Shown: piece after piece, positions 1 to 64,000 of the stretch
How positions within the stretch are numbered: position 1 is the stretch's first letter
Layout: each line of letters begins with the position of its first letter
Origin: an uncultured Solirubrobacterales bacterium
GTDB taxonomy: Bacteria > Actinomycetota > Thermoleophilia > Solirubrobacterales > Solirubrobacteraceae
Length of the DNA stretch: 64,000 nt
Reading direction: 5' to 3'
Assembly: GCA_963773165.1 (NCBI GenBank)
Contig: CAVZAK010000036.1
Location: 16,080 to 80,079, forward strand
Made by a program: the position numbers and the translations under genes
The notes under the pieces: model-generated
What the model was told of the DNA's origin: nothing
Database searches by the model: none
The model's input: the letters and a program-made list of their open reading frames with translations, nothing else

Positions 1-52
1 CTTGCTCGGCGGTCACCTGATCGGGATACCCAATTGCAACTAGTGTCGCCAC
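1..52 (-). CDS. 5' end of a DUF1269-like protein (runs off the left edge)
   Basis: GTG at 52 preceded by [13 protein letters not shown] (61-70) reads MATLVAIGYPDQVTAEQ, resembling DUF1269 N-termini; only 17 codons visible; not in the ORF track. Confidence 0.5.
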   Translation of the reverse strand, partial: MATLVAIGYPDQVTAEQ

Positions 53-173
53 GGCGAACTTCTCCTCTCTGTCGGATTGCGGGCCATGGCCGACGTCCGG
101 CCCTTGCCGCCCAGGCCCGCCTTGAAACTCAGCGTACGTCGCCCACGAGGGCAGAACTCGATGCCGGCGCCGT

Positions 174-187
174 TTCACCCAGGTGAA
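174..187. promoter_or_regulatory. palindromic operator TTCACCCAGGTGAA (copy 1)
   Basis: TCACC-N2-GGTGA; identical to 2284-2297; 122 bp upstream of the GTG at 52. Confidence 0.7.
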
Positions 188-245
188 CGCGATCGTTCGG
201 CACGCGGGCCGCGGAGTGCGGTCCGGCCGCCTCGATGCCTGAGTC

Positions 246-491
246 TCACGAAGGGTCCGGCTTGCGGGGAGGAGAGGTGGCGCCGACCCCGGTGACCGAG
301 TCGACACTGACGAGTGTCAGGCCCAGACCGGACACGCGCTGGAGCAGCCCGTGAAGCTCGGATTGGTCCCGGACCATCGACTCGAGCACCGTATTGCCAT
401 GCTCGTGCCACAGTGTGGTCGCGCCGAGTTCGCTTCGGAGGAGGTCGGTAAGTTCGCCCTCTACCTCAAGCCGGTAGGTACGTCCTCCCAT
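246..491 (-). CDS. small conserved hypothetical protein (81 aa)
   Basis: MGGRTYRLEVEGEL...VRDQSELHGLLQRVSGLGLTLVSV, a type often seen beside MalT-like regulators in actinobacteria; start moved to ATG 491, with CAAGGT -10 six nt upstream. Confidence 0.7.
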   Translation of the reverse strand: MGGRTYRLEVEGELTDLLRSELGATTLWHEHGNTVLESMVRDQSELHGLLQRVSGLGLTLVSVDSVTGVGATSPPRKPDPS

Positions 492-540
492 AACGGCACC
501 TTGGCACACCGTGCCTGCTCCAACGAAGCCATGGGAATTG

Positions 541-554
541 ATCACCTAGGTGAT
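541..554. promoter_or_regulatory. palindromic operator ATCACCTAGGTGAT (copy 2)
   Basis: perfect 14-bp palindrome 50 bp upstream of ATG 491. Confidence 0.7.
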
Positions 555-597
555 TGCGTTTCCCGGACGCCTTTGTCCTCACCCACAGGTGCTCGTG

Positions 598-2235
598 TCA
601 GCCGAGCGCCATGCCCTCGACCGCAGCCGATGGCACGGGGTCTGGGAGGCGGAGCATCCGGAATGAGTTGACGAAGCCGAGCAGTCCGGCGAGGATCGGA
701 ATCAGCAGCGCCACCTGGAGGGCCAAATGCCTTGCGTCCGTGTTGATACGGAGGATCTCAGCCTGGACGTCCCTGGGCTCGCCGACGAGCTGCTCCTCGA
801 GCTGGGTGTTGGTGACGAACTCGGCGTCGTGCTCGAGTGCTTTCGAGACCTTCTGTTGATCGGACTGGGGTAGGACCGTGCTCGACTCGGCCATTTTGGT
901 GAAGGCGACCGACAGCGTCGCCAGCAGGATGGCGCCACCGAACGCCAGGCCGAACGACAGTCCGAACGAACCTGCTGCCGAGTTCACGCCGGCAGCCTCG
1001 CTGACCCGCTCCTCGGAGATCGGGGAGAGCGTGTAGTTGTTCAGCTGGGAGACCAGCAGCCCCAGGCCCGATCCGGCGATCATCAGCGGGATCACGAGGT
1101 ACCAGCCCGAATCCGCTCGGGGCACGATCGGGATCAGCACCGCCAAGCCGACGGTGAGAAGTCCAAATCCCAGCCGGATGATGCTCGACGGGCGACGCTT
1201 GCCCGCCTTTTTCCCCGCCAACAGGGCGACTGCGAACATGCTGAGCGACAGCGGGGCCAGCGAAAGCCCGGCCTGCATCGCGTTGTACTCGAGCACGATC
1301 TGGAGATAGATCGGGAGCGTGATCATCGTCCCGCCGAGCGCGATCTGCTGGAGCGTCTGCCCGGAGATCCCCAGCCTGTAGATCTTCGAGCTGAACAGAG
1401 ACGGATCGATCAGGGTCGGTTTTCCTTCGCGCTTGCGACGGGTCAGCCAGTACGCCAGACCTCCGAGCGCGAGCGCTCCGATCAGCAGTAGCGCCGCGAC
1501 CGATTCGCCGCCTTCCTGCCAGACGAGAATTCCCAGCACGACACCGCCCATCCCCAGAACCGAGAGAACCGCGCCGACAACGTCGATATGGCGGGGTCCT
1601 GTGTATGGGGCGTCGCGGATGAGCTTGATGCCCGACAGGACGACAACGATGACGAGATCCTCGAGCGCGAACGCGACACGCCACGACAAGTAGGTGGTGA
1701 TGAACCCCCCGAGCAGTGGTCCGACCGCGGCGGCGATCGCCGCTGCGGCCCCAACAATGGCGTATGCCCTCCGCTGGGCGTCACCTTCGAAGTTTCCGTG
1801 GATCAGTGACTGCATCGCCGGGAGCAACAGCGACGCGCCGAGCCCGCCCACGATCGCCCAGAAGACAATGACCGTGGTCAGGCTCTGAGCGAGCACCATC
1901 GCCAGCGCACCGACGGCGTAGCCGAGCAGGCCCAGCACGTACGCACGCTTTCGTCCGATGAGATCGCCGATCTTGCTCCCGATCAGGATGAAGGCGGCCG
2001 ACACCAGCGCCTCGAGCGCAATCGCGGATTGCACCCCGCTCACCGTCGTATGCAGATCGTGAACCACCGCCGAGATCGAGACGTTCATGAACGATGTGTC
2101 GACGACGAGCACGAACATCGCCATTGCCAGCAGGATCGCGAGCCGTTCAGATCCCCCGGCCCCCTTTGGCGCGCCCGTGCCCGCCACCTGTACCGGGACG
2201 CCGGAGTCGGCGTGACCGGATGAGCTGGTGGGCAT
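598..2235 (-). CDS. MFS transporter, DHA2 (EmrB/QacA-like) family
   Basis: 545 aa, about 14 hydrophobic segments, motifs DTSFMNVSI, GSKIGDLIGRKR, GPLLGG; TAGGCT -10 six nt upstream of ATG (leaderless). Confidence 0.9.
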   Translation of the reverse strand: MPTSSSGHADSGVPVQVAGTGAPKGAGGSERLAILLAMAMFVLVVDTSFMNVSISAVVHDLHTTVSGVQSAIALEALVSAAFILIGSKIGDLIGRKRAYVLGLLGYAVGALAMVLAQSLTTVIVFWAIVGGLGASLLLPAMQSLIHGNFEGDAQRRAYAIVGAAAAIAAAVGPLLGGFITTYLSWRVAFALEDLVIVVVLSGIKLIRDAPYTGPRHIDVVGAVLSVLGMGGVVLGILVWQEGGESVAALLLIGALALGGLAYWLTRRKREGKPTLIDPSLFSSKIYRLGISGQTLQQIALGGTMITLPIYLQIVLEYNAMQAGLSLAPLSLSMFAVALLAGKKAGKRRPSSIIRLGFGLLTVGLAVLIPIVPRADSGWYLVIPLMIAGSGLGLLVSQLNNYTLSPISEERVSEAAGVNSAAGSFGLSFGLAFGGAILLATLSVAFTKMAESSTVLPQSDQQKVSKALEHDAEFVTNTQLEEQLVGEPRDVQAEILRINTDARHLALQVALLIPILAGLLGFVNSFRMLRLPDPVPSAAVEGMALG

Positions 2236-2283
2236 CGCGCCAGCCTATGCGGCCCCGAGTTCGCCATGCAGGTTCGCAGGCCG

Positions 2284-2297
2284 TTCACCCAGGTGAA
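2284..2297. promoter_or_regulatory. palindromic operator TTCACCCAGGTGAA (copy 3)
   Basis: 49 bp upstream of MFS ATG 2235. Confidence 0.7.
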
Positions 2298-2354
2298 TGT
2301 GAAAGGACTCGACGCCGTCGGAGGTGGCCGGAACCCCGGGCGATCGCGTTCATA

Positions 2355-2368
2355 TTCACCTGGGTGAA
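2355..2368. promoter_or_regulatory. palindromic operator TTCACCTGGGTGAA (copy 4)
   Basis: reverse complement of copies 1 and 3; 120 bp from both the MFS and SulP starts. Confidence 0.7.
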
Positions 2369-2487
2369 ACCAGTATTGACCTCGGCAAAGGCGCCCGCAC
2401 GCGACGTAGGCTCGTGCACCAATGGCAGGCACCGGCGTCAATGAGGAAGAGCACGCCGCCGCGGCGGGCTGAGCGACCGGGCCGCCC

Positions 2488-4191
2488 GTGACGATCACAA
2501 GGTGGCTCCCGGGGGTCCGAGCACTCGCGACTTATCGCCGCGCCTGGCTTCGCCGCGACCTCGTCGCCGGGCTGGTGCTGACAACGCTGCTCGTCCCCCA
2601 GGGGATGGCGTATGCGGAGCTCGCCGGCCTGCCCGTGATCACGGGGCTCTATACGAGTGTCCTTTGCCTGCTCGGCTACGCCGTGTTCGGCCCCTCGAGG
2701 ATCCTCGTGCTGGGTCCCGATTCGTCATTGGGACCGATGATCGCCGCGACGATCCTGCCGATCGTCGGGGCCGGCGGCAATCCCGAGCACGCGATTGCGC
2801 TCGCCTCGATGATGGCCCTGCTCGTCGGCGCGATCATGATCGCCGGCGGAATCGCGAAGCTGGGCTTCGTTGCCGACCTCCTGTCAAAGCCGACCCAGAT
2901 CGGCTACATGAACGGTCTCGCGCTGACGATCCTCGTCGGCCAGTTACCGAAGCTGTTCGGCTTCTCGGTGAGCGCCAACGGGCTGATCGACGAGGCCCAC
3001 GCATTCGTTCATGGAGTGACGTCCGGCGAGACGGTTGGCGCCGCGGTGGCGATTGGGCTCGTCAGCCTTGCCCTGATCCTCGCGCTCGGTCGCTGGCTTC
3101 CGCGGATCCCGGGAGTGCTCGTCGCGGTGGTGGTCGCGATCGTGGCGACGTCCGTGTTCAGCCTCAGCGACCATGGTGTGTCGCTGGTCGGGACGCTGCC
3201 GAAAGGGCTGCCCCCGCTCACGTTCCCCAGTCCCGTCTCGGACTTCCCGCTGCTGTTCGCCGGCGCTCTCGGGATTGTCCTGGTCGCGCTGACCGACACG
3301 ATCTCGACGGCTTCGTCGTTCGCCGCCCGTACGGGCCAAGAGGTCGACGGCAGCGGCGAGATGATTGGAATTGGAGCGGCGAACGTCGCCGCCGGGTTCT
3401 TCCAGGGCTTTCCAGTAAGCACGAGCGGATCCCGAACGGCGGTCGCCGAGCAGTCCGGAGCCAAGACCCAGGCCACCGGAGTCGTGGGGGCCGCGGCGAT
3501 CGTGCTGATGCTCGTGTTCGTTCCCGGCCTGCTGCGCAACCTCCCACAGCCGACGCTCGCCGCGGTGGTCATCGCCGCCTCGGTGTCTCTTGCGGATATA
3601 CCCGGGACCATCCGGCTGTGGCACCAGCGGCGGATCGAGTTCCTGCTATCGGTGACGGCGTTTCTGGGGGTCGCGTTGCTTGGAGTGCTCGCTGGAATCG
3701 CAGTAGCGGTAGCGCTGTCGATCTTGAATGTCTTCCGGCGCGCATGGTGGCCACACCAGACCGCACTCGGCCGGGTACCCGGGATGGCGGGCTACCACGA
3801 CCGCCAGTTGCATCCCGACGCCGAAAACCTGCCCGGGCTCGTCATATTTCGCTTTGACGCTCCGCTGTTCTTTGCGAACGCGCGTACATTCCGCGACCAG
3901 ATCCGGCGCTTGGCGGCAACCGAGCCCCGACCGCGGTGGATCCTGATCGCGGCAGAGCCGATCACCGATGTGGACACGACCGCGGCCGACATGCTCGTCG
4001 ACCTCGACGAGGAGCTCAACGCCGCCGGCACCTCCCTGGCGTTTGCGGAGCTGAAGGACCCGGTACGGGAAAAGCTCGAGCGCTACGAGCTGATCGGACC
4101 ATTGAACCCGGAGCATTTCTTTGCGACGCTGGACAGCGCGGTCGAGACGTTCCGTCGCAAGACGGGGGCGGAGTGGGTGTCGCCGGAATGA
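2488..4191 (+). CDS. SulP family anion permease with C-terminal STAS domain
   Basis: 567 aa; DLVAGLVL...PQGMAYA..AGLPVITGLY, SGSRTAV, STAS RFDAPLFFANA...DVDTTA. Confidence 0.92.
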   Translation: MTITRWLPGVRALATYRRAWLRRDLVAGLVLTTLLVPQGMAYAELAGLPVITGLYTSVLCLLGYAVFGPSRILVLGPDSSLGPMIAATILPIVGAGGNPEHAIALASMMALLVGAIMIAGGIAKLGFVADLLSKPTQIGYMNGLALTILVGQLPKLFGFSVSANGLIDEAHAFVHGVTSGETVGAAVAIGLVSLALILALGRWLPRIPGVLVAVVVAIVATSVFSLSDHGVSLVGTLPKGLPPLTFPSPVSDFPLLFAGALGIVLVALTDTISTASSFAARTGQEVDGSGEMIGIGAANVAAGFFQGFPVSTSGSRTAVAEQSGAKTQATGVVGAAAIVLMLVFVPGLLRNLPQPTLAAVVIAASVSLADIPGTIRLWHQRRIEFLLSVTAFLGVALLGVLAGIAVAVALSILNVFRRAWWPHQTALGRVPGMAGYHDRQLHPDAENLPGLVIFRFDAPLFFANARTFRDQIRRLAATEPRPRWILIAAEPITDVDTTAADMLVDLDEELNAAGTSLAFAELKDPVREKLERYELIGPLNPEHFFATLDSAVETFRRKTGAEWVSPE

Positions 4192-4245
4192 GCGCGCGCG
4201 CTTTGTCTGCCCGGACCGCGGCGTAAAATTGATCCCAGAGGCATT

Positions 4246-6555
4246 GTGGCGTCGATTCCATATGGGGTGGAGGGCAGCGCCCCTGCCGGCAGACGCGCCG
4301 CGGGCGCAATTGATTCGGAGGAGCTGCCGCTCGCCGAAGCGAAACTGTCGCCGCCACGGCAACGCCGTGGGATCCTTGACCGGCGGCACGTCTGCCGGAT
4401 TCTCGACGCCGGGGACGACGCGGAGCTGACACTGGTCGCCGCGCCCGCAGGGTACGGCAAGACAACTGCGGTCAGTGCGTGGTGCGCCGGTCGGGCGGCT
4501 CCGCTTGCCTGGGTGACGCTGGACGCTGGAGACAACGATCCGCTGCGGTTGTGGACGTACATCGCAACTGCGGTCGATCGCGTGCGTCAGGGATTGGGCC
4601 GTCGAGCTCTGCGGCGGTTGACCGGGCTGGCGGGCGCGGTCCGGCCTTCGATCGATGAGCTGATGAACGGGATCGCCGACTTCGGCGAAGATCTCGTGAT
4701 CGTCCTCGACGATCTTCAGGCCGTCACCGATTACGAATGCCTCGCTTCGCTGGACTACGCCCTCGAGCACCTCCCCGCGAATGCCCACATGATCTTGATC
4801 ACGCGCGCAGACCCGGCCCTGCGGCTGGCTCAACTGCGCGCCCGAGGCGGTCTCGCCGAGGTACGGGCGGCCGAGCTCGCGTTCACGGCGGACGAGGCCC
4901 ACGAGCTCCTCGTGCAGCGCGGCGAGATCGATCTCGACCAGCACGAGGTCGAGCTGTTGCGAGAGCGGACGGAGGGTTGGCCAGCCGCTCTGTTTCTCGC
5001 CGCCTACTGGCTACGGACCGTTGACGAGCCGCATCTGTCGGCGCGGGAGTTCGGGGGCGATCATCGTTTCGTCGCGGAGTACCTCAGCCGGGAGGTCATT
5101 GACTCTCTCGACGAAGACACCCGATGGTTCCTGCTTCGAGCTTCAGTCCTGAAACGGCTTACTCCGGAGCTGTGCGACGCGGTGTTCGACCGCGGCGATT
5201 CAGCGGCTGTGTTGGAAGAGCTCGAGCGTTCAAACTTCTTCGTTATCCGGCTGGAGCATGGCGGCTGGTTCCGGGTTCACTCGCTGTTCGCAGATTTCGC
5301 CGGTTTCCAGCTCGATGCGGTTGACCCCAGCGTCGCACCCGAGCTTCACCGTCGTGCCGCCGCCTGGCTTCGGTCAGTAGGACTGCCCGTCGAAGCGGTC
5401 GAGCATGCCGCCTCGGCCGGGGATCACAAGTTCATGGCGGATCTGCTCGTGGAGCATCACTTACGCATGATCCGGAACGGCTCCGCGCGGGCACTACTTC
5501 GCTGGGTGCGAGCGCTCCCCGACGAGCAGGTTGTCACGCACCCGGAGCTGGCAGTGGGCGCCGCGACGGCCGCGTTGATGGTCGGTCGCTCAACGCTCGA
5601 GCGACGGCGTCTCCTCCAACTTGCGATCAGGGCAGAGGTCGAGGACCCACCTCGATTCACCCCGTACGTTCAGTGCGTGGGCGCGATGGTGCGTGCCGCC
5701 TCTGCGGATCAGGATGTCGGTGAGGCAGTGCTCGAAGGTCACCGCGCCGTCGCCCTTGCCGAGACCGTCGTGGATGAAACGCTCGTCGCGGCGCTCGGCG
5801 GGCTGGCGCGGGCCCTCTACCTCGCGGGCGAGCTCGACCAGGCATGGGCAGCCGCCTTGCGCGCGGTCCAGCATCCGGACATCGAGAGCCGGCTGCCGGG
5901 CCACGCGTTTGCCCGGTCGACGCTCGCACTCATTGCCGCCGATCGGGGGCGCCTCGAGTCCGCCCGGGGCCACGCCGAGAAGGCGAGGACGATCGTCGGC
6001 AACGTCGCGAGCAGTCGCAGCTGGCTCGGAGCGAATGCCTCGGCGGCGCTCGGAACGGTGCTCGCCGGGGAGGGCAGTCTCGCCGAGGCTGAGCGGGAGC
6101 TGGCCTACGCCGAACATTTCTTCGATGACGAGGTTGCGACCGTGCATCACGCCTGGCTCCTGTGCACGCTCGCGCGCGTCCGGTGTCGCCGCGGTCGGCT
6201 CGACGAGGCGGAGACGACGTTGCGCCTGGCTCGCGACGCGCTCGGCGAACTCGCCGATGCCGGGCAAGTGCCATCGCTGCTCGTCGCGGTGGAGAAGGAG
6301 GTTGAACACGCGAGGCGACGCGCGAACGGTGGCGCACTGCTCGAGGTACCTAGTGAAGCCGAGCTCGCCGTGCTCGGCCTGCTCGGTTCCGATCTGTCCG
6401 CGCGGCAGATCGCCGCCGAGCTCTTTCTGTCACCCAACACGGTCCATTCGCACACTCGCTCGATCTACCGCAAGCTCGGCGTGAACTCACGCGCTGACGC
6501 AGTCGCCCGGGCCGACACCCTCGGGCTTCTGCCGCAAACGCAATCATCTATGTGA
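4246..6555 (+). CDS. MalT-like (ATPase/TPR) LuxR family transcriptional regulator
   Basis: 769 aa; Walker A APAGYGKT, WVTLDAGDNDP, TEGWPAAL, C-terminal LuxR HTH (LSARQIAAELFLSPNTVHSHTRSIYRKLGV). Confidence 0.9.
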   Translation: MASIPYGVEGSAPAGRRAAGAIDSEELPLAEAKLSPPRQRRGILDRRHVCRILDAGDDAELTLVAAPAGYGKTTAVSAWCAGRAAPLAWVTLDAGDNDPLRLWTYIATAVDRVRQGLGRRALRRLTGLAGAVRPSIDELMNGIADFGEDLVIVLDDLQAVTDYECLASLDYALEHLPANAHMILITRADPALRLAQLRARGGLAEVRAAELAFTADEAHELLVQRGEIDLDQHEVELLRERTEGWPAALFLAAYWLRTVDEPHLSAREFGGDHRFVAEYLSREVIDSLDEDTRWFLLRASVLKRLTPELCDAVFDRGDSAAVLEELERSNFFVIRLEHGGWFRVHSLFADFAGFQLDAVDPSVAPELHRRAAAWLRSVGLPVEAVEHAASAGDHKFMADLLVEHHLRMIRNGSARALLRWVRALPDEQVVTHPELAVGAATAALMVGRSTLERRRLLQLAIRAEVEDPPRFTPYVQCVGAMVRAASADQDVGEAVLEGHRAVALAETVVDETLVAALGGLARALYLAGELDQAWAAALRAVQHPDIESRLPGHAFARSTLALIAADRGRLESARGHAEKARTIVGNVASSRSWLGANASAALGTVLAGEGSLAEAERELAYAEHFFDDEVATVHHAWLLCTLARVRCRRGRLDEAETTLRLARDALGELADAGQVPSLLVAVEKEVEHARRRANGGALLEVPSEAELAVLGLLGSDLSARQIAAELFLSPNTVHSHTRSIYRKLGVNSRADAVARADTLGLLPQTQSSM

Positions 6556-6576
6556 CACGCCGCACGGGCGGTGGGT

Positions 6577-7834
6577 TCACTTCTTGTGCCGCTTGTGCTT
6601 GTGGTGCTTCTTGTGGTTCTTGTGCTTGGGCCCCTGCAGGGTGATGGTCTTGACGACCGAGCCAGCCGACCATACCTCGACCATCAGCCGACCGCTCCGG
6701 GACTTTGCGAGCAGCTTGACCGCGGCAGGCGAGAGCTTGAACGTGAACGCCTGCGAGCGCCGCGTCGCCAGCGTGTAGGTCAGCGACCCGACCACGATCG
6801 TCTTCGATTGGGTCTCGATCTTGGTCTTGGTCTTGCGGCCCTTCTTGCCTTTTTTCGAGTGGTGCTTGCTCTTGACCTGGACTCGGACCTTGACCTTGGC
6901 CCGCCGGGTCAGGGTCAGCGCGCCGACGCAGCTCGAGCCCGATGCGCCGGCGCACGCCAGCTGCACTGCGCCAACGTGCCGGCGAGACACCTTGGCGCTC
7001 GGGCCGATCGTCACCTTGCCGGGAGGCGGAGGGCCGGCGGACACGACGATCGTCACGGTGCCGCCACCGCCGCCATGGCTCCCGGGACCACCGCCCGCCG
7101 GCGTCGTCGTGGCCGTCACTCCGAACCTTCCCGTGCTCTTGGCGTGGGTGCTGTCGCCGCTGTAATCGGCGGTCAACGTGTAGCCGCCGGCGACAGTGGG
7201 AGTGAACGTCACACCGCACGTCGCGCTTCCGCCGGTGCCGGTGCTCGAGGGTTGCCACTGGCAGACTCCGGGAGCCCCGAATGTGCCGCTCGGTGACGAG
7301 CTGAAGTTCAGCGTGCCAAGTGGCGCTTGGATGGCCGTGGCGTCCGTCAGCGTCGCCGTGCACTGCGCGGAAGTGCCGATCTGGACCGTCGACGGCGAGC
7401 AGCTCAGCGTCGTCGTGGTCGGATCGACGGCCGTCGCCGCGCCGCTGCCACTGCTGCCGGCGTGAGTGCTGTCGCCGGCGTACGAGGCGTTGATCGAGTA
7501 GTCCCCGCCGGCGCTCGGCGTGAACGTCACCTGGCAGGATCCGCTCGCGCCTGTCCCCCCACTGGGGAGGGTGCAGCTCGCAGAGCCGCTCAGCATGCCG
7601 GTCGTCGGCGCCGAGGTGAAAGCGACGGGCCTCGAAGGCGCGCCCACAGGTGTGGCTGCCGTGTCGGTGACCGTCACGGTGCACGTCGTCGGCGAGCCGG
7701 TCGGTATCGATGCCGGCGAGCAGCTAACCGCCGTAGTCGTCGGGTCGAGCGCCGCGAACGCCGTGGCCGGGAGACCCAGCCATGGCGGTTCCCGTCGCGA
7801 GCACCAGCAATCCGAAGAGGCGGAGACGCGTCAT
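6577..7834 (-). CDS. secreted surface protein with two Cys-containing Ig-like repeats and a Lys/His-rich C-terminal domain; apparent +1 frameshift in the signal peptide near 7780
   Basis: ATG 7834 reads MTRLRLFGLLVLATGTAM; removing one base near 7780 continues LGLPATAFA-ALDPTTT into ORF 6577..7677; 1258-1=1257 nt = 419 codons. Confidence 0.72.
7105..7746 (-). repeat. two tandem ~107-aa Ig-like protein repeats
   Basis: DPTTTAVSCSP...CTVTVTD...CQVTFTP..GGDYSINASYAGDSTH versus DPTTTTLSCSP...CTATLTD...CGVTFTP..GGYTLTADYSGDSTH; four Cys each; left boundary approximate. Confidence 0.75.
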
Positions 7835-7839
7835 GCCCG

Positions 7840-10800
7840 CTACAGGGGGATCAGGTCCTGGTAGAGCAGGCGAAGCTCGCGCCCGCGCTGCGCCAGCGTG
7901 TAGAACCCGCGCGTCGCCCGCCGGTTGTCGGTCGGTAGCACCTCGTACTGGTTGATGCAGAGCCTGACGCTGCCGTTCGACGGGAGCTTGACGTTCCGGG
8001 CCACCCAGGTGGTGACTCCACCGACCGCTCTGCCGGCGTTCATCTTGATCGGCTGCCCGAATTGCTCCCAGCCGAGCGTCTGATCCTGGATCGCGGGCAC
8101 GCGACGCTCGATGATCAACTCGGCCTGCCCGGGGGCCACGTTGCGAGCAGCGGCAGCCGCCGAATAGGAGAAGCCGGACAGCGACACACTCGAGAGCTCG
8201 TGGGCGCCCTTCCGCACGACCGTCGCCGTCCGTCCTGGCTCGAGCGACATGATGTCGGCCAGGACGATCCGCGAGAGCTCGACCCCGGAGACTGAGTTGG
8301 GCTGGTAACGGGCCAGCGCCATTCGGACCATCGGCGTGTAAGTCGCACCTGTATTGATAGCGATGTCGCAGTACCAGAGGTTGCGGGTGGCGTCGAACAG
8401 GACCGGGTGTCCGGCGACGTTCACGCTGATCCCCGCGTTCTCCTCGATCGAGAGCCCGAACCCCGACTCGGTCGCGTTGGAGAACGTGGACACCCGTGGA
8501 TGAAGCGACGGGAGGGCTGAGCTCCCGAACACGGGGTCGGCTCCCCAGTCGGTCACGAACTCCGCCTCGTCGGACGGGATCGCCGAATTGATGCCACCGC
8601 CCCCGCCGATCGCCCGTTGGCGGCGGACGCCGTTTGCCGACCTCGCTCGAGCCCGCAGGATCGGGATGACAGGGCCGGCCTCCGCGCCGGGCCACGTGAC
8701 GACGCCCAGCAGCTCGTCGATCCCCGAGCTCCACCACGGCCGGTCGATGAACACTCGTAGCGCTGAGGGCGAGCGCTCGCTGACGGTCGTCTTCGAGTTC
8801 GGCTGTGTCAGCTGCCAGTCGTAGATCGGTACCACGTAGGCGACCTTCGGCGTGTCGGGCCGCGCGCTCGACGGGATGTCGACCAGCACCGGATGGGCCG
8901 TCGCCTTCGTCACGTTCGTGCCGGGCGCATAGAACTCCGAGAACTGGCTCGTGGCCACGCCGTGATACGTGACGTTGCGGTGCTTCGTGTCGTAGAACTC
9001 GTGGCGGGCGCTGAACCGATCGGTGGCGGTGTACAGCTGGCTCCCCGCATTGGCCAGCGGGTTCGTCGCGCTCGGAACCGTCGCGACGGGAGAATTCGTC
9101 GTCGGCCTCAGGTTCGGATTCGGGGCGCCGGGCCCCTGGACGGGCAGGTTGTGGATCGGATCGTCGACCGGATCGCCCCAGCTCGCCAGTAGATCGATCG
9201 TGCTCGTGCTCTTGGGGCTGTACGTGAGGTCGCCCTCGAGCGGTGCAAACGTGTCCCCGGCGGCGCGTGGCGGCGTCGGGAGATTGGGGAACTCGGGCGT
9301 CAGCAGCGGCTGCTGCACGGCGTACACGAGCTCCACCTGGACGGCGGGGGTGATCGACCAGTACTGGCCGCTCGCGGCCGCGGCCGCGTCGAACTGGTTG
9401 AACCACGAGCTGAGCCCGAACAACGGGATGTCCGCCGTGTCGCACGTCGAACACAGGTTGAGGATCACGGTGTCGCCCTTCGTGAGCGTGAACGTGATCA
9501 GTCGGTTGGTCGTGTCGACGTTCACCGCCTGGACGGCGTTCTGAGGCGGGTTGGTGCCCGGGACCAGCTTGAGCCCGTACGGCCGGTAGTCCGGCCAGTT
9601 GTCGCCGGAGGCCGGCGAGAAGTCGAACGGCACCGTCTGGCCGCCCAGGGTTCCGTCGGTGATCGTCAGCACGCCGCCACGGGCAAGCGGATCCGGGAGG
9701 TACGGGACGGGCGTTGCCAACGGGATCACGGTAGGCGCCGCGGTGGGGTCAGTCGGTGGGTCGGGGTACTGCGCGCTCTCGCGGTTGACGATCTCGTTGT
9801 AGGTCGCCATGTTGCCGTTGATCGCACCGCCGGACCCGTTGTCGAACATCGAGTGCCACTCAGCAAACGGCTCGGCGCACCGCTGCGGCGCCAGTGCTCG
9901 CAGCGAATCTGCCGCGCCATCGACGTCGCGGATAACCAGCCGTTTGAGCGACTCGGCGAGCCGCAGGATGCTCTGCCCGTACACATCCGGGGAACCGATC
10001 GGCTCGTGTCGGCCGTACACCATCGGCGCCGTCGCCTGCTGGGAATTGCTCGTTGTGGTGTCGACGGGCTGCGCGTTGTTGCAAACGTCGACGATCCGCG
10101 CGCGTAGCTGATATGTGTGGCCGAACCGGAGTGGCGGTAGTCGTCCCGGCGGCGGCGCGACCGTGATCGCGAGCTGGCTGAACGGGATTGGGTTGGGACT
10201 TGTGACCTGGCTGTCGGCGTCCTGGATCACTCTGCCCGGCCGTGGCACCGCGTTGCTCCAGCCGTTGTAGCGGAGCAGCACCTCGGAGACGTTTGCCTGC
10301 TGGGAGTTCGGATCGGTCGGCGAGTTCTGAACCCGCGGCGGCGCCTGGGTCGAGGATTCGGAGAACGGCGCCGACGACGGCCCGGAGAGCGTCTGCGAAC
10401 CGGCCTTGTACGTGCACAGCCACTCCGCGGTCGAGCGCCAGGTGTTGTTGGCCGCGTCGAAAACGTCGAGGACGTACCCGCGCACGAGGTCCTCGGCCGT
10501 CAGGTCGGGGACCGGGTTGCTGTTGACGACCGCGTCGTAGAGCAGGAATGAGCGGATGAGCGAGCTCGCGAACGTGACCCCGCGATTAACCTGTGTCAGC
10601 GTCAGGCCATTCGAGCGGATCATCGGCGGCGTCATCGGTGTCGTCGGTGCAGGAGCGACGGCCGCCGCGATGTACCGTGGATGGATCGCCGCCGGGGACT
10701 CGGTGAGCCGGATCTGGGTGGCGAAGTTCGAGGCTCTCAGCCCCGCGCCGTCGAAGTCGATCACGTGGGCGAGGAACGAGGTCGGATCGCCGACGGTGAG

Positions 10801-11727
10801 CTGGCGGCCGGTGATGTCCGAGCTGACGGCGTGGGGCTCGAACACGGTCGTGCTCGCGTCGCACTGCGTGCGCGGCGTGATCGACGAGTAGCCAGGCGAG
10901 AACGCAGGGGCTCCGGTCGGAAGCTGCAGGGACGCGGTGATGAACACATTGGTGTTGAGCGTGTTGGTGAGCAGCCGAACATTCTTGACCGGTACCAGCA
11001 GGTCGAACACAAGACCAAGCGCCCTCTGCAGCACACCGTGCTGTCCGATGAACGTCAGCGCCTTGTGGAAGTCGATATCCGGCACCACGGGCACGGCCTG
11101 CTCCCCCGCGGGCGGCAGGTGGTAGTACGCCTGCGCAGCGAACGACTCGGCAGGGCTTGCGCCTGAGAAGTCGTTCGCATGTGGGATGGTGCCGCCCTTC
11201 GACCGAGCCTTGCGGTCGTTCGCCAGTTTCTGCATTTGATCCTGAGCGGTGACGCCGACGAGCACGTCGGCGATGGGTCCGTAGACGCTCTTGAGCGTGT
11301 CGAGCGTGGGGACCTCGCTCGGTGAGTACTGGGTGTACTGGTTCTGGAGGAACCCAGTGACCTGCTGGACCGGATAGGACGCGATCGCGAGGTTCCTGAA
11401 CCTGTCCTGGATTGGTTCAGGCGGTCCATATTCGACACTTGTGGGGAAGAGCGCCGTCCACAGTGAGGAGTTCAGGCCGGAGGTGTCGAGCGCGACGGCG
11501 ATCGTCTGCGTGAACGTGCTGCCGAACGTGATGAGCCATTCCAGGCCATCTGCGGCCAGTGTCGACAGTGTCGACGGCCAGTCCTGCCAGTCGGAGAAAT
11601 CGGACAGCGTTCCGGTCGCGCCGCCGCTCAGCTCCGGCGAGATGAGGACCGACAGCTGGAGATTGGTGCCGCCCGAGTCGAGGCCGTTCGGCACGGCGGT
11701 CCACTTGATCGTCTGTGTCGGTGCCAA
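7840..11727 (-). CDS. large uncharacterised protein (1295 aa), no signal peptide
   Basis: true start TTG 11727 with AGGAGA RBS overlapping the upstream stop (ORF track overextends to 12072); MAPTQTIKWTAVPNG...LQLSVLISPEL; LPPLRFGHTYQLRARIVD; RMALARYQP. Confidence 0.8.
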   Translation of the reverse strand: MAPTQTIKWTAVPNGLDSGGTNLQLSVLISPELSGGATGTLSDFSDWQDWPSTLSTLAADGLEWLITFGSTFTQTIAVALDTSGLNSSLWTALFPTSVEYGPPEPIQDRFRNLAIASYPVQQVTGFLQNQYTQYSPSEVPTLDTLKSVYGPIADVLVGVTAQDQMQKLANDRKARSKGGTIPHANDFSGASPAESFAAQAYYHLPPAGEQAVPVVPDIDFHKALTFIGQHGVLQRALGLVFDLLVPVKNVRLLTNTLNTNVFITASLQLPTGAPAFSPGYSSITPRTQCDASTTVFEPHAVSSDITGRQLTVGDPTSFLAHVIDFDGAGLRASNFATQIRLTESPAAIHPRYIAAAVAPAPTTPMTPPMIRSNGLTLTQVNRGVTFASSLIRSFLLYDAVVNSNPVPDLTAEDLVRGYVLDVFDAANNTWRSTAEWLCTYKAGSQTLSGPSSAPFSESSTQAPPRVQNSPTDPNSQQANVSEVLLRYNGWSNAVPRPGRVIQDADSQVTSPNPIPFSQLAITVAPPPGRLPPLRFGHTYQLRARIVDVCNNAQPVDTTTSNSQQATAPMVYGRHEPIGSPDVYGQSILRLAESLKRLVIRDVDGAADSLRALAPQRCAEPFAEWHSMFDNGSGGAINGNMATYNEIVNRESAQYPDPPTDPTAAPTVIPLATPVPYLPDPLARGGVLTITDGTLGGQTVPFDFSPASGDNWPDYRPYGLKLVPGTNPPQNAVQAVNVDTTNRLITFTLTKGDTVILNLCSTCDTADIPLFGLSSWFNQFDAAAAASGQYWSITPAVQVELVYAVQQPLLTPEFPNLPTPPRAAGDTFAPLEGDLTYSPKSTSTIDLLASWGDPVDDPIHNLPVQGPGAPNPNLRPTTNSPVATVPSATNPLANAGSQLYTATDRFSARHEFYDTKHRNVTYHGVATSQFSEFYAPGTNVTKATAHPVLVDIPSSARPDTPKVAYVVPIYDWQLTQPNSKTTVSERSPSALRVFIDRPWWSSGIDELLGVVTWPGAEAGPVIPILRARARSANGVRRQRAIGGGGGINSAIPSDEAEFVTDWGADPVFGSSALPSLHPRVSTFSNATESGFGLSIEENAGISVNVAGHPVLFDATRNLWYCDIAINTGATYTPMVRMALARYQPNSVSGVELSRIVLADIMSLEPGRTATVVRKGAHELSSVSLSGFSYSAAAAARNVAPGQAELIIERRVPAIQDQTLGWEQFGQPIKMNAGRAVGGVTTWVARNVKLPSNGSVRLCINQYEVLPTDNRRATRGFYTLAQRGRELRLLYQDLIPL

Positions 11728-11735
11728 GGTCTCTC

Positions 11736-14700
11736 CTATGCGGCGAACGCCTGGCAGTAGGACTGCCAGTCCGGGAAGGCCATCTGGTCGGCGAACGTCG
11801 GTGGCGTCGTCGCCAGCGCGTGGCCGTGGCGCCCTGCGTTCAAGCTGACCGACGAGGAGCCGTTGCCGTTGTTGGTGAACGTCTTGGTCGCGGTGGCGCT
11901 GACCGAGAAGTGGAAGAACAGAATCGAGATCGAGATCGTCACCGTCGCGGTCCCGGTTACCGACGACGGTGGTTCCTCGTAGGTGAGGCTCAGGTCGAAC
12001 TCCAGCGACATCTGGATGATCCCGAGGATGCTCAGCGAGCCCGTGAGCTTCACGTAGCCGGTCAGGATGCACGTGTTCTTTCCGGTGCTCGGATCCAGGT
12101 CGTAGGTGAACTGGAACCCGGCGGTCAGGCTGACGGACCCCGAAGCCACGCCCAGGTTGATCGCGGCCATCGCGCCGAAGTCGAAACCGGCGTCGATCTC
12201 GTGGACCCCGTCGGTGCCGATCTTGATCCCGAAGTAACCACCGCCGCCGAAGATCGCCAGCGCCAGCTGGAACGGGTTGTCCCGGGTCGAGAACCCGAAG
12301 CCGAACACGGCGGGGGTCCCGTCGAACGGCAGCATGAAGTTCGCGTCGATGCCCACGTGCGAGAGCTGGAAAAGCCCGACGGCGATCGTCGGAAGCTGGA
12401 CGTCGAGGTCGGCGCTAATGCCCGTCGGAAGGAGCTGGATCTTCGGACCGCCACCGCCGGTGGCAAAGCTCATGAACTCCTCGAGCTGCTGCACGAACTT
12501 CAGCGGCCCGACGAACCCAACGCCATGGATGTCGACGGTGACGTCGGCCTTCTGCCCGGTGGCCGAGCTGAACGTCAACGAGTTGAACGTGACCTGGATG
12601 AACTGATCCGTGTCGGTGCTCATCAGGTTCACGATGAAGTTGGTGAGCTTGCCCTGGATCGTGAACTTCGAGTTGCTCGGATTGGCGAGGTCGGTCGTGA
12701 TCGTCGCGTCGAGCATGAAGGCCGTCGTCGTCCCACCGCCCCGTGGGGTGACGATCGGGTTGTTGGTGACGATGTCGGGCTTCCACGTCACGCTCGTCGT
12801 CACGACGGTCCCGCTCGTGGTGTAGGTGATCCTCAGCGCCTTCGCGTTCGGGATCTCGGGCGTGCCGCCATCGAGGAACGACGCCACCGGAGCGATCAGC
12901 TCTGACAGAGGAACGCCGCCGAGGATCCGGGCCTGGAGGTCATCGCTCAAGCCGGCGAAGACCGAGTTGGGGTCAAATGTGCCGTGGAAGATGTTGTCGA
13001 GATCGGCGACTGGGCCGAGGCTCCGCGATATGCCCTGGAGCTGGAGGTTCGGCGTCAGCACGCCACCGGAGCTGCCGTTGCCGAACGACAGGTTGGTGGC
13101 GTTGCTCGCGTTGAACAGGATCTCCATGTAGACGTTGCCGGCGTTGCCGGTTGGCTGCTGCGACGTGCTGAAGCCGGTCGTGATGTACGGCGGGTAGTAG
13201 GCGACCGCGGGCGATGGATTCCCTTTGAGCGGTGCGCCGCCGCTCGCCTGCTCTGCCGAAGCCAGCCGCACCACGGCCTGCGCGCCGGTGTCCTGGCCGT
13301 TGATCGACGGGGTTAGCGTCGGATAGCACTGAGCCTGGTCGTTGTCCTGGAACTGGGTCGTCGATCCACCGGCTCCCGGGCTGGCGCCGAACGACATCGA
13401 CTTGACCTGAAGGTCGGTGTCCCCAAGCGTCACCGACTGCGCGAACGCGATCGTCTGACCGCCGAACGACGCCAGGCGCACCGGGTCAGTCGAAGCGAGG
13501 CCGTTGTAGTGGTTCCGGACGATCGCCGCCGGCAGGCCGTTCGTGGCGTCCTCGTAGGCGACGAACACAGCCTCGGCGTTGAACGAGATGTCCCGGCCGA
13601 CCCAATCCGTGCCGACGAAATGCCACTTGAACGGAACCCCCGTTACGGTCGGCACATAAGGCGCGGCCGTGAAGAAGAACGACGCGTTCGATCCCAGCGC
13701 CGGGTTGAGGAAGTTGACCGCCGGGTCGAGGTCGGGCGTGCGCAGGGTGTTCAGCGTCAGGCTCCGGAACGGGAAGTCGCGGCTGTTGTTGGCGATCCCG
13801 AACGTCTCGGCGGGGTCGTAGCTGAGCGTCGGCTCGCGCACGACGAGATAGACGATCTGCCGCGACGTGGCCACGATCTCGCCGTTCAGCTCCTCGAACT
13901 GGCGCTCGGTCACGGTGACCTGCACGACGTGGTGGCCGAACGGGAACAGGAAGCCCTTGTTGACGACCTTCACGTATTGGTCGCGGCCGAGCGTCGCCAG
14001 GTGCTTCCACTCGACGAGCGACAGCGTCGGGTCGTCCCACACGGCATCTGAGTCGAGGAACCCCCCGCGCGATGTCAGCCACAACTTCTTCGCGGCGATG
14101 TCGGCCCGACCGGCGAGCGCGAAGTCGCTCGTCAACTTGACGATCTGATAGCGATCGTTTGGGGTGAGGGAGGTCCGGAACGGACCGAGCGCGCTCTCCG
14201 GCGGCCCCCCGCCCTTCAGCGTCGGCGGTCCTGGTGACGCGAACGTACGCGTTTGCGTGTCGAAGTTCCAGATCGCCCGGAGCGAGCCGCCGTCACCGGA
14301 ATTGGGGTTCGCGCTCTTCGCCAGTCTCGTGCGCCACAGCTCGGTCGACCCGTTGGCCGTGATGGGGTCGGTTGGATGGGTCCACTGCGATCCGGCCACG
14401 GGCGATATGGCCAGGTGCCACGGGAGCTCGATCGAGGTCTCCGTCGGTTCGGGCGCGCGGATCACCGGGGGATGGCCGAAGCCGAAGATCACGAGCGGCG
14501 GGGCCGGCCCGACCCTGGACACGGGCGAGATCCCTCCGGCACGCGACTCGTGTGCGTGCCTCCGAAGGTCGTGTTCCAGCCGTTCTCGCCGGTCGCGGGA
14601 GAGAAGATGAAGGAGGCTCGGCGGTGGTACGTACGCCGCCGCCGGCGTCAGGGCAAGCTCGAGTGGCGACCAGTTCAGCAGCCCGGCCACCGTGAACGGG

Positions 14701-15284
14701 ATCGAATGGACGCTCGCAGGCAGGTTGAAGGCGATCCGCGAGGGTTGCGCCAGCAGTGCGTTCGTAGATCCCGGCGACGCCGGGGTTTCGTTCCCCGGGC
14801 CGGAGTTGGTCTTGGTCTCGAAGTAAGCCTGCTCGGTCAGATGCTGGGGGACGAACGTGAACACGATCGTCGCCTTCCCCGGCCTCTTGCGGACCAGCTT
14901 CTGGCCCTTGCGAACGAGGTTGTAGCCGTCGACCTGCAGGAACAACATGTCCTCGCGCCGGCGCATCATCACCGTGATCGTCGGCGCGACCGGCGCCGTG
15001 ACCTGCAGCAACGGCGTGCCGAGCAGGGAGCGCGGGGCGACGGCAGACGGATTCCGAAGGAACGCCGCATGGGCCAGGTAGTCGACGGCCGCGGCGCCCG
15101 TGAGCGCTCCCGCTCCGGCGATGAACGCCCGGCGCGGGATGCCACGCCCGTTCGCAGTCGGTTCAGTCAGGCCACCGGCGCCCTCAGCGTTGGGGACGGG
15201 ATCGCCGCCGTTGCCTTTGGGCAGCGGTTCGTTGCCCTCTGCGGGAGCTTCCTCTCCAGCCGATCGATCCAACGGTCCCTCCAA
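11736..15284 (-). CDS. large uncharacterised beta-rich protein (1182 aa) with twin-arginine (Tat) signal
   Basis: AGGAGG upstream of TTG; IPRRAFIAGAGALTGAAA; amphipathic beta-strand-rich C-terminus ending WQSYCQAFAA. Confidence 0.8.
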   Translation of the reverse strand: MEGPLDRSAGEEAPAEGNEPLPKGNGGDPVPNAEGAGGLTEPTANGRGIPRRAFIAGAGALTGAAAVDYLAHAAFLRNPSAVAPRSLLGTPLLQVTAPVAPTITVMMRRREDMLFLQVDGYNLVRKGQKLVRKRPGKATIVFTFVPQHLTEQAYFETKTNSGPGNETPASPGSTNALLAQPSRIAFNLPASVHSIPFTVAGLLNWSPLELALTPAAAYVPPPSLLHLLSRDRRERLEHDLRRHAHESRAGGISPVSRVGPAPPLVIFGFGHPPVIRAPEPTETSIELPWHLAISPVAGSQWTHPTDPITANGSTELWRTRLAKSANPNSGDGGSLRAIWNFDTQTRTFASPGPPTLKGGGPPESALGPFRTSLTPNDRYQIVKLTSDFALAGRADIAAKKLWLTSRGGFLDSDAVWDDPTLSLVEWKHLATLGRDQYVKVVNKGFLFPFGHHVVQVTVTERQFEELNGEIVATSRQIVYLVVREPTLSYDPAETFGIANNSRDFPFRSLTLNTLRTPDLDPAVNFLNPALGSNASFFFTAAPYVPTVTGVPFKWHFVGTDWVGRDISFNAEAVFVAYEDATNGLPAAIVRNHYNGLASTDPVRLASFGGQTIAFAQSVTLGDTDLQVKSMSFGASPGAGGSTTQFQDNDQAQCYPTLTPSINGQDTGAQAVVRLASAEQASGGAPLKGNPSPAVAYYPPYITTGFSTSQQPTGNAGNVYMEILFNASNATNLSFGNGSSGGVLTPNLQLQGISRSLGPVADLDNIFHGTFDPNSVFAGLSDDLQARILGGVPLSELIAPVASFLDGGTPEIPNAKALRITYTTSGTVVTTSVTWKPDIVTNNPIVTPRGGGTTTAFMLDATITTDLANPSNSKFTIQGKLTNFIVNLMSTDTDQFIQVTFNSLTFSSATGQKADVTVDIHGVGFVGPLKFVQQLEEFMSFATGGGGPKIQLLPTGISADLDVQLPTIAVGLFQLSHVGIDANFMLPFDGTPAVFGFGFSTRDNPFQLALAIFGGGGYFGIKIGTDGVHEIDAGFDFGAMAAINLGVASGSVSLTAGFQFTYDLDPSTGKNTCILTGYVKLTGSLSILGIIQMSLEFDLSLTYEEPPSSVTGTATVTISISILFFHFSVSATATKTFTNNGNGSSSVSLNAGRHGHALATTPPTFADQMAFPDWQSYCQAFAA

Positions 15285-15390
15285 CGGAGGTGCGCCCCTC
15301 CTGTTACCCCAGTGCAGCGTTCAGACGCGAGATCCTATAGCGACCGTCAAGGGGCGCTACCCGGGATCCGATGCGGCGCGGCGAAGCCGT

Positions 15391-16047
15391 TTACGCAGTC
15401 GGGCCCGAGTTGTCCCCGGGATCATCGGGAGCGCGGATCCACTGAACGATCCGTCCGTGCGAAATCACGAAATTCGTGCGCGCCGTCTGGCCGGCACCGC
15501 CGCCACAGTTCGAGCCACCCGGTCCCGGCCTCCCGGTCAGCTCAAAGAGCGCGTTGACGTAGCGACCTCGCATATCGGCCGACAGGAACGTCGCGCCGCA
15601 CGGAAGCGTCTCGTTCGCCGCCTCGGCCTGCGCCGCTGTGTCGATCCGGATCACCGAGACCTGTCCATTGGCCGCAGCGCCGTTGATCATCTCGCTCGGA
15701 TGCGCAAAGAGCCGGGCGGCGCTATGTACGTCCCCGTCGCGGAGCGCGTCCGACCACTGCCGGATCACCTGCACCGCCGCCGGATTGGCCTTGATCCCGG
15801 TCGGCCCCGGCGTCGGGATCGTGAACGTCCCGCCAGTCCCGCCCGGCGAGGCGGAGTTGGGCTGCGCCTGCGGGACCGTGTTCGGCGGCCCTTCCGGGAC
15901 CGTGTTCGGCGGGCTGGTTTCCACGCCCGCCTGCCGTTGGGTGCTGGTTCGATGCGACGTCTGGCTGGAGCCGCCCGAGCCGCACCCGCCGAGTACCAGC
16001 GCCGCCACCGATACGACGCCCAGCACCCGGAAGCGCGCCGCGGTCAT
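15391..16047 (-). CDS. lipoprotein with Pro/Thr-rich linker and SnoaL/NTF2-like C-terminal domain
   Basis: lipobox VLGGC; WSDALRDGDVHSAARLF...FVISHGRIVQWIR. Confidence 0.7.
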   Translation of the reverse strand: MTAARFRVLGVVSVAALVLGGCGSGGSSQTSHRTSTQRQAGVETSPPNTVPEGPPNTVPQAQPNSASPGGTGGTFTIPTPGPTGIKANPAAVQVIRQWSDALRDGDVHSAARLFAHPSEMINGAAANGQVSVIRIDTAAQAEAANETLPCGATFLSADMRGRYVNALFELTGRPGPGGSNCGGGAGQTARTNFVISHGRIVQWIRAPDDPGDNSGPTA

Positions 16048-16088
16048 CGTCCTACATCATGGCACCCGCCAATCGCGCGCCGGTGACG

Positions 16089-16496
16089 TTAGGAAGACAC
16101 GACTGCGTTGCCACCCCGCTCGATCATGACCGAGGTCGCCTTCACGACCGCCGTCGCCCCCACGCCGGCGGCCAGTCCGAGCTCCTCGACCGAGTCTCGC
16201 GTGATCGCGGCCGTGATCAGGAACGGTCCGGCCTCCAGCTCGACGAGCGCCATCACCCCGTCGGACTCGACCGAGCGGACCACCCCGGTGAAGCGGTTGC
16301 GCGCCGAGCGCTCGGTTCCGGTTCGGTGGCGCACAGGGCGTTGGCTGAGTCTCACGATCTCGGAAACGGGAACCAGCCGGCGGTTGCGCGCGTCGCGCTT
16401 AGTCTGAATCTGACCCTTACGATCCCAGCGCCGCAGCGTGTCGATGCTGACTCCGAGCGCGGAGGCCGCCTCACCGAGCGAAAGGTCACCTGCCAT
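16089..16496 (-). CDS. MerR/excisionase-like HTH + TOBE domain regulator (molybdate/tungstate-sensing type)
   Basis: EAASALGVSIDTLRRWDRKG HTH; TOBE motifs SARN, ITRDS, VKATSV. Confidence 0.88.
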   Translation of the reverse strand: MAGDLSLGEAASALGVSIDTLRRWDRKGQIQTKRDARNRRLVPVSEIVRLSQRPVRHRTGTERSARNRFTGVVRSVESDGVMALVELEAGPFLITAAITRDSVEELGLAAGVGATAVVKATSVMIERGGNAVVSS

Positions 16497-16523
16497 GTCG
16501 TCCCAGACGGTACACCGCAGCCG

Positions 16524-17036
16524 TCAAGCGGTCGTCGCGCCAGGGGTCCCGCAGGCCCGCAGGCCATAGCCGGTGGCGAGTGACGCCGCCGGACTGGCGC
16601 GTAACGCGGCCTCGGCGTTCGTCACGGCCTGGCGGTCGTTCTGCTTCGCCGCGGCGGCGAGCTTGCGGTAGTTCTCCACCTCCTGGCCCAGGGCCTCGAA
16701 GTACTGCGCGAGCGCCGCCTTATCCCGCGCGTCCTCAGGCGGGGCGTTGAGCGCGCGCAGCTGCGTCACTTCGCCCTGCACGATCGGCAGCACAGCCGCC
16801 ACGTACTGGTCCAGCGCGGTCGACGGGGAGAGCGATCGCGTCTGGCGCAGAGCCGAGGCGCAGATCGCGTCCGCGCGGGCGATGAAGTCGCTCTTCGTGT
16901 AGGTGCTCCCACACCCGACGATCAGTGCGGCCGTCAGGAGCGCGGAACCGAGCACAGCCAGGCGGCGAGACCGCGGCGGCGTGATCTCGGCACCCAGGCT
17001 GCGCTCACAACCGCCCTTCTGCACCGGCCCAAACAT
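16524..17036 (-). CDS. hypothetical lipoprotein
   Basis: lipobox LIVGC followed by FIARADAIC and a helical domain; start uncertain. Confidence 0.65.
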   Translation of the reverse strand: MFGPVQKGGCERSLGAEITPPRSRRLAVLGSALLTAALIVGCGSTYTKSDFIARADAICASALRQTRSLSPSTALDQYVAAVLPIVQGEVTQLRALNAPPEDARDKAALAQYFEALGQEVENYRKLAAAAKQNDRQAVTNAEAALRASPAASLATGYGLRACGTPGATTA

Positions 17037-17133
17037 ACAGCCGACCGGGTCTCGCAGCCCTCGCGGCGCTCCGGTCTGCCTACGCCGTGCCCTCCCCCAG
17101 TTGCGTGAGAGCGGAGTCGCCAGGCGACGTCAT

Positions 17134-17164
17134 CTATGCATTGCCTATGCACCGGCTCTATGCT
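17134..17164 (+). promoter_or_regulatory. three CTATGC direct repeats overlapping a TATGCT -10 box
   Basis: CTATGC at 17134, 17145 and 17158; TATGCT at 17159-17164 lies six nt before ATG 17171. Confidence 0.5.
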
Positions 17165-17170
17165 GCGCCG

Positions 17171-19243
17171 ATGATTGAGATACCTGTCGTTCCCTATCCA
17201 TCCCTGCGCCGGGGCGGGGAACGCCTTCGTTTCGGCACTGGGCAAAGGCTTTGCACCGCACCTCTTCTCGGGCTATTGGCGGCGGTAGCGCTCCTGTTGA
17301 TGCCCGCCCTCGCTAACGCCGACAGCTCGTCGACCCTTACGGTCGTCGGCACGAGCGACGTTAGTGACTCCGGCCTGGTCGCCAACCTGATCCAGAAGGA
17401 CTTCCACCAGGCCTATCCGCAGTACACGTTCAAATACATCCCCGGCGCCACCGGCACCGCGATCACCCAGGCCGAGAGCGGCTCACAGGGAGCCAGCGCT
17501 CTGATCGTCCACTCGGCGACGCTCGAGAACCAGTTCGTGGCCAAGGGCTATTCCTACGAGCGGTACGGCCGCGCGATCTTCACGAACGACTTCGTGCTGG
17601 GCGGGCCGAAGGGCGATCCTGCGGGCGTCGCGGCGAACGGACCCCACAACATCGCCCAGGCGTTCGCCGACATCGCCGCAGCTGGCATCAACGGCGGTGG
17701 CACGCCGAAGGCAACGCTGGTCTCGCGGGGCGGTACGCCAGGGACCACCGTCGAGGAGCACAAGATCTGGGGTCTGGTCAGCAGCGCCCACCTCGCTCCG
17801 GCGGGACTGCTGCTCTGCACCGTTAACTCGACGGACGGCGGCGGCGAGACGCCCATCGCCGCAGGTCAGGGCGTCACGGCCTCGGGCCAGGCATGCCCGA
17901 ACGGTGGCGCGCTCCCGACCGGCGGCGCTTTGCCGAAGTGGTACATCGTTACCGGTGCCCAGCAGGGCGCGAACGTCCAGCTGGCCAACACCTGCGCCGG
18001 CTACCCGAGCGGCGCCAACACGTGCTACGTCCTAACCGACCGAGGCACGTACGACTACCTCGCGTCGGGAACCGATCCGGCCGGCAGCATCCCGAACCTG
18101 CAGATTGTGACCAGGGACGACGCCACATCGGCCCCCGGGGGTCAGTACGGGCTGATCAACTACTTCCACGCGTACATCATCAACCCGGCGATGCCGAACG
18201 AGCAGATCAACCTGCCCGCGGCGAAAGATCTGCTCAACCTGCTGACTTCGCCCGCGTTCCAGTCACAGCTGGCGGGGTATCTCGCCCACACCAGCGACCC
18301 CAGTGGCGCTCCGTTCAAGGCGGACGCGTCCCCAATCATCACCGAGCACGGACTTCCCCGCTCAGCCAAGGCGGGACGCCGAGTGACGGTCACAGGCACA
18401 GTGACGAACGCCGAGCCCGGTTATCCGGCTCTCTCGGGCAAAACGGTCTCGGTCGACGAGATCGTGGGTGGGGTTCCGGTGCCCGTCGCCAGCGGGACGA
18501 CTAACGCGACTGGCGCCTACACGATCAGCTTCCGGCCGACGTCGAGTGGTTCCTATGAGGTCGGAACTCCTCAGATCGCTCAGATCGAGGTGCCGACGAT
18601 CACGCCCGTGTTCGGGGACCTCCTCTCGCCCGGGGCGACTGCACCTGTCAAGGTGGCCGTCCACAGCGCGATCGCCAAGCTCACCGTGAAGTCGGTCGGT
18701 GGCAAAGCGCTGGTGGTCGGGTCGGTCACTCCCGCCAAGGGGCACGTTAAGGCGTCCGTCACGGTCCTGGCCCGCCTGGCAGGATCCAAGGGCCGCTTCA
18801 AGCGCGTCGCGACCGCGCGCCTGAGGTCGAGCGCCGGCAACTTCGCCGTCGCCGTCCCGCTGCGCGCCGGCCACTGGCAGCTCGAGGTGACGTTCAAGGA
18901 TCCGAAGGAGGTCGTCGCGACCTCGCGAAAGGTGAAGGTGACCGTCGGCGGCAAGCCCGCCACGAGCGTCACGCTCAGATCGGCGAAGGTCGAGCACGGG
19001 ACGCTGTCGATGAGCGGGAGCGTCAGTTCGGCGGCCGGAGGCAAGGTCGAGGCGCTCGCGCTCAACACGACCGGAGGCGCGGCGCGCTTCAAGGTTCTCG
19101 GAACGGCGAAGCTGGGCCCGCATGACACCAAGTTCTCGTTCCACGGGAAACTGAGGAGCGGGACGTGGGTGCTGGCCGTCGAGTACGTGCCGAACGGGCA
19201 ACCACCGAGCGTCTCGCAACTGAGGACGTCCACCGTACGCTAA
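17171..19243 (+). CDS. divergent TupA-like (tungstate/molybdate PBP2) substrate-binding protein with C-terminal Ig-like basic domains
   Basis: signal peptide PALANA-DSS (no lipobox); DSGL, VHS..LE.QFV, NDFVLGGP.GDPAGV, SRG..GT, LTDRGT, N.....INP; about 270 aa beta-rich Lys/Arg C-terminal extension. Confidence 0.8.
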   Translation: MIEIPVVPYPSLRRGGERLRFGTGQRLCTAPLLGLLAAVALLLMPALANADSSSTLTVVGTSDVSDSGLVANLIQKDFHQAYPQYTFKYIPGATGTAITQAESGSQGASALIVHSATLENQFVAKGYSYERYGRAIFTNDFVLGGPKGDPAGVAANGPHNIAQAFADIAAAGINGGGTPKATLVSRGGTPGTTVEEHKIWGLVSSAHLAPAGLLLCTVNSTDGGGETPIAAGQGVTASGQACPNGGALPTGGALPKWYIVTGAQQGANVQLANTCAGYPSGANTCYVLTDRGTYDYLASGTDPAGSIPNLQIVTRDDATSAPGGQYGLINYFHAYIINPAMPNEQINLPAAKDLLNLLTSPAFQSQLAGYLAHTSDPSGAPFKADASPIITEHGLPRSAKAGRRVTVTGTVTNAEPGYPALSGKTVSVDEIVGGVPVPVASGTTNATGAYTISFRPTSSGSYEVGTPQIAQIEVPTITPVFGDLLSPGATAPVKVAVHSAIAKLTVKSVGGKALVVGSVTPAKGHVKASVTVLARLAGSKGRFKRVATARLRSSAGNFAVAVPLRAGHWQLEVTFKDPKEVVATSRKVKVTVGGKPATSVTLRSAKVEHGTLSMSGSVSSAAGGKVEALALNTTGGAARFKVLGTAKLGPHDTKFSFHGKLRSGTWVLAVEYVPNGQPPSVSQLRTSTVR

Positions 19244-19251
19244 CGGGCGCG

Positions 19252-20679
19252 ATGGACCGGCGAACCGACTTCGGCCAACAGCGATGGTCGGCCAACCGCC
19301 GCCCCGGGGGAATCCTGGGGCGGCGGTTCGCGTTGGCGCTCGGGCTCGCCTTCTTCGCCTTCGCCAGCGGGGTAGCGGCGGCCGATCAGACCGTCGTCAG
19401 CGCCACCGTCTATCCGTCGAGGGGTGGCAGCGTCACCACCCCGGCGGCCACGCTTTCAGGCTTGAACAACTGCCAGCAGTATCCGACAGAGCAGTCGGGG
19501 TGGAGCCCGCTCACGCTGTACCCGTCGGGGCAGCCCTATCAGCCGGCGCAGGGGGCCTCTTGGCAGCTCTCGACGGTGCTCACCTGCGGCATGAACGTCC
19601 CCTTGAACAACGTCACGGGCGTGCAGGTGTACAGCCCGCGCTACGGCTTCGAGGCGCCACTCACGAACGCCGAGCTGACCGATGCGACCCAGTTCCACGA
19701 TCCGGCGGCGCCCGATGCGCTGCCTGTCATCTCCAACGACGAAGGTCAGAACACCTACGTCCGCCCGTGGCTCGGAGGTGGCGATCAAAACGCCAAGGAC
19801 CAGGTGGTGCAGGACGGCTCGCCCGTGACGATCGTCGTCTACGAGAACGGTGCCGAGCTGACGGTCGTCGCTTCCGCCAGCAAGGTGTCAAAGAGCTCGA
19901 AGCACAAGAAGGTCCGCTTCAGCGCCACCGTCCGCGCCCAGTCGGGTTCGACGGTCCCCACCTCGGCACTCGCCTGGAGCTGGAACTTCGGGGATGGCGG
20001 AACGTCCCGCAGCCAGACCCCGGAACACTCCTTCGTGGCCGGGAAGTTCCCGGTCACGGTTCAGGTCACCGATCGCAAGACGGGTGCGGGCGGTACCGAC
20101 ACGATCGACGTGAACGCTGGCAACCCCGGTGGGAACGGAAACAGTCCGACCGGCCCGAACAACAGCATTGGCAGCCATCCCGGTGGATCTGCCGGTAGAC
20201 CCAACAACTCGGCCAACACCGGCAAAAGTCACTCCGGCAAAGACACGACCACAAGCGGGCAGAACAATCAAACGACCACCACTTCCACGGAGGGCTCAGG
20301 CGGTACGACCGGCACGGGCACCGCCGCGGGCACGACGACAGCGTCCGTCGCTCCGAACCCCACGCCCGCCTCACCGAACCCGACCCCTAGCTCGGCGACG
20401 CACCCCCCCGCACGCGTGAACAAGCCGCCCGCCGCCACCGGCCCACTCGTGACCGGACGACTGATCAGTGACGTGACCCCGCTACCCGCAAACGACAGCC
20501 CGCTGGTTAAGCTCGCGCAGGGGCCGCCGGCGACGGCGCCCGCGATCCAGCGTGCGAACAGCGCGTCGTTAGTACCTGCCCTGGCAGCCGGGTTCGTGGT
20601 CCTCCTGCTCTTGGGGCTGGGCGCGGGCAACGAGCTGCGCGGCCGTCGCGACTGGCGGACGCTTCTGTTCCGTAGCTGA
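19252..20679 (+). CDS. surface-anchored PKD-domain protein
   Basis: signal peptide, two-Cys N-domain, PKD motif WSWNFGDG, Ser/Thr/Pro/Gly linker, C-terminal TM plus basic tail; start moved to ATG 19252. Confidence 0.78.
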   Translation: MDRRTDFGQQRWSANRRPGGILGRRFALALGLAFFAFASGVAAADQTVVSATVYPSRGGSVTTPAATLSGLNNCQQYPTEQSGWSPLTLYPSGQPYQPAQGASWQLSTVLTCGMNVPLNNVTGVQVYSPRYGFEAPLTNAELTDATQFHDPAAPDALPVISNDEGQNTYVRPWLGGGDQNAKDQVVQDGSPVTIVVYENGAELTVVASASKVSKSSKHKKVRFSATVRAQSGSTVPTSALAWSWNFGDGGTSRSQTPEHSFVAGKFPVTVQVTDRKTGAGGTDTIDVNAGNPGGNGNSPTGPNNSIGSHPGGSAGRPNNSANTGKSHSGKDTTTSGQNNQTTTTSTEGSGGTTGTGTAAGTTTASVAPNPTPASPNPTPSSATHPPARVNKPPAATGPLVTGRLISDVTPLPANDSPLVKLAQGPPATAPAIQRANSASLVPALAAGFVVLLLLGLGAGNELRGRRDWRTLLFRS

Positions 20680-20702
20680 TTTCCTCGGCCACGAGAATCG
20701 AC

Positions 20703-21479
20703 GTGCTTTTGATCTTCGCCCTGACCAGCCACGACATCGACGAGGTGATCTTCCACGTCGCCAACGTGCTGCTGGTGCCCGTGCTGATCCTCGCCCTGCT
20801 CGCGCTGGCGCTGGTGATCTTCGAGCTCGGCCGGTTCGTGATTGAGCTGCGCGGGCGTCGAGGGCGACGGTTCGACACCCTGTCGCGGAGTACGGACAGC
20901 GCTCGGGCTGCGCTGTTCAAAGGCGACCGCGCGGGCGCGGAGGCGGCTGTCAGCGGGCTCGCCCAGAGTCCCGCCATGGCATCGACACTGTCGTTCATCG
21001 TCGAACACGCGCGGACTCCTGGAGACGATCACGAGCTCAACAAGGCGCTCGCGGATTTCGACTTCGACTCTCAACGCCGTCTCGGGCGGACGCGCCTGCT
21101 GGTCCGCGCCGGACCGGCGCTGGGCCTGATGGGCACGCTGATTCCACTGTCGCCCGCGCTGACCGGCCTGGCCAGCGGCAACACCGCCGCGCTCAGCCAG
21201 AACCTGCGCGTGGCCTTCAGCGTGACGGTCGTCGGGCTGATGATCGGCGCCGTCGCCTACGGGCTCTCGCTCTCGCGCGACCGCCTGTACGGCCAGGACC
21301 TCTCCGACCTCCAGTACGTGGCCGCCGTCCTCACCGATCCGACGCTGCCTCCGCCGAAAGAGCCGGCGCCGGTGCCGGAAGTCAAGCCCACCGAACCCGC
21401 GCCGCAGGCCGACGACGCGCCGGCGCCACCGACCGAGCCGGCACCGACCCCTGCCCCCACACAAGGAACGACGACATGA
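20703..21479 (+). CDS. MotA/TolQ/ExbB proton channel family protein
   Basis: GPALGLMGTLIPLSPAL...NLRVAFSVTVVGL. Confidence 0.88.
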   Translation: MLLIFALTSHDIDEVIFHVANVLLVPVLILALLALALVIFELGRFVIELRGRRGRRFDTLSRSTDSARAALFKGDRAGAEAAVSGLAQSPAMASTLSFIVEHARTPGDDHELNKALADFDFDSQRRLGRTRLLVRAGPALGLMGTLIPLSPALTGLASGNTAALSQNLRVAFSVTVVGLMIGAVAYGLSLSRDRLYGQDLSDLQYVAAVLTDPTLPPPKEPAPVPEVKPTEPAPQADDAPAPPTEPAPTPAPTQGTTT

Positions 21480-21811
21480 TCTCCGTCACCCCGCAAGCCA
21501 ACAGCCGCCAGGACCGCTCCGGCGATCCGCTCGACGGCCTTGTCAACCTGTTCGACCTCGGGATCGTCCTGTCGGTCGCGTTCCTGCTCGCGGCGCTCTC
21601 ATCGCTGCACCTGGGCGGCGCCATCACCAGCCACGGGCTCCACGCAACCACGGCCCGGGTCATCCAGGTTAAGCCCGGCCAGACCGTCGCGCCGCTGCCG
21701 AAGCCCGGCGCCCGCACGATCGGTCGAGGCACGCAGGTCGGGACGGTCTACCGCCTGGCCAACGGCGAGCTCGTCTACGTTCAGCAGCCGCCGCGTTCGA
21801 CGACTCCCTGA
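21476..21811 (+). CDS. DUF2149 protein (ExbD/MotB-like partner)
   Basis: DPLDGLVNLFDLGIVLSVAFL with intramembrane Asp; G..VGTVYRLANGELVYV; 4-bp overlap with the MotA gene. Confidence 0.85.
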   Translation: MISVTPQANSRQDRSGDPLDGLVNLFDLGIVLSVAFLLAALSSLHLGGAITSHGLHATTARVIQVKPGQTVAPLPKPGARTIGRGTQVGTVYRLANGELVYVQQPPRSTTP

Positions 21812-22533
21812 TGGGCTACCTCTGGCACGAGTTCCGGACCGCGATCCCGCTGATCTGGAACGGAAACTCCTACATCCTCAGCGTCCTCTGGGTAACGATC
21901 CGCGTCGCGATCATCTCGACACTTAGCGCCCTGGTGATCGGCCTACCGATCGGGCTCGCCATCGGCCTTGGGCGGTTCCGCGGACGGCGGGCGCTGCACA
22001 TCCTCGCGAACGCGAGCCTCGCACTGCCGCCGGTGCTGGTCGGCGTGTGGGTCCTGATCGTGCTGCTCCCCCAGAGCGCGTTTGGGTCGCTGGGCATCGC
22101 GTTCACGCTCCGCGGCGTCTACGTCGCTCAGACGATCCTCGCCCTCCCCTACATCGTCGCGCTCGTCCCGGCCGCGATCCAGGGCCTGCCCCCCGGACTC
22201 CTCGATCAGGCGCGGTTCTTCGGTGCGGGGCGGATCCAGCTCTCGCTGCTGGCACTGCGCGAAGCGAAAATCGGCGTCCTGGTCGCCGTGATCGCCGCGG
22301 TCGGCTCGACGCTCTCCGAGGTCGCCGCGATCATCATCGTCGGCGGCAATGTCCAGAACTACGACCAGACGCTGGCGAGCGCGATCGTTCAGCAGATCAA
22401 CGACTACGCCAACTACACCTACGCGCTGGCGATCGGGATCGTGTTGATGCTCCTGATTCTCATCCTGGCCGCGATCCTCACCGTGCTCCAGCAGCGAACG
22501 AGCGGCATTCACCTCCGCTTCCGGACGGCCTGA
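21811..22533 (+). CDS. ABC transporter permease, TupB-like (copy 1)
   Basis: NASLALPPVLVG, AQTILALPYI, SEVAAIIIVGGN...TLASAI. Confidence 0.85.
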   Translation: MGYLWHEFRTAIPLIWNGNSYILSVLWVTIRVAIISTLSALVIGLPIGLAIGLGRFRGRRALHILANASLALPPVLVGVWVLIVLLPQSAFGSLGIAFTLRGVYVAQTILALPYIVALVPAAIQGLPPGLLDQARFFGAGRIQLSLLALREAKIGVLVAVIAAVGSTLSEVAAIIIVGGNVQNYDQTLASAIVQQINDYANYTYALAIGIVLMLLILILAAILTVLQQRTSGIHLRFRTA

Positions 22534-22534
22534 G

Positions 22535-23257
22535 ATGCGGCTGCTGTGGGAGGAGTTCAAGGCCGCCGTGCCGCTGATCACGCACGGGAATCCCTACCTG
22601 GTGAGCGTCATCTCGTTCACGCTTCAGGTCGCCGCCGTCGCCACCTTGATCGCAACGTTCTTCGGAGTCCCACTTGGCTTGGCGATCGGACTCGAGCGGT
22701 TCCGCGGCCGCCGCGCGCTGCAGACGCTGGCCAACGCAAGCCTCGGACTACCCCCTGTGCTCGTCGGACTCTTCCTGTTCTTCCTGTTCGTCCCACAGGG
22801 CCCGCTGGGCTCGCTGCACCTGACGGTGACCAGACGGGCCGTGTTCATCGCCCAGACCGTGCTCGCCCTCCCCTACGTCGTCGCGCTTACAGCGGCCGCG
22901 GTCCAGGGTCTCCCCACCGGGCTCGCTGCGCAGGCACGACTGCTGGGAGCGCGGCGCCGTCAGCTGTGGCTGCTCGCGCTGCGCGAAGCGAGGGTCGGAG
23001 TGATGGCCGGGATCATCGCGGCACTCGGAGCCACGCTGTCCGAGGTCGGCGCGATCGTGATCGTCGGAGGCAACGTCTACGGCTACGACCAAACTCTCGC
23101 CAGCGCGGTGCTGTTCGAGGCCAACGCCGCCCGCTACGCAGACGCGATCGCGCTCGGGATCGTGCTGATCGGGATGATCCTCGTGCTGATGGGCGGAGTG
23201 AGCTTGCTTCAGCTGCGGGGCACCGGGATCCGGATGCGCTTCCGGCCGACGTCGTGA
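22535..23257 (+). CDS. ABC transporter permease, TupB-like (copy 2)
   Basis: paralogue of the preceding gene: NASLGLPPVLVG, SEVGAIVIVGGN. Confidence 0.85.
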   Translation: MRLLWEEFKAAVPLITHGNPYLVSVISFTLQVAAVATLIATFFGVPLGLAIGLERFRGRRALQTLANASLGLPPVLVGLFLFFLFVPQGPLGSLHLTVTRRAVFIAQTVLALPYVVALTAAAVQGLPTGLAAQARLLGARRRQLWLLALREARVGVMAGIIAALGATLSEVGAIVIVGGNVYGYDQTLASAVLFEANAARYADAIALGIVLIGMILVLMGGVSLLQLRGTGIRMRFRPTS

Positions 23258-24219
23258 GCGACCGACCTGCGGCACGGCAGGCTCTGTTGCGCTGCGAGCA
23301 CCTGAGCGTCCGAAGGGGCGATCGGGAAGTCGTGCGCGACGTGAGCCTGGAGCTCCGCGCGGGCGAGCTCGTCGCGCTGCTCGGCCCGAACGGCGCCGGC
23401 AAGAGCACCCTGCTGGACGCGCTCGGGGGAGCTCTACCGCCGGCACAGGGTCGAATCGACCGCAACGGCCGGGTCGCGATCGCCCTCCAGTCCCCCGACC
23501 TGGCTCGTCGCTCGGTCCTCACCAACGTGACGCTGGCGCTGGCGTGGTGGGGTGTCCCGCGCGCCGGCCGAGCCGAGCGAGCCCGCGAGGCGCTGCGGAC
23601 GATGGGAGTCGAGCACCTGGCGCCGCGACCGGCCGGGAGCCTGTCGGGCGGCGAACGGCGCCGGGTTCACCTGGCGCGGACACTCGCGGTGCGTCCCGAC
23701 ATCCTGATGCTCGACGAGCCGTTCGCCGGTCTCGACGCCGAGACGCGGGCGAACCTGCTCGAAGACGCTGTGTCCACCCTGCGGTCGAGCACGCGGGCGA
23801 CGCTCGTCGTCGTCCACGACCGGTCCGAGGCGTGGGCGCTGGCCGACCGCCTCCTGATTCTGATCGGTGGCGAGCTCGTCGCAGCGGGACCGCCGCGCCA
23901 ACTGCTCGACCATCCCCCGAGCCCGCTGGTCGCGCGGTTCCTCGGCTTCGACGGTTCGCTCGAGGAGGACGGCCAGCTGCTGCTCACGAGACCGCCGCAC
24001 GTCGCGCTCGATCCCTCCGGCCCCTTGTGCGCACGCGTGAGGCGCGCGATCGCACTCGAGGACGGCGTACGCCTCGAGCTCGAGCTCGACCATGGGCGGC
24101 TCTACACGATCGCGCCGCTCCCTTCCCCACGCGTCGGAGACACGGTCCGCGTCCGTGTCGATGCCGGCGCTCGGTTCCCGCTCACCCAGTCGCCGAGCGC
24201 CGTCACCTCGCCTTCGTAG
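23254..24219 (+). CDS. ABC transporter ATP-binding protein, TupC-like, with C-terminal TOBE-like extension
   Basis: GTG 23254 overlaps the upstream TGA; GPNGAGKS, LSGGE, LMLDEPF, VVHD. Confidence 0.88.
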   Translation: MSDRPAARQALLRCEHLSVRRGDREVVRDVSLELRAGELVALLGPNGAGKSTLLDALGGALPPAQGRIDRNGRVAIALQSPDLARRSVLTNVTLALAWWGVPRAGRAERAREALRTMGVEHLAPRPAGSLSGGERRRVHLARTLAVRPDILMLDEPFAGLDAETRANLLEDAVSTLRSSTRATLVVVHDRSEAWALADRLLILIGGELVAAGPPRQLLDHPPSPLVARFLGFDGSLEEDGQLLLTRPPHVALDPSGPLCARVRRAIALEDGVRLELELDHGRLYTIAPLPSPRVGDTVRVRVDAGARFPLTQSPSAVTSPS

Positions 24220-24290
24220 CCCGGCCCGGGAAGGTGCGGGCGGCCGTCGGCGTCATACGAGAGAGCGTTCACGATTCGAAGGGGAGCCAG

Positions 24291-24911
24291 ATGCACCGTC
24301 CGATGAGGGTTTTTTCTGCGCACGGCCGTCGCTCAGCGTTACTGCTCGTGGCAGCAGTTGCCGGCTTCGGGACGGCCGCGCTCGTGGGCGTCGCCTTCGC
24401 GAAGACGTTCACGCTGCAGATAGCGAACAACGCCAAGGTCGGTGCAGCGTCCCACGGCAACATCGTGGTGAACTCCCGCGGCCAGGCCGTTTACTACCTG
24501 ACCGGGGACGCCAAACGCCATCCCAAGTGCACGAAGAAAAACGGGTGCTTCAAGTTCTGGCCGCCAGTGACGGTGTCCTCGGCAAAGAAGCTGAGCAAGG
24601 TGCGTGGGATCAAGGGCAAGCTCGGCGTCTGGCACCGGAACGGGTTCTTCCAGGTCACGATCGACGGTCACCCGCTGTACACGTTCGCCTTCGATCACCA
24701 AAAGCGCGTCGCGACCGGTGAGGGCGTCATGGGTTTCAACGGCACTTGGCACGTGAGGACCGCCTCGGGGGCTGTCGTGCGGAGCTCGAGCGGGGGCACG
24801 CCGAGCGCCCCGACGACGACCACGATGCCGTCCACGACCACCAACCCCGGGACGACGACGACCATGCCGACGACGACCACGGTGCCGTGTCTGTATCCGC
24901 CCTGCTATTAG
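24291..24911 (+). CDS. secreted protein with Yx(FWY)xxD repeats (COG4315-like)
   Basis: AGGGGAG RBS; signal peptide; GQAVYYLTGD...C...WPP and QVTIDGHPLYTFAFD...G.G....WHV; Thr/Pro tail ending CLYPPCY. Confidence 0.8.
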   Translation: MHRPMRVFSAHGRRSALLLVAAVAGFGTAALVGVAFAKTFTLQIANNAKVGAASHGNIVVNSRGQAVYYLTGDAKRHPKCTKKNGCFKFWPPVTVSSAKKLSKVRGIKGKLGVWHRNGFFQVTIDGHPLYTFAFDHQKRVATGEGVMGFNGTWHVRTASGAVVRSSSGGTPSAPTTTTMPSTTTNPGTTTTMPTTTTVPCLYPPCY

Positions 24912-25001
24912 CGTCCTGGCCGTAAGACGGTCGCTGGCGGACCCTGGCGCTGGCGAGACCGCCGTATCAAGTAAGCGCAGATTCTGTCCGATAACCGATG
25001 C

Positions 25002-26039
25002 GTGAGGGCAACGTTTCTCGTCACCGGGGGCGCCGGTTTTATCGGTTCGCACCTAACTGATTCGCTCGTGGCGGACCACCACCGGGTGATCGTCCTTGAC
25101 GATCTGAGCGGGGGTTCGCGCGAGAATCTTGCCGCGAGCCTCGCCACGGGCCGCGTCGAGCTCGTCGAGGGAAGCGTCCTCGATTCCGTCCTCGTCGATG
25201 ACTGCGTCGCCCGATCCGATGCATGCGTCCACCTCGCCGCTGCTCTCGGGGTGGGGCGGATCGTCGCCCAGCCACTCGACTCGCTGCGCGAGAACGTGAT
25301 CGGCGCCGACATCGTGATGGCCGCGGCCGCACGCCATGGCCGCAGGCTGCTGTTCTCATCCAGTTCGGAGGTCTACGGCAAGGTGAACGAGCGCGGACTC
25401 AAGGAGTCGGCCGATCGAGTAATCGGCTCGCCCGCGAAATCTCGCTGGAGCTACGCGATCGCCAAGGAGTTCGGTGAGTCGCTCGCTCGGGCGTACGTGC
25501 AGGAGTGCGGTAGCGAGATGATCGTGGTTCGCCTGTTCAACACCGTCGGCCCGCGCCAAGCCGGCGCCTACGGCATGGTGCTGCCCCGGTTCGTCCGCCA
25601 GGCCATCGCCGGCGACGCGCTCACCGTCTACGGCGACGGCAAGCAGACGCGGTGCTTCACCGACGTCCACGACGTCGTCCGGGCGCTGCGCCAGCTGCTC
25701 GCTTCCGAGGCCGCCGCCGGAGGCGTGTACAACATCGGCTCGCTCCGATCGCTGCGGGTGCTCGATCTGGCGAACCTCGTGATCGAGCGGACTGGCTCGG
25801 ACTCGGGCATCGTGCTGGTGCCCTACGAGCAGGCGCACCCCATGGGTTTTGAGGAACTTGGGAACCGCTCTCCCGATACAGCCGCACTGCGGAAGTTGAC
25901 CGGCTGGACCACGCGGCGGACTCTCGAGGAGACGGTTGACTCTGTGATCGCCCACGAGCTCGCCCACGCGCAGGTCAGGGCGCTGGCTCCTCCAGGGCTC
26001 GCTTCCCCGGTCGCTAACCGCGCACGCGCGGTGGCCTGA
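25002..26039 (+). CDS. NAD-dependent epimerase/dehydratase (nucleotide-sugar SDR)
   Basis: VTGGAGFIGSHL, SSSEVYG, YAIAK (YxxxK), RLFNTVGPRQ, GDGKQTRCF. Confidence 0.9.
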   Translation: MRATFLVTGGAGFIGSHLTDSLVADHHRVIVLDDLSGGSRENLAASLATGRVELVEGSVLDSVLVDDCVARSDACVHLAAALGVGRIVAQPLDSLRENVIGADIVMAAAARHGRRLLFSSSSEVYGKVNERGLKESADRVIGSPAKSRWSYAIAKEFGESLARAYVQECGSEMIVVRLFNTVGPRQAGAYGMVLPRFVRQAIAGDALTVYGDGKQTRCFTDVHDVVRALRQLLASEAAAGGVYNIGSLRSLRVLDLANLVIERTGSDSGIVLVPYEQAHPMGFEELGNRSPDTAALRKLTGWTTRRTLEETVDSVIAHELAHAQVRALAPPGLASPVANRARAVA

Positions 26040-26049
26040 GCCAAGGCGC

Positions 26050-27444
26050 GTGATGAGCGACGCTCCGGAGCGTCGCATCGCTCCCGCCGCCCGCCGCAAC
26101 GCGGCGGGAACGATCCGGCTGACGATCGTCTCAATCTGCGTCCTCGGGACCGCCTGCGCCTACGCGGCGTGCATCGTCGCCGTGCTGCGCGGAAACATCG
26201 ATGCGCTGTACGGCCTCGTGCCGTGGCTGGCCGTCGCCGCCCTTGTGGGCTGTCTGCTGGTCACGATCTCGGCGCTCGTCAACGCCACTCGCAAACGTGT
26301 TCGGAAGCGGAGTCCGCGGCTGACGGCAGACCGTGTCGGCGAGCTGGCAGCCGCCGTCGGCTCACGCGAGAGCCCGGGCCGCGAGCGCGCAGTGGAGCGG
26401 CTTGTCAAGCGGCTCGATGTGACGCGGGCTGCGCTCGGGATAGCCGCCAACCCGGCGATTCGTCACCAGCTGATCGATGGCGGGTTCGCCTCGCGCGTGG
26501 AACGCGAGCTCCAGACTTCGCGCAGTAAATGGCACCGGGTCAACGCCGCCGGTGTCCTCGGCCTGCTCGCGTGCGACAGCTCTATCGAGCCGCTCGCGCA
26601 GATCGTCGCCGACCCGGACGTCGATGTCGCCTATACGGCTGCCCAGGCCCTCTCGCTCTACCCGTCAGAGATGGCCTACGGGGCCCTCCTCGATGCGCTC
26701 ACCGCGGACACGATTCCGGCAGGACGGGTAGCGGGATTGCTCGAGTCGTTCCGATGCCCGACCGCGCGCGAGATGATCGAGCGCAGAGCTCGGTCGAAGG
26801 ATCCGGCGATCCGCTACTGGGCCGCTTACTTGCTTGGGAGCCTGGCAGACCCCCGGTCGGCGCCGGTGATCGAGCGCCTCGCCGGCGATCCCAACGAGGA
26901 CGTCCGCGCGAATGCAGCCGAGGCGCTTGCCAGCTTCCCCGGCGATGAGCTCCTGTCCGAGCTGCTCGCCGATGAGAGCTGGGTCGTTCGCTCGCATGCG
27001 GCCAAGGCCGCCGGAGCGAGCTGCCGGACGAACCTGGCCGCGCGGCTGTCAGAGCTGCTCGAGGATCAGTCGTGGTGGGTGCGTCAGAACGCGATGATCG
27101 CACTGGCGAGTTTCGGCTCCGCGGCGATCCCCCCGCTGCTCGCACAGCTTCACTCCGAGGACCGCTTCGCACGAAACAAGGCGGCCGAGGCGCTGGTTCG
27201 CAACGGATACGCGATGGAGCAGATCGAGCGTGTCAAGGAAGGAGGTGCCGGCTCGAGGAACGCCCGGCGCTTCCTGATCGACCTTGGACGAGCCGAGGCT
27301 CTGAGCACGATCGAGACGGCGGCACTCGCCTCGGGACCCGAGACCCGGAAGCGGATGACCGGCGTGCTGCGCTCGATCGGCACCGAGCAGGCCCAGGCCA
27401 TCGTCGACCAACTCCAACGGAATGGCGATGAGCACGGCGGTTGA
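26050..27444 (+). CDS. membrane-anchored HEAT-repeat protein
   Basis: two N-terminal TM segments then repeats such as DPDVDVAYTAAQAL, DPNEDVRANAAEAL, SWVVRSHAA, SWWVRQNA. Confidence 0.85.
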   Translation: MMSDAPERRIAPAARRNAAGTIRLTIVSICVLGTACAYAACIVAVLRGNIDALYGLVPWLAVAALVGCLLVTISALVNATRKRVRKRSPRLTADRVGELAAAVGSRESPGRERAVERLVKRLDVTRAALGIAANPAIRHQLIDGGFASRVERELQTSRSKWHRVNAAGVLGLLACDSSIEPLAQIVADPDVDVAYTAAQALSLYPSEMAYGALLDALTADTIPAGRVAGLLESFRCPTAREMIERRARSKDPAIRYWAAYLLGSLADPRSAPVIERLAGDPNEDVRANAAEALASFPGDELLSELLADESWVVRSHAAKAAGASCRTNLAARLSELLEDQSWWVRQNAMIALASFGSAAIPPLLAQLHSEDRFARNKAAEALVRNGYAMEQIERVKEGGAGSRNARRFLIDLGRAEALSTIETAALASGPETRKRMTGVLRSIGTEQAQAIVDQLQRNGDEHGG

Positions 27445-28822
27445 GATCATCTTCGTCGCCCTTCTGGGCTACTTCCTGGTGCTCAACTCCCTGTACCTGG
27501 CGATCGGAGTCGTCGCGCTCTTCCAGCTTCACCGAGAACGGGGTCGCGAGTACATCGACCTGGAGCACGCGGCCGGCTCGGCGGCGACGCTGCCGCTCAG
27601 CGTCCTGATCCCGGCCTACAACGAGTCGTTGATCCTGCGCAACGTGGTCCTGTCACTGCTCGGCTCAGCGTATGGGGAGTTCGAGATCATCATCGTCAAC
27701 GACGGATCAACGGACGCCACGCTCGAGACCGCGATCCGTGAGTTCGCGCTCGTCCCGCACGACGTCTTTCACCCGGCGCCACTCCAGACGGCACCGATCC
27801 GCGGGACCTACCGCTCGCGGTGCTACCCCAACGTATGGATGATCGACAAGCAGAACGGCGGCGCGGCCGACGCGCTGAACGCCGGCCTCAACCTCGCGCG
27901 CTACCCGTTCGTGGCTCATATCGATGCCGACTGCGTCGTCGAGCCGGATGCGCTGGTCCGTTTGATGCGACCGATCAACTTCGCGGGCGACGAGGTCGTG
28001 GTGGCCGGGGCGACGTTGCGGGTCGCCAACGGGCTCGACGTGACCGACGGCCGGATCGACCGCGTGCGTCTTCCCGGCCGGCTCGTCGAGCGCTTTCAGC
28101 TGATCGAGTACCTCAGCGCCTACGTCCTCAACCGTCTCGGTTGGGGAGCTCTCAACTCGATACCGGTGATCTCGGGCGGGTGCGGCGTCTGGCCCAAGCG
28201 AGTCATGATGGATCTCGGCGGCTTCTCCACCACCGACACGCACTTCGATATCGAAGCCACGATCCACGCCCACGCCGAGCTCAGATCGGCCGGGGTCGAC
28301 TACCGGATCCAGAACGTGCCGGACGCGACCGTGTGGACGCAGGTTCCGACGACGTGGGGCGATCTGTTGATCCAGCGCAAGCGCTGGCAGCGCGTCGTGT
28401 TCGAGATGCTGTGGAACTACCGACGCCTGATACTCAACCCCCGCTACGGCTACTTCGGGATGATCTGCATGCCGTACCTGCTGATCTTCGAGGGCCTGGG
28501 GCCATTCATCGAAACGTTCGCCTACGCGTTCATCGTGCTCGTGGCGGTGCTGGGGATGCTCAGTTTCCAGGCGCTGCTGCTATTCCTGTGCTTCTCCTTC
28601 GGCCTGACGGCGATCGTCCGGATCCTCAGCCTCCTCGCCGATGTCCTCTACTTCAAGCGATATTCGTCACGTAGCCTGGTGACACTTGCCGGTCTGGCCT
28701 TCATCGAGCCGCTGGTATTTCATGTCGTCCAGCTGCCACATCGGATGGCGGCCCTGCGCGAGTTCCTCCGCGGGCAGACGACGCACGAGACGATGGTGCG
28801 CGCCACAGTCGCGAGCGACTGA
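27422..28822 (+). CDS. processive GT2 glycosyltransferase (PgaC/HAS-like)
   Basis: IPAYNE, VNDGSTD, IDADC, HFD (TED position), QRKRW; N- and C-terminal TMs; alternative start 27428. Confidence 0.9.
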   Translation: MAMSTAVEIIFVALLGYFLVLNSLYLAIGVVALFQLHRERGREYIDLEHAAGSAATLPLSVLIPAYNESLILRNVVLSLLGSAYGEFEIIIVNDGSTDATLETAIREFALVPHDVFHPAPLQTAPIRGTYRSRCYPNVWMIDKQNGGAADALNAGLNLARYPFVAHIDADCVVEPDALVRLMRPINFAGDEVVVAGATLRVANGLDVTDGRIDRVRLPGRLVERFQLIEYLSAYVLNRLGWGALNSIPVISGGCGVWPKRVMMDLGGFSTTDTHFDIEATIHAHAELRSAGVDYRIQNVPDATVWTQVPTTWGDLLIQRKRWQRVVFEMLWNYRRLILNPRYGYFGMICMPYLLIFEGLGPFIETFAYAFIVLVAVLGMLSFQALLLFLCFSFGLTAIVRILSLLADVLYFKRYSSRSLVTLAGLAFIEPLVFHVVQLPHRMAALREFLRGQTTHETMVRATVASD

Positions 28823-28928
28823 GAGCCCAGCCCCGCCCCGAGCTGAGTGAAAGATGGGGGCGACCACCTATTCCGCGTTCGCCGCGGGCCGGGCAGCCTT
28901 GGCGGTGATTCAACCCAAGGAGAAACCG

Positions 28929-29627
28929 ATGAGAGCCGTTGTCCAGCCCAGCGATAGGCAGCAACGAGAGCAGGAGCGCGAGCACGAGCCGGCGCGGATC
29001 CGGGTACTCGTGGTCGATGATCACCCAGCCGTCCGGATCGGCTTGCGCGAGCTCCTGGAGGCCGAGGAAGAGTTCGTCGTCGTCGACGCCGTCGCCACGG
29101 CCGAGGACGCGCTGGACGTCGCCGAACGCACATGGATAGACGTCGCGGTCGTCGATTATCAACTGAGCGGTCGAAACGGCCTATGGCTGAGCCGCAAGCT
29201 CAAGCGGCTGCCGCATCCCCCGCGCGTCGTCATCTATTCCGCCTACTACGACGGCCTGCTGGCCGCCGCGGCCGTGGTGGCGGAAGCAGACGGTCTGGTC
29301 AGCAAGGGCAGTCTCGGCTCCGAGCTCACGTTCGCGATCGGGAGCGTCGCGCGCGGCCAGCTGCTGCTGCCGGCCGTTCCGCCGCGTCTGGCGGAGATGC
29401 TTCGGCGGCAGCTCGACCAAGCAGAACAGGCAATTTTCGGGATGCTTCTGGCCGGAATCCCGCCGCGCGAGATCGCAGCCACGCTGAACATCTCGTTCGG
29501 CACCCTGGAGTCCCGTCAATGGGCGATGTTGCGCAAGATGCAGGCCGGACAGCCAGATCCGGCTCTGGGACGCACCCACGCAGCGACGGAGCGCCGGCAT
29601 TCGCCGCGGCGCTCGTTGCCACGGTGA
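28929..29627 (+). CDS. NarL-family response regulator with degenerate LuxR HTH
   Basis: AAGGAGA RBS; VVDDHP, VVDYQL, SKG; C-terminal REIAATLNIS. Confidence 0.8.
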   Translation: MRAVVQPSDRQQREQEREHEPARIRVLVVDDHPAVRIGLRELLEAEEEFVVVDAVATAEDALDVAERTWIDVAVVDYQLSGRNGLWLSRKLKRLPHPPRVVIYSAYYDGLLAAAAVVAEADGLVSKGSLGSELTFAIGSVARGQLLLPAVPPRLAEMLRRQLDQAEQAIFGMLLAGIPPREIAATLNISFGTLESRQWAMLRKMQAGQPDPALGRTHAATERRHSPRRSLPR

Positions 29628-29692
29628 GCGACTGGGCGTACTCCGCCTCGGACGTCATTGTTCGTCGGGCTGCCACCATTGCAAGCAGCCCC

Positions 29693-30712
29693 ATGACGAA
29701 CGCCGACCTCACAACGTCCGAGCCGAGCCACAGGCGGCCGTACGTCCCGCTGTTTCAGAGGGTCGCGGTGATGAACGCGGTGCTGCTGATCGCCGCTGTC
29801 GCCGTGGCGATCGGGTTGCTGGCGCCCGAGAAGATCTCCTCGTTCCAGGTCGACAAGGAGGTCATCGCGCTCGTGATCGCCTTGGCGCTCGTGGTACTCG
29901 CGAACATCCTCCTGCTCCGGCGGGTCATATCGCCGTTGCAGGCGCTCGCCTCGCTCGCTCGCCGCGTCGATCTCGCCAATCCGGGTGAGCGGATGCCAGG
30001 CGCCGAGCCAACGTCGGAAGCGGGCGAGCTGGCGCTCACGTTCAATGAGATGCTCGACCGGATGGAGGCCGAGCGGCGCGACGCCACCGGGCGCGTGCTC
30101 GCAGGTCAGGAGGCCGAGCGACTCCGGATCGCCCAGGAGCTCCACGACCAGGTCGGCCAGCAGCTCACCGCCGTCCTCCTCGTGCTCTCGCGCGTGTACA
30201 CCCGGGCCCCACAGGAACTCCAGGGCGAGGTGCTCGAGGTGCAGGCCGCCGTCCGTTCCGGGCTGGAGGATGTCAGGCGGATCGCGATCGAGCTGCGACC
30301 GGAGGCGCTCGATGACCTGGGGTTGGAGAGCGCCCTGGCCGTTCTGTGCGAGCGGTTCGCCGAGCGCACCGGGCTCGCGGTCGACCAGCAGATCGCCGAC
30401 GACCTACCGCAGCTGGCACCGGAGACGGAGCTGGTGGTCTATCGCGTCGCCCAGGAGGCGCTCACGAATGTGGCCCGCCATTCGGGCAGCGACGAGGCGG
30501 AGATGACGCTCGACGCGAGCGACGGCGTGATCACGCTCGCGGTCCGCGACCGCGGCCGCGGCCTCGGTAGCGGCGGGCGGGAACCCGGTGGAGGCATCCG
30601 TGGGATGCGCGAGCGGGCGGCGCTGATCGGCGCCAAGCTGCGAATCGGCTCACGCCCGTCGGGGACCGGTTGCGAGGTCCGGCTCGACATTCCGTGGAAC
30701 GGCACGTTATGA
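29693..30712 (+). CDS. HAMP/HisKA_3 sensor histidine kinase
   Basis: two TMs, HAMP, IAQELHDQVGQ, QEALTNVARH, DRGRG, GIRGMRERA; alternative start GTG 29624. Confidence 0.88.
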   Translation: MTNADLTTSEPSHRRPYVPLFQRVAVMNAVLLIAAVAVAIGLLAPEKISSFQVDKEVIALVIALALVVLANILLLRRVISPLQALASLARRVDLANPGERMPGAEPTSEAGELALTFNEMLDRMEAERRDATGRVLAGQEAERLRIAQELHDQVGQQLTAVLLVLSRVYTRAPQELQGEVLEVQAAVRSGLEDVRRIAIELRPEALDDLGLESALAVLCERFAERTGLAVDQQIADDLPQLAPETELVVYRVAQEALTNVARHSGSDEAEMTLDASDGVITLAVRDRGRGLGSGGREPGGGIRGMRERAALIGAKLRIGSRPSGTGCEVRLDIPWNGTL

Positions 30713-31365
30713 CGCCGCTGAAGACAAGGATCCTGCTGGCCGACGACCACGCCGTCGTCCGCCACGGCCTGCGGATGGTGCTCGACTCCGAGCCGGACCT
30801 GCAGGTGGTCGCAGAGGCCGGAGACGGCGCCGAAGCGGTCAAGCGAGCGCTGATGGAGGACATCGACCTCGCGATCCTGGACATCGCCATGCCGAGGCTG
30901 ACCGGACTGCAGGCCGCCCGCGAGCTTCACCGCCGCCGCCCGCAGCTACGGCTCCTGATCCTCTCCATGCACCAGAACGAGCAGTACCTCTACGAGGCGC
31001 TCAAGGCCGGCGGCTCCGGATACGTGCTGAAAACCGTTGCCGATCGGGATCTCGTGCAGGCCTGCCGCGCCGCCATGCGCGGAGAGCCGTTCCTGTATCC
31101 GGGAGCGATGACCCCGCTGATCCGCGACTACCTGCATCGGGCTCGCAACGACGAGAACCTGCCCGAGGATCCGCTCACCGCGCGCGAGCAGGAGGTGGTC
31201 AAATTGATCGCCGAGGGCTACAGCACCAAGCAGATCGCCGAGGCCCTCGTGATCAGCGAGAAGACCGTCGAGCGCCACCGGGCGAACATCCTCGAAAAGC
31301 TGGGCATGCACGACCGGGTCCAGCTCACCCGCTACGCCATCCGGCGCGGCCTCGTCGAGGCCTGA
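30709..31365 (+). CDS. NarL/LuxR response regulator
   Basis: LADDHAVV, ILDIAMP, YVLK, LTAREQEVVKLIAEG...TVERHRANILEKL. Confidence 0.92.
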   Translation: MTPLKTRILLADDHAVVRHGLRMVLDSEPDLQVVAEAGDGAEAVKRALMEDIDLAILDIAMPRLTGLQAARELHRRRPQLRLLILSMHQNEQYLYEALKAGGSGYVLKTVADRDLVQACRAAMRGEPFLYPGAMTPLIRDYLHRARNDENLPEDPLTAREQEVVKLIAEGYSTKQIAEALVISEKTVERHRANILEKLGMHDRVQLTRYAIRRGLVEA

Positions 31366-31394
31366 GAGCACGATGGCCCTTGCCAGCCGGGCAA

Positions 31395-31414
31395 TATGGG
31401 GAGTAGACCCCATA
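31395..31414. promoter_or_regulatory. inverted repeat TATGGGG-N6-CCCCATA, candidate response-regulator site
   Basis: perfect 7-bp arms, 30 bp after the RR stop; TAGGTT -10-like box at 31436-31441. Confidence 0.45.
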
Positions 31415-31575
31415 GGAACGCCCGCCCCGGATACATAGGTTCACACTGCGCCCGCGCGCGGGGCGCGATGTGGGCAAAGGGCCGAGTACGAACTTCTCCC
31501 GCATAACCAACAACATCACACACCCGCATAGGGCACAGGATGTGTCCACAGCCGTATATCTGGGGGCGACCAATA

Positions 31576-31613
31576 GTCCTCCACCGCGCGTGGTCCTTCG
31601 CGCGGTGGAGGAC
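31576..31613. repeat. perfect 15-bp stem hairpin
   Basis: GTCCTCCACCGCGCG-TGGTCCTT-CGCGCGGTGGAGGAC. Confidence 0.85.
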
Positions 31614-31615
31614 CA

Positions 31616-31665
31616 CCCCCCGCGCGTCCGGGAATCCCTCCCTCTCGCGCGCGGGGGGACCTTTT
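31616..31665 (+). terminator. 11-bp GC stem followed by ACCTTTT, possible intrinsic terminator
   Basis: CCCCCCGCGCG-N21-CGCGCGGGGGG then ACCTTTT. Confidence 0.45.
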
Positions 31666-31702
31666 ACGCGGGGCTCCGGCGCGGGCCGAGACCCTGCATA
31701 GA

Positions 31703-31940
31703 CGCGCCAATTCCGGCGGAAACCCCGGGAAGTGGCGCGCTACCCAGGCCCTTCATGGGCAGCACGTCAAGGCTCGGGTTTTGGCGCGGGATTGTCGTGT
31801 TACCCGCCCCGGTGCCCGATTTGCAGGTCAGGATGGTGCACCGCACGCCATTCTCGGCGCCAACGGCAAGCCGTGGCGTGTCAAGCACACTCCTCGTGCA
31901 CATCACGCCGGGCCTCGGGATTTGGCGCGGTGTTGGCGCG
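31703..31940. repeat. cluster of TTGGCGCG motifs and a 17-bp near-direct repeat
   Basis: TTGGCGCG at 31703 (reverse), 31781, 31922 and 31933; CTCGGG(T/A)TTTGGCGCGG at 31773 and 31914. Confidence 0.65.
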
Positions 31941-32070
31941 CCATGCACCTTCGAGACGCCGTGATCGCGTCCCCTCGTCGCCAGATACCGCCGACGGCGC
32001 CACCGCCGTGCTGTGCAGGTTTTTCCGGGCCGGCGCGCCCCGCCCCTCACCCCAACCCTCAACAGCCGCC

Positions 32071-33210
32071 TTACGCCCGCGCCCCAGCCCGCCTCGCGAG
32101 CAACGCCGCCCCAGCCGAGCTCGTCCCCAGACTGATCACCGACGCCGCGATGATCGCCGCCGCCTCGGTGGCAGTGATCACGTGGGCGGGCAGCCCGAGC
32201 GCGACGATCGCCGCCGGCACGCCGAGCTGGGCGCTCGCCAGCAGGCCCGTGGCGCGTGGCTGGCCGGTCAGCCTGGCGCCGATCAGGTGGGCGAGTGCCG
32301 TCAGCGCTGCGATCGCGAGCGCGACCGCGATCATCGCCGGGTCCTGCGCCAGTCCCCGGAGGTTGATGGTGGCGCCGAGCACGACGAAGAACAACGGAAT
32401 GAAGAAGCCGCCGGCGACGCCGAGCACCTCGGTCGACAGCCGCTTCGGGCCGCCGATGGCGGCCACCATCAGTCCTGCGCCGAAGCCCGCGATCAGGAGG
32501 CTCGCGCCCGTCTGTTGCGCGATCCACGACAGCCCGAACAGGATGATCAGCGCGATGCGCAGATCGATCACCCACCGGTGGCGCTTGCCCTCGCGGCGCA
32601 ATGTCTGGGTGGCCGGAAGGCGGCGCACCAACCTCACCGCCCAGAAGATTCCGATCACGCACACGGCGATCAGTGCGGTCCCCCCGGCGACTCGCGCCGC
32701 GCGGCCCGGGCTGAGCACGAACGGGATTGCGATCGTCCCGGCGATGTCCGCGACCGTCACCTGCGCGATCACCGTCAGGATGGCGGGGCCGGTCAATCCG
32801 CGCTCCTGCACGATCGGGAGCACAACCGCGGCCGACCCTGAGGCGATGAGCGCCGCGTACACAGCGGGGTGGCCGACGCTCCCGATCTGCGATACAAGCA
32901 GTCCGGCGCCGACCGCAAGCACCGCGACCACGACGGCGCCGAGGGCGCCACGACCGAGCGACGCTCTGATCCGCTGGTCGCGCAGCGGGACGTTCATTCC
33001 GACGCTGAACATCAGCATCGCGAATCCGATGTCGCTGAGAAACACGAGCGTCACGTTGGTCGTGTCGATCAGCCGAAGGCCCGTGCGGCCGATGATCACA
33101 CCGGCGAGGATCTCCCCGATGACCGCCGGGACGGCGTTACGACCGGCGATGGACAGCAACGGGCCGCACAGCCCGCAGATGCCAATCAACGCCAGGGTGC
33201 CGAAGCTCAT
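32071..33210 (-). CDS. cation:proton antiporter (CPA2/Kef-like, membrane domain only)
   Basis: 379 aa, about 12 TMs; PAVIGEILAGVIIG, QVTVADIAG, FFIPLFFVVLG. Confidence 0.85.
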   Translation of the reverse strand: MSFGTLALIGICGLCGPLLSIAGRNAVPAVIGEILAGVIIGRTGLRLIDTTNVTLVFLSDIGFAMLMFSVGMNVPLRDQRIRASLGRGALGAVVVAVLAVGAGLLVSQIGSVGHPAVYAALIASGSAAVVLPIVQERGLTGPAILTVIAQVTVADIAGTIAIPFVLSPGRAARVAGGTALIAVCVIGIFWAVRLVRRLPATQTLRREGKRHRWVIDLRIALIILFGLSWIAQQTGASLLIAGFGAGLMVAAIGGPKRLSTEVLGVAGGFFIPLFFVVLGATINLRGLAQDPAMIAVALAIAALTALAHLIGARLTGQPRATGLLASAQLGVPAAIVALGLPAHVITATEAAAIIAASVISLGTSSAGAALLARRAGARA

Positions 33211-33240
33211 CCACGCGAGTTGACCACAAAATGGGGGTGA

Positions 33241-34620
33241 TCACCTCGGTAACGCGACCGGAACCCGCGCCGGCAGCGCGTCCTCGAGCGCCGCGAACGC
33301 CTCCGAGTCGAGCTTGCGACCGGCGTCCCGGCGCATGATCCGGAGCACCTCGTCATGACCGAGCGCCGGACGGTACGGCCGTTCGGCGCTGAGCGCTTCC
33401 GCGACGTCAGCGACAGCGAGGATCCGCGAGGGCAGGTCGAGCTCGTTGGCCGTCAGCCCTGCGAAGTACCCGCTGCCGTCCAGCCGTTCGTGGTGTGCTC
33501 CGGCGATCCGCCCGAGATCCTGGAACGCCCGCACCCGCGTGAGGATCTCCATCGACCACCGTGGATGACACCGCAGGATCTCCCACTCGTTCCGTGTGAG
33601 CGTCCCGGGCTTGTCAAGGATCCGGCTCGAGACACCGAGCTTGCCGACGTCGTGGAGGAGGGCCGCACGTCTGAGAGTGGCGCCCTCGTCGGAGTCGATC
33701 CCGAGCATCGTCGCGAGCGTCACCGCGATCTCGGCGACGCCGGCCGAGTGGCGGGCGGTGTACGGCGATTTGGCGTCGACGACCGACGCAAACGCCTCCG
33801 CGACGCGGTCGAGCCGCTCCTCGTCGGCAACGAGCACGCGGTCGGGAGGCTCGAGCTGCCCCACGGCCGGCGTCTCAAGCGAGTGCCAAAACTCAGTGTC
33901 GTGCTCCAGGGCGACGAGCTCGTCAACCAGCACCGGATCGAACCAGCTACCACGTCGTAGCCGGGCGATGTCGCAGGCGGCACTGGGGCCGCCGCGCCGC
34001 CAGAAAACCTCTGCTGTCTGAGAGAGGCACAGAATGCGCCCGGCCAGCGAGATCTCGTCCCTCGCGATGCCCGCCGGGTACCCTCCCCCATCCCAGTGCT
34101 CATCGAGGTCGAGGATCGCCTGGGCGGCAAGCTCACCGAGACCAATCGCGCGGACGACAGCGGCCCCCCGCTCGCAGCGGAGCTCGACCAGCGACCGAGC
34201 ACCGTCGCTTCCTGATCTAAGCAGGACGGCGACGTGCCGGGCCTTGGCCATTGGCGATTCCCCCGGAGCCGCGGTGCGGAAGAGGTGCACGAGGGCGTGC
34301 CACGGGTCCGTACTGTCGGTCAGCCGGCGTGAGCTCTTCACGGCCGGGTCATCAGCGCCGAACAGAGCGGCGACCTTGGCCGCGTTCGACGAACACCCTG
34401 CGTCCTTGAGCAACAGGGCGTAGAAGATGGAGGAACGCGTCGCATCGTCGAGCTCCAGCGCCTCCGCCAGCCGCATGCCGATGACACAGCTGCGCTCGGC
34501 GTGGCCGCGTGGCTGGCCTTCGGTGATGTCGAGCGCGTGCGAGAGCCCAGCCAGCAGCTCGGAGAGGCGTAGCTCTATCTCTCCCCGGTTGGCACGCTCC
34601 ACGACCGCGTCCTCCAACAT
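33241..34620 (-). CDS. tandem HD-GYP domain phosphodiesterase
   Basis: N-domain LLKDAGC/EHWDGGGYP; C-domain LLHDVGK, HHERLDGSGYF, VADVAEALSAERPYR. Confidence 0.88.
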   Translation of the reverse strand: MLEDAVVERANRGEIELRLSELLAGLSHALDITEGQPRGHAERSCVIGMRLAEALELDDATRSSIFYALLLKDAGCSSNAAKVAALFGADDPAVKSSRRLTDSTDPWHALVHLFRTAAPGESPMAKARHVAVLLRSGSDGARSLVELRCERGAAVVRAIGLGELAAQAILDLDEHWDGGGYPAGIARDEISLAGRILCLSQTAEVFWRRGGPSAACDIARLRRGSWFDPVLVDELVALEHDTEFWHSLETPAVGQLEPPDRVLVADEERLDRVAEAFASVVDAKSPYTARHSAGVAEIAVTLATMLGIDSDEGATLRRAALLHDVGKLGVSSRILDKPGTLTRNEWEILRCHPRWSMEILTRVRAFQDLGRIAGAHHERLDGSGYFAGLTANELDLPSRILAVADVAEALSAERPYRPALGHDEVLRIMRRDAGRKLDSEAFAALEDALPARVPVALPR

Positions 34621-34711
34621 CGCCCCTCAGGATGACGCGGTTTGCACAAAAACTGCCCATACCAGCCAGAAATGCGCAACTTCTGCGCTCGGACTTCGGG
34701 GCAACCGGTGC

Positions 34712-36691
34712 TTATTCTGCTGGCCGATCCTCGAGCTCGTCACAGAGCGCGCGGATGACGTCCGGATCGAACTGGGTGCCGGCGCCCCGGCGCAACTCCA
34801 CGATCGCTTCCTCACGGGTGAGCGCGGCTCTGTACGGATGGGCCGTGCGCATCGCATGGTAGGCGTCGCACGCCCCGATGATCCGCGCGCCGATCGGCGC
34901 CTCGGTTGTGCGCAGGCCGTCCGGGTAGCCGCTCCCGTCCCACCGCTCCTGTGAGGATCGCACGAGCGGCGCCACCGGGGCCAGCGATGGCGCGGACCGC
35001 ACAATCCGCTCGCCGACGATCGGGTACTGGCGCATGAACTGCTGCTCCTCTGCATCGAGCTCGCCGGCCTTGTGGAGGATCGCGTCCGGCAGCGCGATCT
35101 TGCCGATGTCGTGGAGTTCGGCCGCTCGCTCGACCTGCTGAGCCTCGACCTCGTCCAGACCGAGACGCCGGGCCACTCGAGCGGCGATCGTCGCGACCGA
35201 GCGCATGTGCTCATACAGCGCGGGGTCGCGCTCATCGAGGATCGTCAGTACGGCATCCCGCGTCTGCACCTGGTCGACCGTTCGCCCCGACTTCGAGGCG
35301 TACATACGAACGTCGGCGATCCGCAATGCTCCGGGCACTGTGGCGGCCTCCGCCGGGCAGATCACGCTCCCAGTGGAGCTCGTGATGGAGAAGGCATCGC
35401 CGTGCTCGGACAACGCATCGTGGGCCTTCGCGAGTGCCGTCTCAGCCGGCCCTCCCTCTCCCTCGACGATTGCGCAGAACTCATCGCCGCCCATGCGGTA
35501 GGCGACCCCGGGGGCAACCGCGGCAGCCAGGCGGCCGGCGAGACGCATCAACAGGGCGTCGCCGCTCAGATGACCGAAGGTGTCGTTGTACCGCTTGAAC
35601 CCGTCCAGGTCGAACAGCGCCAGCGTGAACACGCGTGGCTTGTCCCGTGGCTCGAGCCGCCGTTCCAGTTCGCGCACGAGCAGGCGCCGGTTGCCGAGAC
35701 CGGTTAGGTCGTCGGTGAGCGCCTGGCTGCGGCTGCGCTCGAGCAACTCGAGCGCGATCGACATGCGCGCGATCATCACCGTCAGCGCGGCGACGGCAAG
35801 TCCGGCGGCGAGACCGCGAGCTCCGTGCGCGGCAGCAAGGATCAGCACGGTGAGCGCCGCCGCGGCGCTCAGCAGCGGCCCCGGGAGGCGCCGGGCCGCT
35901 CGCGATGGAACCGGTGCCTGGTGGCTGGGCTGGAACGCGGCGAGACCCAGCAGCAACGCCGAGGCCACGAACAACGTGTCCGCCGTTGACCCTCGATGGA
36001 ATCGTCCCTCGTCGGCTAGGTGCACCAGCACCGCATCGCCGACTACGTTCACCGCGATCGCCGCCGCGAGCAGCGCCCATGAAGGCCCCGGCTGCCAGCC
36101 GGTCACGCCCAGGACGGCGACGACGAACATCAGACCCACGAGCGCCGCGAGCAGGAACGCCTGCGGCGGCGCGGCCGGCCCTTGGATGTGGTGCTCCTCG
36201 TGGGCGGGGAACAGTACGACCGCTGCGACGGCCGCGGCGGCGAGCCCGGCGAGCAGACCATCGAGCACGACCACGGTGTCGAAGTGGCGCACGCGCTCGC
36301 GAGCGAGCAGGACCAGCGTTGTGTAGGCAAACGCGAACGCAAGGAACAGCAGGATCTGGGTGCTCCGCGGGTACCAGGCCCTCGGATCTGACACCGATAG
36401 GCGAAACACGATCTCCGCCGTCCCCCACAGGAACACGCCGACCGCCGCGAACGCCCAAGCGGCCCTCGCGTCTCCTCGCCACGCCCGCAGCGCGCAGCTC
36501 GCCGCCGCGACCATGAACAACCCGCAGTACAGCCAGTCGTCAACAAGCGCCGACGACGCACCTGCAATCGCGAAGCCGCCATGGATGGCCACGCCGAGCA
36601 CCGCCACGGCCCCAAATGCAGCGCCACCTCCGAGGAGGTAGGACATCTTGGTTCCGTGCAACCGGCTACCGGATACACGAATCGACGCCAT
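34712..36691 (-). CDS. membrane-bound diguanylate cyclase (GGDEF) fused to HD-GYP
   Basis: multi-TM N-terminus; DLDGFKRYNDTFGH, MGGDEF; LHDIGK, ERWDGSGYP; start 36691 or 36646. Confidence 0.88.
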   Translation of the reverse strand: MASIRVSGSRLHGTKMSYLLGGGAAFGAVAVLGVAIHGGFAIAGASSALVDDWLYCGLFMVAAASCALRAWRGDARAAWAFAAVGVFLWGTAEIVFRLSVSDPRAWYPRSTQILLFLAFAFAYTTLVLLARERVRHFDTVVVLDGLLAGLAAAAVAAVVLFPAHEEHHIQGPAAPPQAFLLAALVGLMFVVAVLGVTGWQPGPSWALLAAAIAVNVVGDAVLVHLADEGRFHRGSTADTLFVASALLLGLAAFQPSHQAPVPSRAARRLPGPLLSAAAALTVLILAAAHGARGLAAGLAVAALTVMIARMSIALELLERSRSQALTDDLTGLGNRRLLVRELERRLEPRDKPRVFTLALFDLDGFKRYNDTFGHLSGDALLMRLAGRLAAAVAPGVAYRMGGDEFCAIVEGEGGPAETALAKAHDALSEHGDAFSITSSTGSVICPAEAATVPGALRIADVRMYASKSGRTVDQVQTRDAVLTILDERDPALYEHMRSVATIAARVARRLGLDEVEAQQVERAAELHDIGKIALPDAILHKAGELDAEEQQFMRQYPIVGERIVRSAPSLAPVAPLVRSSQERWDGSGYPDGLRTTEAPIGARIIGACDAYHAMRTAHPYRAALTREEAIVELRRGAGTQFDPDVIRALCDELEDRPAE

Positions 36692-36883
36692 CCTCCAGAC
36701 CTTCCATCGGACTGCGATCGATCGTACGCCGCGAATTGCCGTCCAACCACGAATGCAGACACATGTTCGGTCCTTGATACGCTGCCGCTTGGCATGTTGC
36801 TCCGACGGTGACCTCACACCCACTTCGGCCGAGCCCCGCCTCGGTCACTGGTCTCTGGCCACACCGTCTTTCGAGGAGCAACC

Positions 36884-37666
36884 TTGTTCGCAGTTGAAGT
36901 AACTGATCTGGAGAAACATTTCCGTCGTCGTCGCGGCAAGCACCGGGACGCGATCTCTGCGCTGGCCGACCTGACGTTCACGATCGACCATCGCGAATGC
37001 GTCGCGATTCTCGGTCAGAACGGATCTGGCAAGTCGACGCTCGTGCGGGCGCTGTCGACATTGCTGTTACCAGACGGCGGGACCGCGCGGGTGTTCGGAC
37101 ATGACGTCGTCCATGACGCGGGCGCCGTCCGGCGGCTCGTCAACCGGGTGTCGGTCGAGGCATCGTTCTTCAAGCGGATGTCGGCGGTCGAGAATCTCTC
37201 GTACGCCGCGCGCTTCTACGGATTGACGCCGGCCGTCACGCGGGAGCGGATCCCCGAGATCCTCGGGCGCGTCGGCTTCCCCGTGTCCCGTTCGACCGAG
37301 TCGATGGAAGACCTCAGCAGGGGAATGCAGCAGAAGGTGGCACTCGCGCGGGCGCTGCTCACCTCGCCCGTTCTGCTCCTTCTCGACGAGCCCACTACCG
37401 GACTGGACCCGCGTTCCAAGCGCGAGGTCCAGTCGTTCATCCAGGACCTGCGGGCGACGCACGACACGACGATCCTGCTCTGCACCCACGATCTCGTCGA
37501 GGCGGAAGCGCTGGCCGAGCGGGTCGGGATCCTGCACGCGGGCCGACTGCTCGCGCTCGAGACGTCGGAAGAACTGGTTGCACGCTACGAGGCGAAGACG
37601 CTGGAGGACGCGTTCTTCACCGCCACCGGGGTCGCACTGGAGGAAGACGAGGAGGTACCAGCATGA
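36884..37666 (+). CDS. ABC exporter ATP-binding protein
   Basis: GQNGSGKS, LSRGMQQK, LLLDEPTTGLD, CTHD. Confidence 0.9.
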   Translation: MFAVEVTDLEKHFRRRRGKHRDAISALADLTFTIDHRECVAILGQNGSGKSTLVRALSTLLLPDGGTARVFGHDVVHDAGAVRRLVNRVSVEASFFKRMSAVENLSYAARFYGLTPAVTRERIPEILGRVGFPVSRSTESMEDLSRGMQQKVALARALLTSPVLLLLDEPTTGLDPRSKREVQSFIQDLRATHDTTILLCTHDLVEAEALAERVGILHAGRLLALETSEELVARYEAKTLEDAFFTATGVALEEDEEVPA

Positions 37667-38502
37667 GTTCCATTACTCGCGAGGGCGGCCTGCGCACCCA
37701 GCTGATCGGCCTTGGCGGCGTGATCGAGCGCAACAGCTACCTGGTCAAGCGCTACCGATGGTGGGAGCTGGCGTTCTTCGTCTGGACGGTGGCCAACACG
37801 CTGTCGATCGCCCTGATCGCCAAAGGCGTCCAGGCTACCGGCGGCCATCTCAACGTCAACCGGGCGACGACCTCGCTGCTGATCGGGGCCGTGATCTGGT
37901 CCTACCTCGGGATCATCTTCGAGATCCTGACCGAGACCGTCGCGTGGGAGCGGTGGGAGGGCACGATCGAGTACACGTTCATGGCGCCGCTGTCGCGAGC
38001 CGTTCACCTGGGCGGCATGGCCCTGTTCGCCGTGCTCTACGGGATCCTGCGCACGGCGCTTCTGTTTTTGGTCGTCGCCGTGTTCTTCGGCCTGCACCTT
38101 CACGACGCAAACTTCGCCACCGCACTCGTGCTGCTCGCGATCGCCTCGGTCTCGTTCGCGGGAGTCGGCATCGTGACAGCCGTTCTGCCGCTGATCTCGC
38201 CGGAGAAGGGCGCCCAATTCGGGTTCATCGCCCAGGGCCTCTTGCTCGTCGTCTCCGGCGTCTACTACCCGGTGTCGGTACTGCCGCAGTGGATGCAGTG
38301 GATCGCGAAGATCTCGCCGGCCACGTACGCGCTGCGCGGGATCCGCGCCGCAATCCTGGACGGCGCCAGCCTCTCAACCCAGTGGGGCAATATATGGCCG
38401 CTGCTGGTGCTCGGCGTCGTGGCGATCCCGCTCGGCCTGTTCGTCTTTCGCGCCGGCGAGCGTTACGCCAAGAAGCACGGGAAGCTCAAGCGGTCAGGGT
38501 GA
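37663..38502 (+). CDS. ABC-2 type permease
   Basis: ERWEGTIEYTFMAP, SGVYYPVSVLPQW, SPATY. Confidence 0.88.
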   Translation: MSSITREGGLRTQLIGLGGVIERNSYLVKRYRWWELAFFVWTVANTLSIALIAKGVQATGGHLNVNRATTSLLIGAVIWSYLGIIFEILTETVAWERWEGTIEYTFMAPLSRAVHLGGMALFAVLYGILRTALLFLVVAVFFGLHLHDANFATALVLLAIASVSFAGVGIVTAVLPLISPEKGAQFGFIAQGLLLVVSGVYYPVSVLPQWMQWIAKISPATYALRGIRAAILDGASLSTQWGNIWPLLVLGVVAIPLGLFVFRAGERYAKKHGKLKRSG

Positions 38503-38588
38503 TCGGTCTCGCCGGTTTCCGTCGCGCACCTTTAACGACGAACGGCGCCCCTGGAGGAGCGCCGTCCGAGCCAACAACTGCCGCGCGT

Positions 38589-39596
38589 CTACCCGATGAC
38601 GATCACGTAACCCGGACCGTCGCCGTAGCCGCCGGGGCTATAGCCACCGCTGCCGTCGCCGCCATAACCGTAGCCGCCACCGCTGTAGCCATAGCCGCCA
38701 CCGCCATAACCGCCACCGCCATAGCCGGCACCGCCGTAGCCATAGCCGCCACCGCCATAGCCGCCATTACCACCGGCACCCGTGGAGGTCGAGGTCTGCT
38801 CGGCGCCACCCTGGTAGGCCACCTTGAACCCTGAACCGTCCGAGGAGAGCCCAGACGGCGCGGCGCCTGCCGATGCGTTGTAGGAGACGAAACCGTCGGA
38901 GCTGCCGCCATTCAGCTGGACCGGCTCCGACGACCAGTTGGAATCGGAGATGGTGCCGGTGTGGCCGTTGGACGTGACCGATGCGTTCGTGAAGTTGACG
39001 GTCCCGAAGTCAGCCAGCGGCACCGGGGTGCAGCTGCCTGAGCCGTCGCACTGCGACGGCGCTTCCGCGATCCACTCGGCACTCGAGAGGTCGGGGTCGC
39101 TCATCTGAGACGTCTTGCTCGCCGACTGCCCGGTCGTCTCGTCCGTCAGCGACATCGTGACGTTCGAGCCGCTTACGGTCACCTTGGCCGAGATGTGATC
39201 TCCAGGCGAGATCGCGACGTCGAACCGTACGGGGGCCGCGGGAACGATCTCCCACCACGAGTAGTGGGTCGCGGCGCCTGTGCCGCTGCAGTCAGACTCC
39301 GTGCCGACCTGCTCAAGGTGCTGGGAGCTCTGGCCGGCACCGCCGAGCCCGACCCAGTACGCCGCATCGCCCTGGCCGGCGCTGCAATTTGTGGACGGCT
39401 CGGTCCAACTCCCCGAGACGCTCGAGAACTGCTGGTTTGAGTTGCTCTGCGAACCGCCGACCACGTAGCCCGACCAGTTGGCGCTAACCGCCGACTGCTG
39501 ATCGGTCGTCGCAGCGGACGCCGAGGAAGCGACTACTCCCGCGCCGGTCATGGAACCCACGATCGCGAGCGCGGAAATCAAATGTCTTCGTTGCAT
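38589..39596 (-). CDS. secreted G1 family (glutamic) endopeptidase with Gly/Tyr-rich tail
   Basis: signal peptide; SANWSGY, WVGLGG, EQVGT (catalytic Q), SAEWIAEAP (catalytic E), LADFGTV. Confidence 0.88.
   Translation of the reverse strand: MQRRHLISALAIVGSMTGAGVVASSASAATTDQQSAVSANWSGYVVGGSQSNSNQQFSSVSGSWTEPSTNCSAGQGDAAYWVGLGGAGQSSQHLEQVGTESDCSGTGAATHYSWWEIVPAAPVRFDVAISPGDHISAKVTVSGSNVTMSLTDETTGQSASKTSQMSDPDLSSAEWIAEAPSQCDGSGSCTPVPLADFGTVNFTNASVTSNGHTGTISDSNWSSEPVQLNGGSSDGFVSYNASAGAAPSGLSSDGSGFKVAYQGGAEQTSTSTGAGGNGGYGGGGYGYGGAGYGGGGYGGGGYGYSGGGYGYGGDGSGGYSPGGYGDGPGYVIVIG
38620..38775 (-). repeat. (GGYG)n coding low-complexity repeat
   Basis: GYGGGGYGYGGAGYGGGGYGGGGYGYSGGGYGYGGDG; boundaries approximate. 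Confidence 0.85.
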
Positions 39597-39821
39597 ATTC
39601 GTTGCCCATCTTTCTTGGCCGCGCGAAGCACGCGGCGCGGGTGGAAATCACTTTGGAACGAGGCTGCTGCCGGTCGCGAAGAGAGCCCTACGAAGTGCCT
39701 AAGAGACCGCTAGGAACTGATGAAGAGCTTTATGTGAGCGCTTGGCGACCGCGCCGCTCGATACCGTGCAGGCGCGTCGCTGAGGCGGCGCGTAACCGGC
39801 ATACGGGGAGAGGAGACGAGC

Positions 39822-40388
39822 ATGAGCGAGCCCCCCATCACTCGCGGTGAGATCCGCGAGGTGACGTGGGCGTGGTGGCTGCTGCTGTTGATCGGGGTGC
39901 TGAGCATCGTCGCCGGCGCGATCGTGATCGCCAAGCCCAGCAACAGCCTGGCGACGCTCGCCGTCATCTGCGGCATCTTCATCCTTCTCGACAGCCTCTT
40001 CGAACTCGCGATCGCGGTGTTCTCCGAACACAGTGGCGTGGCGGCGCTGCTCGGTGTCGTCGGGATCGTGATCGGGATAATCCTGATCCGCCACCCGACC
40101 CACAGCGTGCTCGCGATCGCGCTGTTGATCGGGATCTGGCTGATCGCGATCGGCGTGATCAGGCTGGTCAGAACCCTCGCGCTGATCGAGCATCGGGTGT
40201 GGAACGCGGTCGTCGCCGTGATCGAGATCATCGCCGGCATCGTGATCGTCGCTAGCCCGAATATCGGCTACACGACGCTCGCCGTGCTGGTCGGCCTCGG
40301 CTTCATCTTCAACGGCGTCGCGCTCGTCGTGCTCGGCTGGTCGATGTTCAGAGTCCGCAGGGACCCCACGCTGGCCCAGGGCGCGTAG
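39822..40388 (+). CDS. HdeD/DUF308 family membrane protein
   Basis: GGAGAGGAG RBS; WWLLLLIGVLSIVAG; six TMs in repeated GxxxxxxG pairs. Confidence 0.82.
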   Translation: MSEPPITRGEIREVTWAWWLLLLIGVLSIVAGAIVIAKPSNSLATLAVICGIFILLDSLFELAIAVFSEHSGVAALLGVVGIVIGIILIRHPTHSVLAIALLIGIWLIAIGVIRLVRTLALIEHRVWNAVVAVIEIIAGIVIVASPNIGYTTLAVLVGLGFIFNGVALVVLGWSMFRVRRDPTLAQGA

Positions 40389-40436
40389 GCCCAGGGCGCG
40401 CAGGGTCCCGGCGGGGCGTCACGGACGCAGGCGGGA

Positions 40437-41549
40437 TTACTCCCGCACGGCCGCGTCCGCCTGCTCTGCCAGCTCGGTCATGAAGTCGACGAACCCGGTC
40501 GACTGGCCGCGGAACAGCCCGTCATCGGTCAAGAACTGCAACGCGCCCATCGCCGCGCCTTCGGTCTCAGTCGGCCGGATGATCGAGCACTTGGGGAACT
40601 TACGGCTGAGGAACACGGTCGGCTCGGGCATGATCAGGTTCGTCTGGAACAGCTCGCCGCCAAATGGAGGTGAATTGAGATCGGGGAACTCGAGCCCATT
40701 CGTCGGGTCTGTGAGCGGTGGCGCGTTGCCCGCCTTGTCGCTCCACGTCTGAAAGTGCATCGTCTCGGTCGGCCCGATACTCAGCAGGACCCGCAGCACT
40801 TCGGGATCCGTCACCCGTTGAGCGAGCGACGGGTACAGGCTCGTGCCACCCTGCTCGATCGTCGCGAAATGGAACCCGGCGGTGTTGGCGATCGCCTGTA
40901 GATGCTTACCGGGCTTGAGGTCCCCATCGGATCGCGGTATCGCTGGGAACGCCCCGGCCATAAGACCCGGAACGGCCGGCGGAAAGCTGTCGCCCAAGTC
41001 CGGATTCTTATTGCTGCTTCGATATCGCGTCCACCAGGTCGTATCGACGGTCAGGTCCATCAGATTCGTCAATCGCTTGATCTGCTGCGCGCCGGTCGCC
41101 GTGCTGCTCGGCAGCTTCCGGAACGGGCCGAGATCGACTGGCTTGCCACCGCGAGCCGCCAGGTATGCGTTTAGGAACTTGAAGTGCGTGTGCTCGTCGT
41201 CGGTGTTGTCGTGGATGTACTGCGCCATGTCCGAATCGAGCTTTGACACTGCAGCGGTGTACGCCGGGTTGCCGCTGCCGCCCGGGACCTCTCGGTCCTG
41301 GATGCCGGCCAGCTCGTTGTACTGCTGCCAGAGATCGGTCTCGAGGATCTCCGCCGCGGCAAGGAACCGCAGGATCGCCTCGTCTCCGGTGGGCAGCGGG
41401 CTCTGTGCCAGCGCCTGCGGAATGCTGGCGAAGATGCTGGCCCCGAGGGCTGCCGCTCCGGCCCCGGCAAGGAACGATCGACGACTGCTCAGGGGTCCCC
41501 GACTCTGCGTCGCCGTTGACTGGTTCGGCGAAGAGGATGCATTGTTCAT
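40437..41549 (-). CDS. Tat-exported ferritin-like domain protein
   Basis: SSRRSFLAG Tat motif; AEILETDLWQQY, DDEHTH, IEQGG, ETMH diiron-like ExxH motifs. Confidence 0.82.
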   Translation of the reverse strand: MNNASSSPNQSTATQSRGPLSSRRSFLAGAGAAALGASIFASIPQALAQSPLPTGDEAILRFLAAAEILETDLWQQYNELAGIQDREVPGGSGNPAYTAAVSKLDSDMAQYIHDNTDDEHTHFKFLNAYLAARGGKPVDLGPFRKLPSSTATGAQQIKRLTNLMDLTVDTTWWTRYRSSNKNPDLGDSFPPAVPGLMAGAFPAIPRSDGDLKPGKHLQAIANTAGFHFATIEQGGTSLYPSLAQRVTDPEVLRVLLSIGPTETMHFQTWSDKAGNAPPLTDPTNGLEFPDLNSPPFGGELFQTNLIMPEPTVFLSRKFPKCSIIRPTETEGAAMGALQFLTDDGLFRGQSTGFVDFMTELAEQADAAVRE

Positions 41550-41942
41550 TGTTTGACTCCGTGTTCGTGGTTGACAGACAGCTCGTTGCTCGGCGCCGCC
41601 AGCGACGGCGCTGTGACTAAGCGATCACGGTCCGCGGGCACGACTCGGCGTGCCCGCGCTGACTGCGCGGAGCATCAATTCCTCATCCACCCGGCCACCG
41701 AGCAGCGGCCGAGTCACTATCCCCCGAGTTACCTGGTCACACCCTCTGACGCTGTGGCGCGACTATTCCTTCCCACGGCCGCAGCTTCGATGTCGGCTGG
41801 CGCCCGTCCAGCGGATCGAGCATCCACCGTCGAGTATTCGTCCGTCCAACCCATCCAGATGGCACAAAACGCCGACCGATCAACTAGATTGGCGACCGAC
41901 GCATCGAGCAGTTCACATCACGAGCTGGAGGGGACGGGACCG

Positions 41943-43640
41943 ATGTTGAGAGCTTTGGGGCGATCACTGATCGCGTGCGTGACGACCGGCGCCGCAGTTC
42001 TGGCCTTCTCGGCCAGCGCCGAGGCGATCAGTAGCCCATTCACGATCGGGTCGAACACGCACGGCTTGCCTTCGCAGCCGGCCGTTGCCGTCGATTCGAC
42101 CGGCACCGCGTACATCGTCTGGGACGATCAGATCCCGACCGGGTCCCAGCCGGCCGACACGGTTCTGAACTTCTGCAAGGTCTCGAAGGCCGCGCCCCAC
42201 TGCAGCCCGGTTGAGCTGCAGGTTCCCGATCCCAGTCAGGCCCTGTTCTTCGACCCACCCTCGGTGCTCGTCGACGGCACCACGGTCCGTGTGTTCGAGG
42301 AGGTGGGCGGCGCGGTAAACCAGACCGAGGACGGGATCGACGAGTGGATCTCGACAGACGGCGGTGCCACCTTCACCCAGTTCCCCTACTCGCTCAGCAA
42401 TCCGCAGGTCGGCGATACCGAGGGCACTGGACCGATGCCGGTGATCCCCTTGTTCGGCGACAACATCGGCTTCGGTTACGTGTCCGCGATTCAGAATCCG
42501 CTGTTCCAGGCCAACTCGGTGGTCGCCCCTCAGGACTACTCGTCGGCAACTACGCCGATGCCGCCATCGGCTTCGCTCAACCCCGCTCCGGACAACTACA
42601 CCGTCGGCAATCTCGGCGGCGAGTTCGCCTCGCAGCTGACCGGTACGACCGGCATCCTCGGGGTCTTCCAGCTGATCGAGACCGGCCCTTGCCCGTCGAC
42701 CGACGGTCTCGTCTACGCCTACTCGCCATTGTCTGCGGCGACCACCAACAGCGAGCTCAACACGACCACCGGACAGCCCGGAAGCCCATGGGCACCGCTT
42801 GGCTCGGTCACCTGCAACGCGGACTACCCGGCGGTCACGAGCGGCCCGGCTGGCCTCGGCCTGCTGGCGACGAATGACACGACCCTGTCGGCGCAGAAGC
42901 TTCAGTTCCGCCGTTTCACTCCGCCGGCGAAGTGGAGCGCTCCGTTTACTGTGACCGACAACGTTGGGCTCGAGCCAACCGTGTCTCAGGACAGCCACGG
43001 CGGGATGTACGCCACGTTCCTCAACAACGACCATGGCGTGCAGCTCGCGTATAGCTCAAACGCAGGCAGCAACTGGTCAGGGCCGGTCACGCTGTTCGGC
43101 ATCAAGGACGAGACCTCTGCCGACTCGCTTGCCAGCGCTGTCAACGAGGAGGGTCAGGGATGGGCGGTCTACGCCTTCCAGGGCACCGAGTACGCCCAGC
43201 CGTTCGTGAAGGCTGACGCCGGCCCGCCCGAGGACAGCCATCTCAAGCTCAAGCCCGGGACGTTCAAGGGCTCCTCCAGCGGCGGATCGATTGTCAAGAA
43301 GGCCAAGAGCCACGACACGTCGACCGTCACCTACTTCGACACGGGGGCCGCGAAGACGACGTTCAAGGTCATCGAGCTGAAGAAGGGCTACAAGGTGGGA
43401 CACGGTGCGTGTAAGGCGCCTCCGAAGCACGGGCATGCGCCCAAGCACGCGCACCAATGCACGCGCGACGTGTCGAAGGGCAGCTTCTCCCACCAGGACA
43501 GCGCCGGCTCCAACAGCTTCGTCTTCAGCGGACGCGTGAGCGGCCACCGGCTGTCCCGTGGAAGCTATGAGCTCAAGGCGACACCCAAGCTGGGCACGCT
43601 GACAGGCAAGACCGTCTCGGCGAAATTCAAGATCGACTGA
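41943..43640 (+). CDS. secreted beta-rich (BNR/propeller-like) protein with basic C-terminal domain
   Basis: start ATG 41943 with GGAGGG RBS; signal ...SASAEA; STDGGATF and SSNAGSNW Asp-box-like motifs; Lys/His-rich C-domain with a C...C loop. Confidence 0.75.
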   Translation: MLRALGRSLIACVTTGAAVLAFSASAEAISSPFTIGSNTHGLPSQPAVAVDSTGTAYIVWDDQIPTGSQPADTVLNFCKVSKAAPHCSPVELQVPDPSQALFFDPPSVLVDGTTVRVFEEVGGAVNQTEDGIDEWISTDGGATFTQFPYSLSNPQVGDTEGTGPMPVIPLFGDNIGFGYVSAIQNPLFQANSVVAPQDYSSATTPMPPSASLNPAPDNYTVGNLGGEFASQLTGTTGILGVFQLIETGPCPSTDGLVYAYSPLSAATTNSELNTTTGQPGSPWAPLGSVTCNADYPAVTSGPAGLGLLATNDTTLSAQKLQFRRFTPPAKWSAPFTVTDNVGLEPTVSQDSHGGMYATFLNNDHGVQLAYSSNAGSNWSGPVTLFGIKDETSADSLASAVNEEGQGWAVYAFQGTEYAQPFVKADAGPPEDSHLKLKPGTFKGSSSGGSIVKKAKSHDTSTVTYFDTGAAKTTFKVIELKKGYKVGHGACKAPPKHGHAPKHAHQCTRDVSKGSFSHQDSAGSNSFVFSGRVSGHRLSRGSYELKATPKLGTLTGKTVSAKFKID

Positions 43641-43832
43641 CGCCGGCCCTCGGCACCGACGCCACGGTCGTATACCGGGCCGCTTGGCGCTACTTAACTA
43701 TTTCGATTGAGATAATCTCTCAGCTCGCGCCCAGCCCCCCCGGGGATAATGTGGGCGACACCAGATCGGCCATTGCATCCGAGCGGCGTGGGCGTACCGC
43801 GAACCGCCCCGCCGAGGAGGAAGGAGCGTCTT

Positions 43833-45185
43833 GTGAGCGAGCACGAGCACAGCGGTCCCGGCTATGCGTCCCCGCAGGTTGCGCGCCAGCAGCCCCCCGA
43901 GCAGTTCGCCTATGTCGCCTGCCTCTATGTTGGAACGGGGATCGAGCGGCCCGACTTCATCGCCGTCGTCGACGTCAATCCGCAGTCCGCGAGCTACGGC
44001 GAGATCGTCCACCGCACGGACATGCCCAACGTCGGCGACGAGCTCCACCACTTCGGCTGGAACGCCTGCTCGTCGGCATGCCACTCGCAGCTGCAGCGCG
44101 ACACCCTAATCGTTCCCGGCATGCGCTCCTCACGACTCCACATCCTCGACATCTCCGAGCCCGGTGCGCCCCGGATCAAGGACGTGATCGAAGGCGAAGA
44201 GCTCAAGGAGAAGACAGGGTTCAGCGTGCCGCACACCGTCCACTGCATGCCCGGAGACATCGTCACCCTGTCTATGCTCGGCGACGCCGAAGGGAATCTT
44301 CCTGGCGGGTTCGCCGTGCTCGACGCACGGGATTTCTCGGTGGCGGGACGCTGGGATCGAGAGAAGAACGGCCAGGAGTTCATGTACGACTTCTGGTACC
44401 AGCCCCGCCAGAACACGCTCGTCTCAAGCGAATGGGGCGCTCCGAACACTTTTCTCGACGGCTTCAATCCAGCCGACGTGGCCGAGGGCAATTATGGGCG
44501 GCGCCTGCATTTCTGGGACCTCGAGCGCCACGCGGTGGTCCAGACACTCGACCTCGGCGACGAGGGATGGATCCCGCTCGAGCTCCGCTGGCAGCACGAC
44601 CCTGACTCGGCCCAGGGGTTCGTCGGCGCCACCCTCTCATCGAACATCATCCGCTTTCACCGGGACAACGGCAGCTGGAGCGCGGAGAACGTGATCGACG
44701 TTCCCAACGAGGCGCTCGACGGCTGGCCGCTGGAGGGCGGGGTTCCGGGGCTGATCACCGATCTGGTGCTGTCGCTCGACGACAAGGACCTGTTTTTCTC
44801 GAACTGGCTCCATGGCGACATTCGCCATTACGACGTATCGGATCCGGTCAACCCCCAGCTCCGGTCGCAGGTGTGGCTCGGTGGTCTGCTCGGCCGTGAC
44901 GGCGGCCATCCAAAGGCGCCCGCAGCGCTCAACGGCGGTCCCCAGATGCTCCAGAACTCGCTCGACGGCGACCGCGTCTACGTCTCCAACTCGCTCTTCT
45001 CGACCTGGGACAACCAGTTCTATCCGGACCTGAAGGGCTGGCTGACCAAGCTCGATCGCCAGCCCGACGGCAGCTACGCCCTAGATCCGGAGTTCTTCGT
45101 GGACTTCGACGCCCAGGCCGACGGCGCGCGCCCGCACGAGATCCATCTGGCCGGCGGCGACTGCACGACTGAGATCTTCCAGTAG
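43833..45185 (+). CDS. selenium-binding protein SBP56 / methanethiol oxidase-like, no signal peptide
   Basis: AAGGAG RBS, GTG 43833; DELHHFGWNACSS, YDFWYQPR, SSEWG, GGPQM, WDNQFYP, GGDCTTEIF. Confidence 0.9.
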   Translation: MSEHEHSGPGYASPQVARQQPPEQFAYVACLYVGTGIERPDFIAVVDVNPQSASYGEIVHRTDMPNVGDELHHFGWNACSSACHSQLQRDTLIVPGMRSSRLHILDISEPGAPRIKDVIEGEELKEKTGFSVPHTVHCMPGDIVTLSMLGDAEGNLPGGFAVLDARDFSVAGRWDREKNGQEFMYDFWYQPRQNTLVSSEWGAPNTFLDGFNPADVAEGNYGRRLHFWDLERHAVVQTLDLGDEGWIPLELRWQHDPDSAQGFVGATLSSNIIRFHRDNGSWSAENVIDVPNEALDGWPLEGGVPGLITDLVLSLDDKDLFFSNWLHGDIRHYDVSDPVNPQLRSQVWLGGLLGRDGGHPKAPAALNGGPQMLQNSLDGDRVYVSNSLFSTWDNQFYPDLKGWLTKLDRQPDGSYALDPEFFVDFDAQADGARPHEIHLAGGDCTTEIFQ

Positions 45186-45193
45186 CCCACACC

Positions 45194-46060
45194 GTGCGCG
45201 CGCTCGCGTTTGACTGGTCAGTCGACGGCCCGGTCGGCACGGCCTTCCTCGTCGTCGTCGTCGGGGTCGCCACGGCGTACCTGCTGGCGGCGAGAGTCGG
45301 CACCCAGCGCGATCGCCGCCACCGCCGCTGGCCGCGCGAGCGCACGGTCTGCTTCCTTGCTGGGCTGGTCGTGCTCGTCGTCGACCTGTACTCGGGAATC
45401 GGGACGGAGGCGGACTCGCGGCTATCGATCCACATGGTCGAGCACATGATCATGTGGGTCGTCGTCGCGCCGCTGCTCGCGGGCGGAGCTCCGATCCGGA
45501 TGGCGTTCTTCGCTCTACGCCGGGACGGGCGCAGGAAGCTGTCCGGATTTCTTCGCTCCCGCCCAGTATCGGTCCTGACCGCGCCGGTCGGCTCGGTGGC
45601 GCTGTTCTCGGCCGTGATCGTGCTCACACACGTTCCGGCGGTGTACGGGCTGACCCTTCGAAACGACTATGCGCACGAGGCGGAGCACGGCCTCTACCTG
45701 CTCGCCGCGATGGTGATGTGGGCTCCGATTCTCGGCGTCGATCCGCTGCCGCACCGGCCTGGTCCTCGGGGGCAATTCGCGTGCATGGCCGCCTGTATGT
45801 TGGTGATGACCGTGATCGCGGTGTGGCTCGGAGCCACGTCCGAGCCCGTCTACCAGCACTATGTGGCGACGCTCGGCCCATCGGCCCTCTCCGACCAACG
45901 GCTCGCAGCAACGATCATGTGGGCGGGCGGGCTGCCGGCGTTGGCAATCCCGGTGCTGGCCCGGATCAGGATTCCGGCCCCGGGGGTCCTGTTCCCACCT
46001 CGGCAGCTTCGCGCTCGCTTGGATCGGCTGCGCCGCCGGCCGGGCGCGGCTCGAGCGTGA
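45194..46060 (+). CDS. Caa3-type CtaG copper-delivery membrane protein
   Basis: HMVEHM, THVP, HEAEH, DQRLAATIMW; 8 bp after the SBP56 stop. Confidence 0.82.
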   Translation: MRALAFDWSVDGPVGTAFLVVVVGVATAYLLAARVGTQRDRRHRRWPRERTVCFLAGLVVLVVDLYSGIGTEADSRLSIHMVEHMIMWVVVAPLLAGGAPIRMAFFALRRDGRRKLSGFLRSRPVSVLTAPVGSVALFSAVIVLTHVPAVYGLTLRNDYAHEAEHGLYLLAAMVMWAPILGVDPLPHRPGPRGQFACMAACMLVMTVIAVWLGATSEPVYQHYVATLGPSALSDQRLAATIMWAGGLPALAIPVLARIRIPAPGVLFPPRQLRARLDRLRRRPGAARA

Positions 46061-46424
46061 CCACGGCAATCGAGATGTCGTGGCGCGTGTCGATGCCGCT
46101 CACGAACGCGACCGTGCGCCGTCCGAGCGCACGCTCGACGATCGCTCGGAACTGTTCCTCGAGGGCGTACTGAAAAAACATCCGCTCTTCTCGCAGCCGG
46201 GCATGCTCGCCCATCGCCGCGAGGTTACGCTCGACAACCGTCATGCTGTCCTCGAGCACGACGACCAGCGTGTCCGGCCCCGCGAACTGTGCTCGCGCTT
46301 TCGTCGGGCCACGCCCGAACGCATCCTTGTAAAGCCGCACGACCGCGTTTGAGATCTGGAGGAGCACGCTCCCGCTCCGGGCTCCGTCGCCAGCCGTGTC
46401 GACCTCGGGCGATGGCGCCGACAA
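45966..46424 (-). CDS. DUF2294 (MpsC-like) protein
   Basis: ISNAVVRLYKDAFGRGPTKARA, LEDSMTVVERNL, IVERALGRRTVAFVSGID; start TTG 46424 inferred. Confidence 0.78.
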   Translation of the reverse strand: MSAPSPEVDTAGDGARSGSVLLQISNAVVRLYKDAFGRGPTKARAQFAGPDTLVVVLEDSMTVVERNLAAMGEHARLREERMFFQYALEEQFRAIVERALGRRTVAFVSGIDTRHDISIAVVTLEPRPAGGAADPSEREAAEVGTGPPGPES

Positions 46425-46597
46425 CCAACCAGCCGGTCCGCCTGGCAATCCAGATGATCTCGTTGGCGGTCGGCTCAAAATTGGTCCCGTCACGCCTACG
46501 CGCGACCGCTTGCACCCGATCATGGGTGAGCGCGCGGAACTATTGCATCCTCAGGCTGAAATCGAGCCGGCGGCGCGCAAAGGCAACGATGGCGGGG

Positions 46598-48673
46598 CTA
46601 CGCGGGGGTCGGACTGGGGCTCGGCTCGCGAGCCGGAGCCTCTCTCAGGAGCTCTCGCGCGAGCCGCGTCAGCAGGCCGGCGAGATCCTCGTTCTCCTCT
46701 GGAGCCCAGCCGTCACACAGCCGTGCAAGTGCCGCCCGGCGCTCGGCCACAAGCCGCTCCGCGATCTGCTCACCCTCCGGGGTCACCTCGCGGGTCACGG
46801 GCTCACCCTCCTGTCCCGGCGCCTCGAGGACCAGGCGGCGGTCCTCGAGCTCCGACAGCGCCTTCCAGCCAACCTCCGCGGGCACGTCGTACGCCGCGCA
46901 CAGCGCATCGACGTCCGCGTGGGGATCGTCGCGCAGCCGCACCAGGAGCCAGCACGCAGCGGCTGACAGATCCACCCCGGCGCGCTGCGCGAGCACCTCT
47001 ACCGCGCGTCGCCTGTCCTCGCGACCGATCGCGATGCTCAGCGCCCGTGACGCCTCTGCGAGCGAGTCCACCTGCTTGGGCACGGCGAACCCCTCGCCCA
47101 CGCCGCTCGCCGCCGCCACCGTCTCGCGCAGCGGCCGCTGCTCGAGCATCCAGCTGAGAAGGAAGGCAACCGCCGACACACAAGCGGCCACGATGAACAC
47201 GGTCGACAGCGCGTTCGTGAATGCGTGGATATAGGCGTCATGGACGGGTGGGGGCAGCCTCTTGAGGGCCGCCGGGTTGGCATGCGCAACGCTCCCCCCG
47301 AGCGCCTTGCCGGCTGACGGGGGCAGCACCGAAACGAGTTCGGACGCAAGACGATTGCTGAAGATCGAGCCGAGCACAGCGGTGCCAACCGATCCTCCGA
47401 TCGAGCGAAACAGCGTCGCGCCCGCGGTGGCGACGCCGAGGTCGGCGTAGTTGACGGCGTTCTGCACCGCCAGCACCAGCACCTGCATCACCGAGCCGAT
47501 CCCCAGTCCCAGTACGAACATGTCGGCGGACGCCTGGAGCCGAGAGGTGCTCGCGTCCATCCCTGACAGCAATAGAAGCCCGATCGTCATCAGCGCCGTA
47601 CCCAGGATCGGGAACACCTTGTAGCGCCCGGTCCGGCTGATCACCTGCCCCGAGCCGATCGAGGTGACCAGCAGGCCCCCCATCAGCGGCAGGATCTGGA
47701 GTCCCGAGCCGGTCGGGCTCGCGCCGTTGACGACCTGCAGGAACAAGGGCAGATACGTGACCGAGCCGAACAACGCGAAGCCGACGATCAGGCCGATCGC
47801 GCTCGTGACCGTGAACACTCGGTTGGCGAACAGCCGTGGCGGCAGCACAGGTTCGGCCGCGCCGCGTTCCACAAACACGAATAGCACCAGCAGAACGATC
47901 GCCGCGGAGCCGAGGATGACGATAAACGGCGAGCCCCACTTGTAGTCCGTGCCCCCGAGCGTCAGCGTCAGCACGGTCGCGCTCAAGCATGCCGCGAGCA
48001 GCGCCGCCCCCAGGTAGTCGATCCGATAATGGGCCTCTTCGCGCACCGTCGGCAGCGTCGCGGCCAGCACGATGAATGCGACAACGCCGAGCGGCAGGTT
48101 CACGTAGAAGATCCAGCGCCAGGAGAGGTTTGTGGTCAGGAACCCGCCCAGCAACGGCCCGATGACGCTGGCCAGCCCAAACACAGCCCCGAAGTAGCCC
48201 TGGTACTTGCCGCGCTCGCGTGGCGAAACCACATCCCCTACCGCCGCCATCGTCGAGACCATCAACCCCCCGCCACCGAGGCCCTGAAGGGCGCGGAACG
48301 CGATCAGCATGGTCAGGCTCTGGGCGGCTCCGCATAGCGCCGAGCCGATCAGGAATACGACGAGCGCGAACTGAAGGACGACCTTGCGCCCGTATAGATC
48401 GCCGAGCTTGCCGTAGATCGGGGTTACCGCGGTCTGCGCCAGCAGGTACGCGGTAACAACCCACGAGATGTGGTTGAGTCCGCCGAGGTCCCCGACGATC
48501 GTCGGCAGAGCCGTCGAGACGATCGTCTGATCGAGCGCGGCCATCAGCAAGACGAGCATCAGCCCGGCGAAGACCAGGCCCACGCTTCGGTGCTGGGTCG
48601 GCGGCGTGGCGCCGACACGCGGAGAGCTCCCGGCCCTCCCCCCTACCTGCGGACCGGTCGCATCGGCGGTCAT
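46598..48673 (-). CDS. DHA2 MFS efflux pump fused to a MarR-like winged helix
   Basis: [33 protein letters not shown]; C-tail [12 protein letters not shown]...LEDRRLV...VTPEGE; start ATG 48673. Confidence 0.9.
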
Positions 48674-48767
48674 CGAGGCACACAATGGTATGCGGCGCGC
48701 TCGGTGGGCGCAGGCATTCCGCGGCCACCGTCGCGCGAGCAGGCGGCGGTCGGGTACGGTCTGGCCC

Positions 48768-49511
48768 GTGCTCGGCTTACCAGACGGTGTGACGGCTTGC
48801 CTGTTTGATCTCGACGGCGTCCTGACCCAGACGGCCAAGGTCCACGCTGCCGCGTGGAAGCAGACGTTCGACGACTACCTGCGTCAGCGGGCCGCCGACC
48901 GTGGCGAACAGTTCGTGCCGTTCGATCTGCACACCGACTACGACGAATATGTCGACGGCAAGCCGCGCTACGACGGGGTCCGCTCATTCCTCGAATCGCG
49001 CGGCATCCAACTGCCGCAAGGCAGCCCGACTGATCGTTCGAGCGACGAGACGATCGACGGGATCGGAAATCGCAAGAACGATCTGGTGCTCGAGATGGTC
49101 GACGAGCAGGGGGTCGAGCCGTACGAGGGGTCGGTCCGCTACGTACGCGCCGCTATCGACGCCGGTCTGCGCCGTGCCGTCGTCTCTTCGAGCACGAACA
49201 CACCCGAGGTCCTGAAGGCCGCGGGGATCATCGACCTGTTCGAGGAGATCGTCGACGGTGTGGTGGCCGAGCAACAGCACCTGAAGGGCAAGCCTGCGCC
49301 CGACACATATCTCGCCGGCGCCCGGGCACTTGCCGTGGAGCCCAAGCAGGCCGCCGTCTTCGAAGACGCGCTTGCCGGCGTCGAGGCCGGCCGGGCCGGC
49401 CACTTCGGTCGCGTGGTAGGGGTCGATCGAGTGGGCCAGGCACAGGCGCTGAGAGCGCATGGGGCCGATGTCGTCGTCCGCGACCTGGCCGAACTGCTGG
49501 ACGCCAAGTGA
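48768..49511 (+). CDS. beta-phosphoglucomutase family HAD hydrolase
   Basis: FDLDGV, VSSS, GKPAPD, FEDALAG; TACGGT -10 seven nt before GTG. Confidence 0.9.
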
Positions 49512-51862
49512 TCCAGCATCCGTCGTTCAGCGTCGAGCCGTGGGCCGTCCGGGAAACCGAGCTGCATCTCAACGCCCTCGCCCAGACGGAGTCAGTGCTG
49601 GCGCTGGGCAACGGTCACATCGGACTGCGCGGAAACCTCGACGAGGGCGAGCCCTACGGACTCCCGGGCACCTACCTGAACGGCCTCTACGAACTGCGTC
49701 CGCTCCCATATGCCGAGGCCGGCTACGGGAACCCGGAATCGGGTCAGACGGTCGTCAACGTCACCAACGGAAAGATCATCCGGCTGCTCGTCGACGACGA
49801 GCCATTCGACGTGCGTTACGGCGAACTGCGCAAGCACGAGCGTGTGCTTGATCTTCGCGACGGCGTGCTGCGCCGCACCGCGGAATGGGTATCTCCGACC
49901 GGACGTCCGGTGCGGATCTCCACGATCCGGCTCGTCTCGTTCTCGCAGAGGGCGATCGCGGCGATCTGCTACGAGGTCGAGCCGCTCGACGCCGCGACGC
50001 GGCTGGTCGTCCAATCCGAACTTGTCACCAACGAGCAGATGCCGCAAGCCGGCAACGATCCACGTACGGCCGCGGCGCTCGGAGCGGCGCTGCAGGCGGA
50101 AGTCCACGGTCACTTCGAGCGTGGCGCCGCGCTCGTCCACTCGACGAAGGCCAGCGGGTTGAAGATGGCGGCCGCGATGGACCACACGATCGATGGCCCT
50201 AATCACCCGGACGTGTCCATCGAGAGCTACGAAGATCTCGCGCGCCTGATCGTTGCCGCCGACGTGCCGGAGGGCGGCAAGCTGCGTGTTGTCAAGTTTC
50301 TGAGCTATGGGTGGTCGCGCCGGCGTTCGCTCGACGCAATTCGAGATCAGGTTCGCGCGGCGCTGGCCGAGGCGCGCCATACCGGGTTTGAAGGGTTGCT
50401 CAAGGTGCAGCGCTCGTACCTCGACGATTTCTGGGAACGGGCCGACGTGGAGATCGACGGTGATGCCGAACTGCAGCAGGCGGTCCGCTTCGCCCTGTTT
50501 CACCTTCTTCAGTCGGGAGCACGCGCTGAGCGCCGGGCGATCGCCGCGAAGGGGCTCACGGGTCCGGGGTACGACGGCCACACGTTCTGGGACACCGAGG
50601 CGTTCGTCCTTCCGGTCCTGACCTACACCGCGCCGCACGCCGTCCGCGACGGTCTGCGCTGGCGCCACTCCACGCTCGACCTCGCCCGCGACCGCGCGCG
50701 GGAGTTGTGTCTCAAGGGCTCTACGTTCCCATGGCGAACGATCCACGGCGAGGAATGCTCGGGCTATTGGCCGGCCGGGACGGCCGCCTTTCACAACAAC
50801 GCCGCGATCGCCGACGCCGTCGTCCGGTATCAGGCGGCCAGCGAGGACGAGGAGTTCGCGAGCGGTGTCGGCCTGGAACTGCTGGTCGAGACCGCGCGCA
50901 TGTGGCGCTCGCTGGGACACCACGACGCCAAGGGACGGTTCCGGCTGGACGGCATTACCGGTCCCGACGAGTACAGCGCGATTGCCGACAACAACGTCTA
51001 CACCAATCTGATGGCGGAGCGGAACCTGCGCGCGGCCTTCCACGCCGCGAAGCGCTATCCAGACGCCGCGAACAGCCTCGGCGTCGATCCGGAGGAGAGC
51101 GCCGGTTGGCGTGACGCGGCGAAGGAGATGCTCATCCCCTACGACGAGCAGCGCGGCGTTCACCCCCAGGCCGAGTCGTTCACCGAGCACGCCGTGTGGG
51201 ACTTCGACCACACCGACGCCGACGAGTACCCATTGCTGTTGCACTACCCGTACTTCCAGCTCTATCGCAAGCAGGTCGTCAAGCAGGCCGACCTAGTCCT
51301 CGCTCTGCATGTCCGCGGTGACTTCTTCACCGACGAGCAGAAGGCGAAAGACTTCGCGTACTACGAAGCGCTCACGGTGCGCGACTCGTCCCTGTCGGCG
51401 TGCACGCAGGCCGTTGTCGCCGCCGAGATTGGCCACATGGAGCTGGCATACGACTACCTGTCCGAGGCCGCCCTGATCGACCTTGGCGACCTGCAGCACA
51501 ACACGCGCGACGGACTCCACATCGCTTCGCTCGCGGGCACCTGGATCGCCCTCGTCGCCGGCTTGGGCGGTCTGCGCGATCACGACGGTGTCCTCAGCTT
51601 CGCACCACGTCTGCCCAGCGCTCTCTCCCGCCTGGCATTCCGTGTCATGTACAAGTGGCGAGGGCTGCTGGTCTCGGTCGTACCCGACGAGGTGACCTAC
51701 TCGCTTCGACAGGGCAAGGCGCTGGAGATCGTCCATCACGGCACAACCGTGACCGTCAAGCCCGACGCGCCGCTGAAGCTCCCGATTCCGGCGCGGGTCG
51801 ACCGCGAGACCCCGACGCAGCCGCGCGGGCGAGCCCCAACGCGGCGCAGGCCCTCGAAGTGA
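49508..51862 (+). CDS. GH65 disaccharide phosphorylase (kojibiose/trehalose/maltose type)
   Basis: [38 protein letters not shown]. Confidence 0.92.
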
Positions 51863-51902
51863 CAGCGTCGTCAGCGGGCAGCTGAGGGATGGCCGCTCGG
51901 AT

Positions 51903-52304
51903 TCACCCGTCGAGCGTAAGCGCAGCCCACACCCGGTACCCGTGGTCTCGCTCGGTTCCCCAATCGACGGCGATGGCGTCGACCACCCGCAATCCAAGCC
52001 CGCCGATGGCCGCCTCGTCGCGACGCGCCACCTCGGCGCGCCGACCTGAGTATCCGGGATCCAGCACGGAGATCACGAGGCTGTCGTCGAGGCGGCGGAC
52101 GGTCACCTCGATCAGATCTTCGATGCGGCTGCCCGAATGCAGGACCGCGTTGGTGACCAGCTCGCTGGCGACGAGCATCGCGTCGCCAAGAACGGATCCA
52201 ACCCCCGCGACCCGTGCCAGTTCCTCCCGAACAATCGCCGGAGCAGCCCGATCGGAGGGGACGACAACTCGCAGGACTAACCGTTCCTGCTCCACCCTGT
52301 TCAC
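51903..52304 (-). CDS. RsbW-like HATPase (anti-sigma/Ser-Thr kinase type)
   Basis: SELVTNAVLH, DPG, GGLGLRVV, VWA. Confidence 0.82.
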   Translation of the reverse strand: MNRVEQERLVLRVVVPSDRAAPAIVREELARVAGVGSVLGDAMLVASELVTNAVLHSGSRIEDLIEVTVRRLDDSLVISVLDPGYSGRRAEVARRDEAAIGGLGLRVVDAIAVDWGTERDHGYRVWAALTLDG

Positions 52305-52416
52305 TTACCCGTGGCGCGCCACATCGAAGCTCGATCGTTTGCGCGCCGAGAGGCCGGATGACTCGCGCGGTCGCTCCTGCCTGATCCCGTAACTCTGCTT
52401 GACGACCCGTTGAGCT

Positions 52417-53286
52417 TTACTTGGAATCCCTGGGGCGATGGCGAGCCACGTCGGCGAGGATCCGCGGGCTGTCGATGATCACTCGGCGCTCCCGCAGCCG
52501 GGTCAGCAGCGGCGCCTGATCGGCCAAGGCGACGACTGTCGCGGCGGCCGGTCGGGACGTGATCGTCAGTGGCGCGACCTGCGAATCGCTGAGCTGTCCG
52601 TCCACTTCTAGCCGAGCACCGCTGTATCGCACAGCGGCGATCACCCGGACCTCCGCGCCGGAGGCGACCACCAGCGGCGGGCACGAGCCGCCGTGGGCGG
52701 TGAGCGGCGTGATCAGGAAGGCATCGGTGTCAAAGGTGAGGAGCGGCCCACCGGCGGCCAGCGCGTAGGCGCTGGAGCCGACGGGCGTGCTCACGATGCA
52801 TCCGTCGCCGACAAAATCGACGAACAGCGCCCCGTCGACCATCACGGTGATCTCAATCTGGCCCTGGCCCGTGCGCACGATTGCCAGATCGTTGAGCGCG
52901 AACAGCGCCTCGCCGTCGTCCGTGACGATGTCGAGCGCCGGCAACCGGCGGGCGACCCACTCTCCGGCTTGGAAGCGATCGAGCGCAGCCGCGATCTTGA
53001 CGGCCGGGACCGCCGTCAGCACGCCAAGGCTCCCGCAGGCGATCCCGAGGACGGGAACCGCGACCCGGGCAGCGGTACGCAGGGCCGCCAGCATCGTCCC
53101 GTCGCCGCCGATCGAGACGATCAGCTCGCAGTCGCCCGGATCCCCGGGGACGGCGACCGGCGGCTGCGGAAAGCCGGCGGGAACCTGGACCACCTCGACC
53201 GCATGGAGCGCGGCCCACGCTCGCAGCGCGTTCAGCGGACCCTCGAGCGGCCTGGTGGGATGAACGATCACACCGACGCGCGCCAT
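52417..53286 (-). CDS. nadK: NAD(+)/NADH kinase
   Basis: GGDGT, ALND, GDG..VSTPVGSSAYALAAGGP. Confidence 0.88.
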   Translation of the reverse strand: MARVGVIVHPTRPLEGPLNALRAWAALHAVEVVQVPAGFPQPPVAVPGDPGDCELIVSIGGDGTMLAALRTAARVAVPVLGIACGSLGVLTAVPAVKIAAALDRFQAGEWVARRLPALDIVTDDGEALFALNDLAIVRTGQGQIEITVMVDGALFVDFVGDGCIVSTPVGSSAYALAAGGPLLTFDTDAFLITPLTAHGGSCPPLVVASGAEVRVIAAVRYSGARLEVDGQLSDSQVAPLTITSRPAAATVVALADQAPLLTRLRERRVIIDSPRILADVARHRPRDSK

Positions 53287-53295
53287 TGATCGCCT

Positions 53296-55185
53296 CTACG
53301 ACGCCACCACGGCGCGGGCTCGGGCCGCACGCACCTCGGAGGACAGCGTCGCGATGTCGTAGGCGCCGTAGTGGCGCCGGCCGTTGATGAAGAACGTCGG
53401 CGTCCCCGACACCCCGCTGAGGTCGGCCGATTCCACGTCCTCAATCACCCGCCCGGCGCCCTTGCGCTTCATGAGGTGCTCGTGGAATTTCTCCCCCTCG
53501 AGTCCGAGTTCATCGGCGTATCGCATCAGGTCGCGCCCGGACAGCGCGTCCTGGTGCTCGAGCAGAACGTCGTGCATCTCCCAGAAGTACCCCTGAGCGG
53601 CGGCGGCTTCGGATCCCTCCGCGGCGAGTTGCGCATTCGGATGAACGTCGTTCAGCGGGAGGTGGCGCCACACGTACCGGACATCGCCGAAGTCAGCGAG
53701 GAGCTTGCGGATGATCGGCTCGGCCTGGCCGCAGTACGGGCATTCGAAGTCCCCGTACTCGACGACCGTCACGGGCGCCTGCTCCGGACCGCGGATGTGG
53801 TCTCGGTCGTCATCGACCGCGACGGCGAGATCGACCAGCGTCTCGGCCGTGCCCAGCAGCGCGAGCAGCCGTACACGCCTTGGGAGCCGCTTCGTGACCT
53901 GGAGGACCAGCCACGTCAGAACCGACGCACACAATCCGGCCGTGAGCACGCCGAGCTTGGCTTCTTCGAGCTGGCGCCCGGAGAAGGCGAGCGTCGCGAT
54001 CAGGATCGAGACGGTGAATCCGATGCCGGCGATCGCTGCGCCGCCCAGCACTGACGCCCAACCCACCGGCGGGCGGATACGTCCGCGGCTGATCCGCGTG
54101 ACCAGCCACGTCGAACCTGCGATGCCGATCGGCTTGCCGACGACGTAGCCGACGATGATGCCGAGCGTGATCGGGGATGTGTACGCCTCCGAGAGAAAGC
54201 CTCCGTTGATCACGATCCCGGCGTTTGCCAGCGCGAACAGTGGGACGATGACGTAGCTCGTGAACGGGTGGTAGAGCTGCTGCAATCGCTCATTGGGCGA
54301 GACCGCCGAGCGCAGCCCGGCCCGCGCGCCCTGAGCCAGCTCCGAGGTCGGCTGCTCGCGGAACAGGCGGAACAGGTCGGTGGCGCGCTCGAGGTCGCCG
54401 CGCGCCGCGGGATACGCGATCGTCGCCAGACCCATGGCGAGCCCGACGACGACCGGATCGACGCCGGACTTCAAGAACGCCACCCATGCCGTCGCACCGA
54501 GCAGTGCATACACGGCGCCGTTGCGCACCCGGCGCGACCGTACGATCAGTACGACGACGAACACCAGTAGTCCAATCGCCAGCGGCACCGCGTGAATCGA
54601 GCTGCTGTAGGCGATGACGATCACGACGAGCGCCACGAGGTCGTCGGCGACGGCGACGGTCAGGATGAACGCCCGCAGGCTGTCCGGGAAGCGTCTACCG
54701 ACGAGCGCGAGCATTCCGAGTGCGAACGCGGTGTCGGTCGACATCGCGGTGCCCCAGCCGTGGCTCGACGAGCGTCCCGCGTTGAAGGCCAGAAAGATCA
54801 GGACCGGAACGACCATCCCTCCGATGCCGGCGACGACCGGGAGCACGAGCCGTCGGCGATCGCGCAGCTCACCCAGATCGAACTCGCGCCTGGCCTCGAG
54901 CCCGATAACGAAGAAGAAGAAGGTCATCAGCCCCGAGTTGACCCACTCGCGTAGATCTTGACTGACCCCGGAGCCGCCGATCGTGATCGACAACACGGTT
55001 GTCCACACCCGCTCGTAGGAGGCCTGATCGACGTTGACCCAGGCGAGCGCCGCCAGCGTCGCCCCGAGCAGGATCGCTGCGCTCCCGGTTTCGGTGCGCA
55101 GAAAGTTGCGCAGTGGCGCTTCGAGATTGCGCGCCCACGCGGTCCGGCCTGTGAACGGCGCGGCGGTCGCGGTCGCGTCGGTCAT
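53296..55185 (-). CDS. nhaA: Na+/H+ antiporter NhaA fused to a DsbA/thioredoxin domain
   Basis: WVNSGLMTFFFF, GWGTAMSTDTAF, AVADD, GKPIG, GIGFTVS; C-domain YGDFECPYC...SGTPTFF. Confidence 0.92.
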   Translation of the reverse strand: MTDATATAAPFTGRTAWARNLEAPLRNFLRTETGSAAILLGATLAALAWVNVDQASYERVWTTVLSITIGGSGVSQDLREWVNSGLMTFFFFVIGLEARREFDLGELRDRRRLVLPVVAGIGGMVVPVLIFLAFNAGRSSSHGWGTAMSTDTAFALGMLALVGRRFPDSLRAFILTVAVADDLVALVVIVIAYSSSIHAVPLAIGLLVFVVVLIVRSRRVRNGAVYALLGATAWVAFLKSGVDPVVVGLAMGLATIAYPAARGDLERATDLFRLFREQPTSELAQGARAGLRSAVSPNERLQQLYHPFTSYVIVPLFALANAGIVINGGFLSEAYTSPITLGIIVGYVVGKPIGIAGSTWLVTRISRGRIRPPVGWASVLGGAAIAGIGFTVSILIATLAFSGRQLEEAKLGVLTAGLCASVLTWLVLQVTKRLPRRVRLLALLGTAETLVDLAVAVDDDRDHIRGPEQAPVTVVEYGDFECPYCGQAEPIIRKLLADFGDVRYVWRHLPLNDVHPNAQLAAEGSEAAAAQGYFWEMHDVLLEHQDALSGRDLMRYADELGLEGEKFHEHLMKRKGAGRVIEDVESADLSGVSGTPTFFINGRRHYGAYDIATLSSEVRAARARAVVAS

Positions 55186-55195
55186 CGCTGTCCGT

Positions 55196-56770
55196 CTACC
55201 ACGTGTCCACGAAGCCGTGCGGCCGGCGGCGCCCTGGACGGTGGGAAGCCGCAGCGAGCGTCGAGGCGATCAGCGTTCGCGTCTCGGCCGGGTCGATCAC
55301 ATCGTCGAGCTCGAACAGCATCGCCGCGTTGATCGCCTTGGCGTTTTCCTGGGCCGCTGCCGTCACGTCTTGCACCCGCTGCTCGCGCGCGTCCTCGTCC
55401 TCAATCGCCTCGAGTTCCTTCCGAAGCCCCAGACGGACCGCTCCTTCGAGCCCCATCGGGCCGAGATGGGCCGACGGCCAGGCGACCGTTAACAACGGCT
55501 CGTGGAGACTTCCCGCCGTCATCGCCTGTGCGCCGAGCCCGTATCCCCGGCGCAGGATGACGGCCACGAACGGGACCCGAAGCGCGGCACCGGCGATCAG
55601 CAATCGGGAGGTGTGACGAACCAAGCCGGTCGCCTCGGCCTGCGGCCCGACCATCATGCCGGGCGTGTCGACGAGTGAGATCACCGGCACGCCAAAGGCG
55701 TCGCATAGCTGCAGGAAGCGGGCGGCCTTGTCTCCGGCGTCGCTCGTGATCGCTCCCGCCATGTACATCGTGTTGTTGGCGATGAACCCGACGGCCCTGC
55801 CCTCGATGCGAGCGAGCGCGGTCGCCATCTCCGGCGCGAACCGCTCCCGCAGGAACGTGACCGACCCCTCGTCGGCCAGCGTCTCGATGATCGGCTCGAC
55901 CTTGTACGCGCGCCGCTGTCGTTCGGGAACCAGGTCGCGCAGCCGGCTCTGGTCCGGGGTGCGTCCCGGCTCGACGGCGCCCTGGAAGTAGGAGATCAAC
56001 CGCTTGGTCACCGCCACGGCCTCCCGCTCATCGGCGACGACGACATCGACGACCCCGTTGCGCGCCTGGACGTCGATCGGCCCGACGGCGTCCGGGTCGA
56101 CGTCGCCCAGGCCGCCGCCGGCAATCATCGCCGGGCCGCCCATCCCGATCGACACGTTCTCGGTGGCGACGATCAGATCCGAGCAGCCGGCGATCACCGC
56201 GTTGCCGGCGAAGCAGCGGCCGGCGACGATCGCGATCCGTGGAACCAGGCCCGACAGGCGCGCCCACAGCGCGAACGCCCGGGTGTCGAGCGCAGAGACG
56301 ACGGGGTAGTCCGTGTCGCCGGGCCGCCCCCCGCCGCCCTCGGCGAAGAACACGGTCGGCAGCCGCATTCGCTCGATCAGCTCGAACAGGCGGTCCTTCT
56401 TGCGGTGACCGAGCGCGCCCTGCGTCCCGGCGAGGACCGTGTAGTCATAGGAGAGGACGGCGCACGCGCTCCGATCGCCGAACTGATCACCGTTGATCCT
56501 GGCCGTCCCGCCAACGAGGCCGTCCGCCGGCGTGCGCTCGATCAGCTCCTGGAGATCGCGGCGCGAGCGCTGCGCGGCGATCGCGAAACGCCCGTACTCG
56601 ACGAACGAGCCGGGGTCGACGAGGTCGACGATGTTCTCCCGCGCGGTCCGGCCGCCACCGGCGTGGCGCCGTTCGACGGCCTCGGTTCGAGCGCCATCCT
56701 CGGTCAGCGCTCGGCGCTCGAGAAGCTCGGCCAGATCCGTCTGCTCGGTGGTCGTTTCGTCCCGCTCCAC
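55196..56770 (-). CDS. acyl-CoA carboxyltransferase domain protein
   Basis: DPGSF, YDYTVLAGTQG, EGGGGRPGD, CFAGNA, VDTPG, DDVIDPAETR; start GTG 56770 inferred (ORF track reads through from 57184). Confidence 0.88.
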   Translation of the reverse strand: MERDETTTEQTDLAELLERRALTEDGARTEAVERRHAGGGRTARENIVDLVDPGSFVEYGRFAIAAQRSRRDLQELIERTPADGLVGGTARINGDQFGDRSACAVLSYDYTVLAGTQGALGHRKKDRLFELIERMRLPTVFFAEGGGGRPGDTDYPVVSALDTRAFALWARLSGLVPRIAIVAGRCFAGNAVIAGCSDLIVATENVSIGMGGPAMIAGGGLGDVDPDAVGPIDVQARNGVVDVVVADEREAVAVTKRLISYFQGAVEPGRTPDQSRLRDLVPERQRRAYKVEPIIETLADEGSVTFLRERFAPEMATALARIEGRAVGFIANNTMYMAGAITSDAGDKAARFLQLCDAFGVPVISLVDTPGMMVGPQAEATGLVRHTSRLLIAGAALRVPFVAVILRRGYGLGAQAMTAGSLHEPLLTVAWPSAHLGPMGLEGAVRLGLRKELEAIEDEDAREQRVQDVTAAAQENAKAINAAMLFELDDVIDPAETRTLIASTLAAASHRPGRRRPHGFVDTW

Positions 56771-56813
56771 CAGCTCATTAAATCCGGAGCGGGTAGCCGG
56801 CGATGTCGGGCGC

Positions 56814-57819
56814 TCAGTCGCGGGCGATGTCGGGCGGTTCGGCTCTGCCCACGCCGGCGCGGGAGCGAACGCTCCTGACGATCGCTCCGGCATCGGGGAT
56901 GTAGGCATCCTCGAGCGTCGGGCTGTACGGGATCGGGGTCTCGTCGCTCGCGACGATCCACACATCGTCGAGATCGTGGAGGGCCTGCTCCGCCACGGCG
57001 CCGAGTAACCCGGTCGCCCATCCTCCCGTCCGCGGACCCTCCTCCACGGCCAGCAACCGGTTCGTCCGCGCCACGGACTCGAGCACGGTCCCGACGTCGA
57101 GCGGACGGAGGGTCCGCAGGTCGACGACCTCGGCCGAGACTCCGTCGGTGGCGAGCTCCTCGGCCGCCGCCAGCACGTCGGCAACGCCCTTGCCGATCGA
57201 CACGATCGTCAGGTCGTCGCCGTGGCGAGGGGTCCCCGCCCTCCCGAGCGGGATCGTCTCGCGTCTCGGGTAGCGGGCCCTTGACCGAATAGAGGCGCTT
57301 GTGCTCGAGGAAGACCACCGGATTGTCGTCGCGGATCGACGCCTTCAGGAGTCCCTTCGCCTCCGCCGGCGAGGACGGGAACACGATCTTCAGTCCCGGG
57401 ACCCCCTGGTACCAGGTGCCGTGAGTCTGGGAATGGATCGCCCCGAACCGGCCGCCACCACCAACGGCCGAGCGCACGACGAGCGGCACCGTGCCCTGCT
57501 CGGCGGAGATGTACCAGAACTTCGCCGTCTGGTTGACGAGGCTGTCCATGGCCAGGCCCATGAAGTCGCCGAACATCACCTCGAACACGGGACGCAACCC
57601 TGTGACGGCGGCTCCGTAGGCGGCGCCGGCGAGGGCCAGCTCTGAGATCGGGGTGTCGAACACGCGCTCCGGGCCGAACCGGTCGAGCAGCTCAGGGGTC
57701 GCATTGAACACGCCCCCGGCAGCGGCGACGTCCTCTCCGAAGAACACGACCGACGGGTCGCGCTCGAGCTCCTCCGCCAGCGCGTCGCGGATCGCCACGC
57801 GAAACTCGAGCGTGCTCAT
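56814..57819 (-). pseudogene. 2-oxoacid/acetoin dehydrogenase E1 beta subunit with apparent +1 frameshift near 57261
   Basis: GEDV, FDTPISE, EHKRLY in ORF 57819; C-half (DLRTLRPLD, VEE) in ORF ending 56814; 1006-1 nt = 335 codons; possibly a sequencing error. Confidence 0.85.
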
Positions 57820-58793
57820 GCCCGGAACTCGGTCGCGGCTTCCGACTCGGGATCCGGATACGGCGCCGCGAGCGCGCCGGCGATCGCCCGATCGAGCAAC
57901 TCCGTCGTGGCCTCGTCGGTCGCCGCAATCTGCTCTTCAGTGATCCCGTGGTCGAGCAGGCGGGCGCGGGCGATCTTCAGAGGGTCGCGAGCCATCCACT
58001 CCTCGACTTCCTGCTTGGGCCGGTATGTCGCGGGGTCGCCCTTCGAATGTCCGTAATGGCGGTAGGTGCGGCACTCCAGCAACGTCGGCCCACCGTCCTG
58101 CCTCGCACGGTCGACCGCGACCCGAGCCGAATCGTGAACGGCCCACAGATCGTTGCCGTCGACCACCGCCGAGGGCATCGCGTACGCCTGCGCGCGTGCT
58201 GCGATATCGCCCCCAGCAGTGACCGTCGACATCGGCGTGAATTCGCCGTAGAGGTTGTTCTCGCACACGAACACCGCCGGCAGCGAAAGAACCTGCGCCA
58301 TGTTCAGGCATTCGTGGAAGTAGCCCTGGTTGGCGGCGCCGTCGCCGAAGAACGCCACCGCAACCCGGCCCTGGCGCTTGGCCGACAGCGCGGCGCCGAG
58401 CCCGGCCGCGATCGATCCGCCGACGATCCCGTAGCACCCGACCAGCCCGTGGTTGATGTCGATCACGTTCATCGAGCCGGCCCGGCCCGCGCAGATGCCG
58501 GTGGCGCGGCCGAGCATCTCGGCCGCCAGCGGCTCCGGCGGGGTCCCCTTGGCGAGCGCGTGGCCGTGGCCACGGTATGTGCCGGTGACGTAGTCGCTCG
58601 GCTGGAGCGCCATGCAGACGCCGACTGCGACGGCCTCCTGGCCTGCCGAGAGGTGCGTCGTGCCGTGGATCTCGCCGCGGAGAAACAGGCGATGCATGGA
58701 CGTCTCGAACAACCGGATGAGCAGCATCCTGGCGTAGCCATCGAGATACGTCGCGGCCTCCTCGGTTTGCTGCGAAGGCTCGACCCTGGCCAT
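57816..58793 (-). CDS. TPP-dependent dehydrogenase E1 alpha subunit (PDH/acetoin type)
   Basis: HLSAGQEA, YRGHGH, FFGDGA...ENNLY, TYRHYGHS; start ATG 58793. Confidence 0.9.
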   Translation of the reverse strand: MARVEPSQQTEEAATYLDGYARMLLIRLFETSMHRLFLRGEIHGTTHLSAGQEAVAVGVCMALQPSDYVTGTYRGHGHALAKGTPPEPLAAEMLGRATGICAGRAGSMNVIDINHGLVGCYGIVGGSIAAGLGAALSAKRQGRVAVAFFGDGAANQGYFHECLNMAQVLSLPAVFVCENNLYGEFTPMSTVTAGGDIAARAQAYAMPSAVVDGNDLWAVHDSARVAVDRARQDGGPTLLECRTYRHYGHSKGDPATYRPKQEVEEWMARDPLKIARARLLDHGITEEQIAATDEATTELLDRAIAGALAAPYPDPESEAATEFRA

Positions 58794-58809
58794 GCTCGTG
58801 CGATAGTAT

Positions 58810-58823
58810 CGCAAACGATTGCA
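58810..58823. promoter_or_regulatory. LacI-type operator CGCAAACGATTGCA
   Basis: TGNAANCGNTTNCA-like; lies between divergent E1a and E2; 13/14 match to the site at 61147. Confidence 0.7.
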
Positions 58824-58867
58824 GTCCTGGTCCGTGGCTCGTTCTGGGCCTTCGGCAGCGAAGACAC

Positions 58868-60108
58868 TTGACTCTCGAAATCGTCATGCCCCGCCTGTCG
58901 GACTCAATGGAGGAGGGCACGATCGTGAAATGGCTGGTCGCGCAGGGCGATGCGGTCGAGCCTGGCCACCCACTGGTCGAGATCGAGACCGACAAGGCGA
59001 CCGTCACCTACGAGGCGGACGACTCTGGGGTAATCGTCGCGCTGCATGTGAGAGAGGGCGCGTTGGTCCCGGTGGGCGCGCCGATCGCCGTTCTCGGCGA
59101 GGCCGGCGATGAGCTGATCACAGAGAGGTCAGCCGGCGCGCTCGCCACCAGCGCTGGCGCCGACGCAGTGCGTCCGTTTCGCGCGCGTGATCGCCCGAGC
59201 GTCCGGATCACTCAGGCGCCGGGGCAACGGTCCCTTCCCTACCTGTTTCTGCGCGAGCAAAAGCGTCGCCCCTGGCCCGCCGCCTCGCCCGCGAGCGCGG
59301 CGTCGACCTGGCCGCGCTGAACGGGTCAGGGCCCGGCGGGCGTGTGATCAGAGCCGACGTCGAGCGGGCGGCGGCCGGACCGAATGGTGGCGCCGCGCCG
59401 GAGCCGGCCACTGGCAACAAGGGCGAGGTCACGAGGCATGAGCTCACGCGGAACCAGGAAACGGTCGCGCGGCGCATGTCGGAGTCGCGCGCCACCGTCC
59501 CCGACATCGAGCTTCGCCGCGAAATCGACATGACCGCCACCGCCTCCGCCCGTGAGCAGCTGCGCGGCGTGGTGGACCCGGTCCCCTCGTACAACGACTT
59601 CATCGTCAGGGCGGTTGCGCTGGCTCTGCGTGACTTCCCGCGCGTCAACGGCGCCTACCGGGACTCGTCGTTCGAGACCTACTCGCGCGTGAACGTTGGG
59701 ATCGCGGTCGCGGCCCCTGACGCGCTCGTCGTTCCGACGATCTTCGATGCCGACACGAAGTCGATCGCCGAGATCGCCGTCCTCTCGCGCGAGCTCGCCG
59801 CCCGCGTGCGCGAAGGACGGATCTCACCAGCCGACGTCAGCGGCGGGACGTTCACGGTCACGAACCTCGGGATGCACGGCGTTGACAGCTTCAGCGCCGT
59901 GATCAATCCCCCGCAGGCGGCGATCCTGGCAGTCGGGTCCGTACGACCGCGTCCGATCGTCGACGAGAGCGGTGCTGTCGTCGCCCGCCCGACGGTGCTG
60001 CTGACGCTCGCCTGCGACCATCGGATCGTCTACGGCGCCGACGGCGCCGCGTTCCTGGCACGCCTCGCCGACCTGCTCGAGCGTCCTCTGCTGCTGTTCG
60101 TCCAGTAG
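58868..60108 (+). pseudogene. dihydrolipoamide acyltransferase E2 with apparent frameshift in the linker (about 59100-59250)
   Basis: lipoyl ETDKA in frame 2; ASPLARRLA...GSGPGGRV and catalytic DHRIVYG in frame 1; 1241 nt, one short of 414 codons. Confidence 0.85.
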
Positions 60109-60133
60109 CGGCCGGCCCGGCTCTCGCCGCGGC

Positions 60134-61138
60134 TCAGCCGGAATCGGATTGCAGCTGGGTCGGCGCCCGCTGGGGGGCCCCACCGTTGGCCTCTGGATCG
60201 ACCGGACTGAGGCCGTCGTCGACGTCGACATCTTCCGGCTCGAGCAACAGTCCCGACGCCTTGGCCGCCAGATCGAGCAGCACCGCGAAGTCGACCTCAT
60301 TGCCGTAAAGCGCTTCGGCTCCCTGGATGATCTGCTCGGTCGCTGCCGCCAGTGGCATCGATACGCCACGTGCGCGCGCGGCCTCGAGGCCCAGATGGAA
60401 GTCCTTGAGCAGCAGCTCCGGCGTGAACGTCGGGCTGAAGTCGAGATTGACGTACGCCGGCGTCTTGTACCGGGTGAACGTCGAGCCCATCACGCTGTCG
60501 TTGAGGAACTCGAGGAAGTCGGCCCGCGCAACGCCCCCCTTCTCGGCCAGCACGGTGACCTCCGCCATGCACTGCGCGACAACGCCGAGCATGAGGTTGT
60601 GGCAGATCTTCACGAGCCGGGCCGTCTCGCCCTCACCGCAGTAGGTCACGCTCCGGGCGAGGAGCTCCAGATAGGGCCGGGCCTGGAGCCACGCGTCGCG
60701 GGGACCCGACGCCACGATCGTCAACCGGCCACTCGCCACCACCTTGGGGTTGCCGCTCACCGGCGCCGCCAGCATCGCCGATCCGCGCCGCGCCGCCGCG
60801 TCGCGAATATCGGCCGCGACCGACGGCGAGATCGTCGTCGAGTCGACGATCACCCGGGGCACGACATCCTGCCGGGACAACAATCCGTCGGGGCCGGTCA
60901 CCACCGCCTCGACGTCTTCGTTTCCCGCCACCATCGTGAACACGATTTCTCGATCCGCGAGCTCCGCCGGCGATCCCACGATCGTCGCGCCGATGTCGGC
61001 CAGGGGCTGGGCCTTCGCCGGGGTGCGGTTGTAAACGCTGACATCGTGCCCGGCGTTCAGTAGCCGGGTGACAAGGGGCCTGCCCATGCGGCCAACGCCG
61101 ATCCAGCCCAGACGAGTGCGGCGATCGTCGCCGGTCAT
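60134..61138 (-). CDS. NAD(P)-dependent beta-hydroxyacid dehydrogenase family protein
   Basis: AAGGAG RBS; GVGRMG, YNRT, AAPVSGNP, VKICHNL, LLKDF. Confidence 0.88.
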   Translation of the reverse strand: MTGDDRRTRLGWIGVGRMGRPLVTRLLNAGHDVSVYNRTPAKAQPLADIGATIVGSPAELADREIVFTMVAGNEDVEAVVTGPDGLLSRQDVVPRVIVDSTTISPSVAADIRDAAARRGSAMLAAPVSGNPKVVASGRLTIVASGPRDAWLQARPYLELLARSVTYCGEGETARLVKICHNLMLGVVAQCMAEVTVLAEKGGVARADFLEFLNDSVMGSTFTRYKTPAYVNLDFSPTFTPELLLKDFHLGLEAARARGVSMPLAAATEQIIQGAEALYGNEVDFAVLLDLAAKASGLLLEPEDVDVDDGLSPVDPEANGGAPQRAPTQLQSDSG

Positions 61139-61146
61139 AAGCTCCT

Positions 61147-61160
61147 TGCAATCGTTTGCA
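61147..61160. promoter_or_regulatory. LacI-type operator TGCAATCGTTTGCA
   Basis: near-perfect palindrome with central CG, directly upstream of the dehydrogenase RBS in a divergent region. Confidence 0.75.
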
Positions 61161-61276
61161 GTAATATATCCAACCCCTTAGATAGCGTCAAGGAGGACAG
61201 GAGCCTGAGTCGATCAGGCCCGGCCCGCCACGCCGCAAACGAGGAACCAATGACCACGACATAGGATGGAGACGAG

Positions 61277-62638
61277 ATGGGACTTCGCAGCTACGGCGTC
61301 ATGGGCGTGGATTGGGAGGAGCGTGTCGACTACGAGCGGCTGCGAAGCGAGCGCCTGGAGCGGATCAAGCGGCTGCTGGCGGAGTCGGAGCTCGGCGCCT
61401 TGCTGTGCTTCGACATGCCGAACATCCGCTACATCACGGCGACGCATATCGGCACGTGGGCGGCCGACAAGCTCAACCGCTTCTGCCTGTTGCCGCAGGG
61501 CGATGAGCCGATCATGTGGGACTTCGGCTCGGCGGCGCGCCACCACCAGCTCTACAACCCCTGGCTCGGCGACGGCCGGTCTCGCGCTGGCATCTCGACG
61601 CTACGTGGCGCGATGTCTCCCGAGTCAGGCCGCGCCGAGGATGTGGCGCGGAAGATCCGGGTCGAGCTCGAGCAGCGAGGGCTGCTGAACGAGCCGGTCG
61701 GAATCGACGCGATCGAGCCGCCGGTGCTGTTCGCCCTCCAGCGCGAGGGCATCCAGGTCGCCGACGGCCAGCAGCTGATGCAGCAGGCCCGGGTCATCAA
61801 GACCCAGGACGAGATCACGCTCCTGAACATGGCGTGCGCGATGGTCGACGCGGCCTATGAGGAGCTATACCGCACGATGCGAGCCGGGATCCGTGAGAAC
61901 GACTGCGTGGCGCTCGTGAACAGGGTCCTGTACGAGATGGGCTCGGAATTCGTCGAGGGCGTCAACGCGATCTCCGGCGAACGGTGCAGCCCCCACCCGC
62001 ACGTCTTCACCGACCGGCCGCTTCGCCCCGGCGATCCCGCCTACTTCGACATTCTCCACAGTTACATGGGTTACCGCACGTGCTACTACCGGACGTTCGC
62101 GGTCGCCAGCGCATCGCGGCCGTTGATCGACGCCTACAAGCGCTGCCGCTACTACCTCGATGCTGCCATCGATCTGATCCGCCCGGGCGTGACCACGGCC
62201 GAGGTGGCGTCGGTCTGGCCGGCGGCCGGCGAGTTCGGATTCCCCGATGAGGAGGCGGCATTTGCGCTCCAGTTCGGACACGGCGTCGGCCTCTCGATCT
62301 GGGAGAAGCCGGTCTTCAGCCGTCTGGTCTCGCTCGAGCATCCGGAGGAGATCAAGGAGGGAATGGTGTTTGCGCTCGAGACGTTCTGGCCCGCCAGCGA
62401 CGGCTGGTCGGCCGCGCGGATCGAGGAGCAGCTCGTGGTCACCGCTGACGGCTGCGAGCTGATCACCCGGTTCCCGGCGGAGGACCTCCTGATCGCCGGC
62501 AAGCCGTACTTCACGGCCGGCGGCAGCCTTCCGCTGGCGCGCGACCGCCAGTCCAACCTCAACACCGAGCTCGACGCTGATACCCAGGAGGCCGTCCCGC
62601 GCGCCTCCCAAGAACTCGGTCAGCCGGCCCTGGACTGA
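61277..62638 (+). CDS. M24 (Xaa-Pro peptidase/creatinase fold) hydrolase
   Basis: NIRY, GHGVGL..WE.P, ALET, RIEE; second metal-ligand Asp replaced by Cys (YRTCYYRT). Confidence 0.85.
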   Translation: MGLRSYGVMGVDWEERVDYERLRSERLERIKRLLAESELGALLCFDMPNIRYITATHIGTWAADKLNRFCLLPQGDEPIMWDFGSAARHHQLYNPWLGDGRSRAGISTLRGAMSPESGRAEDVARKIRVELEQRGLLNEPVGIDAIEPPVLFALQREGIQVADGQQLMQQARVIKTQDEITLLNMACAMVDAAYEELYRTMRAGIRENDCVALVNRVLYEMGSEFVEGVNAISGERCSPHPHVFTDRPLRPGDPAYFDILHSYMGYRTCYYRTFAVASASRPLIDAYKRCRYYLDAAIDLIRPGVTTAEVASVWPAAGEFGFPDEEAAFALQFGHGVGLSIWEKPVFSRLVSLEHPEEIKEGMVFALETFWPASDGWSAARIEEQLVVTADGCELITRFPAEDLLIAGKPYFTAGGSLPLARDRQSNLNTELDADTQEAVPRASQELGQPALD

Positions 62639-62642
62639 GGCT

Positions 62643-63116
62643 CTAGCCCGGCTGGGGCGGCGGACCAGCGGCCGCCAGCACCGCCGCAACGATCCCTTCA
62701 TACCCGGTGCACCGGCACAGGTTCCCGGCCAGCTCCTCCCGGATCTCCCGCTCAGTTGGATTCGGGCGCCGGCGCAGGAACGCCTCTGCGGTCATCAGGA
62801 AGCCGGCCGTACAAAACCCACACTGGAGCGCGTGGTGCTCCCTGAACGATCGCTGGAGCACAGTCAGCTCCTCGCCCGGCGCCGCCAGCCCTTCGACGGT
62901 GCGCACCTGCCTCCCGTCTGCCTGGACCGCCAGCATCAGGCAGCTGCGCACCGGCTCGCCGTCGAGCTGGACTGTGCACGACCCGCAGGCACCGTGCTCG
63001 CACCCGACATGCGTCCCGGTCAGTCCTGCCTGGTGGCGGATGAAGTCCGACAGCAGCGTACGCGGCTCGACCTCGCCCCCATGCTGCGCGCCGTTGATCT
63101 CGACCGTGATCCTCAC
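62643..63116 (-). CDS. [2Fe-2S] subunit of a Mo-hydroxylase (CoxS/XdhA-like)
   Basis: GTG 63116 overlaps the upstream TGA; CEHGACGSC...C, CGFC, CRC. Confidence 0.92.
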   Translation of the reverse strand: MRITVEINGAQHGGEVEPRTLLSDFIRHQAGLTGTHVGCEHGACGSCTVQLDGEPVRSCLMLAVQADGRQVRTVEGLAAPGEELTVLQRSFREHHALQCGFCTAGFLMTAEAFLRRRPNPTEREIREELAGNLCRCTGYEGIVAAVLAAAGPPPQPG

Positions 63117-63912
63117 GCCACGATCTCCTCGAGCGCGCGCCGGACGAGCTCGGCGATGAGCGCTCGCCGGTAGCGATCCACGACGCCACGGGCAGCAAGA
63201 TCGCGCGACCGAAGCCACGTCGGCGCCTGCGATCAGCGCCTGTTCGGCCGCGACGGCCCGCGACGGCGCCGGGCCGGCCCCCAGCAACGCAATCGCCGCG
63301 TACTCGTCCGGCACAGTCAACGCCGCGACCGCGGCGACGGCGAAGTCCCCGTGCGTGGGTGCTTGCTCCACGAACGCGGTCCGGGCACCGTCCGGGACCG
63401 CCGGCACGACGATCTCCGACAGCAGCTCGTCGACCGCGAGCGCCGTCCGATACGAGCCCCGGAAGAAATCGCCGGCGCGCACCTCCCGCTCGCCGCGGAC
63501 CGAGACCAACCGGAACCGGGCATCCAGCGCCACCAGTGCGACGGGCAACTCCGCACAGGGATCGGCGTGGGCCGCCGAGCCGCCCACCGTCCCGCGGCTC
63601 CGCGTCGCCGTGTGGCCGACCATCGCCACCGCCTGCGCCAGCAAGCGGCCACCGGCGCGCGACCATCTCAGAGCGCTCGATCGAGAGCTGTCTAGTGAGC
63701 GCGCCGATGCGCAGCTCGCCCGACTGCTCGGACAGCTCCCCCAGCTCGGCGATCCCGTTGATGTCGACGAGCAGGCTGGGACGGACCTGGCGGAAGTTGA
63801 GCATCGGGACGAGGCTCTGGCCGCCGGCCAGCACGCGGGCGCCGTCACCCAGCAGCGCCAGCGCACCGGCGGACGTCCGTGGGGCCTCGTAGGCGAACGG
63901 GGCCGGCTTCAC
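63113..63912 (-). pseudogene. FAD-binding subunit (CoxM-like) with two apparent +1 frameshifts (about 63643 and 63207)
   Basis: AGGQSLVPMLNFR; RSRGTVGGSAAHADP in the second frame; DLAARG...RRALEEIVA in the third; 800-2 = 798 nt. Confidence 0.85.
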
Positions 63913-64000
63913 GCGCGGTCCCGATGAATCGCCCGCCAGAGCTTCTCGTCGGTGAACGGTGGATCTACATGGAAGCCACCCAGCGCGTCGACCACCGCAT
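63909..64000 (-). CDS. 3' end of a molybdopterin-binding large subunit (CoxL/XdhB-like), partial
   Basis: (N)AVVDALGGFHVDPPFTDEKLWRAIHRDRA*; TGA overlaps the GTG of the FAD subunit. Confidence 0.78.
   Translation of the reverse strand, partial: AVVDALGGFHVDPPFTDEKLWRAIHRDRA

Follow-up and report, generated by a model that had tools for sequence, protein, structure and literature searches.

Gene organization at the locus

The window (the whole stretch of DNA analyzed here, 64,000 nucleotides from an uncultured Solirubrobacterales bacterium) carries three consecutive genes on the minus strand, denoted here as A (11736..15284), B (7840..11727), and C (6577..7834). By its ORF and translation, gene A encodes a protein of 1182 aa (124.9 kDa, or ~117.5 kDa after the predicted signal cleavage). 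It starts with TTG at 15284, with AGGAGG upstream, and this choice of start is backed by the N-terminus MEGPLDRS, which is kept among homologues. The signal region of A (residues 1-76; 15057..15284, minus strand) reads ...GIPRRAFIAGAGALTGAAAVDYLAHA, with AF following the cleavage point. It is composed of an acidic and Gly-rich n-region, RRAFI, the h-region FIAGAGALTGAAAV, and an AHA site. The twin-arginine motif, GIPRRAFIAG at residues 48-57 (RR codons 15129-15134), conforms to the Tat motif (S/T-R-R-x-F-L-K-like, in the N-terminal region). The n-region is unusually long (50 aa), and the h-region is weakly hydrophobic (15-residue hydropathy maximum 1.73) and is followed by a cleavage site between DYLAHA and AF. 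The original prediction described A as a 1182-aa protein with a Tat motif, and the ORF, the TTG start, RRAFI, the h-region, and AHA were all found. The TAT_signal models (Pfam PF10518 and the NCBIfam TAT signal) gave no match to A of the window at E<=0.1, while one A homologue (P0034) carries PF10518. The leader of A matches no Rfam family and does not fold better than shuffled sequence (z = -0.15). Neither a sigma-70-like promoter nor a convincing terminator was found.

Gene B encodes a protein of 1295 aa (138.6 kDa) and starts with TTG at 11727, 8 nt past the stop codon TAG of A (11738-11736). Its Shine-Dalgarno sequence, AGGAGAG (11731..11737, minus strand), overlaps that stop codon, an arrangement that indicates translational coupling of A and B. 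B has no signal peptide. Its N-terminus contains neither a twin-arginine motif nor a hydrophobic stretch, and in the structure model the first beta-strand begins at residue 4. The same length of 1295 aa is found in a database protein that is 98% identical to B (P0117). B was thus correctly described beforehand as a signal-less protein of 1295 aa whose ribosome-binding site overlaps the stop of A. A 1410-aa ORF (7840..12072) in the mechanical ORF list was rejected as gene B, being a read-through of high-GC sequence.

Gene C consists of a signal peptide, Ig-like repeats, and a Lys/His-rich basic tail. Its ATG lies at 7834, 5 nt beyond the stop of B, and opens the signal peptide. The product would be 418 aa if intact, but the gene is frameshifted in the window. 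The frame of the ATG ends after 36 codons, the Ig-repeat frame is open from 7830 to 6577, and the 1258 nt of 7834..6577 are not divisible by three. Pfam matches (Big_3_5 and Big_1) are found in the Ig-repeat frame. Pairwise alignment with a 96%-identical locus (L084), where C is an intact 418-aa gene, places one extra base in a G-run (7775..7777, minus strand; extra G at about 7777), and the frame of C is broken at about codon 20. Three short-read soil-metagenome contigs cover the site; none of them has the extra G, and one is otherwise identical. The 418-aa C protein probably exists, with an error in the consensus as the most likely source of the frameshift. The earlier description of C as a 418-aa secreted Ig-repeat protein therefore stands as to the ATG 5 nt after B, the signal peptide, and the repeats, but the reading frame in the window is broken. 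Among 83 loci, C is found only in L004 and L006, which are close Solirubrobacterales relatives. Judged from these loci, C is a lineage-specific neighbor outside the conserved cassette. The proposal that the products of A and B are displayed via this third protein was not borne out, because C occurs only in close relatives, no third gene is shared across the 83 loci, and the frame of C is broken.

Predicted folds and family searches

Pfam and NCBIfam gave no family for whole A or B, and Pfam searches with ten sub-segments at E<=10 returned noise only. No match to A or B was found in PHROGs or PADLOC, and sequence searches of the PDB returned nothing for either protein, with single sequences or with family profiles. 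In the literature, no described counterpart of the A-B cassette was found. All 116 homologues of A that were found are annotated as 'hypothetical'. The original observation that A and B have no recognizable catalytic motif holds as far as the family libraries see, with zero matches to either protein. The converse possibility, that a known enzyme fold explains A or B, was checked by HMM and fold searches, and these support the view that none does. Profile-profile comparison ruled out A and B as paralogues.

The AF2 model of A has a pLDDT of 81.2 and a pTM of 0.70. Residues 1-96 are modeled with low pLDDT and include a helix at 51-77. The most conserved core in the family alignment (residues 396-488; 13821..14099, minus strand; pLDDT ~97) consists of four long beta-strands with the motif GRDxYVKVVxKGFLFPFGH, and R434, D435, and R461 in it are invariant among homologues. 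The C-terminal domain (residues 818-1137; 11874..12833, minus strand) is all-beta by DSSP of the model, a meander of ~20 strands, each no longer than 18 residues, and it contains the motif FGGGGYF. In 81 homologues, one face of these strands is apolar, with 0-3% charged residues in most strands of 947-1121, and the opposite face of the hairpins consists of Ser, Thr, and charged residues. The charge-free face runs unbroken over ~12 consecutive strands. Such amphipathic strands would also fit the core of an ordinary beta-sandwich. The protein ends in a terminal helix with WxxYCxAF (residues 1164-1182; 11739..11795, minus strand), which is seen in family alignments and is modeled as a helix at 1164-1181. 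The beta-strand strings and the WxxYCxAF noticed in the original prediction were located at residues 1049-1061, 1074-1086, 1110-1120, and 1173-1180.

A has no close structural relative in the databases searched. Foldseek with the A model found nothing in the PDB at E<=1e-3, and a search against BFVD identified no fold. Weak fold matches (E>1e-3, TM <=0.27) include SlpA, LptD, PelB, porins, MTP/ApoB, and autotransporter beta-domains. Those to membrane beta-barrels are weak local matches alone (TMt <=0.27, rmsd about 20 A), and TM stays at <=0.15, again with E>1e-3, for LptDE, microsomal triglyceride transfer protein, ApoB100, and LBP. A profile search with the C-terminal domain returned fragments of the A family only, so that the domain is not a module found elsewhere. 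Long variants of A have an extra N-terminal domain of 400-500 aa and a coiled-coil insert, which match no family.

Residues 1-1200 of B (of 1295) were modeled with a pLDDT of 88.7 and a pTM of 0.71. The model is a chain of ~8-9 beta-sandwich domains with an N-terminal helical region, and loops 502-513 and 1023-1044 are flexible. By per-block conservation of the alignment, the top conserved motif of the B family is LPRLRFGxxYxLRARxVDxAGN, represented in B by LRFGHTYQLRARIVD (residues 533-547; 10087..10131, minus strand). This segment, originally noted as Fn3-like, sits within a beta-sandwich and forms a strand at 537-547. The PDB fold matches of B by Foldseek are MG/Ig/Fn3-type arrays only (E about 1e-5 to 1e-3, TM 0.06-0.17) and include complement C3/C5, A2ML1, E. 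coli alpha-2-macroglobulin (ECAM), integrin legs, PrgB, the HPI S-layer, and mastigonemes. For the modeled B, TM-scores in this range are what any beta-sandwich chain yields. The CxEQ thioester motif is absent from B, and the secondary structure of the model shows no evident helical domain of the thioester type.

Several known families had been put forward as candidates for A and B. DUF6603, AsmA/TamB/Vps13, and Tc toxins are large and beta-rich with glycine-rich segments, as are A and B. No Pfam match to DUF6603 was found with whole proteins or segments at E<=10. AsmA/TamB/Vps13 gave no Pfam match, again at E<=10 with segments, and are not among the top 50 PDB matches for A. For Tc toxins, no RHS/YD or other Pfam match was obtained, and they are, like DUF6603 and AsmA/TamB/Vps13, absent from the fold matches of A and B.

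Pairing and distribution of the A-B cassette

Of the 80 loci collected with the A profile, 77 have B as the next gene downstream of A, on the same strand, and so do L001-L003. Of the 80 loci collected with the B profile, 72 have A immediately upstream of B. Of the eight exceptions, seven are contig starts, and in the other A and B are on two contigs of one MAG. The intergenic gaps between A and B are mostly 3-50 nt. Pairing of A and B in these genomes is close to obligate, with most exceptions being contig ends, and nearly every genome with one of the genes has inherited both. The original prediction that such pairs recur as hypothetical proteins in diverse bacteria is verified by this adjacency and by the spread over more than 10 phyla. 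The loci show near-obligate pairing in place of the independent occurrence of A and B homologues that would have spoken against an A-B complex. No A-B fusion protein was found; the 660-aa extension of one homologue (P0344) was considered as a fused B and rejected, as it is not B. No third conserved gene was found either. When 1,069 ORFs were clustered, no family was present in more than six of the 83 loci, the best candidate being a GT2 glycosyltransferase in a few Acidobacteriaceae and the remaining ones being unrelated genes.

At 50% identity, the A family falls into 6,794 clusters, of which 3,693 are at E<=1e-30. At least 595 cassette loci are found among 185,579 species genomes. The cassette is a self-contained unit with a patchy distribution over more than 10 phyla, both monoderm and diderm, including Actinomycetota, Acidobacteriota, Chloroflexota, Armatimonadota, Verrucomicrobiota, Proteobacteria, and Cyanobacteria. 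Cultured carriers include Streptomyces herbicida (NEAU-HV9), Lentzea fradiae, Catellatospora citrea, and Nonomuraea typhae, as well as Geobacter hydrogenophilus, Bradyrhizobium erythrophlei, and Thiothrix caldifontis. In IMG/VR, one of 2.9 million viral contigs has the A-B pair, where it lies beside a prophage head module.

Predicted export and possible roles of the A-B pair

Tat-like signals are found in A homologues at 30 of 63 and 17 of 57 loci in two censuses (~40%). Five and seven of the same loci, respectively, have another hydrophobic N-terminus. In 14 of 63 and 10 of 57 loci (~20%), the stretch ahead of the first conserved strand is shorter than 30 residues, even when the ORF is extended as far as it can go. 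Nearly all A homologues of >45% identity have RRxF[LI], and SRRxLL-type motifs are present in distant phyla. Textbook motifs, among them LSRRELLGLAG and VSRRRFLYLTGAG, were seen repeatedly in Armatimonadota, Kapaibacteria, Symbiobacteriaceae, Anaerolineales, Lentzea, and others. Among B homologues, signals were found in none of 71. Since a signal could not fit in about one fifth of A homologues, Tat export cannot be a family-wide rule. In those lineages (e.g., Nonomuraea typhae) neither protein is signal-bearing, implying that Tat co-export does not extend to all members and may have been absent from the ancestor. PG_binding_1 is found in two B homologues (P0175 and P0181) and LysM in one A homologue (P0105). 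The presence of these peptidoglycan-binding domains in both families argues that both proteins reach the cell wall, although such modules also sit on proteins freed by lysis.

We tentatively propose, as a possible rather than a probable reading, that A and B are subunits of a large non-enzymatic envelope complex encoded by an undescribed, widespread two-gene cassette, and that the complex is co-exported by Tat in this lineage. In this Solirubrobacterales-like genome, A (about 117 kDa when mature) and B (139 kDa) would fold and associate in the cytoplasm, and the twin-arginine signal of A would then carry the pair through Tat with the signal-less B as a hitchhiker. The A signal, where present, is of the folded-cargo type and thus fits assembly before export, as in hitchhikers like PaoABC, a known Tat hitchhiker complex (PMC4273604). 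Free diffusion through the cell wall is limited to about 50 kDa (PMC9527704), and the ~256 kDa product, too large to diffuse through peptidoglycan, would stay in the wall zone. There, the beta-sandwich chain of B may act as a scaffold or binding arm, and the charge-free face of the C-terminal sheet of A may touch a membrane, a lipid, or another hydrophobic partner. Its role could be envelope reinforcement or a barrier, ligand capture, or the handling of hydrophobic molecules. A cargo of ~256 kDa would exceed the Tat cargoes we are aware of (e.g., FdnGH at roughly 140 kDa). We consider it rather doubtful that the cassette represents an overlooked new class of envelope machine, in which a ~256 kDa heterodimer is assembled in the cytoplasm, passes whole through Tat as the largest cargo known, and holds or crosses membranes or lipids with the A sheet, in thousands of soil and sediment lineages of more than 10 phyla. 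The overall reading of the original prediction is partly supported.

Other readings of the same data were weighed. Long amphipathic hairpins of A with one apolar face and one Ser/Thr/charged face would suit a released two-component pore-forming toxin or antagonism factor, in which B binds the target surface and the A hairpins, possibly as an oligomer, insert into a foreign membrane. The best fold matches of A, weak as they are, are to membrane beta-barrels and autotransporter beta-domains. The cassette is patchy over more than 10 phyla and travels as a self-contained unit, lysis could set free the signal-less versions, and the peptidoglycan-binding modules could be aimed at the walls of other cells. 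We nevertheless regard this as unlikely, as the barrel TM-scores do not exceed 0.27, neither the domain searches nor the fold searches matched a known toxin or pore-former, no conserved immunity-like small gene and no secretion or lysis genes lie nearby, and the family alignments show A and B conserved over their full length without variable toxin tips. The same charge-free face over ~12 strands, together with the inferred envelope location and the weak matches to LptDE, microsomal triglyceride transfer protein, ApoB100, and LBP, would also agree with a carrier or bridge for lipids or hydrophobic molecules (LptD/LptA, AsmA/TamB, or MTP/ApoB-like) that uses the apolar sheet of A as its binding surface. 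All of those matches, however, have E>1e-3 and TM <=0.15, neither A nor B has an AsmA, TamB, or Lpt family signature, lipid-metabolism genes are not conserved nearby, and the cassette occurs in monoderm as well as diderm phyla; a lipid carrier is accordingly judged quite unlikely.

It is likewise quite unlikely that A and B form an intracellular complex, such as an unrecognized defense or storage system, with A alone or neither protein exported and the RR acting as a membrane anchor or having no role. Signals are missing from about one fifth of A homologues and from all B homologues, and the cassette acts like a mobile island, but PADLOC gave no match, no nuclease or nucleotide-binding domain was found with Pfam, deep branches of the family repeatedly show Tat motifs, peptidoglycan-binding domains occur in both families, and Ig/MG-like domain chains are typical of extracytoplasmic proteins. 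Bacterial alpha-2-macroglobulins are envelope proteins encoded by two-gene cassettes, and complement C3/C5, A2ML1, and E. coli alpha-2-macroglobulin are among the top fold matches of B, which also has the flexible loops 502-513 and 1023-1044. A trap or shield of this kind, in which B, partnered by A, would intercept attacking proteases or other factors within the wall zone, is still very improbable, given the missing CxEQ motif, the lack of an A2M or MG Pfam match, the TM-scores of 0.06-0.17 expected of any beta-sandwich chain, and the lack of an evident thioester-type helical domain. Domesticated phage tail or adsorption proteins, or a part of a tail-like injection machine, are close to refuted. 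Marginal BFVD matches to models of a tail fibre and host-specificity protein J, and the single IMG/VR contig with the pair beside a prophage head module, speak for such an origin. Against it, the TM-scores of these matches are <=0.11, PHROGs gave no match, one of 2.9 million viral contigs compares with at least 595 loci in 185,579 genomes, and no tube, sheath, baseplate, or tape-measure genes lie near any locus examined. Tail proteins had been among the original candidates, and neither HMM nor fold searches found kinship with them.

The proposed envelope complex shares several properties with known systems. In Tat hitchhikers such as [NiFe]-hydrogenase, DmsAB, and PaoABC (PMC4273604), as in A-B, one subunit bears the signal, the signal-less partner is encoded adjacently and translationally coupled, and the signal type implies folding ahead of export. 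Known hitchhikers are, however, cofactor-containing redox enzymes of ~140 kDa or less, often with dedicated chaperones, whereas A and B are novel, cofactor-free as far as is visible, ~256 kDa together, and signal-less in about one fifth of cases, and their co-export is inferred. With macroglobulin-domain proteins (C3/C5, A2ML1, and ECAM), B shares a beta-sandwich chain and a likely extracytoplasmic location, but it lacks the thioester and an A2M/MG signature, so that the resemblance is one of domain type and not of architecture. A shares a long antiparallel meander with one apolar face with beta-barrels and lipid-binding sheets (SlpA, LptD, PelB, porins, and MTP/ApoB), but it has no sequence signature of these proteins, and its family is common in monoderms, which lack an outer membrane. 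Tat-dependent non-redox structural components of the surface are known from the Tat-fimbriae ('tafi') of Haloarcula hispanica (PMC11821415). Compared by description, tafi are filaments in which donor-strand exchange links small subunits, and A-B shows no hint of a filament.

A pair of 120-140 kDa proteins that is found over many phyla likely performs a basic task at the cell envelope of soil bacteria. The two families are huge, yet they have no relative in Pfam, NCBIfam, or the PDB, and A has no recognizable fold. If co-exported, A-B would extend the range of sizes known for Tat cargo and would be a rare case of a non-redox hitchhiker. At present the cassette is a well-defined and widespread target rather than a demonstrated mechanism, and the cultured carriers make it testable.

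The A-B cassette and its distribution

Together, A and B make up a cassette of two apparently non-enzymatic proteins, obligate as a pair and coupled in translation. Genes A, B, and C follow one another in the same orientation on the minus strand. A (11736-15284; 1182 aa) begins with a TTG codon with AGGAGG upstream. This start is fixed by the N-terminus MEGPLDRS, which is kept in homologues to ~70% identity. The TAG stop codon of A (11738-11736) is overlapped by AGGAGAG (11737-11731), which lies ahead of the TTG start of B at 11727. B (7840-11727) encodes 1295 aa, the same length as a 98%-identical database protein. A 1410-aa ORF in a mechanical ORF list was rejected as B, being a read-through in a GC-rich frame. 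The A Shine-Dalgarno sequence GGAGG is also able to pair with CCTCC just ahead of the start codon (15284-15310, minus strand); the leader is no more stably folded than its shuffled counterpart (z = -0.15), and it has no Rfam match.

The A profile finds at least 595 loci in 185,579 species genomes, and in 77 of the best 80 B is the next gene after A on the same strand. The B profile finds at least 533 loci; among the best 80, A immediately precedes B in 72, and seven of the eight exceptions begin at a contig end. The pairing proposed in the original prediction is thus borne out. In Chlorobiota MAG-306, A (L021) and B (L161) are on separate contigs of the same genome, and one long-form A (L032, Armatimonadota SJ842) lacks a B in the 10 kb that follow it. 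The exhaustive profile search (E<=1e-3) gave 6,794 clusters at 50% identity. Hosts include Actinomycetota, Acidobacteriota, Chloroflexota, Armatimonadota, Verrucomicrobiota, Bacteroidota, Proteobacteria, Cyanobacteria, and others, as well as a few archaeal MAGs and several cultured strains. The contigs of two A homologues (P0041 and P0048) and two B homologues (P0147 and P0150) are all 650,509 nt long, which suggests one genome with two copies of the cassette.

Roughly half of the best A-family members are long forms of 1,450-1,800 aa (e.g., P0055, L009, L095, and L114), in which a further 400-500 aa domain without a family separates a textbook Tat signal from the A core. In some of them, a coiled-coil insert precedes the C-terminal domain as well.

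Similarity searches and predicted structures

Neither A nor B matches Pfam, NCBIfam, PHROGs, or PADLOC, and ten separate segments of the two gave no family match even at E<=10. Single sequences and family profiles found nothing among PDB sequences, and A and B are unrelated to each other. The candidates named in the original prediction each failed an explicit test. Neither protein is explained by an enzyme fold, and on this point the original interpretation holds. The cassette is outside every described family and far from every known system.

The A model, built from an 81-sequence alignment (pLDDT 81.2, pTM 0.70), has a disordered N-terminus holding the signal helix, a predicted beta-sandwich (~residues 103-202), a long-hairpin core (396-488; GRDxYVKVVxKGFLFPFGH) that is strongly conserved and modeled with very high confidence, a mixed region (500-816), an all-beta C-terminal domain (818-1137) whose strands reach 18 residues, and a terminal helix (WxxYCxAF). 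Foldseek gave zero PDB matches for this model at E<=1e-3; the best weak matches (TM <=0.27) are large beta-barrels and lipid-binding sheets such as SlpA, LptD, PelB, porins, MTP, and ApoB. A has a large sheet, one face of which is 0-3% charged over most strands between 947 and 1121 across the family. This face could contact a membrane or lipid, or just as well form the buried interior of a sandwich.

B, modeled over residues 1-1200 (pLDDT 88.7, pTM 0.71), is predicted to string together about eight beta-sandwich domains and to have an N-terminal helical region. All of its 29 PDB matches at E<=1e-3 are multi-sandwich proteins, among them complement C3/C5, A2ML1, integrin legs, PrgB, mastigoneme, and HPI S-layer. 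The TM-scores of these matches are low (0.06-0.22).

Export signals and possible roles

Residues 48-76 of A, GIPRRAFIAGAGALTGAAAVDYLAHA, contain a twin-arginine pair with F-I after it, a Gly/Ala-rich segment of weak hydrophobicity, and an AHA site, and the Tat motif noted in the original prediction is confirmed. Curated TAT_signal models (Pfam, NCBIfam) do not match the signal of this A. Tat-type motifs are found in nearly all actinobacterial A homologues of >45% identity, and many distant lineages have textbook SRRxLLGLAG-type signals. Counted on the longest possible ORFs, Tat-type signals occur in 30/63 and 17/57 loci, and another hydrophobic N-terminus in only 5 and 7. The N-terminus of B is neither hydrophobic nor RR-containing, its first predicted strand starts at residue 4, and a signal is likewise absent from all 71 B homologues checked. 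PG_binding_1 is present in some B homologues and LysM in one A homologue, indicating that both proteins probably meet peptidoglycan.

The favored but tentative reading is that A and B assemble inside the cytoplasm and are then exported as one unit via Tat using the signal of A. Known Tat hitchhiker complexes, in which a signal-less partner is exported with a signal-bearing subunit, undergo the same kind of joint export (PMC4273604), and the cassette may work alike. Mature A has a mass of 117.5 kDa and B one of 138.6 kDa, and the product (~256 kDa) would exceed the wall diffusion limit of ~50 kDa (PMC9527704) and remain in the wall zone. There B would be a scaffold or binding arm, and A would supply a large sheet whose charge-free face is a candidate membrane or lipid contact.

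Other roles were given less weight. A released binary pore-former, to which the weak barrel matches of A might point, is unlikely. Rather improbable, and about equally so, are a carrier of hydrophobic molecules, which would use the same ambiguous face, and an intracellular complex. For the latter, 14/63 and 10/57 A homologues have <30 residues before the first conserved strand, and those pairs lack any signal. These pairs count against Tat export as a universal rule; the Tat-type signals elsewhere in the family speak for export.

A macroglobulin-like trap is very improbable. E. coli alpha-2-macroglobulin falls just under the cut-off as a fold match of B (E 1.7e-3), but the thioester motif is absent from B. 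A phage-tail derivative is barely credible. Only one of 2.9 million viral contigs (IMG/VR UViG_3300004093_000021; L165/L166) has the pair, ~2.7 kb from a prophage head module (terminase, portal, protease, and major head protein), where it is either at the prophage edge or a cargo gene. Viral models gave two matches to A at E<=1e-3, both with TM 0.11.

Gene C and neighboring genes

Gene C (6577-7834, minus strand) encodes Ig-like repeats. The frame from its ATG at 7834, 5 nt past the B stop, begins a signal peptide and ends after 36 codons, and the Ig repeats (Big_3_5, Big_1) lie in a different frame, which spans 7830 to 6577. In the 96%-identical locus L084, C is intact with 418 aa, the length originally predicted, which the window sequence as it stands does not yield. 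Within C, the sole length difference from L084 is one extra G at ~7777, in a G-run (7775-7777), which breaks C at about codon 20. All three short-read soil-metagenome contigs spanning this run lack the extra G, one being otherwise identical. Judging from these sequences, the frameshift is probably a consensus error and not a pseudogene. C is confined to close Solirubrobacterales relatives among the A-profile loci examined. With this distribution and the broken frame, the proposed display of the complex via C is unsupported. Apart from the broken C frame, the original observations are largely right, and their interpretation is supported in part (pairing, no enzyme fold, and Tat motif).

C has a pI of 10.1 and a basic tail. 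Its last ~120 residues (6577 to ~6950, minus strand) are extremely Lys/His-rich, ending in KHKNHKKHHKHKRHKK. C has no LPxTG motif, and the tail could serve as an electrostatic anchor to the wall or to a polyanion.

Clustering of all flanking ORFs from 83 loci gave no third conserved gene. Immediate neighbors are unrelated: GT2 transferases in some Acidobacteriaceae, peptidase M64, kinases, and regulators. In L031, L058, and L079 (Acidobacteriaceae, Terracidiphilus), a GT2 glycosyltransferase is directly upstream of a signal-less A, and in L079 a 2OG-Fe(II) oxygenase is downstream of B; such neighbors may reflect lineage-specific modification of the pair.

Two small genes on the minus strand (15391-16047, 218 aa; 16524-17036, 170 aa) have coding-type GC3 and no family match. 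In the closest relatives (L004 and L084), and not elsewhere, the 218-aa gene likewise lies upstream of A. Upstream of the operon is an odd cluster (16089-21479) of a ModE-like MerR+TOBE regulator (16089-16496, minus strand), a 718-aa PBP_like_2 protein (17087-19243), a 504-aa PKD-domain protein (19165-20679), and a MotA/ExbB-family protein (20703-21479) with ABC permeases next. Farther away are a 695-aa ORF of coding-type composition with no Pfam match (41553-43640, plus strand) and an NhaA-type Na+/H+ antiporter fused to a DsbA-like thioredoxin domain (53296-55185, minus strand).

Follow-up and report, generated by a model that had tools for sequence, protein, structure and literature searches.

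Proton-motor genes embedded in a Tup-like ABC importer operon of an uncultured soil Solirubrobacterales bacterium appear, from the company they keep in related genomes, to belong to a portable unit of three: a PKD-domain protein, a MotA/ExbB-family membrane protein and a DUF2149 protein. Recognition of this triad as the true unit is new here, and its gene neighbourhoods indicate that two or more cargo systems make use of it and that it can stand by itself. [quoted passage not shown] Neither we, in the literature searched, nor a preliminary description made from the DNA letters could match the operon to any architecture already described.

A conserved operon in monoderm hosts

The operon lies in a window of 64,000 nucleotides, the whole stretch of DNA analysed, where seven tightly coupled plus-strand genes occupy positions 17171-24219 (Table 1). 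Coordinates and junctions agree with the seven co-oriented genes and gaps of -4 to 23 bp first reported: in gene order the junctions are 8, 23, -4 (ATGA, the DUF2149 start overlapping the MotA stop), -1 (TGATG, between DUF2149 and permease 1), +1 and -4 nt. GC3 is of coding type (0.81-0.86) in all seven ORFs, and independent NCBI gene calls on an Illumina MAG give an identical seven-gene order. The motor pair thus sits inside the importer operon, preceded by the gene for the binding protein and followed by those for the permeases.

Table 1. Features of the operon and its upstream flank (window positions)
Feature	Position	Strand	Evidence
MerR-type HTH + Mop/TOBE (molybdate-binding type) regulator	16089..16496	-	divergent from operon; Pfam and TIGR00638
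Small helical lipoprotein	16524..17036	-	lipobox LIVGC; co-conserved with cluster
Three direct CTATGC repeats (17134, 17145, 17158)	17134..17163	+	just 5' of SBP start
SBP, secreted, TupA-like, non-lipidated	17171..19243	+	PF12849 PBP_like_2 aa 53-360, 40.7 bits
PKD protein, candidate transducer	19252..20679	+	PKD_4 aa 212-287, 40.6 bits
PKD protein, conserved C-terminal module	20443..20649	+	61-sequence alignment
MotA/ExbB/TolQ-family membrane protein	20703..21479	+	PF01618, 31.7 bits vs cutoff 22.9
DUF2149, single-pass, N-in	21476..21811	+	PF09919, 53.1 bits vs cutoff 27.1
ABC permease 1, TupB/ModB-like	21811..22533	+	BPD_transp_1 52.5 bits; NF038017 141.7 vs cutoff 100
ABC permease 2, TupB/ModB-like	22535..23257	+	BPD_transp_1 56.2 bits; NF038017 171.6 bits, above cutoff
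ABC ATPase	23254..24219	+	ABC_tran 99.7 bits; GTG start overlaps permease 2 stop, 4 nt

Conservation of gene order in relatives had been proposed as a test, and the complete gene set is present in 59 of 68 related Actinomycetota loci, spanning two classes and counting only loci covered with full flanks; three of the 59 (L024, L031, L071) keep the set in rearranged order. An arrangement shared so widely is far beyond chance and supports a single conserved operon. Its carriers include Solirubrobacterales, Nocardioides, Frondihabitans (sp. PhB188), Mycobacteriales and Frankiaceae. Actinomycetota are a lineage without an outer membrane, and Nocardioides and Frondihabitans (Microbacteriaceae) are classical monoderms, so that the intact cluster in the latter two bears out the earlier assignment of a probable monoderm host. 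No outer-membrane gene, TonB or TonB-dependent receptor was found in or near any locus examined and, in keeping with the first reading of the window, none of TonB, TonB-dependent receptor or CobN lies within ~9 kb on either side of the operon.

The divergent regulator matches TOBE (1.4e-16) and MerR (2.1e-10) in Pfam, its Mop domain scores 60.8 bits against the TIGR00638 cutoff of 55, and a homologue adjoins the cluster in 33 of the 68 loci. The neighbouring lipoprotein has no match in Pfam or NCBIfam; homologues lie at most 6.5 kb from DUF2149 in 46 of the 68, in varying position and orientation. The CTATGC repeats mark a candidate operator/promoter, and many of the related loci have a related TGCATATGCA-N5-CTATATGCTG element 5' of their SBP gene.

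A divergent Tup-family importer

What had been listed simply as a binding protein does contain a TupA-like domain, but is a 690-aa fusion rather than a plain TupA: a signal peptide (aa 1-50) and a binding domain (aa 53-360) precede a C-terminal extension of ~290 aa made of three Ig/transthyretin-like domains (aa ~400-690), with a weak CarboxypepD_reg match in this tail. Compared with TupA the protein also has large inserts. Its best solved relatives are the tungstate-binding TupA proteins 3LR1 and 5MY5, and four of five features of the TupA site are kept (equivalents of His59, Arg118, Thr124 and Asp170), the TTTS motif being replaced by GTSD. A lipobox is absent from 57 of 60 SBP orthologues, and a monoderm must therefore hold this protein by other means.

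Among named families the permeases are nearest to TupB and ModB; two permease genes are found in Solirubrobacterales loci and one in the Nocardioides, Frondihabitans and Mycobacteriales relatives. The ATPase bears an unassigned C-terminal extension of ~90 aa. The label TupABC-like stands at the level of the family, with a Mop/TOBE regulator adjoining, but not at that of the equivalog, where every component falls far short of its NCBIfam cutoff: the SBP scores 42 bits against a TupA cutoff of 400 and the permeases 103.7 and 123.6 bits against a TupB cutoff of 320; the operon also has seven genes rather than three. Given the TupA structures as nearest solved relatives of the SBP, and the above-cutoff Mop domain of the regulator, Mo/W is the candidate substrate class.

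The motor pair and its PKD partner

The MotA protein has an ExbB-like layout, with TM1, a cytoplasmic loop, TM2 carrying GPALGLMGTLIPL, TM3 and a variable Pro-rich cytoplasmic tail; its P-A-x-G-x-x-G-T helix aligns weakly with solved MotA/PomA chains (E 0.2-0.6). Across 21 homologues 96 columns are invariant, and relatives number more than 3,300 at 90% clustering, with soil metagenomes yielding thousands of 90%-identity clusters. In DUF2149 the intramembrane Asp of NLFD, singled out in the preliminary description, is Asp27 (codon 21554-21556), lies within the TM helix and is invariant; the stretch D17-L46 is almost wholly so, and the protein has 56 invariant columns. The AF2 monomer, of low confidence (pLDDT 59), comprises a helix (18-52) and three short strands, the extracytoplasmic domain being small and beta-rich. 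We regard DUF2149 as a likely analogue of ExbD/TolR/MotB. An hmmsearch of the PDB found no homology to any of the three, and hhalign aligned the TM segment alone, at 3% probability. Both motor genes are under strong purifying selection and show the tightest constraint in the operon, with dN/dS (MotA 0.09-0.23, DUF2149 0.09-0.21) equal to or below that of the permeases and ATPase (0.18-0.26).

The PKD protein consists of a signal peptide, an N-domain (aa 45-205), the PKD domain, a disordered linker of ~150 aa rich in S/T/P/G/N (aa 293-440) and a C-terminal TM helix (aa 441-459); AF2 pLDDT exceeds 90 over aa 45-290 and falls below 50 in the linker. The N-domain has no match in Pfam or NCBIfam, and Foldseek returned Ig-like PDB matches only, with no similarity to enzymes or chelatases. 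Two of its motifs, (Y/F)-x-R-P and D-x-N-x-x-D, are universally conserved. Outside the motor, the best conserved segment is the C-terminal module of this protein, which is the sole part that tblastn still detects in divergent orthologues. It combines a juxtamembrane V-x-G-x-L-x-S-D-V...S-P-L (aa 398-418), the TM helix and, at the cytoplasmic end of that helix, E-L-R-G-R-R (aa 461-466); in an alignment with a mean column identity of 40%, V400, G402, L404, S406, D407, V408, S416, P417, L418, P430, L453, L456, G457, A458, E461, L462 and R465 are near-invariant. None of the known C-terminal sorting-signal models matches the module. Of 77 ORFs upstream of MotA, 58-63 end in a hydrophobic C-terminal tail, the remainder being frameshifted assemblies, rearranged loci and pair-only loci.

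The triad at other loci

Whether a triad locus is Tup-type, haem-type or stand-alone, the gene directly preceding MotA always encodes a PKD protein of this same architecture. In four loci (L073, L076, L077, L079) the triad lies 3' of Peripla_BP_2-FecCD-ATPase genes, accompanied in L076 and L077 by ABM and HtaA genes, and the PKD N-domains of haem and Tup loci are homologous (34% identity over 170 aa). In five others (L054, L056, L067, L074, L078) the triad or the MotA/DUF2149 pair has no transporter nearby, which suggests that uptake may not be its sole or main role; in a further actinobacterial locus (L138) a C-terminally anchored, prenyltransferase-like toroid protein takes the upstream position. 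Since one PKD family accompanies haem (HtaA/FecCD) and ABC-free loci, the protein probably belongs to the motor module and is not a substrate-specific receptor, and the capture of a metal anion or metallophore first ascribed to it is unlikely.

Two precedents cited for the pair hold up: in Bacteroidota MotA and DUF2149 (HmuU/HmuV) form part of a haem uptake operon under iron regulation (PMC10434189, PMC11681262), and in archaea and diderms the pair adjoins C-terminally anchored CobN-like proteins.

Proposed mechanism and alternatives

Hybrid uptake driven by both PMF and ATP, as the preliminary description had it, remains the most economical reading of the operon, the selection on the motor genes, their embedding, the Tup-like ABC genes, the monoderm hosts and the undescribed architecture, although a capture role for the PKD protein is unlikely. 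The gene content, the operon, its conservation across families, the purifying selection, the modularity and the conserved Asp27 and anchor module are observed; we infer that the proteins form a complex, with a 5:2 stoichiometry of the motor pair, that protons drive it, that the motor touches the PKD anchor, that the receptor is its target and that Mo/W is what is carried. One machine would be an oxyanion ABC importer of the Tup family, composed of the secreted Ig-extended SBP, a heterodimeric permease and the ATPase; the divergent MerR-Mop protein is its probable regulator. The other would be a proton-driven, stator-type unit of MotA/ExbB and DUF2149, with the PKD protein as dedicated transducer: its C-terminal TM/juxtamembrane module would dock on the motor, its linker would have the length to span the cell wall, and its N-domain/PKD head would act on a wall-exposed receptor, the SBP-Ig fusion in the window operon and HtaA in haem loci. 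Consider a surface receptor loaded with scarce ligand: PMF could be used to retrieve, reposition or strip it, delivering the ligand to the permease. Against this, canonical TupABC functions without a force transducer, and it is not obvious what barrier in a monoderm would require one.

The proposed logic is that of TonB-ExbB-ExbD, with the anchor at the C-terminus and the importer's binding protein as target in place of an outer-membrane receptor. Like that system and TolA-TolQ-TolR, the triad pairs a polytopic MotA/ExbB-family protein with a single-pass partner bearing an essential-type membrane Asp, adds a third protein, also single-pass, whose long extended linker leads to a distal globular head, and is encoded beside high-affinity uptake for a scarce metal nutrient. 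Unlike them, it is found in hosts with neither an outer membrane nor TonB-dependent receptors, and embedded inside an ABC importer operon; the PKD protein has type I topology where TonB-type proteins are anchored N-terminally, and carries an unclassified N-domain and a PKD domain instead of a TonB C-terminal domain or SHLS-type motif; and the external domain of DUF2149 is much smaller than that of ExbD/TolR.

A different reading, possible but on balance unlikely, is that MotA/DUF2149 powers extracytoplasmic work of the PKD N-domain itself, such as pulling a metal or cofactor out of a mineral, a carrier or a protein of a host, rather than acting on the SBP, while the ABC system imports the product; the PMF motor would then take the place of the ATP-driven subunits that extracytoplasmic CobN-type (de)chelatases of Bacteroidota and archaea lack. 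The constant company of anchored CobN-like proteins that the pair keeps in diderms and archaea, the triads without an ABC importer and the anchored toroid protein of L138 fit this reading, and the two N-domain motifs might make up an active site or a binding site. The dechelatase HmuS, moreover, is periplasmic and membrane-associated, no role having been assigned to its partners HmuT, HmuU and HmuV (PMC12583661, PMC12094164). The hmuYRSTUV and archaeal/proteobacterial DUF2162-MotA-DUF2149-CobN clusters share with the window operon the adjacency and order of PF01618 and PF09919, a tie to metal or tetrapyrrole acquisition and an extracytoplasmic companion ending in a C-terminal TM helix. Here, however, there is neither a CobN-like chelatase nor a DUF2162/HmuT-like polytopic protein, the PKD protein fills the slot upstream of MotA, and the companion system is an ABC importer of monoderm Actinomycetota, Tup-like in the window operon and of FecCD/HtaA type in the sister loci. 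The N-domain resembles no enzyme or chelatase, free molybdate and tungstate require no extraction, and the association of one N-domain family with chemically unrelated substrates, an oxyanion and haem, argues against substrate-specific chemistry.

Less probable still is a structural role, in which the triad holds non-lipidated receptors near the membrane or keeps a passage through the peptidoglycan open, and any ions passing through MotA/DUF2149 do so incidentally or for regulation, for example to tune the importer to the cell's energy state. The missing lipid anchor of the SBP, Ig-like domains suited to protein-protein docking, the adhesin-like domains and wall-spanning linker of the PKD protein, and the solitary triads are all compatible with it. 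A passive tether nevertheless leaves the constraint on MotA/DUF2149 and the invariant membrane Asp unexplained, and the two translationally coupled genes of a channel-type partner would be superfluous to it.

That the triad energises an unrecognised outer barrier in the conventional Ton manner, with the receptor encoded elsewhere, seems very improbable: the usual work of MotA/ExbB-family proteins is in processes of the outer membrane (PMC12204202) and some carriers are Mycobacteriales, with a mycomembrane, but the loci examined hold no Ton or outer-membrane genes, the cluster is intact in classical monoderms, and the PKD protein is anchored at the wrong end for TonB and lacks its C-terminal domain. 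Strongly disfavoured is the view that the motor genes are decaying Ton leftovers surviving by operon position, as the description of incomplete Ton systems in Actinobacteria and other monoderms as 'likely non-functional' (PMC12204202) might suggest, since it is contradicted by the low dN/dS and invariant columns of both motor proteins, the genes intact across two classes, the thousands of clusters in soil metagenomes and the independent recruitment of the module by haem operons. Genes of a force machine would on our transducer reading be at work inside an importer operon of an outer-membrane-free host, just where the literature presumes them vestigial.

The sister loci L076 and L077, with HtaA-domain proteins, Peripla_BP_2, FecCD and an ATPase, resemble the corynebacterial HtaA/HtaB-HmuTUV system, likewise a relay from surface receptor to ABC importer in a monoderm. 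To our knowledge a MotA/DUF2149/PKD module forms no part of the described corynebacterial system; the sister loci add the triad to such a relay, of which the window operon would be the oxyanion rather than the haem version.

Organization of the operon and its surroundings

Seven open reading frames on the forward strand span positions 17171-24219 of the window (G+C 65-70%), with third-position G+C of the coding type (0.81-0.86) and junctions of 8, 23, -4, -1, +1 and -4 nt. They encode a TupA-like substrate-binding protein (SBP), a protein with a PKD domain, a MotA/ExbB-family protein (MotA), a DUF2149 protein, two permeases and an ATPase. Pfam and NCBIfam assignments and junction lengths bear out the seven-gene arrangement of the preliminary description, to which we add ~290 further C-terminal residues on the SBP and, upstream, a divergent regulator gene and a small lipoprotein gene (see table). 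An Illumina metagenome-assembled genome (MAG) with independent NCBI gene calls carries the identical seven genes with identical precomputed Pfam domains.

Features of the operon and its surroundings, with pairwise NG86 dN/dS ratios (window versus seven relatives, dS ~0.5-1.1)
Feature	Position	Strand	Length	Assignment or remark	dN/dS
Very large ORF	7840-12072	-	1,410 aa	Overlaps the next; coding-type GC3	
Very large ORF	11736-15284	-	1,182 aa	Twin-arginine-like start, RRAFIAGAGALTGAAAV; coding-type GC3	
Small lipoprotein	16524-17036	-	170 aa	Divergent, upstream of operon; helical, without family assignment	
Regulator				Divergent, upstream; MerR-HTH with Mop/TOBE molybdate-type domain (TIGR00638, 60.8 bits vs 55)	
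Three direct CTATGC repeats	17134-17163			Directly before SBP start	
SBP (gene 1)	17171-19243	+	690 aa	PBP_like_2 at aa 53-360 (Pfam/NCBIfam)	0.22-0.43
PKD protein (gene 2)	19252-20679	+	475 aa	PKD domain (Pfam)	0.35-0.67
TM helix end of PKD protein	20620-20649	+		aa 457-466	
MotA (gene 3)	20703-21479	+		MotA/ExbB family (PF01618, aa 109-185; 31.7 bits vs gathering score 22.9)	0.09-0.23
TM1 cytoplasmic end of MotA	20820-20862	+		aa 40-53	
C-terminal tail of MotA	21330-21476	+		aa 210-258	
DUF2149 (gene 4)	21476-21811	+		PF09919, COG4744 (53.1 bits vs threshold 27.1)	0.09-0.21
Permeases (genes 5, 6)		+		BPD_transp_1; closest to TupB and ModB	0.18-0.26 (with ATPase)
ATPase (gene 7)		+		ABC ATPase	0.18-0.26 (with permeases)
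Secreted repeat protein	24276-24911	+		Lipoprotein_15/SCO0930-like; immediately 3' of ATPase	

A homologue of the lipoprotein gene accompanies the cluster in 46 of 68 loci, in varying position and orientation, and its product may be an eighth component of the system. At the site of the CTATGC repeats, upstream of the SBP gene, many relatives (L003, L004, L014, L030, L035, L037, L042 and others) carry a conserved TGCATATGCA-N5-CTATATGCTG element, and both are possible operators for the MerR-Mop regulator or parts of a promoter; promoter and terminator scans returned nothing beyond shuffled expectation. In relatives, the secreted repeat protein does not accompany the cluster, so it probably lies outside the system. 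The two very large reverse-strand ORFs have no match in Pfam.

The importer is TupABC-like, as had been proposed, in that its nearest named relatives are TupA for the SBP and TupB and ModB for the permeases, but the SBP and both permeases score below the TupA and TupB equivalog cutoffs. TupA is the best named relative of the SBP, scoring 42 bits where the NF041772 cutoff is 400, with the first lobe alone aligned, and the permeases reach 103.7 and 123.6 bits against the cutoff of 320 for TupB (NF041773), passing only the generic NF038017 subfamily model. Solved relatives of the SBP are exclusively tungstate-binding proteins: 3LR1 (2.7e-11), 5MY5 and the TupA-like 3MUQ. In Desulfovibrio alaskensis TupA, the oxyanion site is formed by TTTS, His59, Arg118, Thr124 and Asp170 (PMC5517513). 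The SBP keeps equivalents of the His (L-I-V-H-S), Arg118 (V-S-R-G-G), Thr124 (P-G-T-T) and Asp170 (L-T-D-R-G-T-Y), replaces TTTS with G-T-S-D, and has large Cys-containing inserts relative to TupA. Together with the Mop-domain regulator, these residues support, but do not prove, a molybdate- or tungstate-type oxyanion as the substrate. The signal peptide of the SBP is of type I (A-x-A then D-S-S-S-T-L), and a lipobox is missing from 57 of 60 orthologues; the adjoining lipoprotein, in contrast, has a normal one. In a monoderm, other means must therefore retain the SBP, for which its C-terminal ~290 aa, Ig/transthyretin-like repeats with a weak CarboxypepD_reg match, and the PKD protein are the candidates.

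Conservation and selection

The preliminary description had made its reading depend on the gene order being conserved in relatives. Scanning one genome per GTDB species for DUF2149 gave 80 loci, onto which the window proteins were mapped by tblastn. Of the 68 that are fully flanked, 59 have the complete set: MotA, DUF2149, one or more permeases, the ATPase and the SBP, Ig-like tail included. MotA adjoins DUF2149 in all 68. The carriers are mostly Solirubrobacterales, with others in Nocardioides, the cultured isolate Frondihabitans sp. PhB188 (locus on NZ_RJUO01000004.1, ~146.1-166.4 kb), Mycobacteriales and Frankiaceae. The set also persists through rearrangement, a classical signature of a functional link: two loci (L024, L031) have the order MotA-DUF2149-permeases-ATPase-lipoprotein-SBP-PKD, and another (L071) has MotA-DUF2149-SBP-PKD-permeases-ATPase. 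Soil metagenomes hold more than 3,300 MotA and 3,949 DUF2149 clusters at 90% identity, and the sequence occurs in soil DNA runs only. By dN/dS, MotA and DUF2149 are the most constrained genes of the operon. Within this ABC importer operon of abundant soil Actinomycetota, few parts are as strongly conserved as the motor pair, which comes with an anchor protein dedicated to it.

Many long-read MAGs of the clade (L011, L026, L036, L040, L066, L069, L134) contain frameshifts in these GC-rich genes, and the contig of one library protein, P0080, is from a nanopore MAG full of them. Such assemblies are also the source of spurious MotA-DUF2149 and DUF2149-permease "fusions" in public collections (P0365, P0450, P0475, P0482, P0504); natural fusions as a sign of a complex were considered and rejected, the candidates being out-of-frame read-throughs in error-prone assemblies.

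A portable triad

The PKD protein, MotA and DUF2149 also occur together apart from Tup-like transporters. In two sister loci (L076, L077), an ABM (IsdG-like) protein, Peripla_BP_2, FecCD, an ATPase and HtaA-domain proteins are followed by the same triad. The fullest example, L076 2218-9342, begins with DUF2470 and has two HtaA-domain proteins ahead of PKD-MotA-DUF2149; two more loci (L073, L079) share the Peripla_BP_2-FecCD-ATPase part. This arrangement in L076 and L077 is a Gram-positive haem-uptake operon, and the haem-type loci are hosted by Solirubrobacterales and other actinobacteria. Other relatives have the triad alone, or the pair only (L074, L078). Between haem-type and Tup-type loci, homology of the PKD proteins extends across the latter half of the N-domain and through the PKD domain (34% identity in 170 aa), with the motifs (Y/F)-x-R-P and D-x-N-x-x-D in common. 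A family that serves both oxyanion and haem systems is unlikely to be a substrate-specific receptor, and the earlier proposal that the PKD protein captures or releases a metal anion or metallophore needs correcting on this point above all. The real unit is the triad, which has been co-opted by no fewer than two distinct cargo systems.

Some neighborhoods are more unusual. At L138 1105-4430 (an Actinomycetota bog MAG), the position of the PKD protein upstream of DUF2149 is taken by a 620-aa protein with a prenyltransferase/squalene-cyclase-like toroid, a Big_13 domain and a C-terminal TM helix, and a Gaiellales locus (L137) has an ECF S-component-like gene nearby. The triad-only locus at L075 9992-15417 lies directly beside a phoU and pstS-type phosphate ABC operon. 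PstS and TupA belong to the same PBP_like_2 superfamily; the genes are not co-oriented through phoU, so this proximity may be coincidence.

The three proteins of the triad

MotA has the ExbB-type three-TM layout, in which a channel helix with P-x-x-G-x-x-G-T precedes the last TM helix; TM1 and TM3 are detected by hydropathy, and TM2, which falls below the hydropathy threshold, is placed by alignment. Relatives carry precomputed PF01618. Resemblance to solved stators is weak, with GPALGLMGTLIPL, invariant among homologues, aligning with PAFGMVGTLIGL of the solved MotA chains. The homologues share 96 invariant columns, GPALGLMGTLIPLSPALTGLA among them, and the cytoplasmic loop is Arg-rich. The Pro/Ala/Thr/Glu-rich tail of ~45 residues, predicted to be cytoplasmic, varies greatly in length among homologues, which total 218-306 aa. 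A Zorya-like defense function was rejected, as PADLOC matched none of the triad proteins to ZorA/ZorB or any other defense model.

DUF2149 has been noted as "linked to TolQ" (PMC9425974). It has a single N-in TM helix with a conserved membrane-embedded Asp, as expected of a stator partner of the ExbD/TolR/MotB type: Asp27 of N-L-F-D is invariant in 26 sequences and lies in a stretch (D17-L46) that is nearly all invariant. The AlphaFold2 (AF2) model has a helix at residues 18-52, at a confidence too low for fold comparison (pLDDT 59). We sought homology to ExbD, TolR and MotB and detected none. A profile scan found no match to PF02472 or OmpA, and searching the PDB with a profile (E up to 10) returned spurious matches to designed WD-repeat proteins only, with ExbD, TolR and MotB absent. 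When aligned by hhalign with E. coli ExbD, the TM helix alone was paired, at a non-significant 3% probability, placing Asp27 opposite ExbD Asp25. The likeness is treated as analogy rather than homology.

When the ORF ending just before MotA is extracted from every locus, the protein is the same in kind throughout. A signal peptide leads into an N-domain of ~160 aa and a PKD domain, after which come a long S/T/P/G-rich linker, a short conserved segment (G-(R/Q)-L-(I/V)-S-D-V-x-P-L...S-P-L-V) and, at the C-terminus, a TM helix with the ending L-L-L-G-L-G-A-G-R-E-L-R-G-R-R. Seven loci without a Tup-like transporter (L054, L056, L067, L075, L076, L077, L079) have the identical layout. A hydrophobic C-terminal tail is present in 58-63 of the 77 upstream ORFs, the remainder being frameshifted assemblies, rearranged loci or pair-only loci. 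Among 61 aligned sequences (mean column identity 40%), V400, G402, L404, S406, D407, V408, S416, P417, L418 and P430, together with L453, L456, G457, A458, E461, L462 and R465, are nearly invariant and lie densely together in the C-terminal module, which in divergent orthologues is all that tblastn can still detect of the protein. AF2 predicts a well-ordered head (aa 45-290, pLDDT >90) followed by a disordered stretch (aa 293-440) and a helix (441-459). A sorting signal (LPXTG, PEP-CTERM, PGF-CTERM or others) was rejected as the reason for this conservation, since no curated NCBIfam sorting model matched the C-terminal 79 aa or an orthologous tail at E up to 10. In MotA, TM1 ends on the cytoplasmic side with FELGxFxxELRGRR, which resembles LGLGAGRELRGRR at the end of the PKD TM helix (L-G-L-G-A-G-R-E-L-R-G-R-R), with G...E-L-R-G-R-R common to both in most loci; the shared motif could mark a shared depth of docking or simply follow the positive-inside rule.

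A possible Ton-like transducer and its alternatives

Proton-driven motors of the MotA/ExbB type are understood to carry energy to the outer membrane or the flagellum. Members of this family encircle two copies of a single-pass partner, whose membrane Asp residues become protonated in turn, and the resulting movement passes through a TM helix to a third protein such as TonB or TolA. By topology, MotA would be the channel protein, DUF2149 the Asp-bearing N-in partner and the PKD protein, which crosses the membrane once and whose TM and juxtamembrane module is conserved, the third component. By this analogy, the proton motive force would drive the triad to act, TonB-like, on a wall-exposed receptor, whose ligand would then pass to the ABC permease. 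We consider such a transducer to have about an even chance of being correct, and are less confident of its exact target. The disordered linker of ~150 residues, at ~0.35 nm per residue, could stretch to ~50 nm, which would span a Gram-positive wall. The preliminary interpretation of a hybrid uptake machine driven by the proton motive force and ATP is partly supported and, with the PKD protein reassigned, refined. Our search of mainly open-access literature (DUF2149, COG4744/DUF2162, ExbB with TupA or tungstate, ExbB/ExbD in monoderms, HtaA with ExbB or MotA) found no description of this architecture.

The main rival, that the motor powers work done by the PKD head itself, as may hold for CobN-type clients, we regard as unlikely. 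The N-domain of the PKD protein has no match in Pfam or NCBIfam, and relaxed Pfam scans with five divergent versions of it were empty; Foldseek of the AF2 model against the PDB returned only generic Ig-like matches from the PKD domain and none for the N-domain. An initial impression of a molybdopterin-oxidoreductase-like N-domain was dropped, as no search bore it out.

Less probable still is a structural or tethering role for the triad, which would leave the invariant membrane Asp of DUF2149 unexplained. A cryptic outer barrier in these hosts, across which a conventional Ton system would work, is very improbable: as the preliminary description had noted for the operon, we found no TonB or TonB-dependent receptor domain in the operon or its flanking genes (window ~7.8-29.6 kb), nor in the sister loci examined. 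Also in line with that description, the operon and flanking genes encode no CobN-like chelatase; nor do they encode a DUF2162/HmuT-like polytopic protein. That the triad is a vestigial remnant is scarcely credible. A recent survey regards incomplete Ton-like sets in monoderms as "likely non-functional" (PMC12204202), a view that the constraint on MotA and DUF2149 and their invariant columns contradict.

If the triad is indeed a Ton-like transducer, force transduction would be used in nutrient capture across the Gram-positive wall, and a tractable three-protein system would join the 5:2-type ion-driven motors. The question also matters for the acquisition of trace molybdenum and tungsten by soil bacteria.

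MotA-DUF2149 pairs outside Actinomycetota

Distantly related DUF2149 proteins, of which the representative library has 270 clusters at 50% identity (E <= 0.001), led to Proteobacteria, Acidobacteriota, Bacteroidota and archaea; a genome scan with one of them, P0503, gave no loci. There, a polytopic protein of ~200 aa (DUF2162, "predicted transporter") is followed by MotA and DUF2149, with a CobN-like protein of 1,300-1,650 aa alongside (L105, L120, L128, L131, L139), ending in a TM helix and then basic residues. This is the pattern of Bacteroidota hmuSTUV, and the known contexts named in the preliminary description, hmuSTUV and CobN-like chelatases, are correct. The hmu genes are iron-regulated (PMC10434189, PMC11681262), and HmuT, HmuU and HmuV have no assigned role as yet (PMC12094164, PMC12583661). 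In contrast, the actinobacterial form lacks both CobN and DUF2162 and is joined to ABC importers.

A broader proposal can be made tentatively. Monoderm Actinomycetota would have a functional analogue of the Ton system, a portable transducer of the proton motive force that couples the membrane potential to the passing of ligands from wall-exposed receptors to ABC importers for scarce metals (Mo/W, haem), and by extension MotA-DUF2149 pairs everywhere would energize C-terminally anchored extracytoplasmic clients, among them those of the HmuU/HmuV pair in Bacteroidota of the gut and mouth and of the archaeal CobN clusters linked to NikR. Should the triad work as a Ton-like transducer, it would offer a first handle on the unexplained HmuT/U/V of Bacteroidota associated with humans, and on the CobN-linked pairs found in archaea. 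A NikR gene adjoins the cluster in Archaeoglobaceae. The archaeal loci (L139 7789-15380, an Archaeoglobaceae MAG, and L131, Hydrothermarchaeota) comprise NikR, DUF2162, MotA, DUF2149 and a CobN-like protein of 1,656 aa that has a signal sequence and, at its C-terminus, a TM helix. This gene content suggests that the MotA-DUF2149 pair has an extracellular CobN-type client under nickel regulation.
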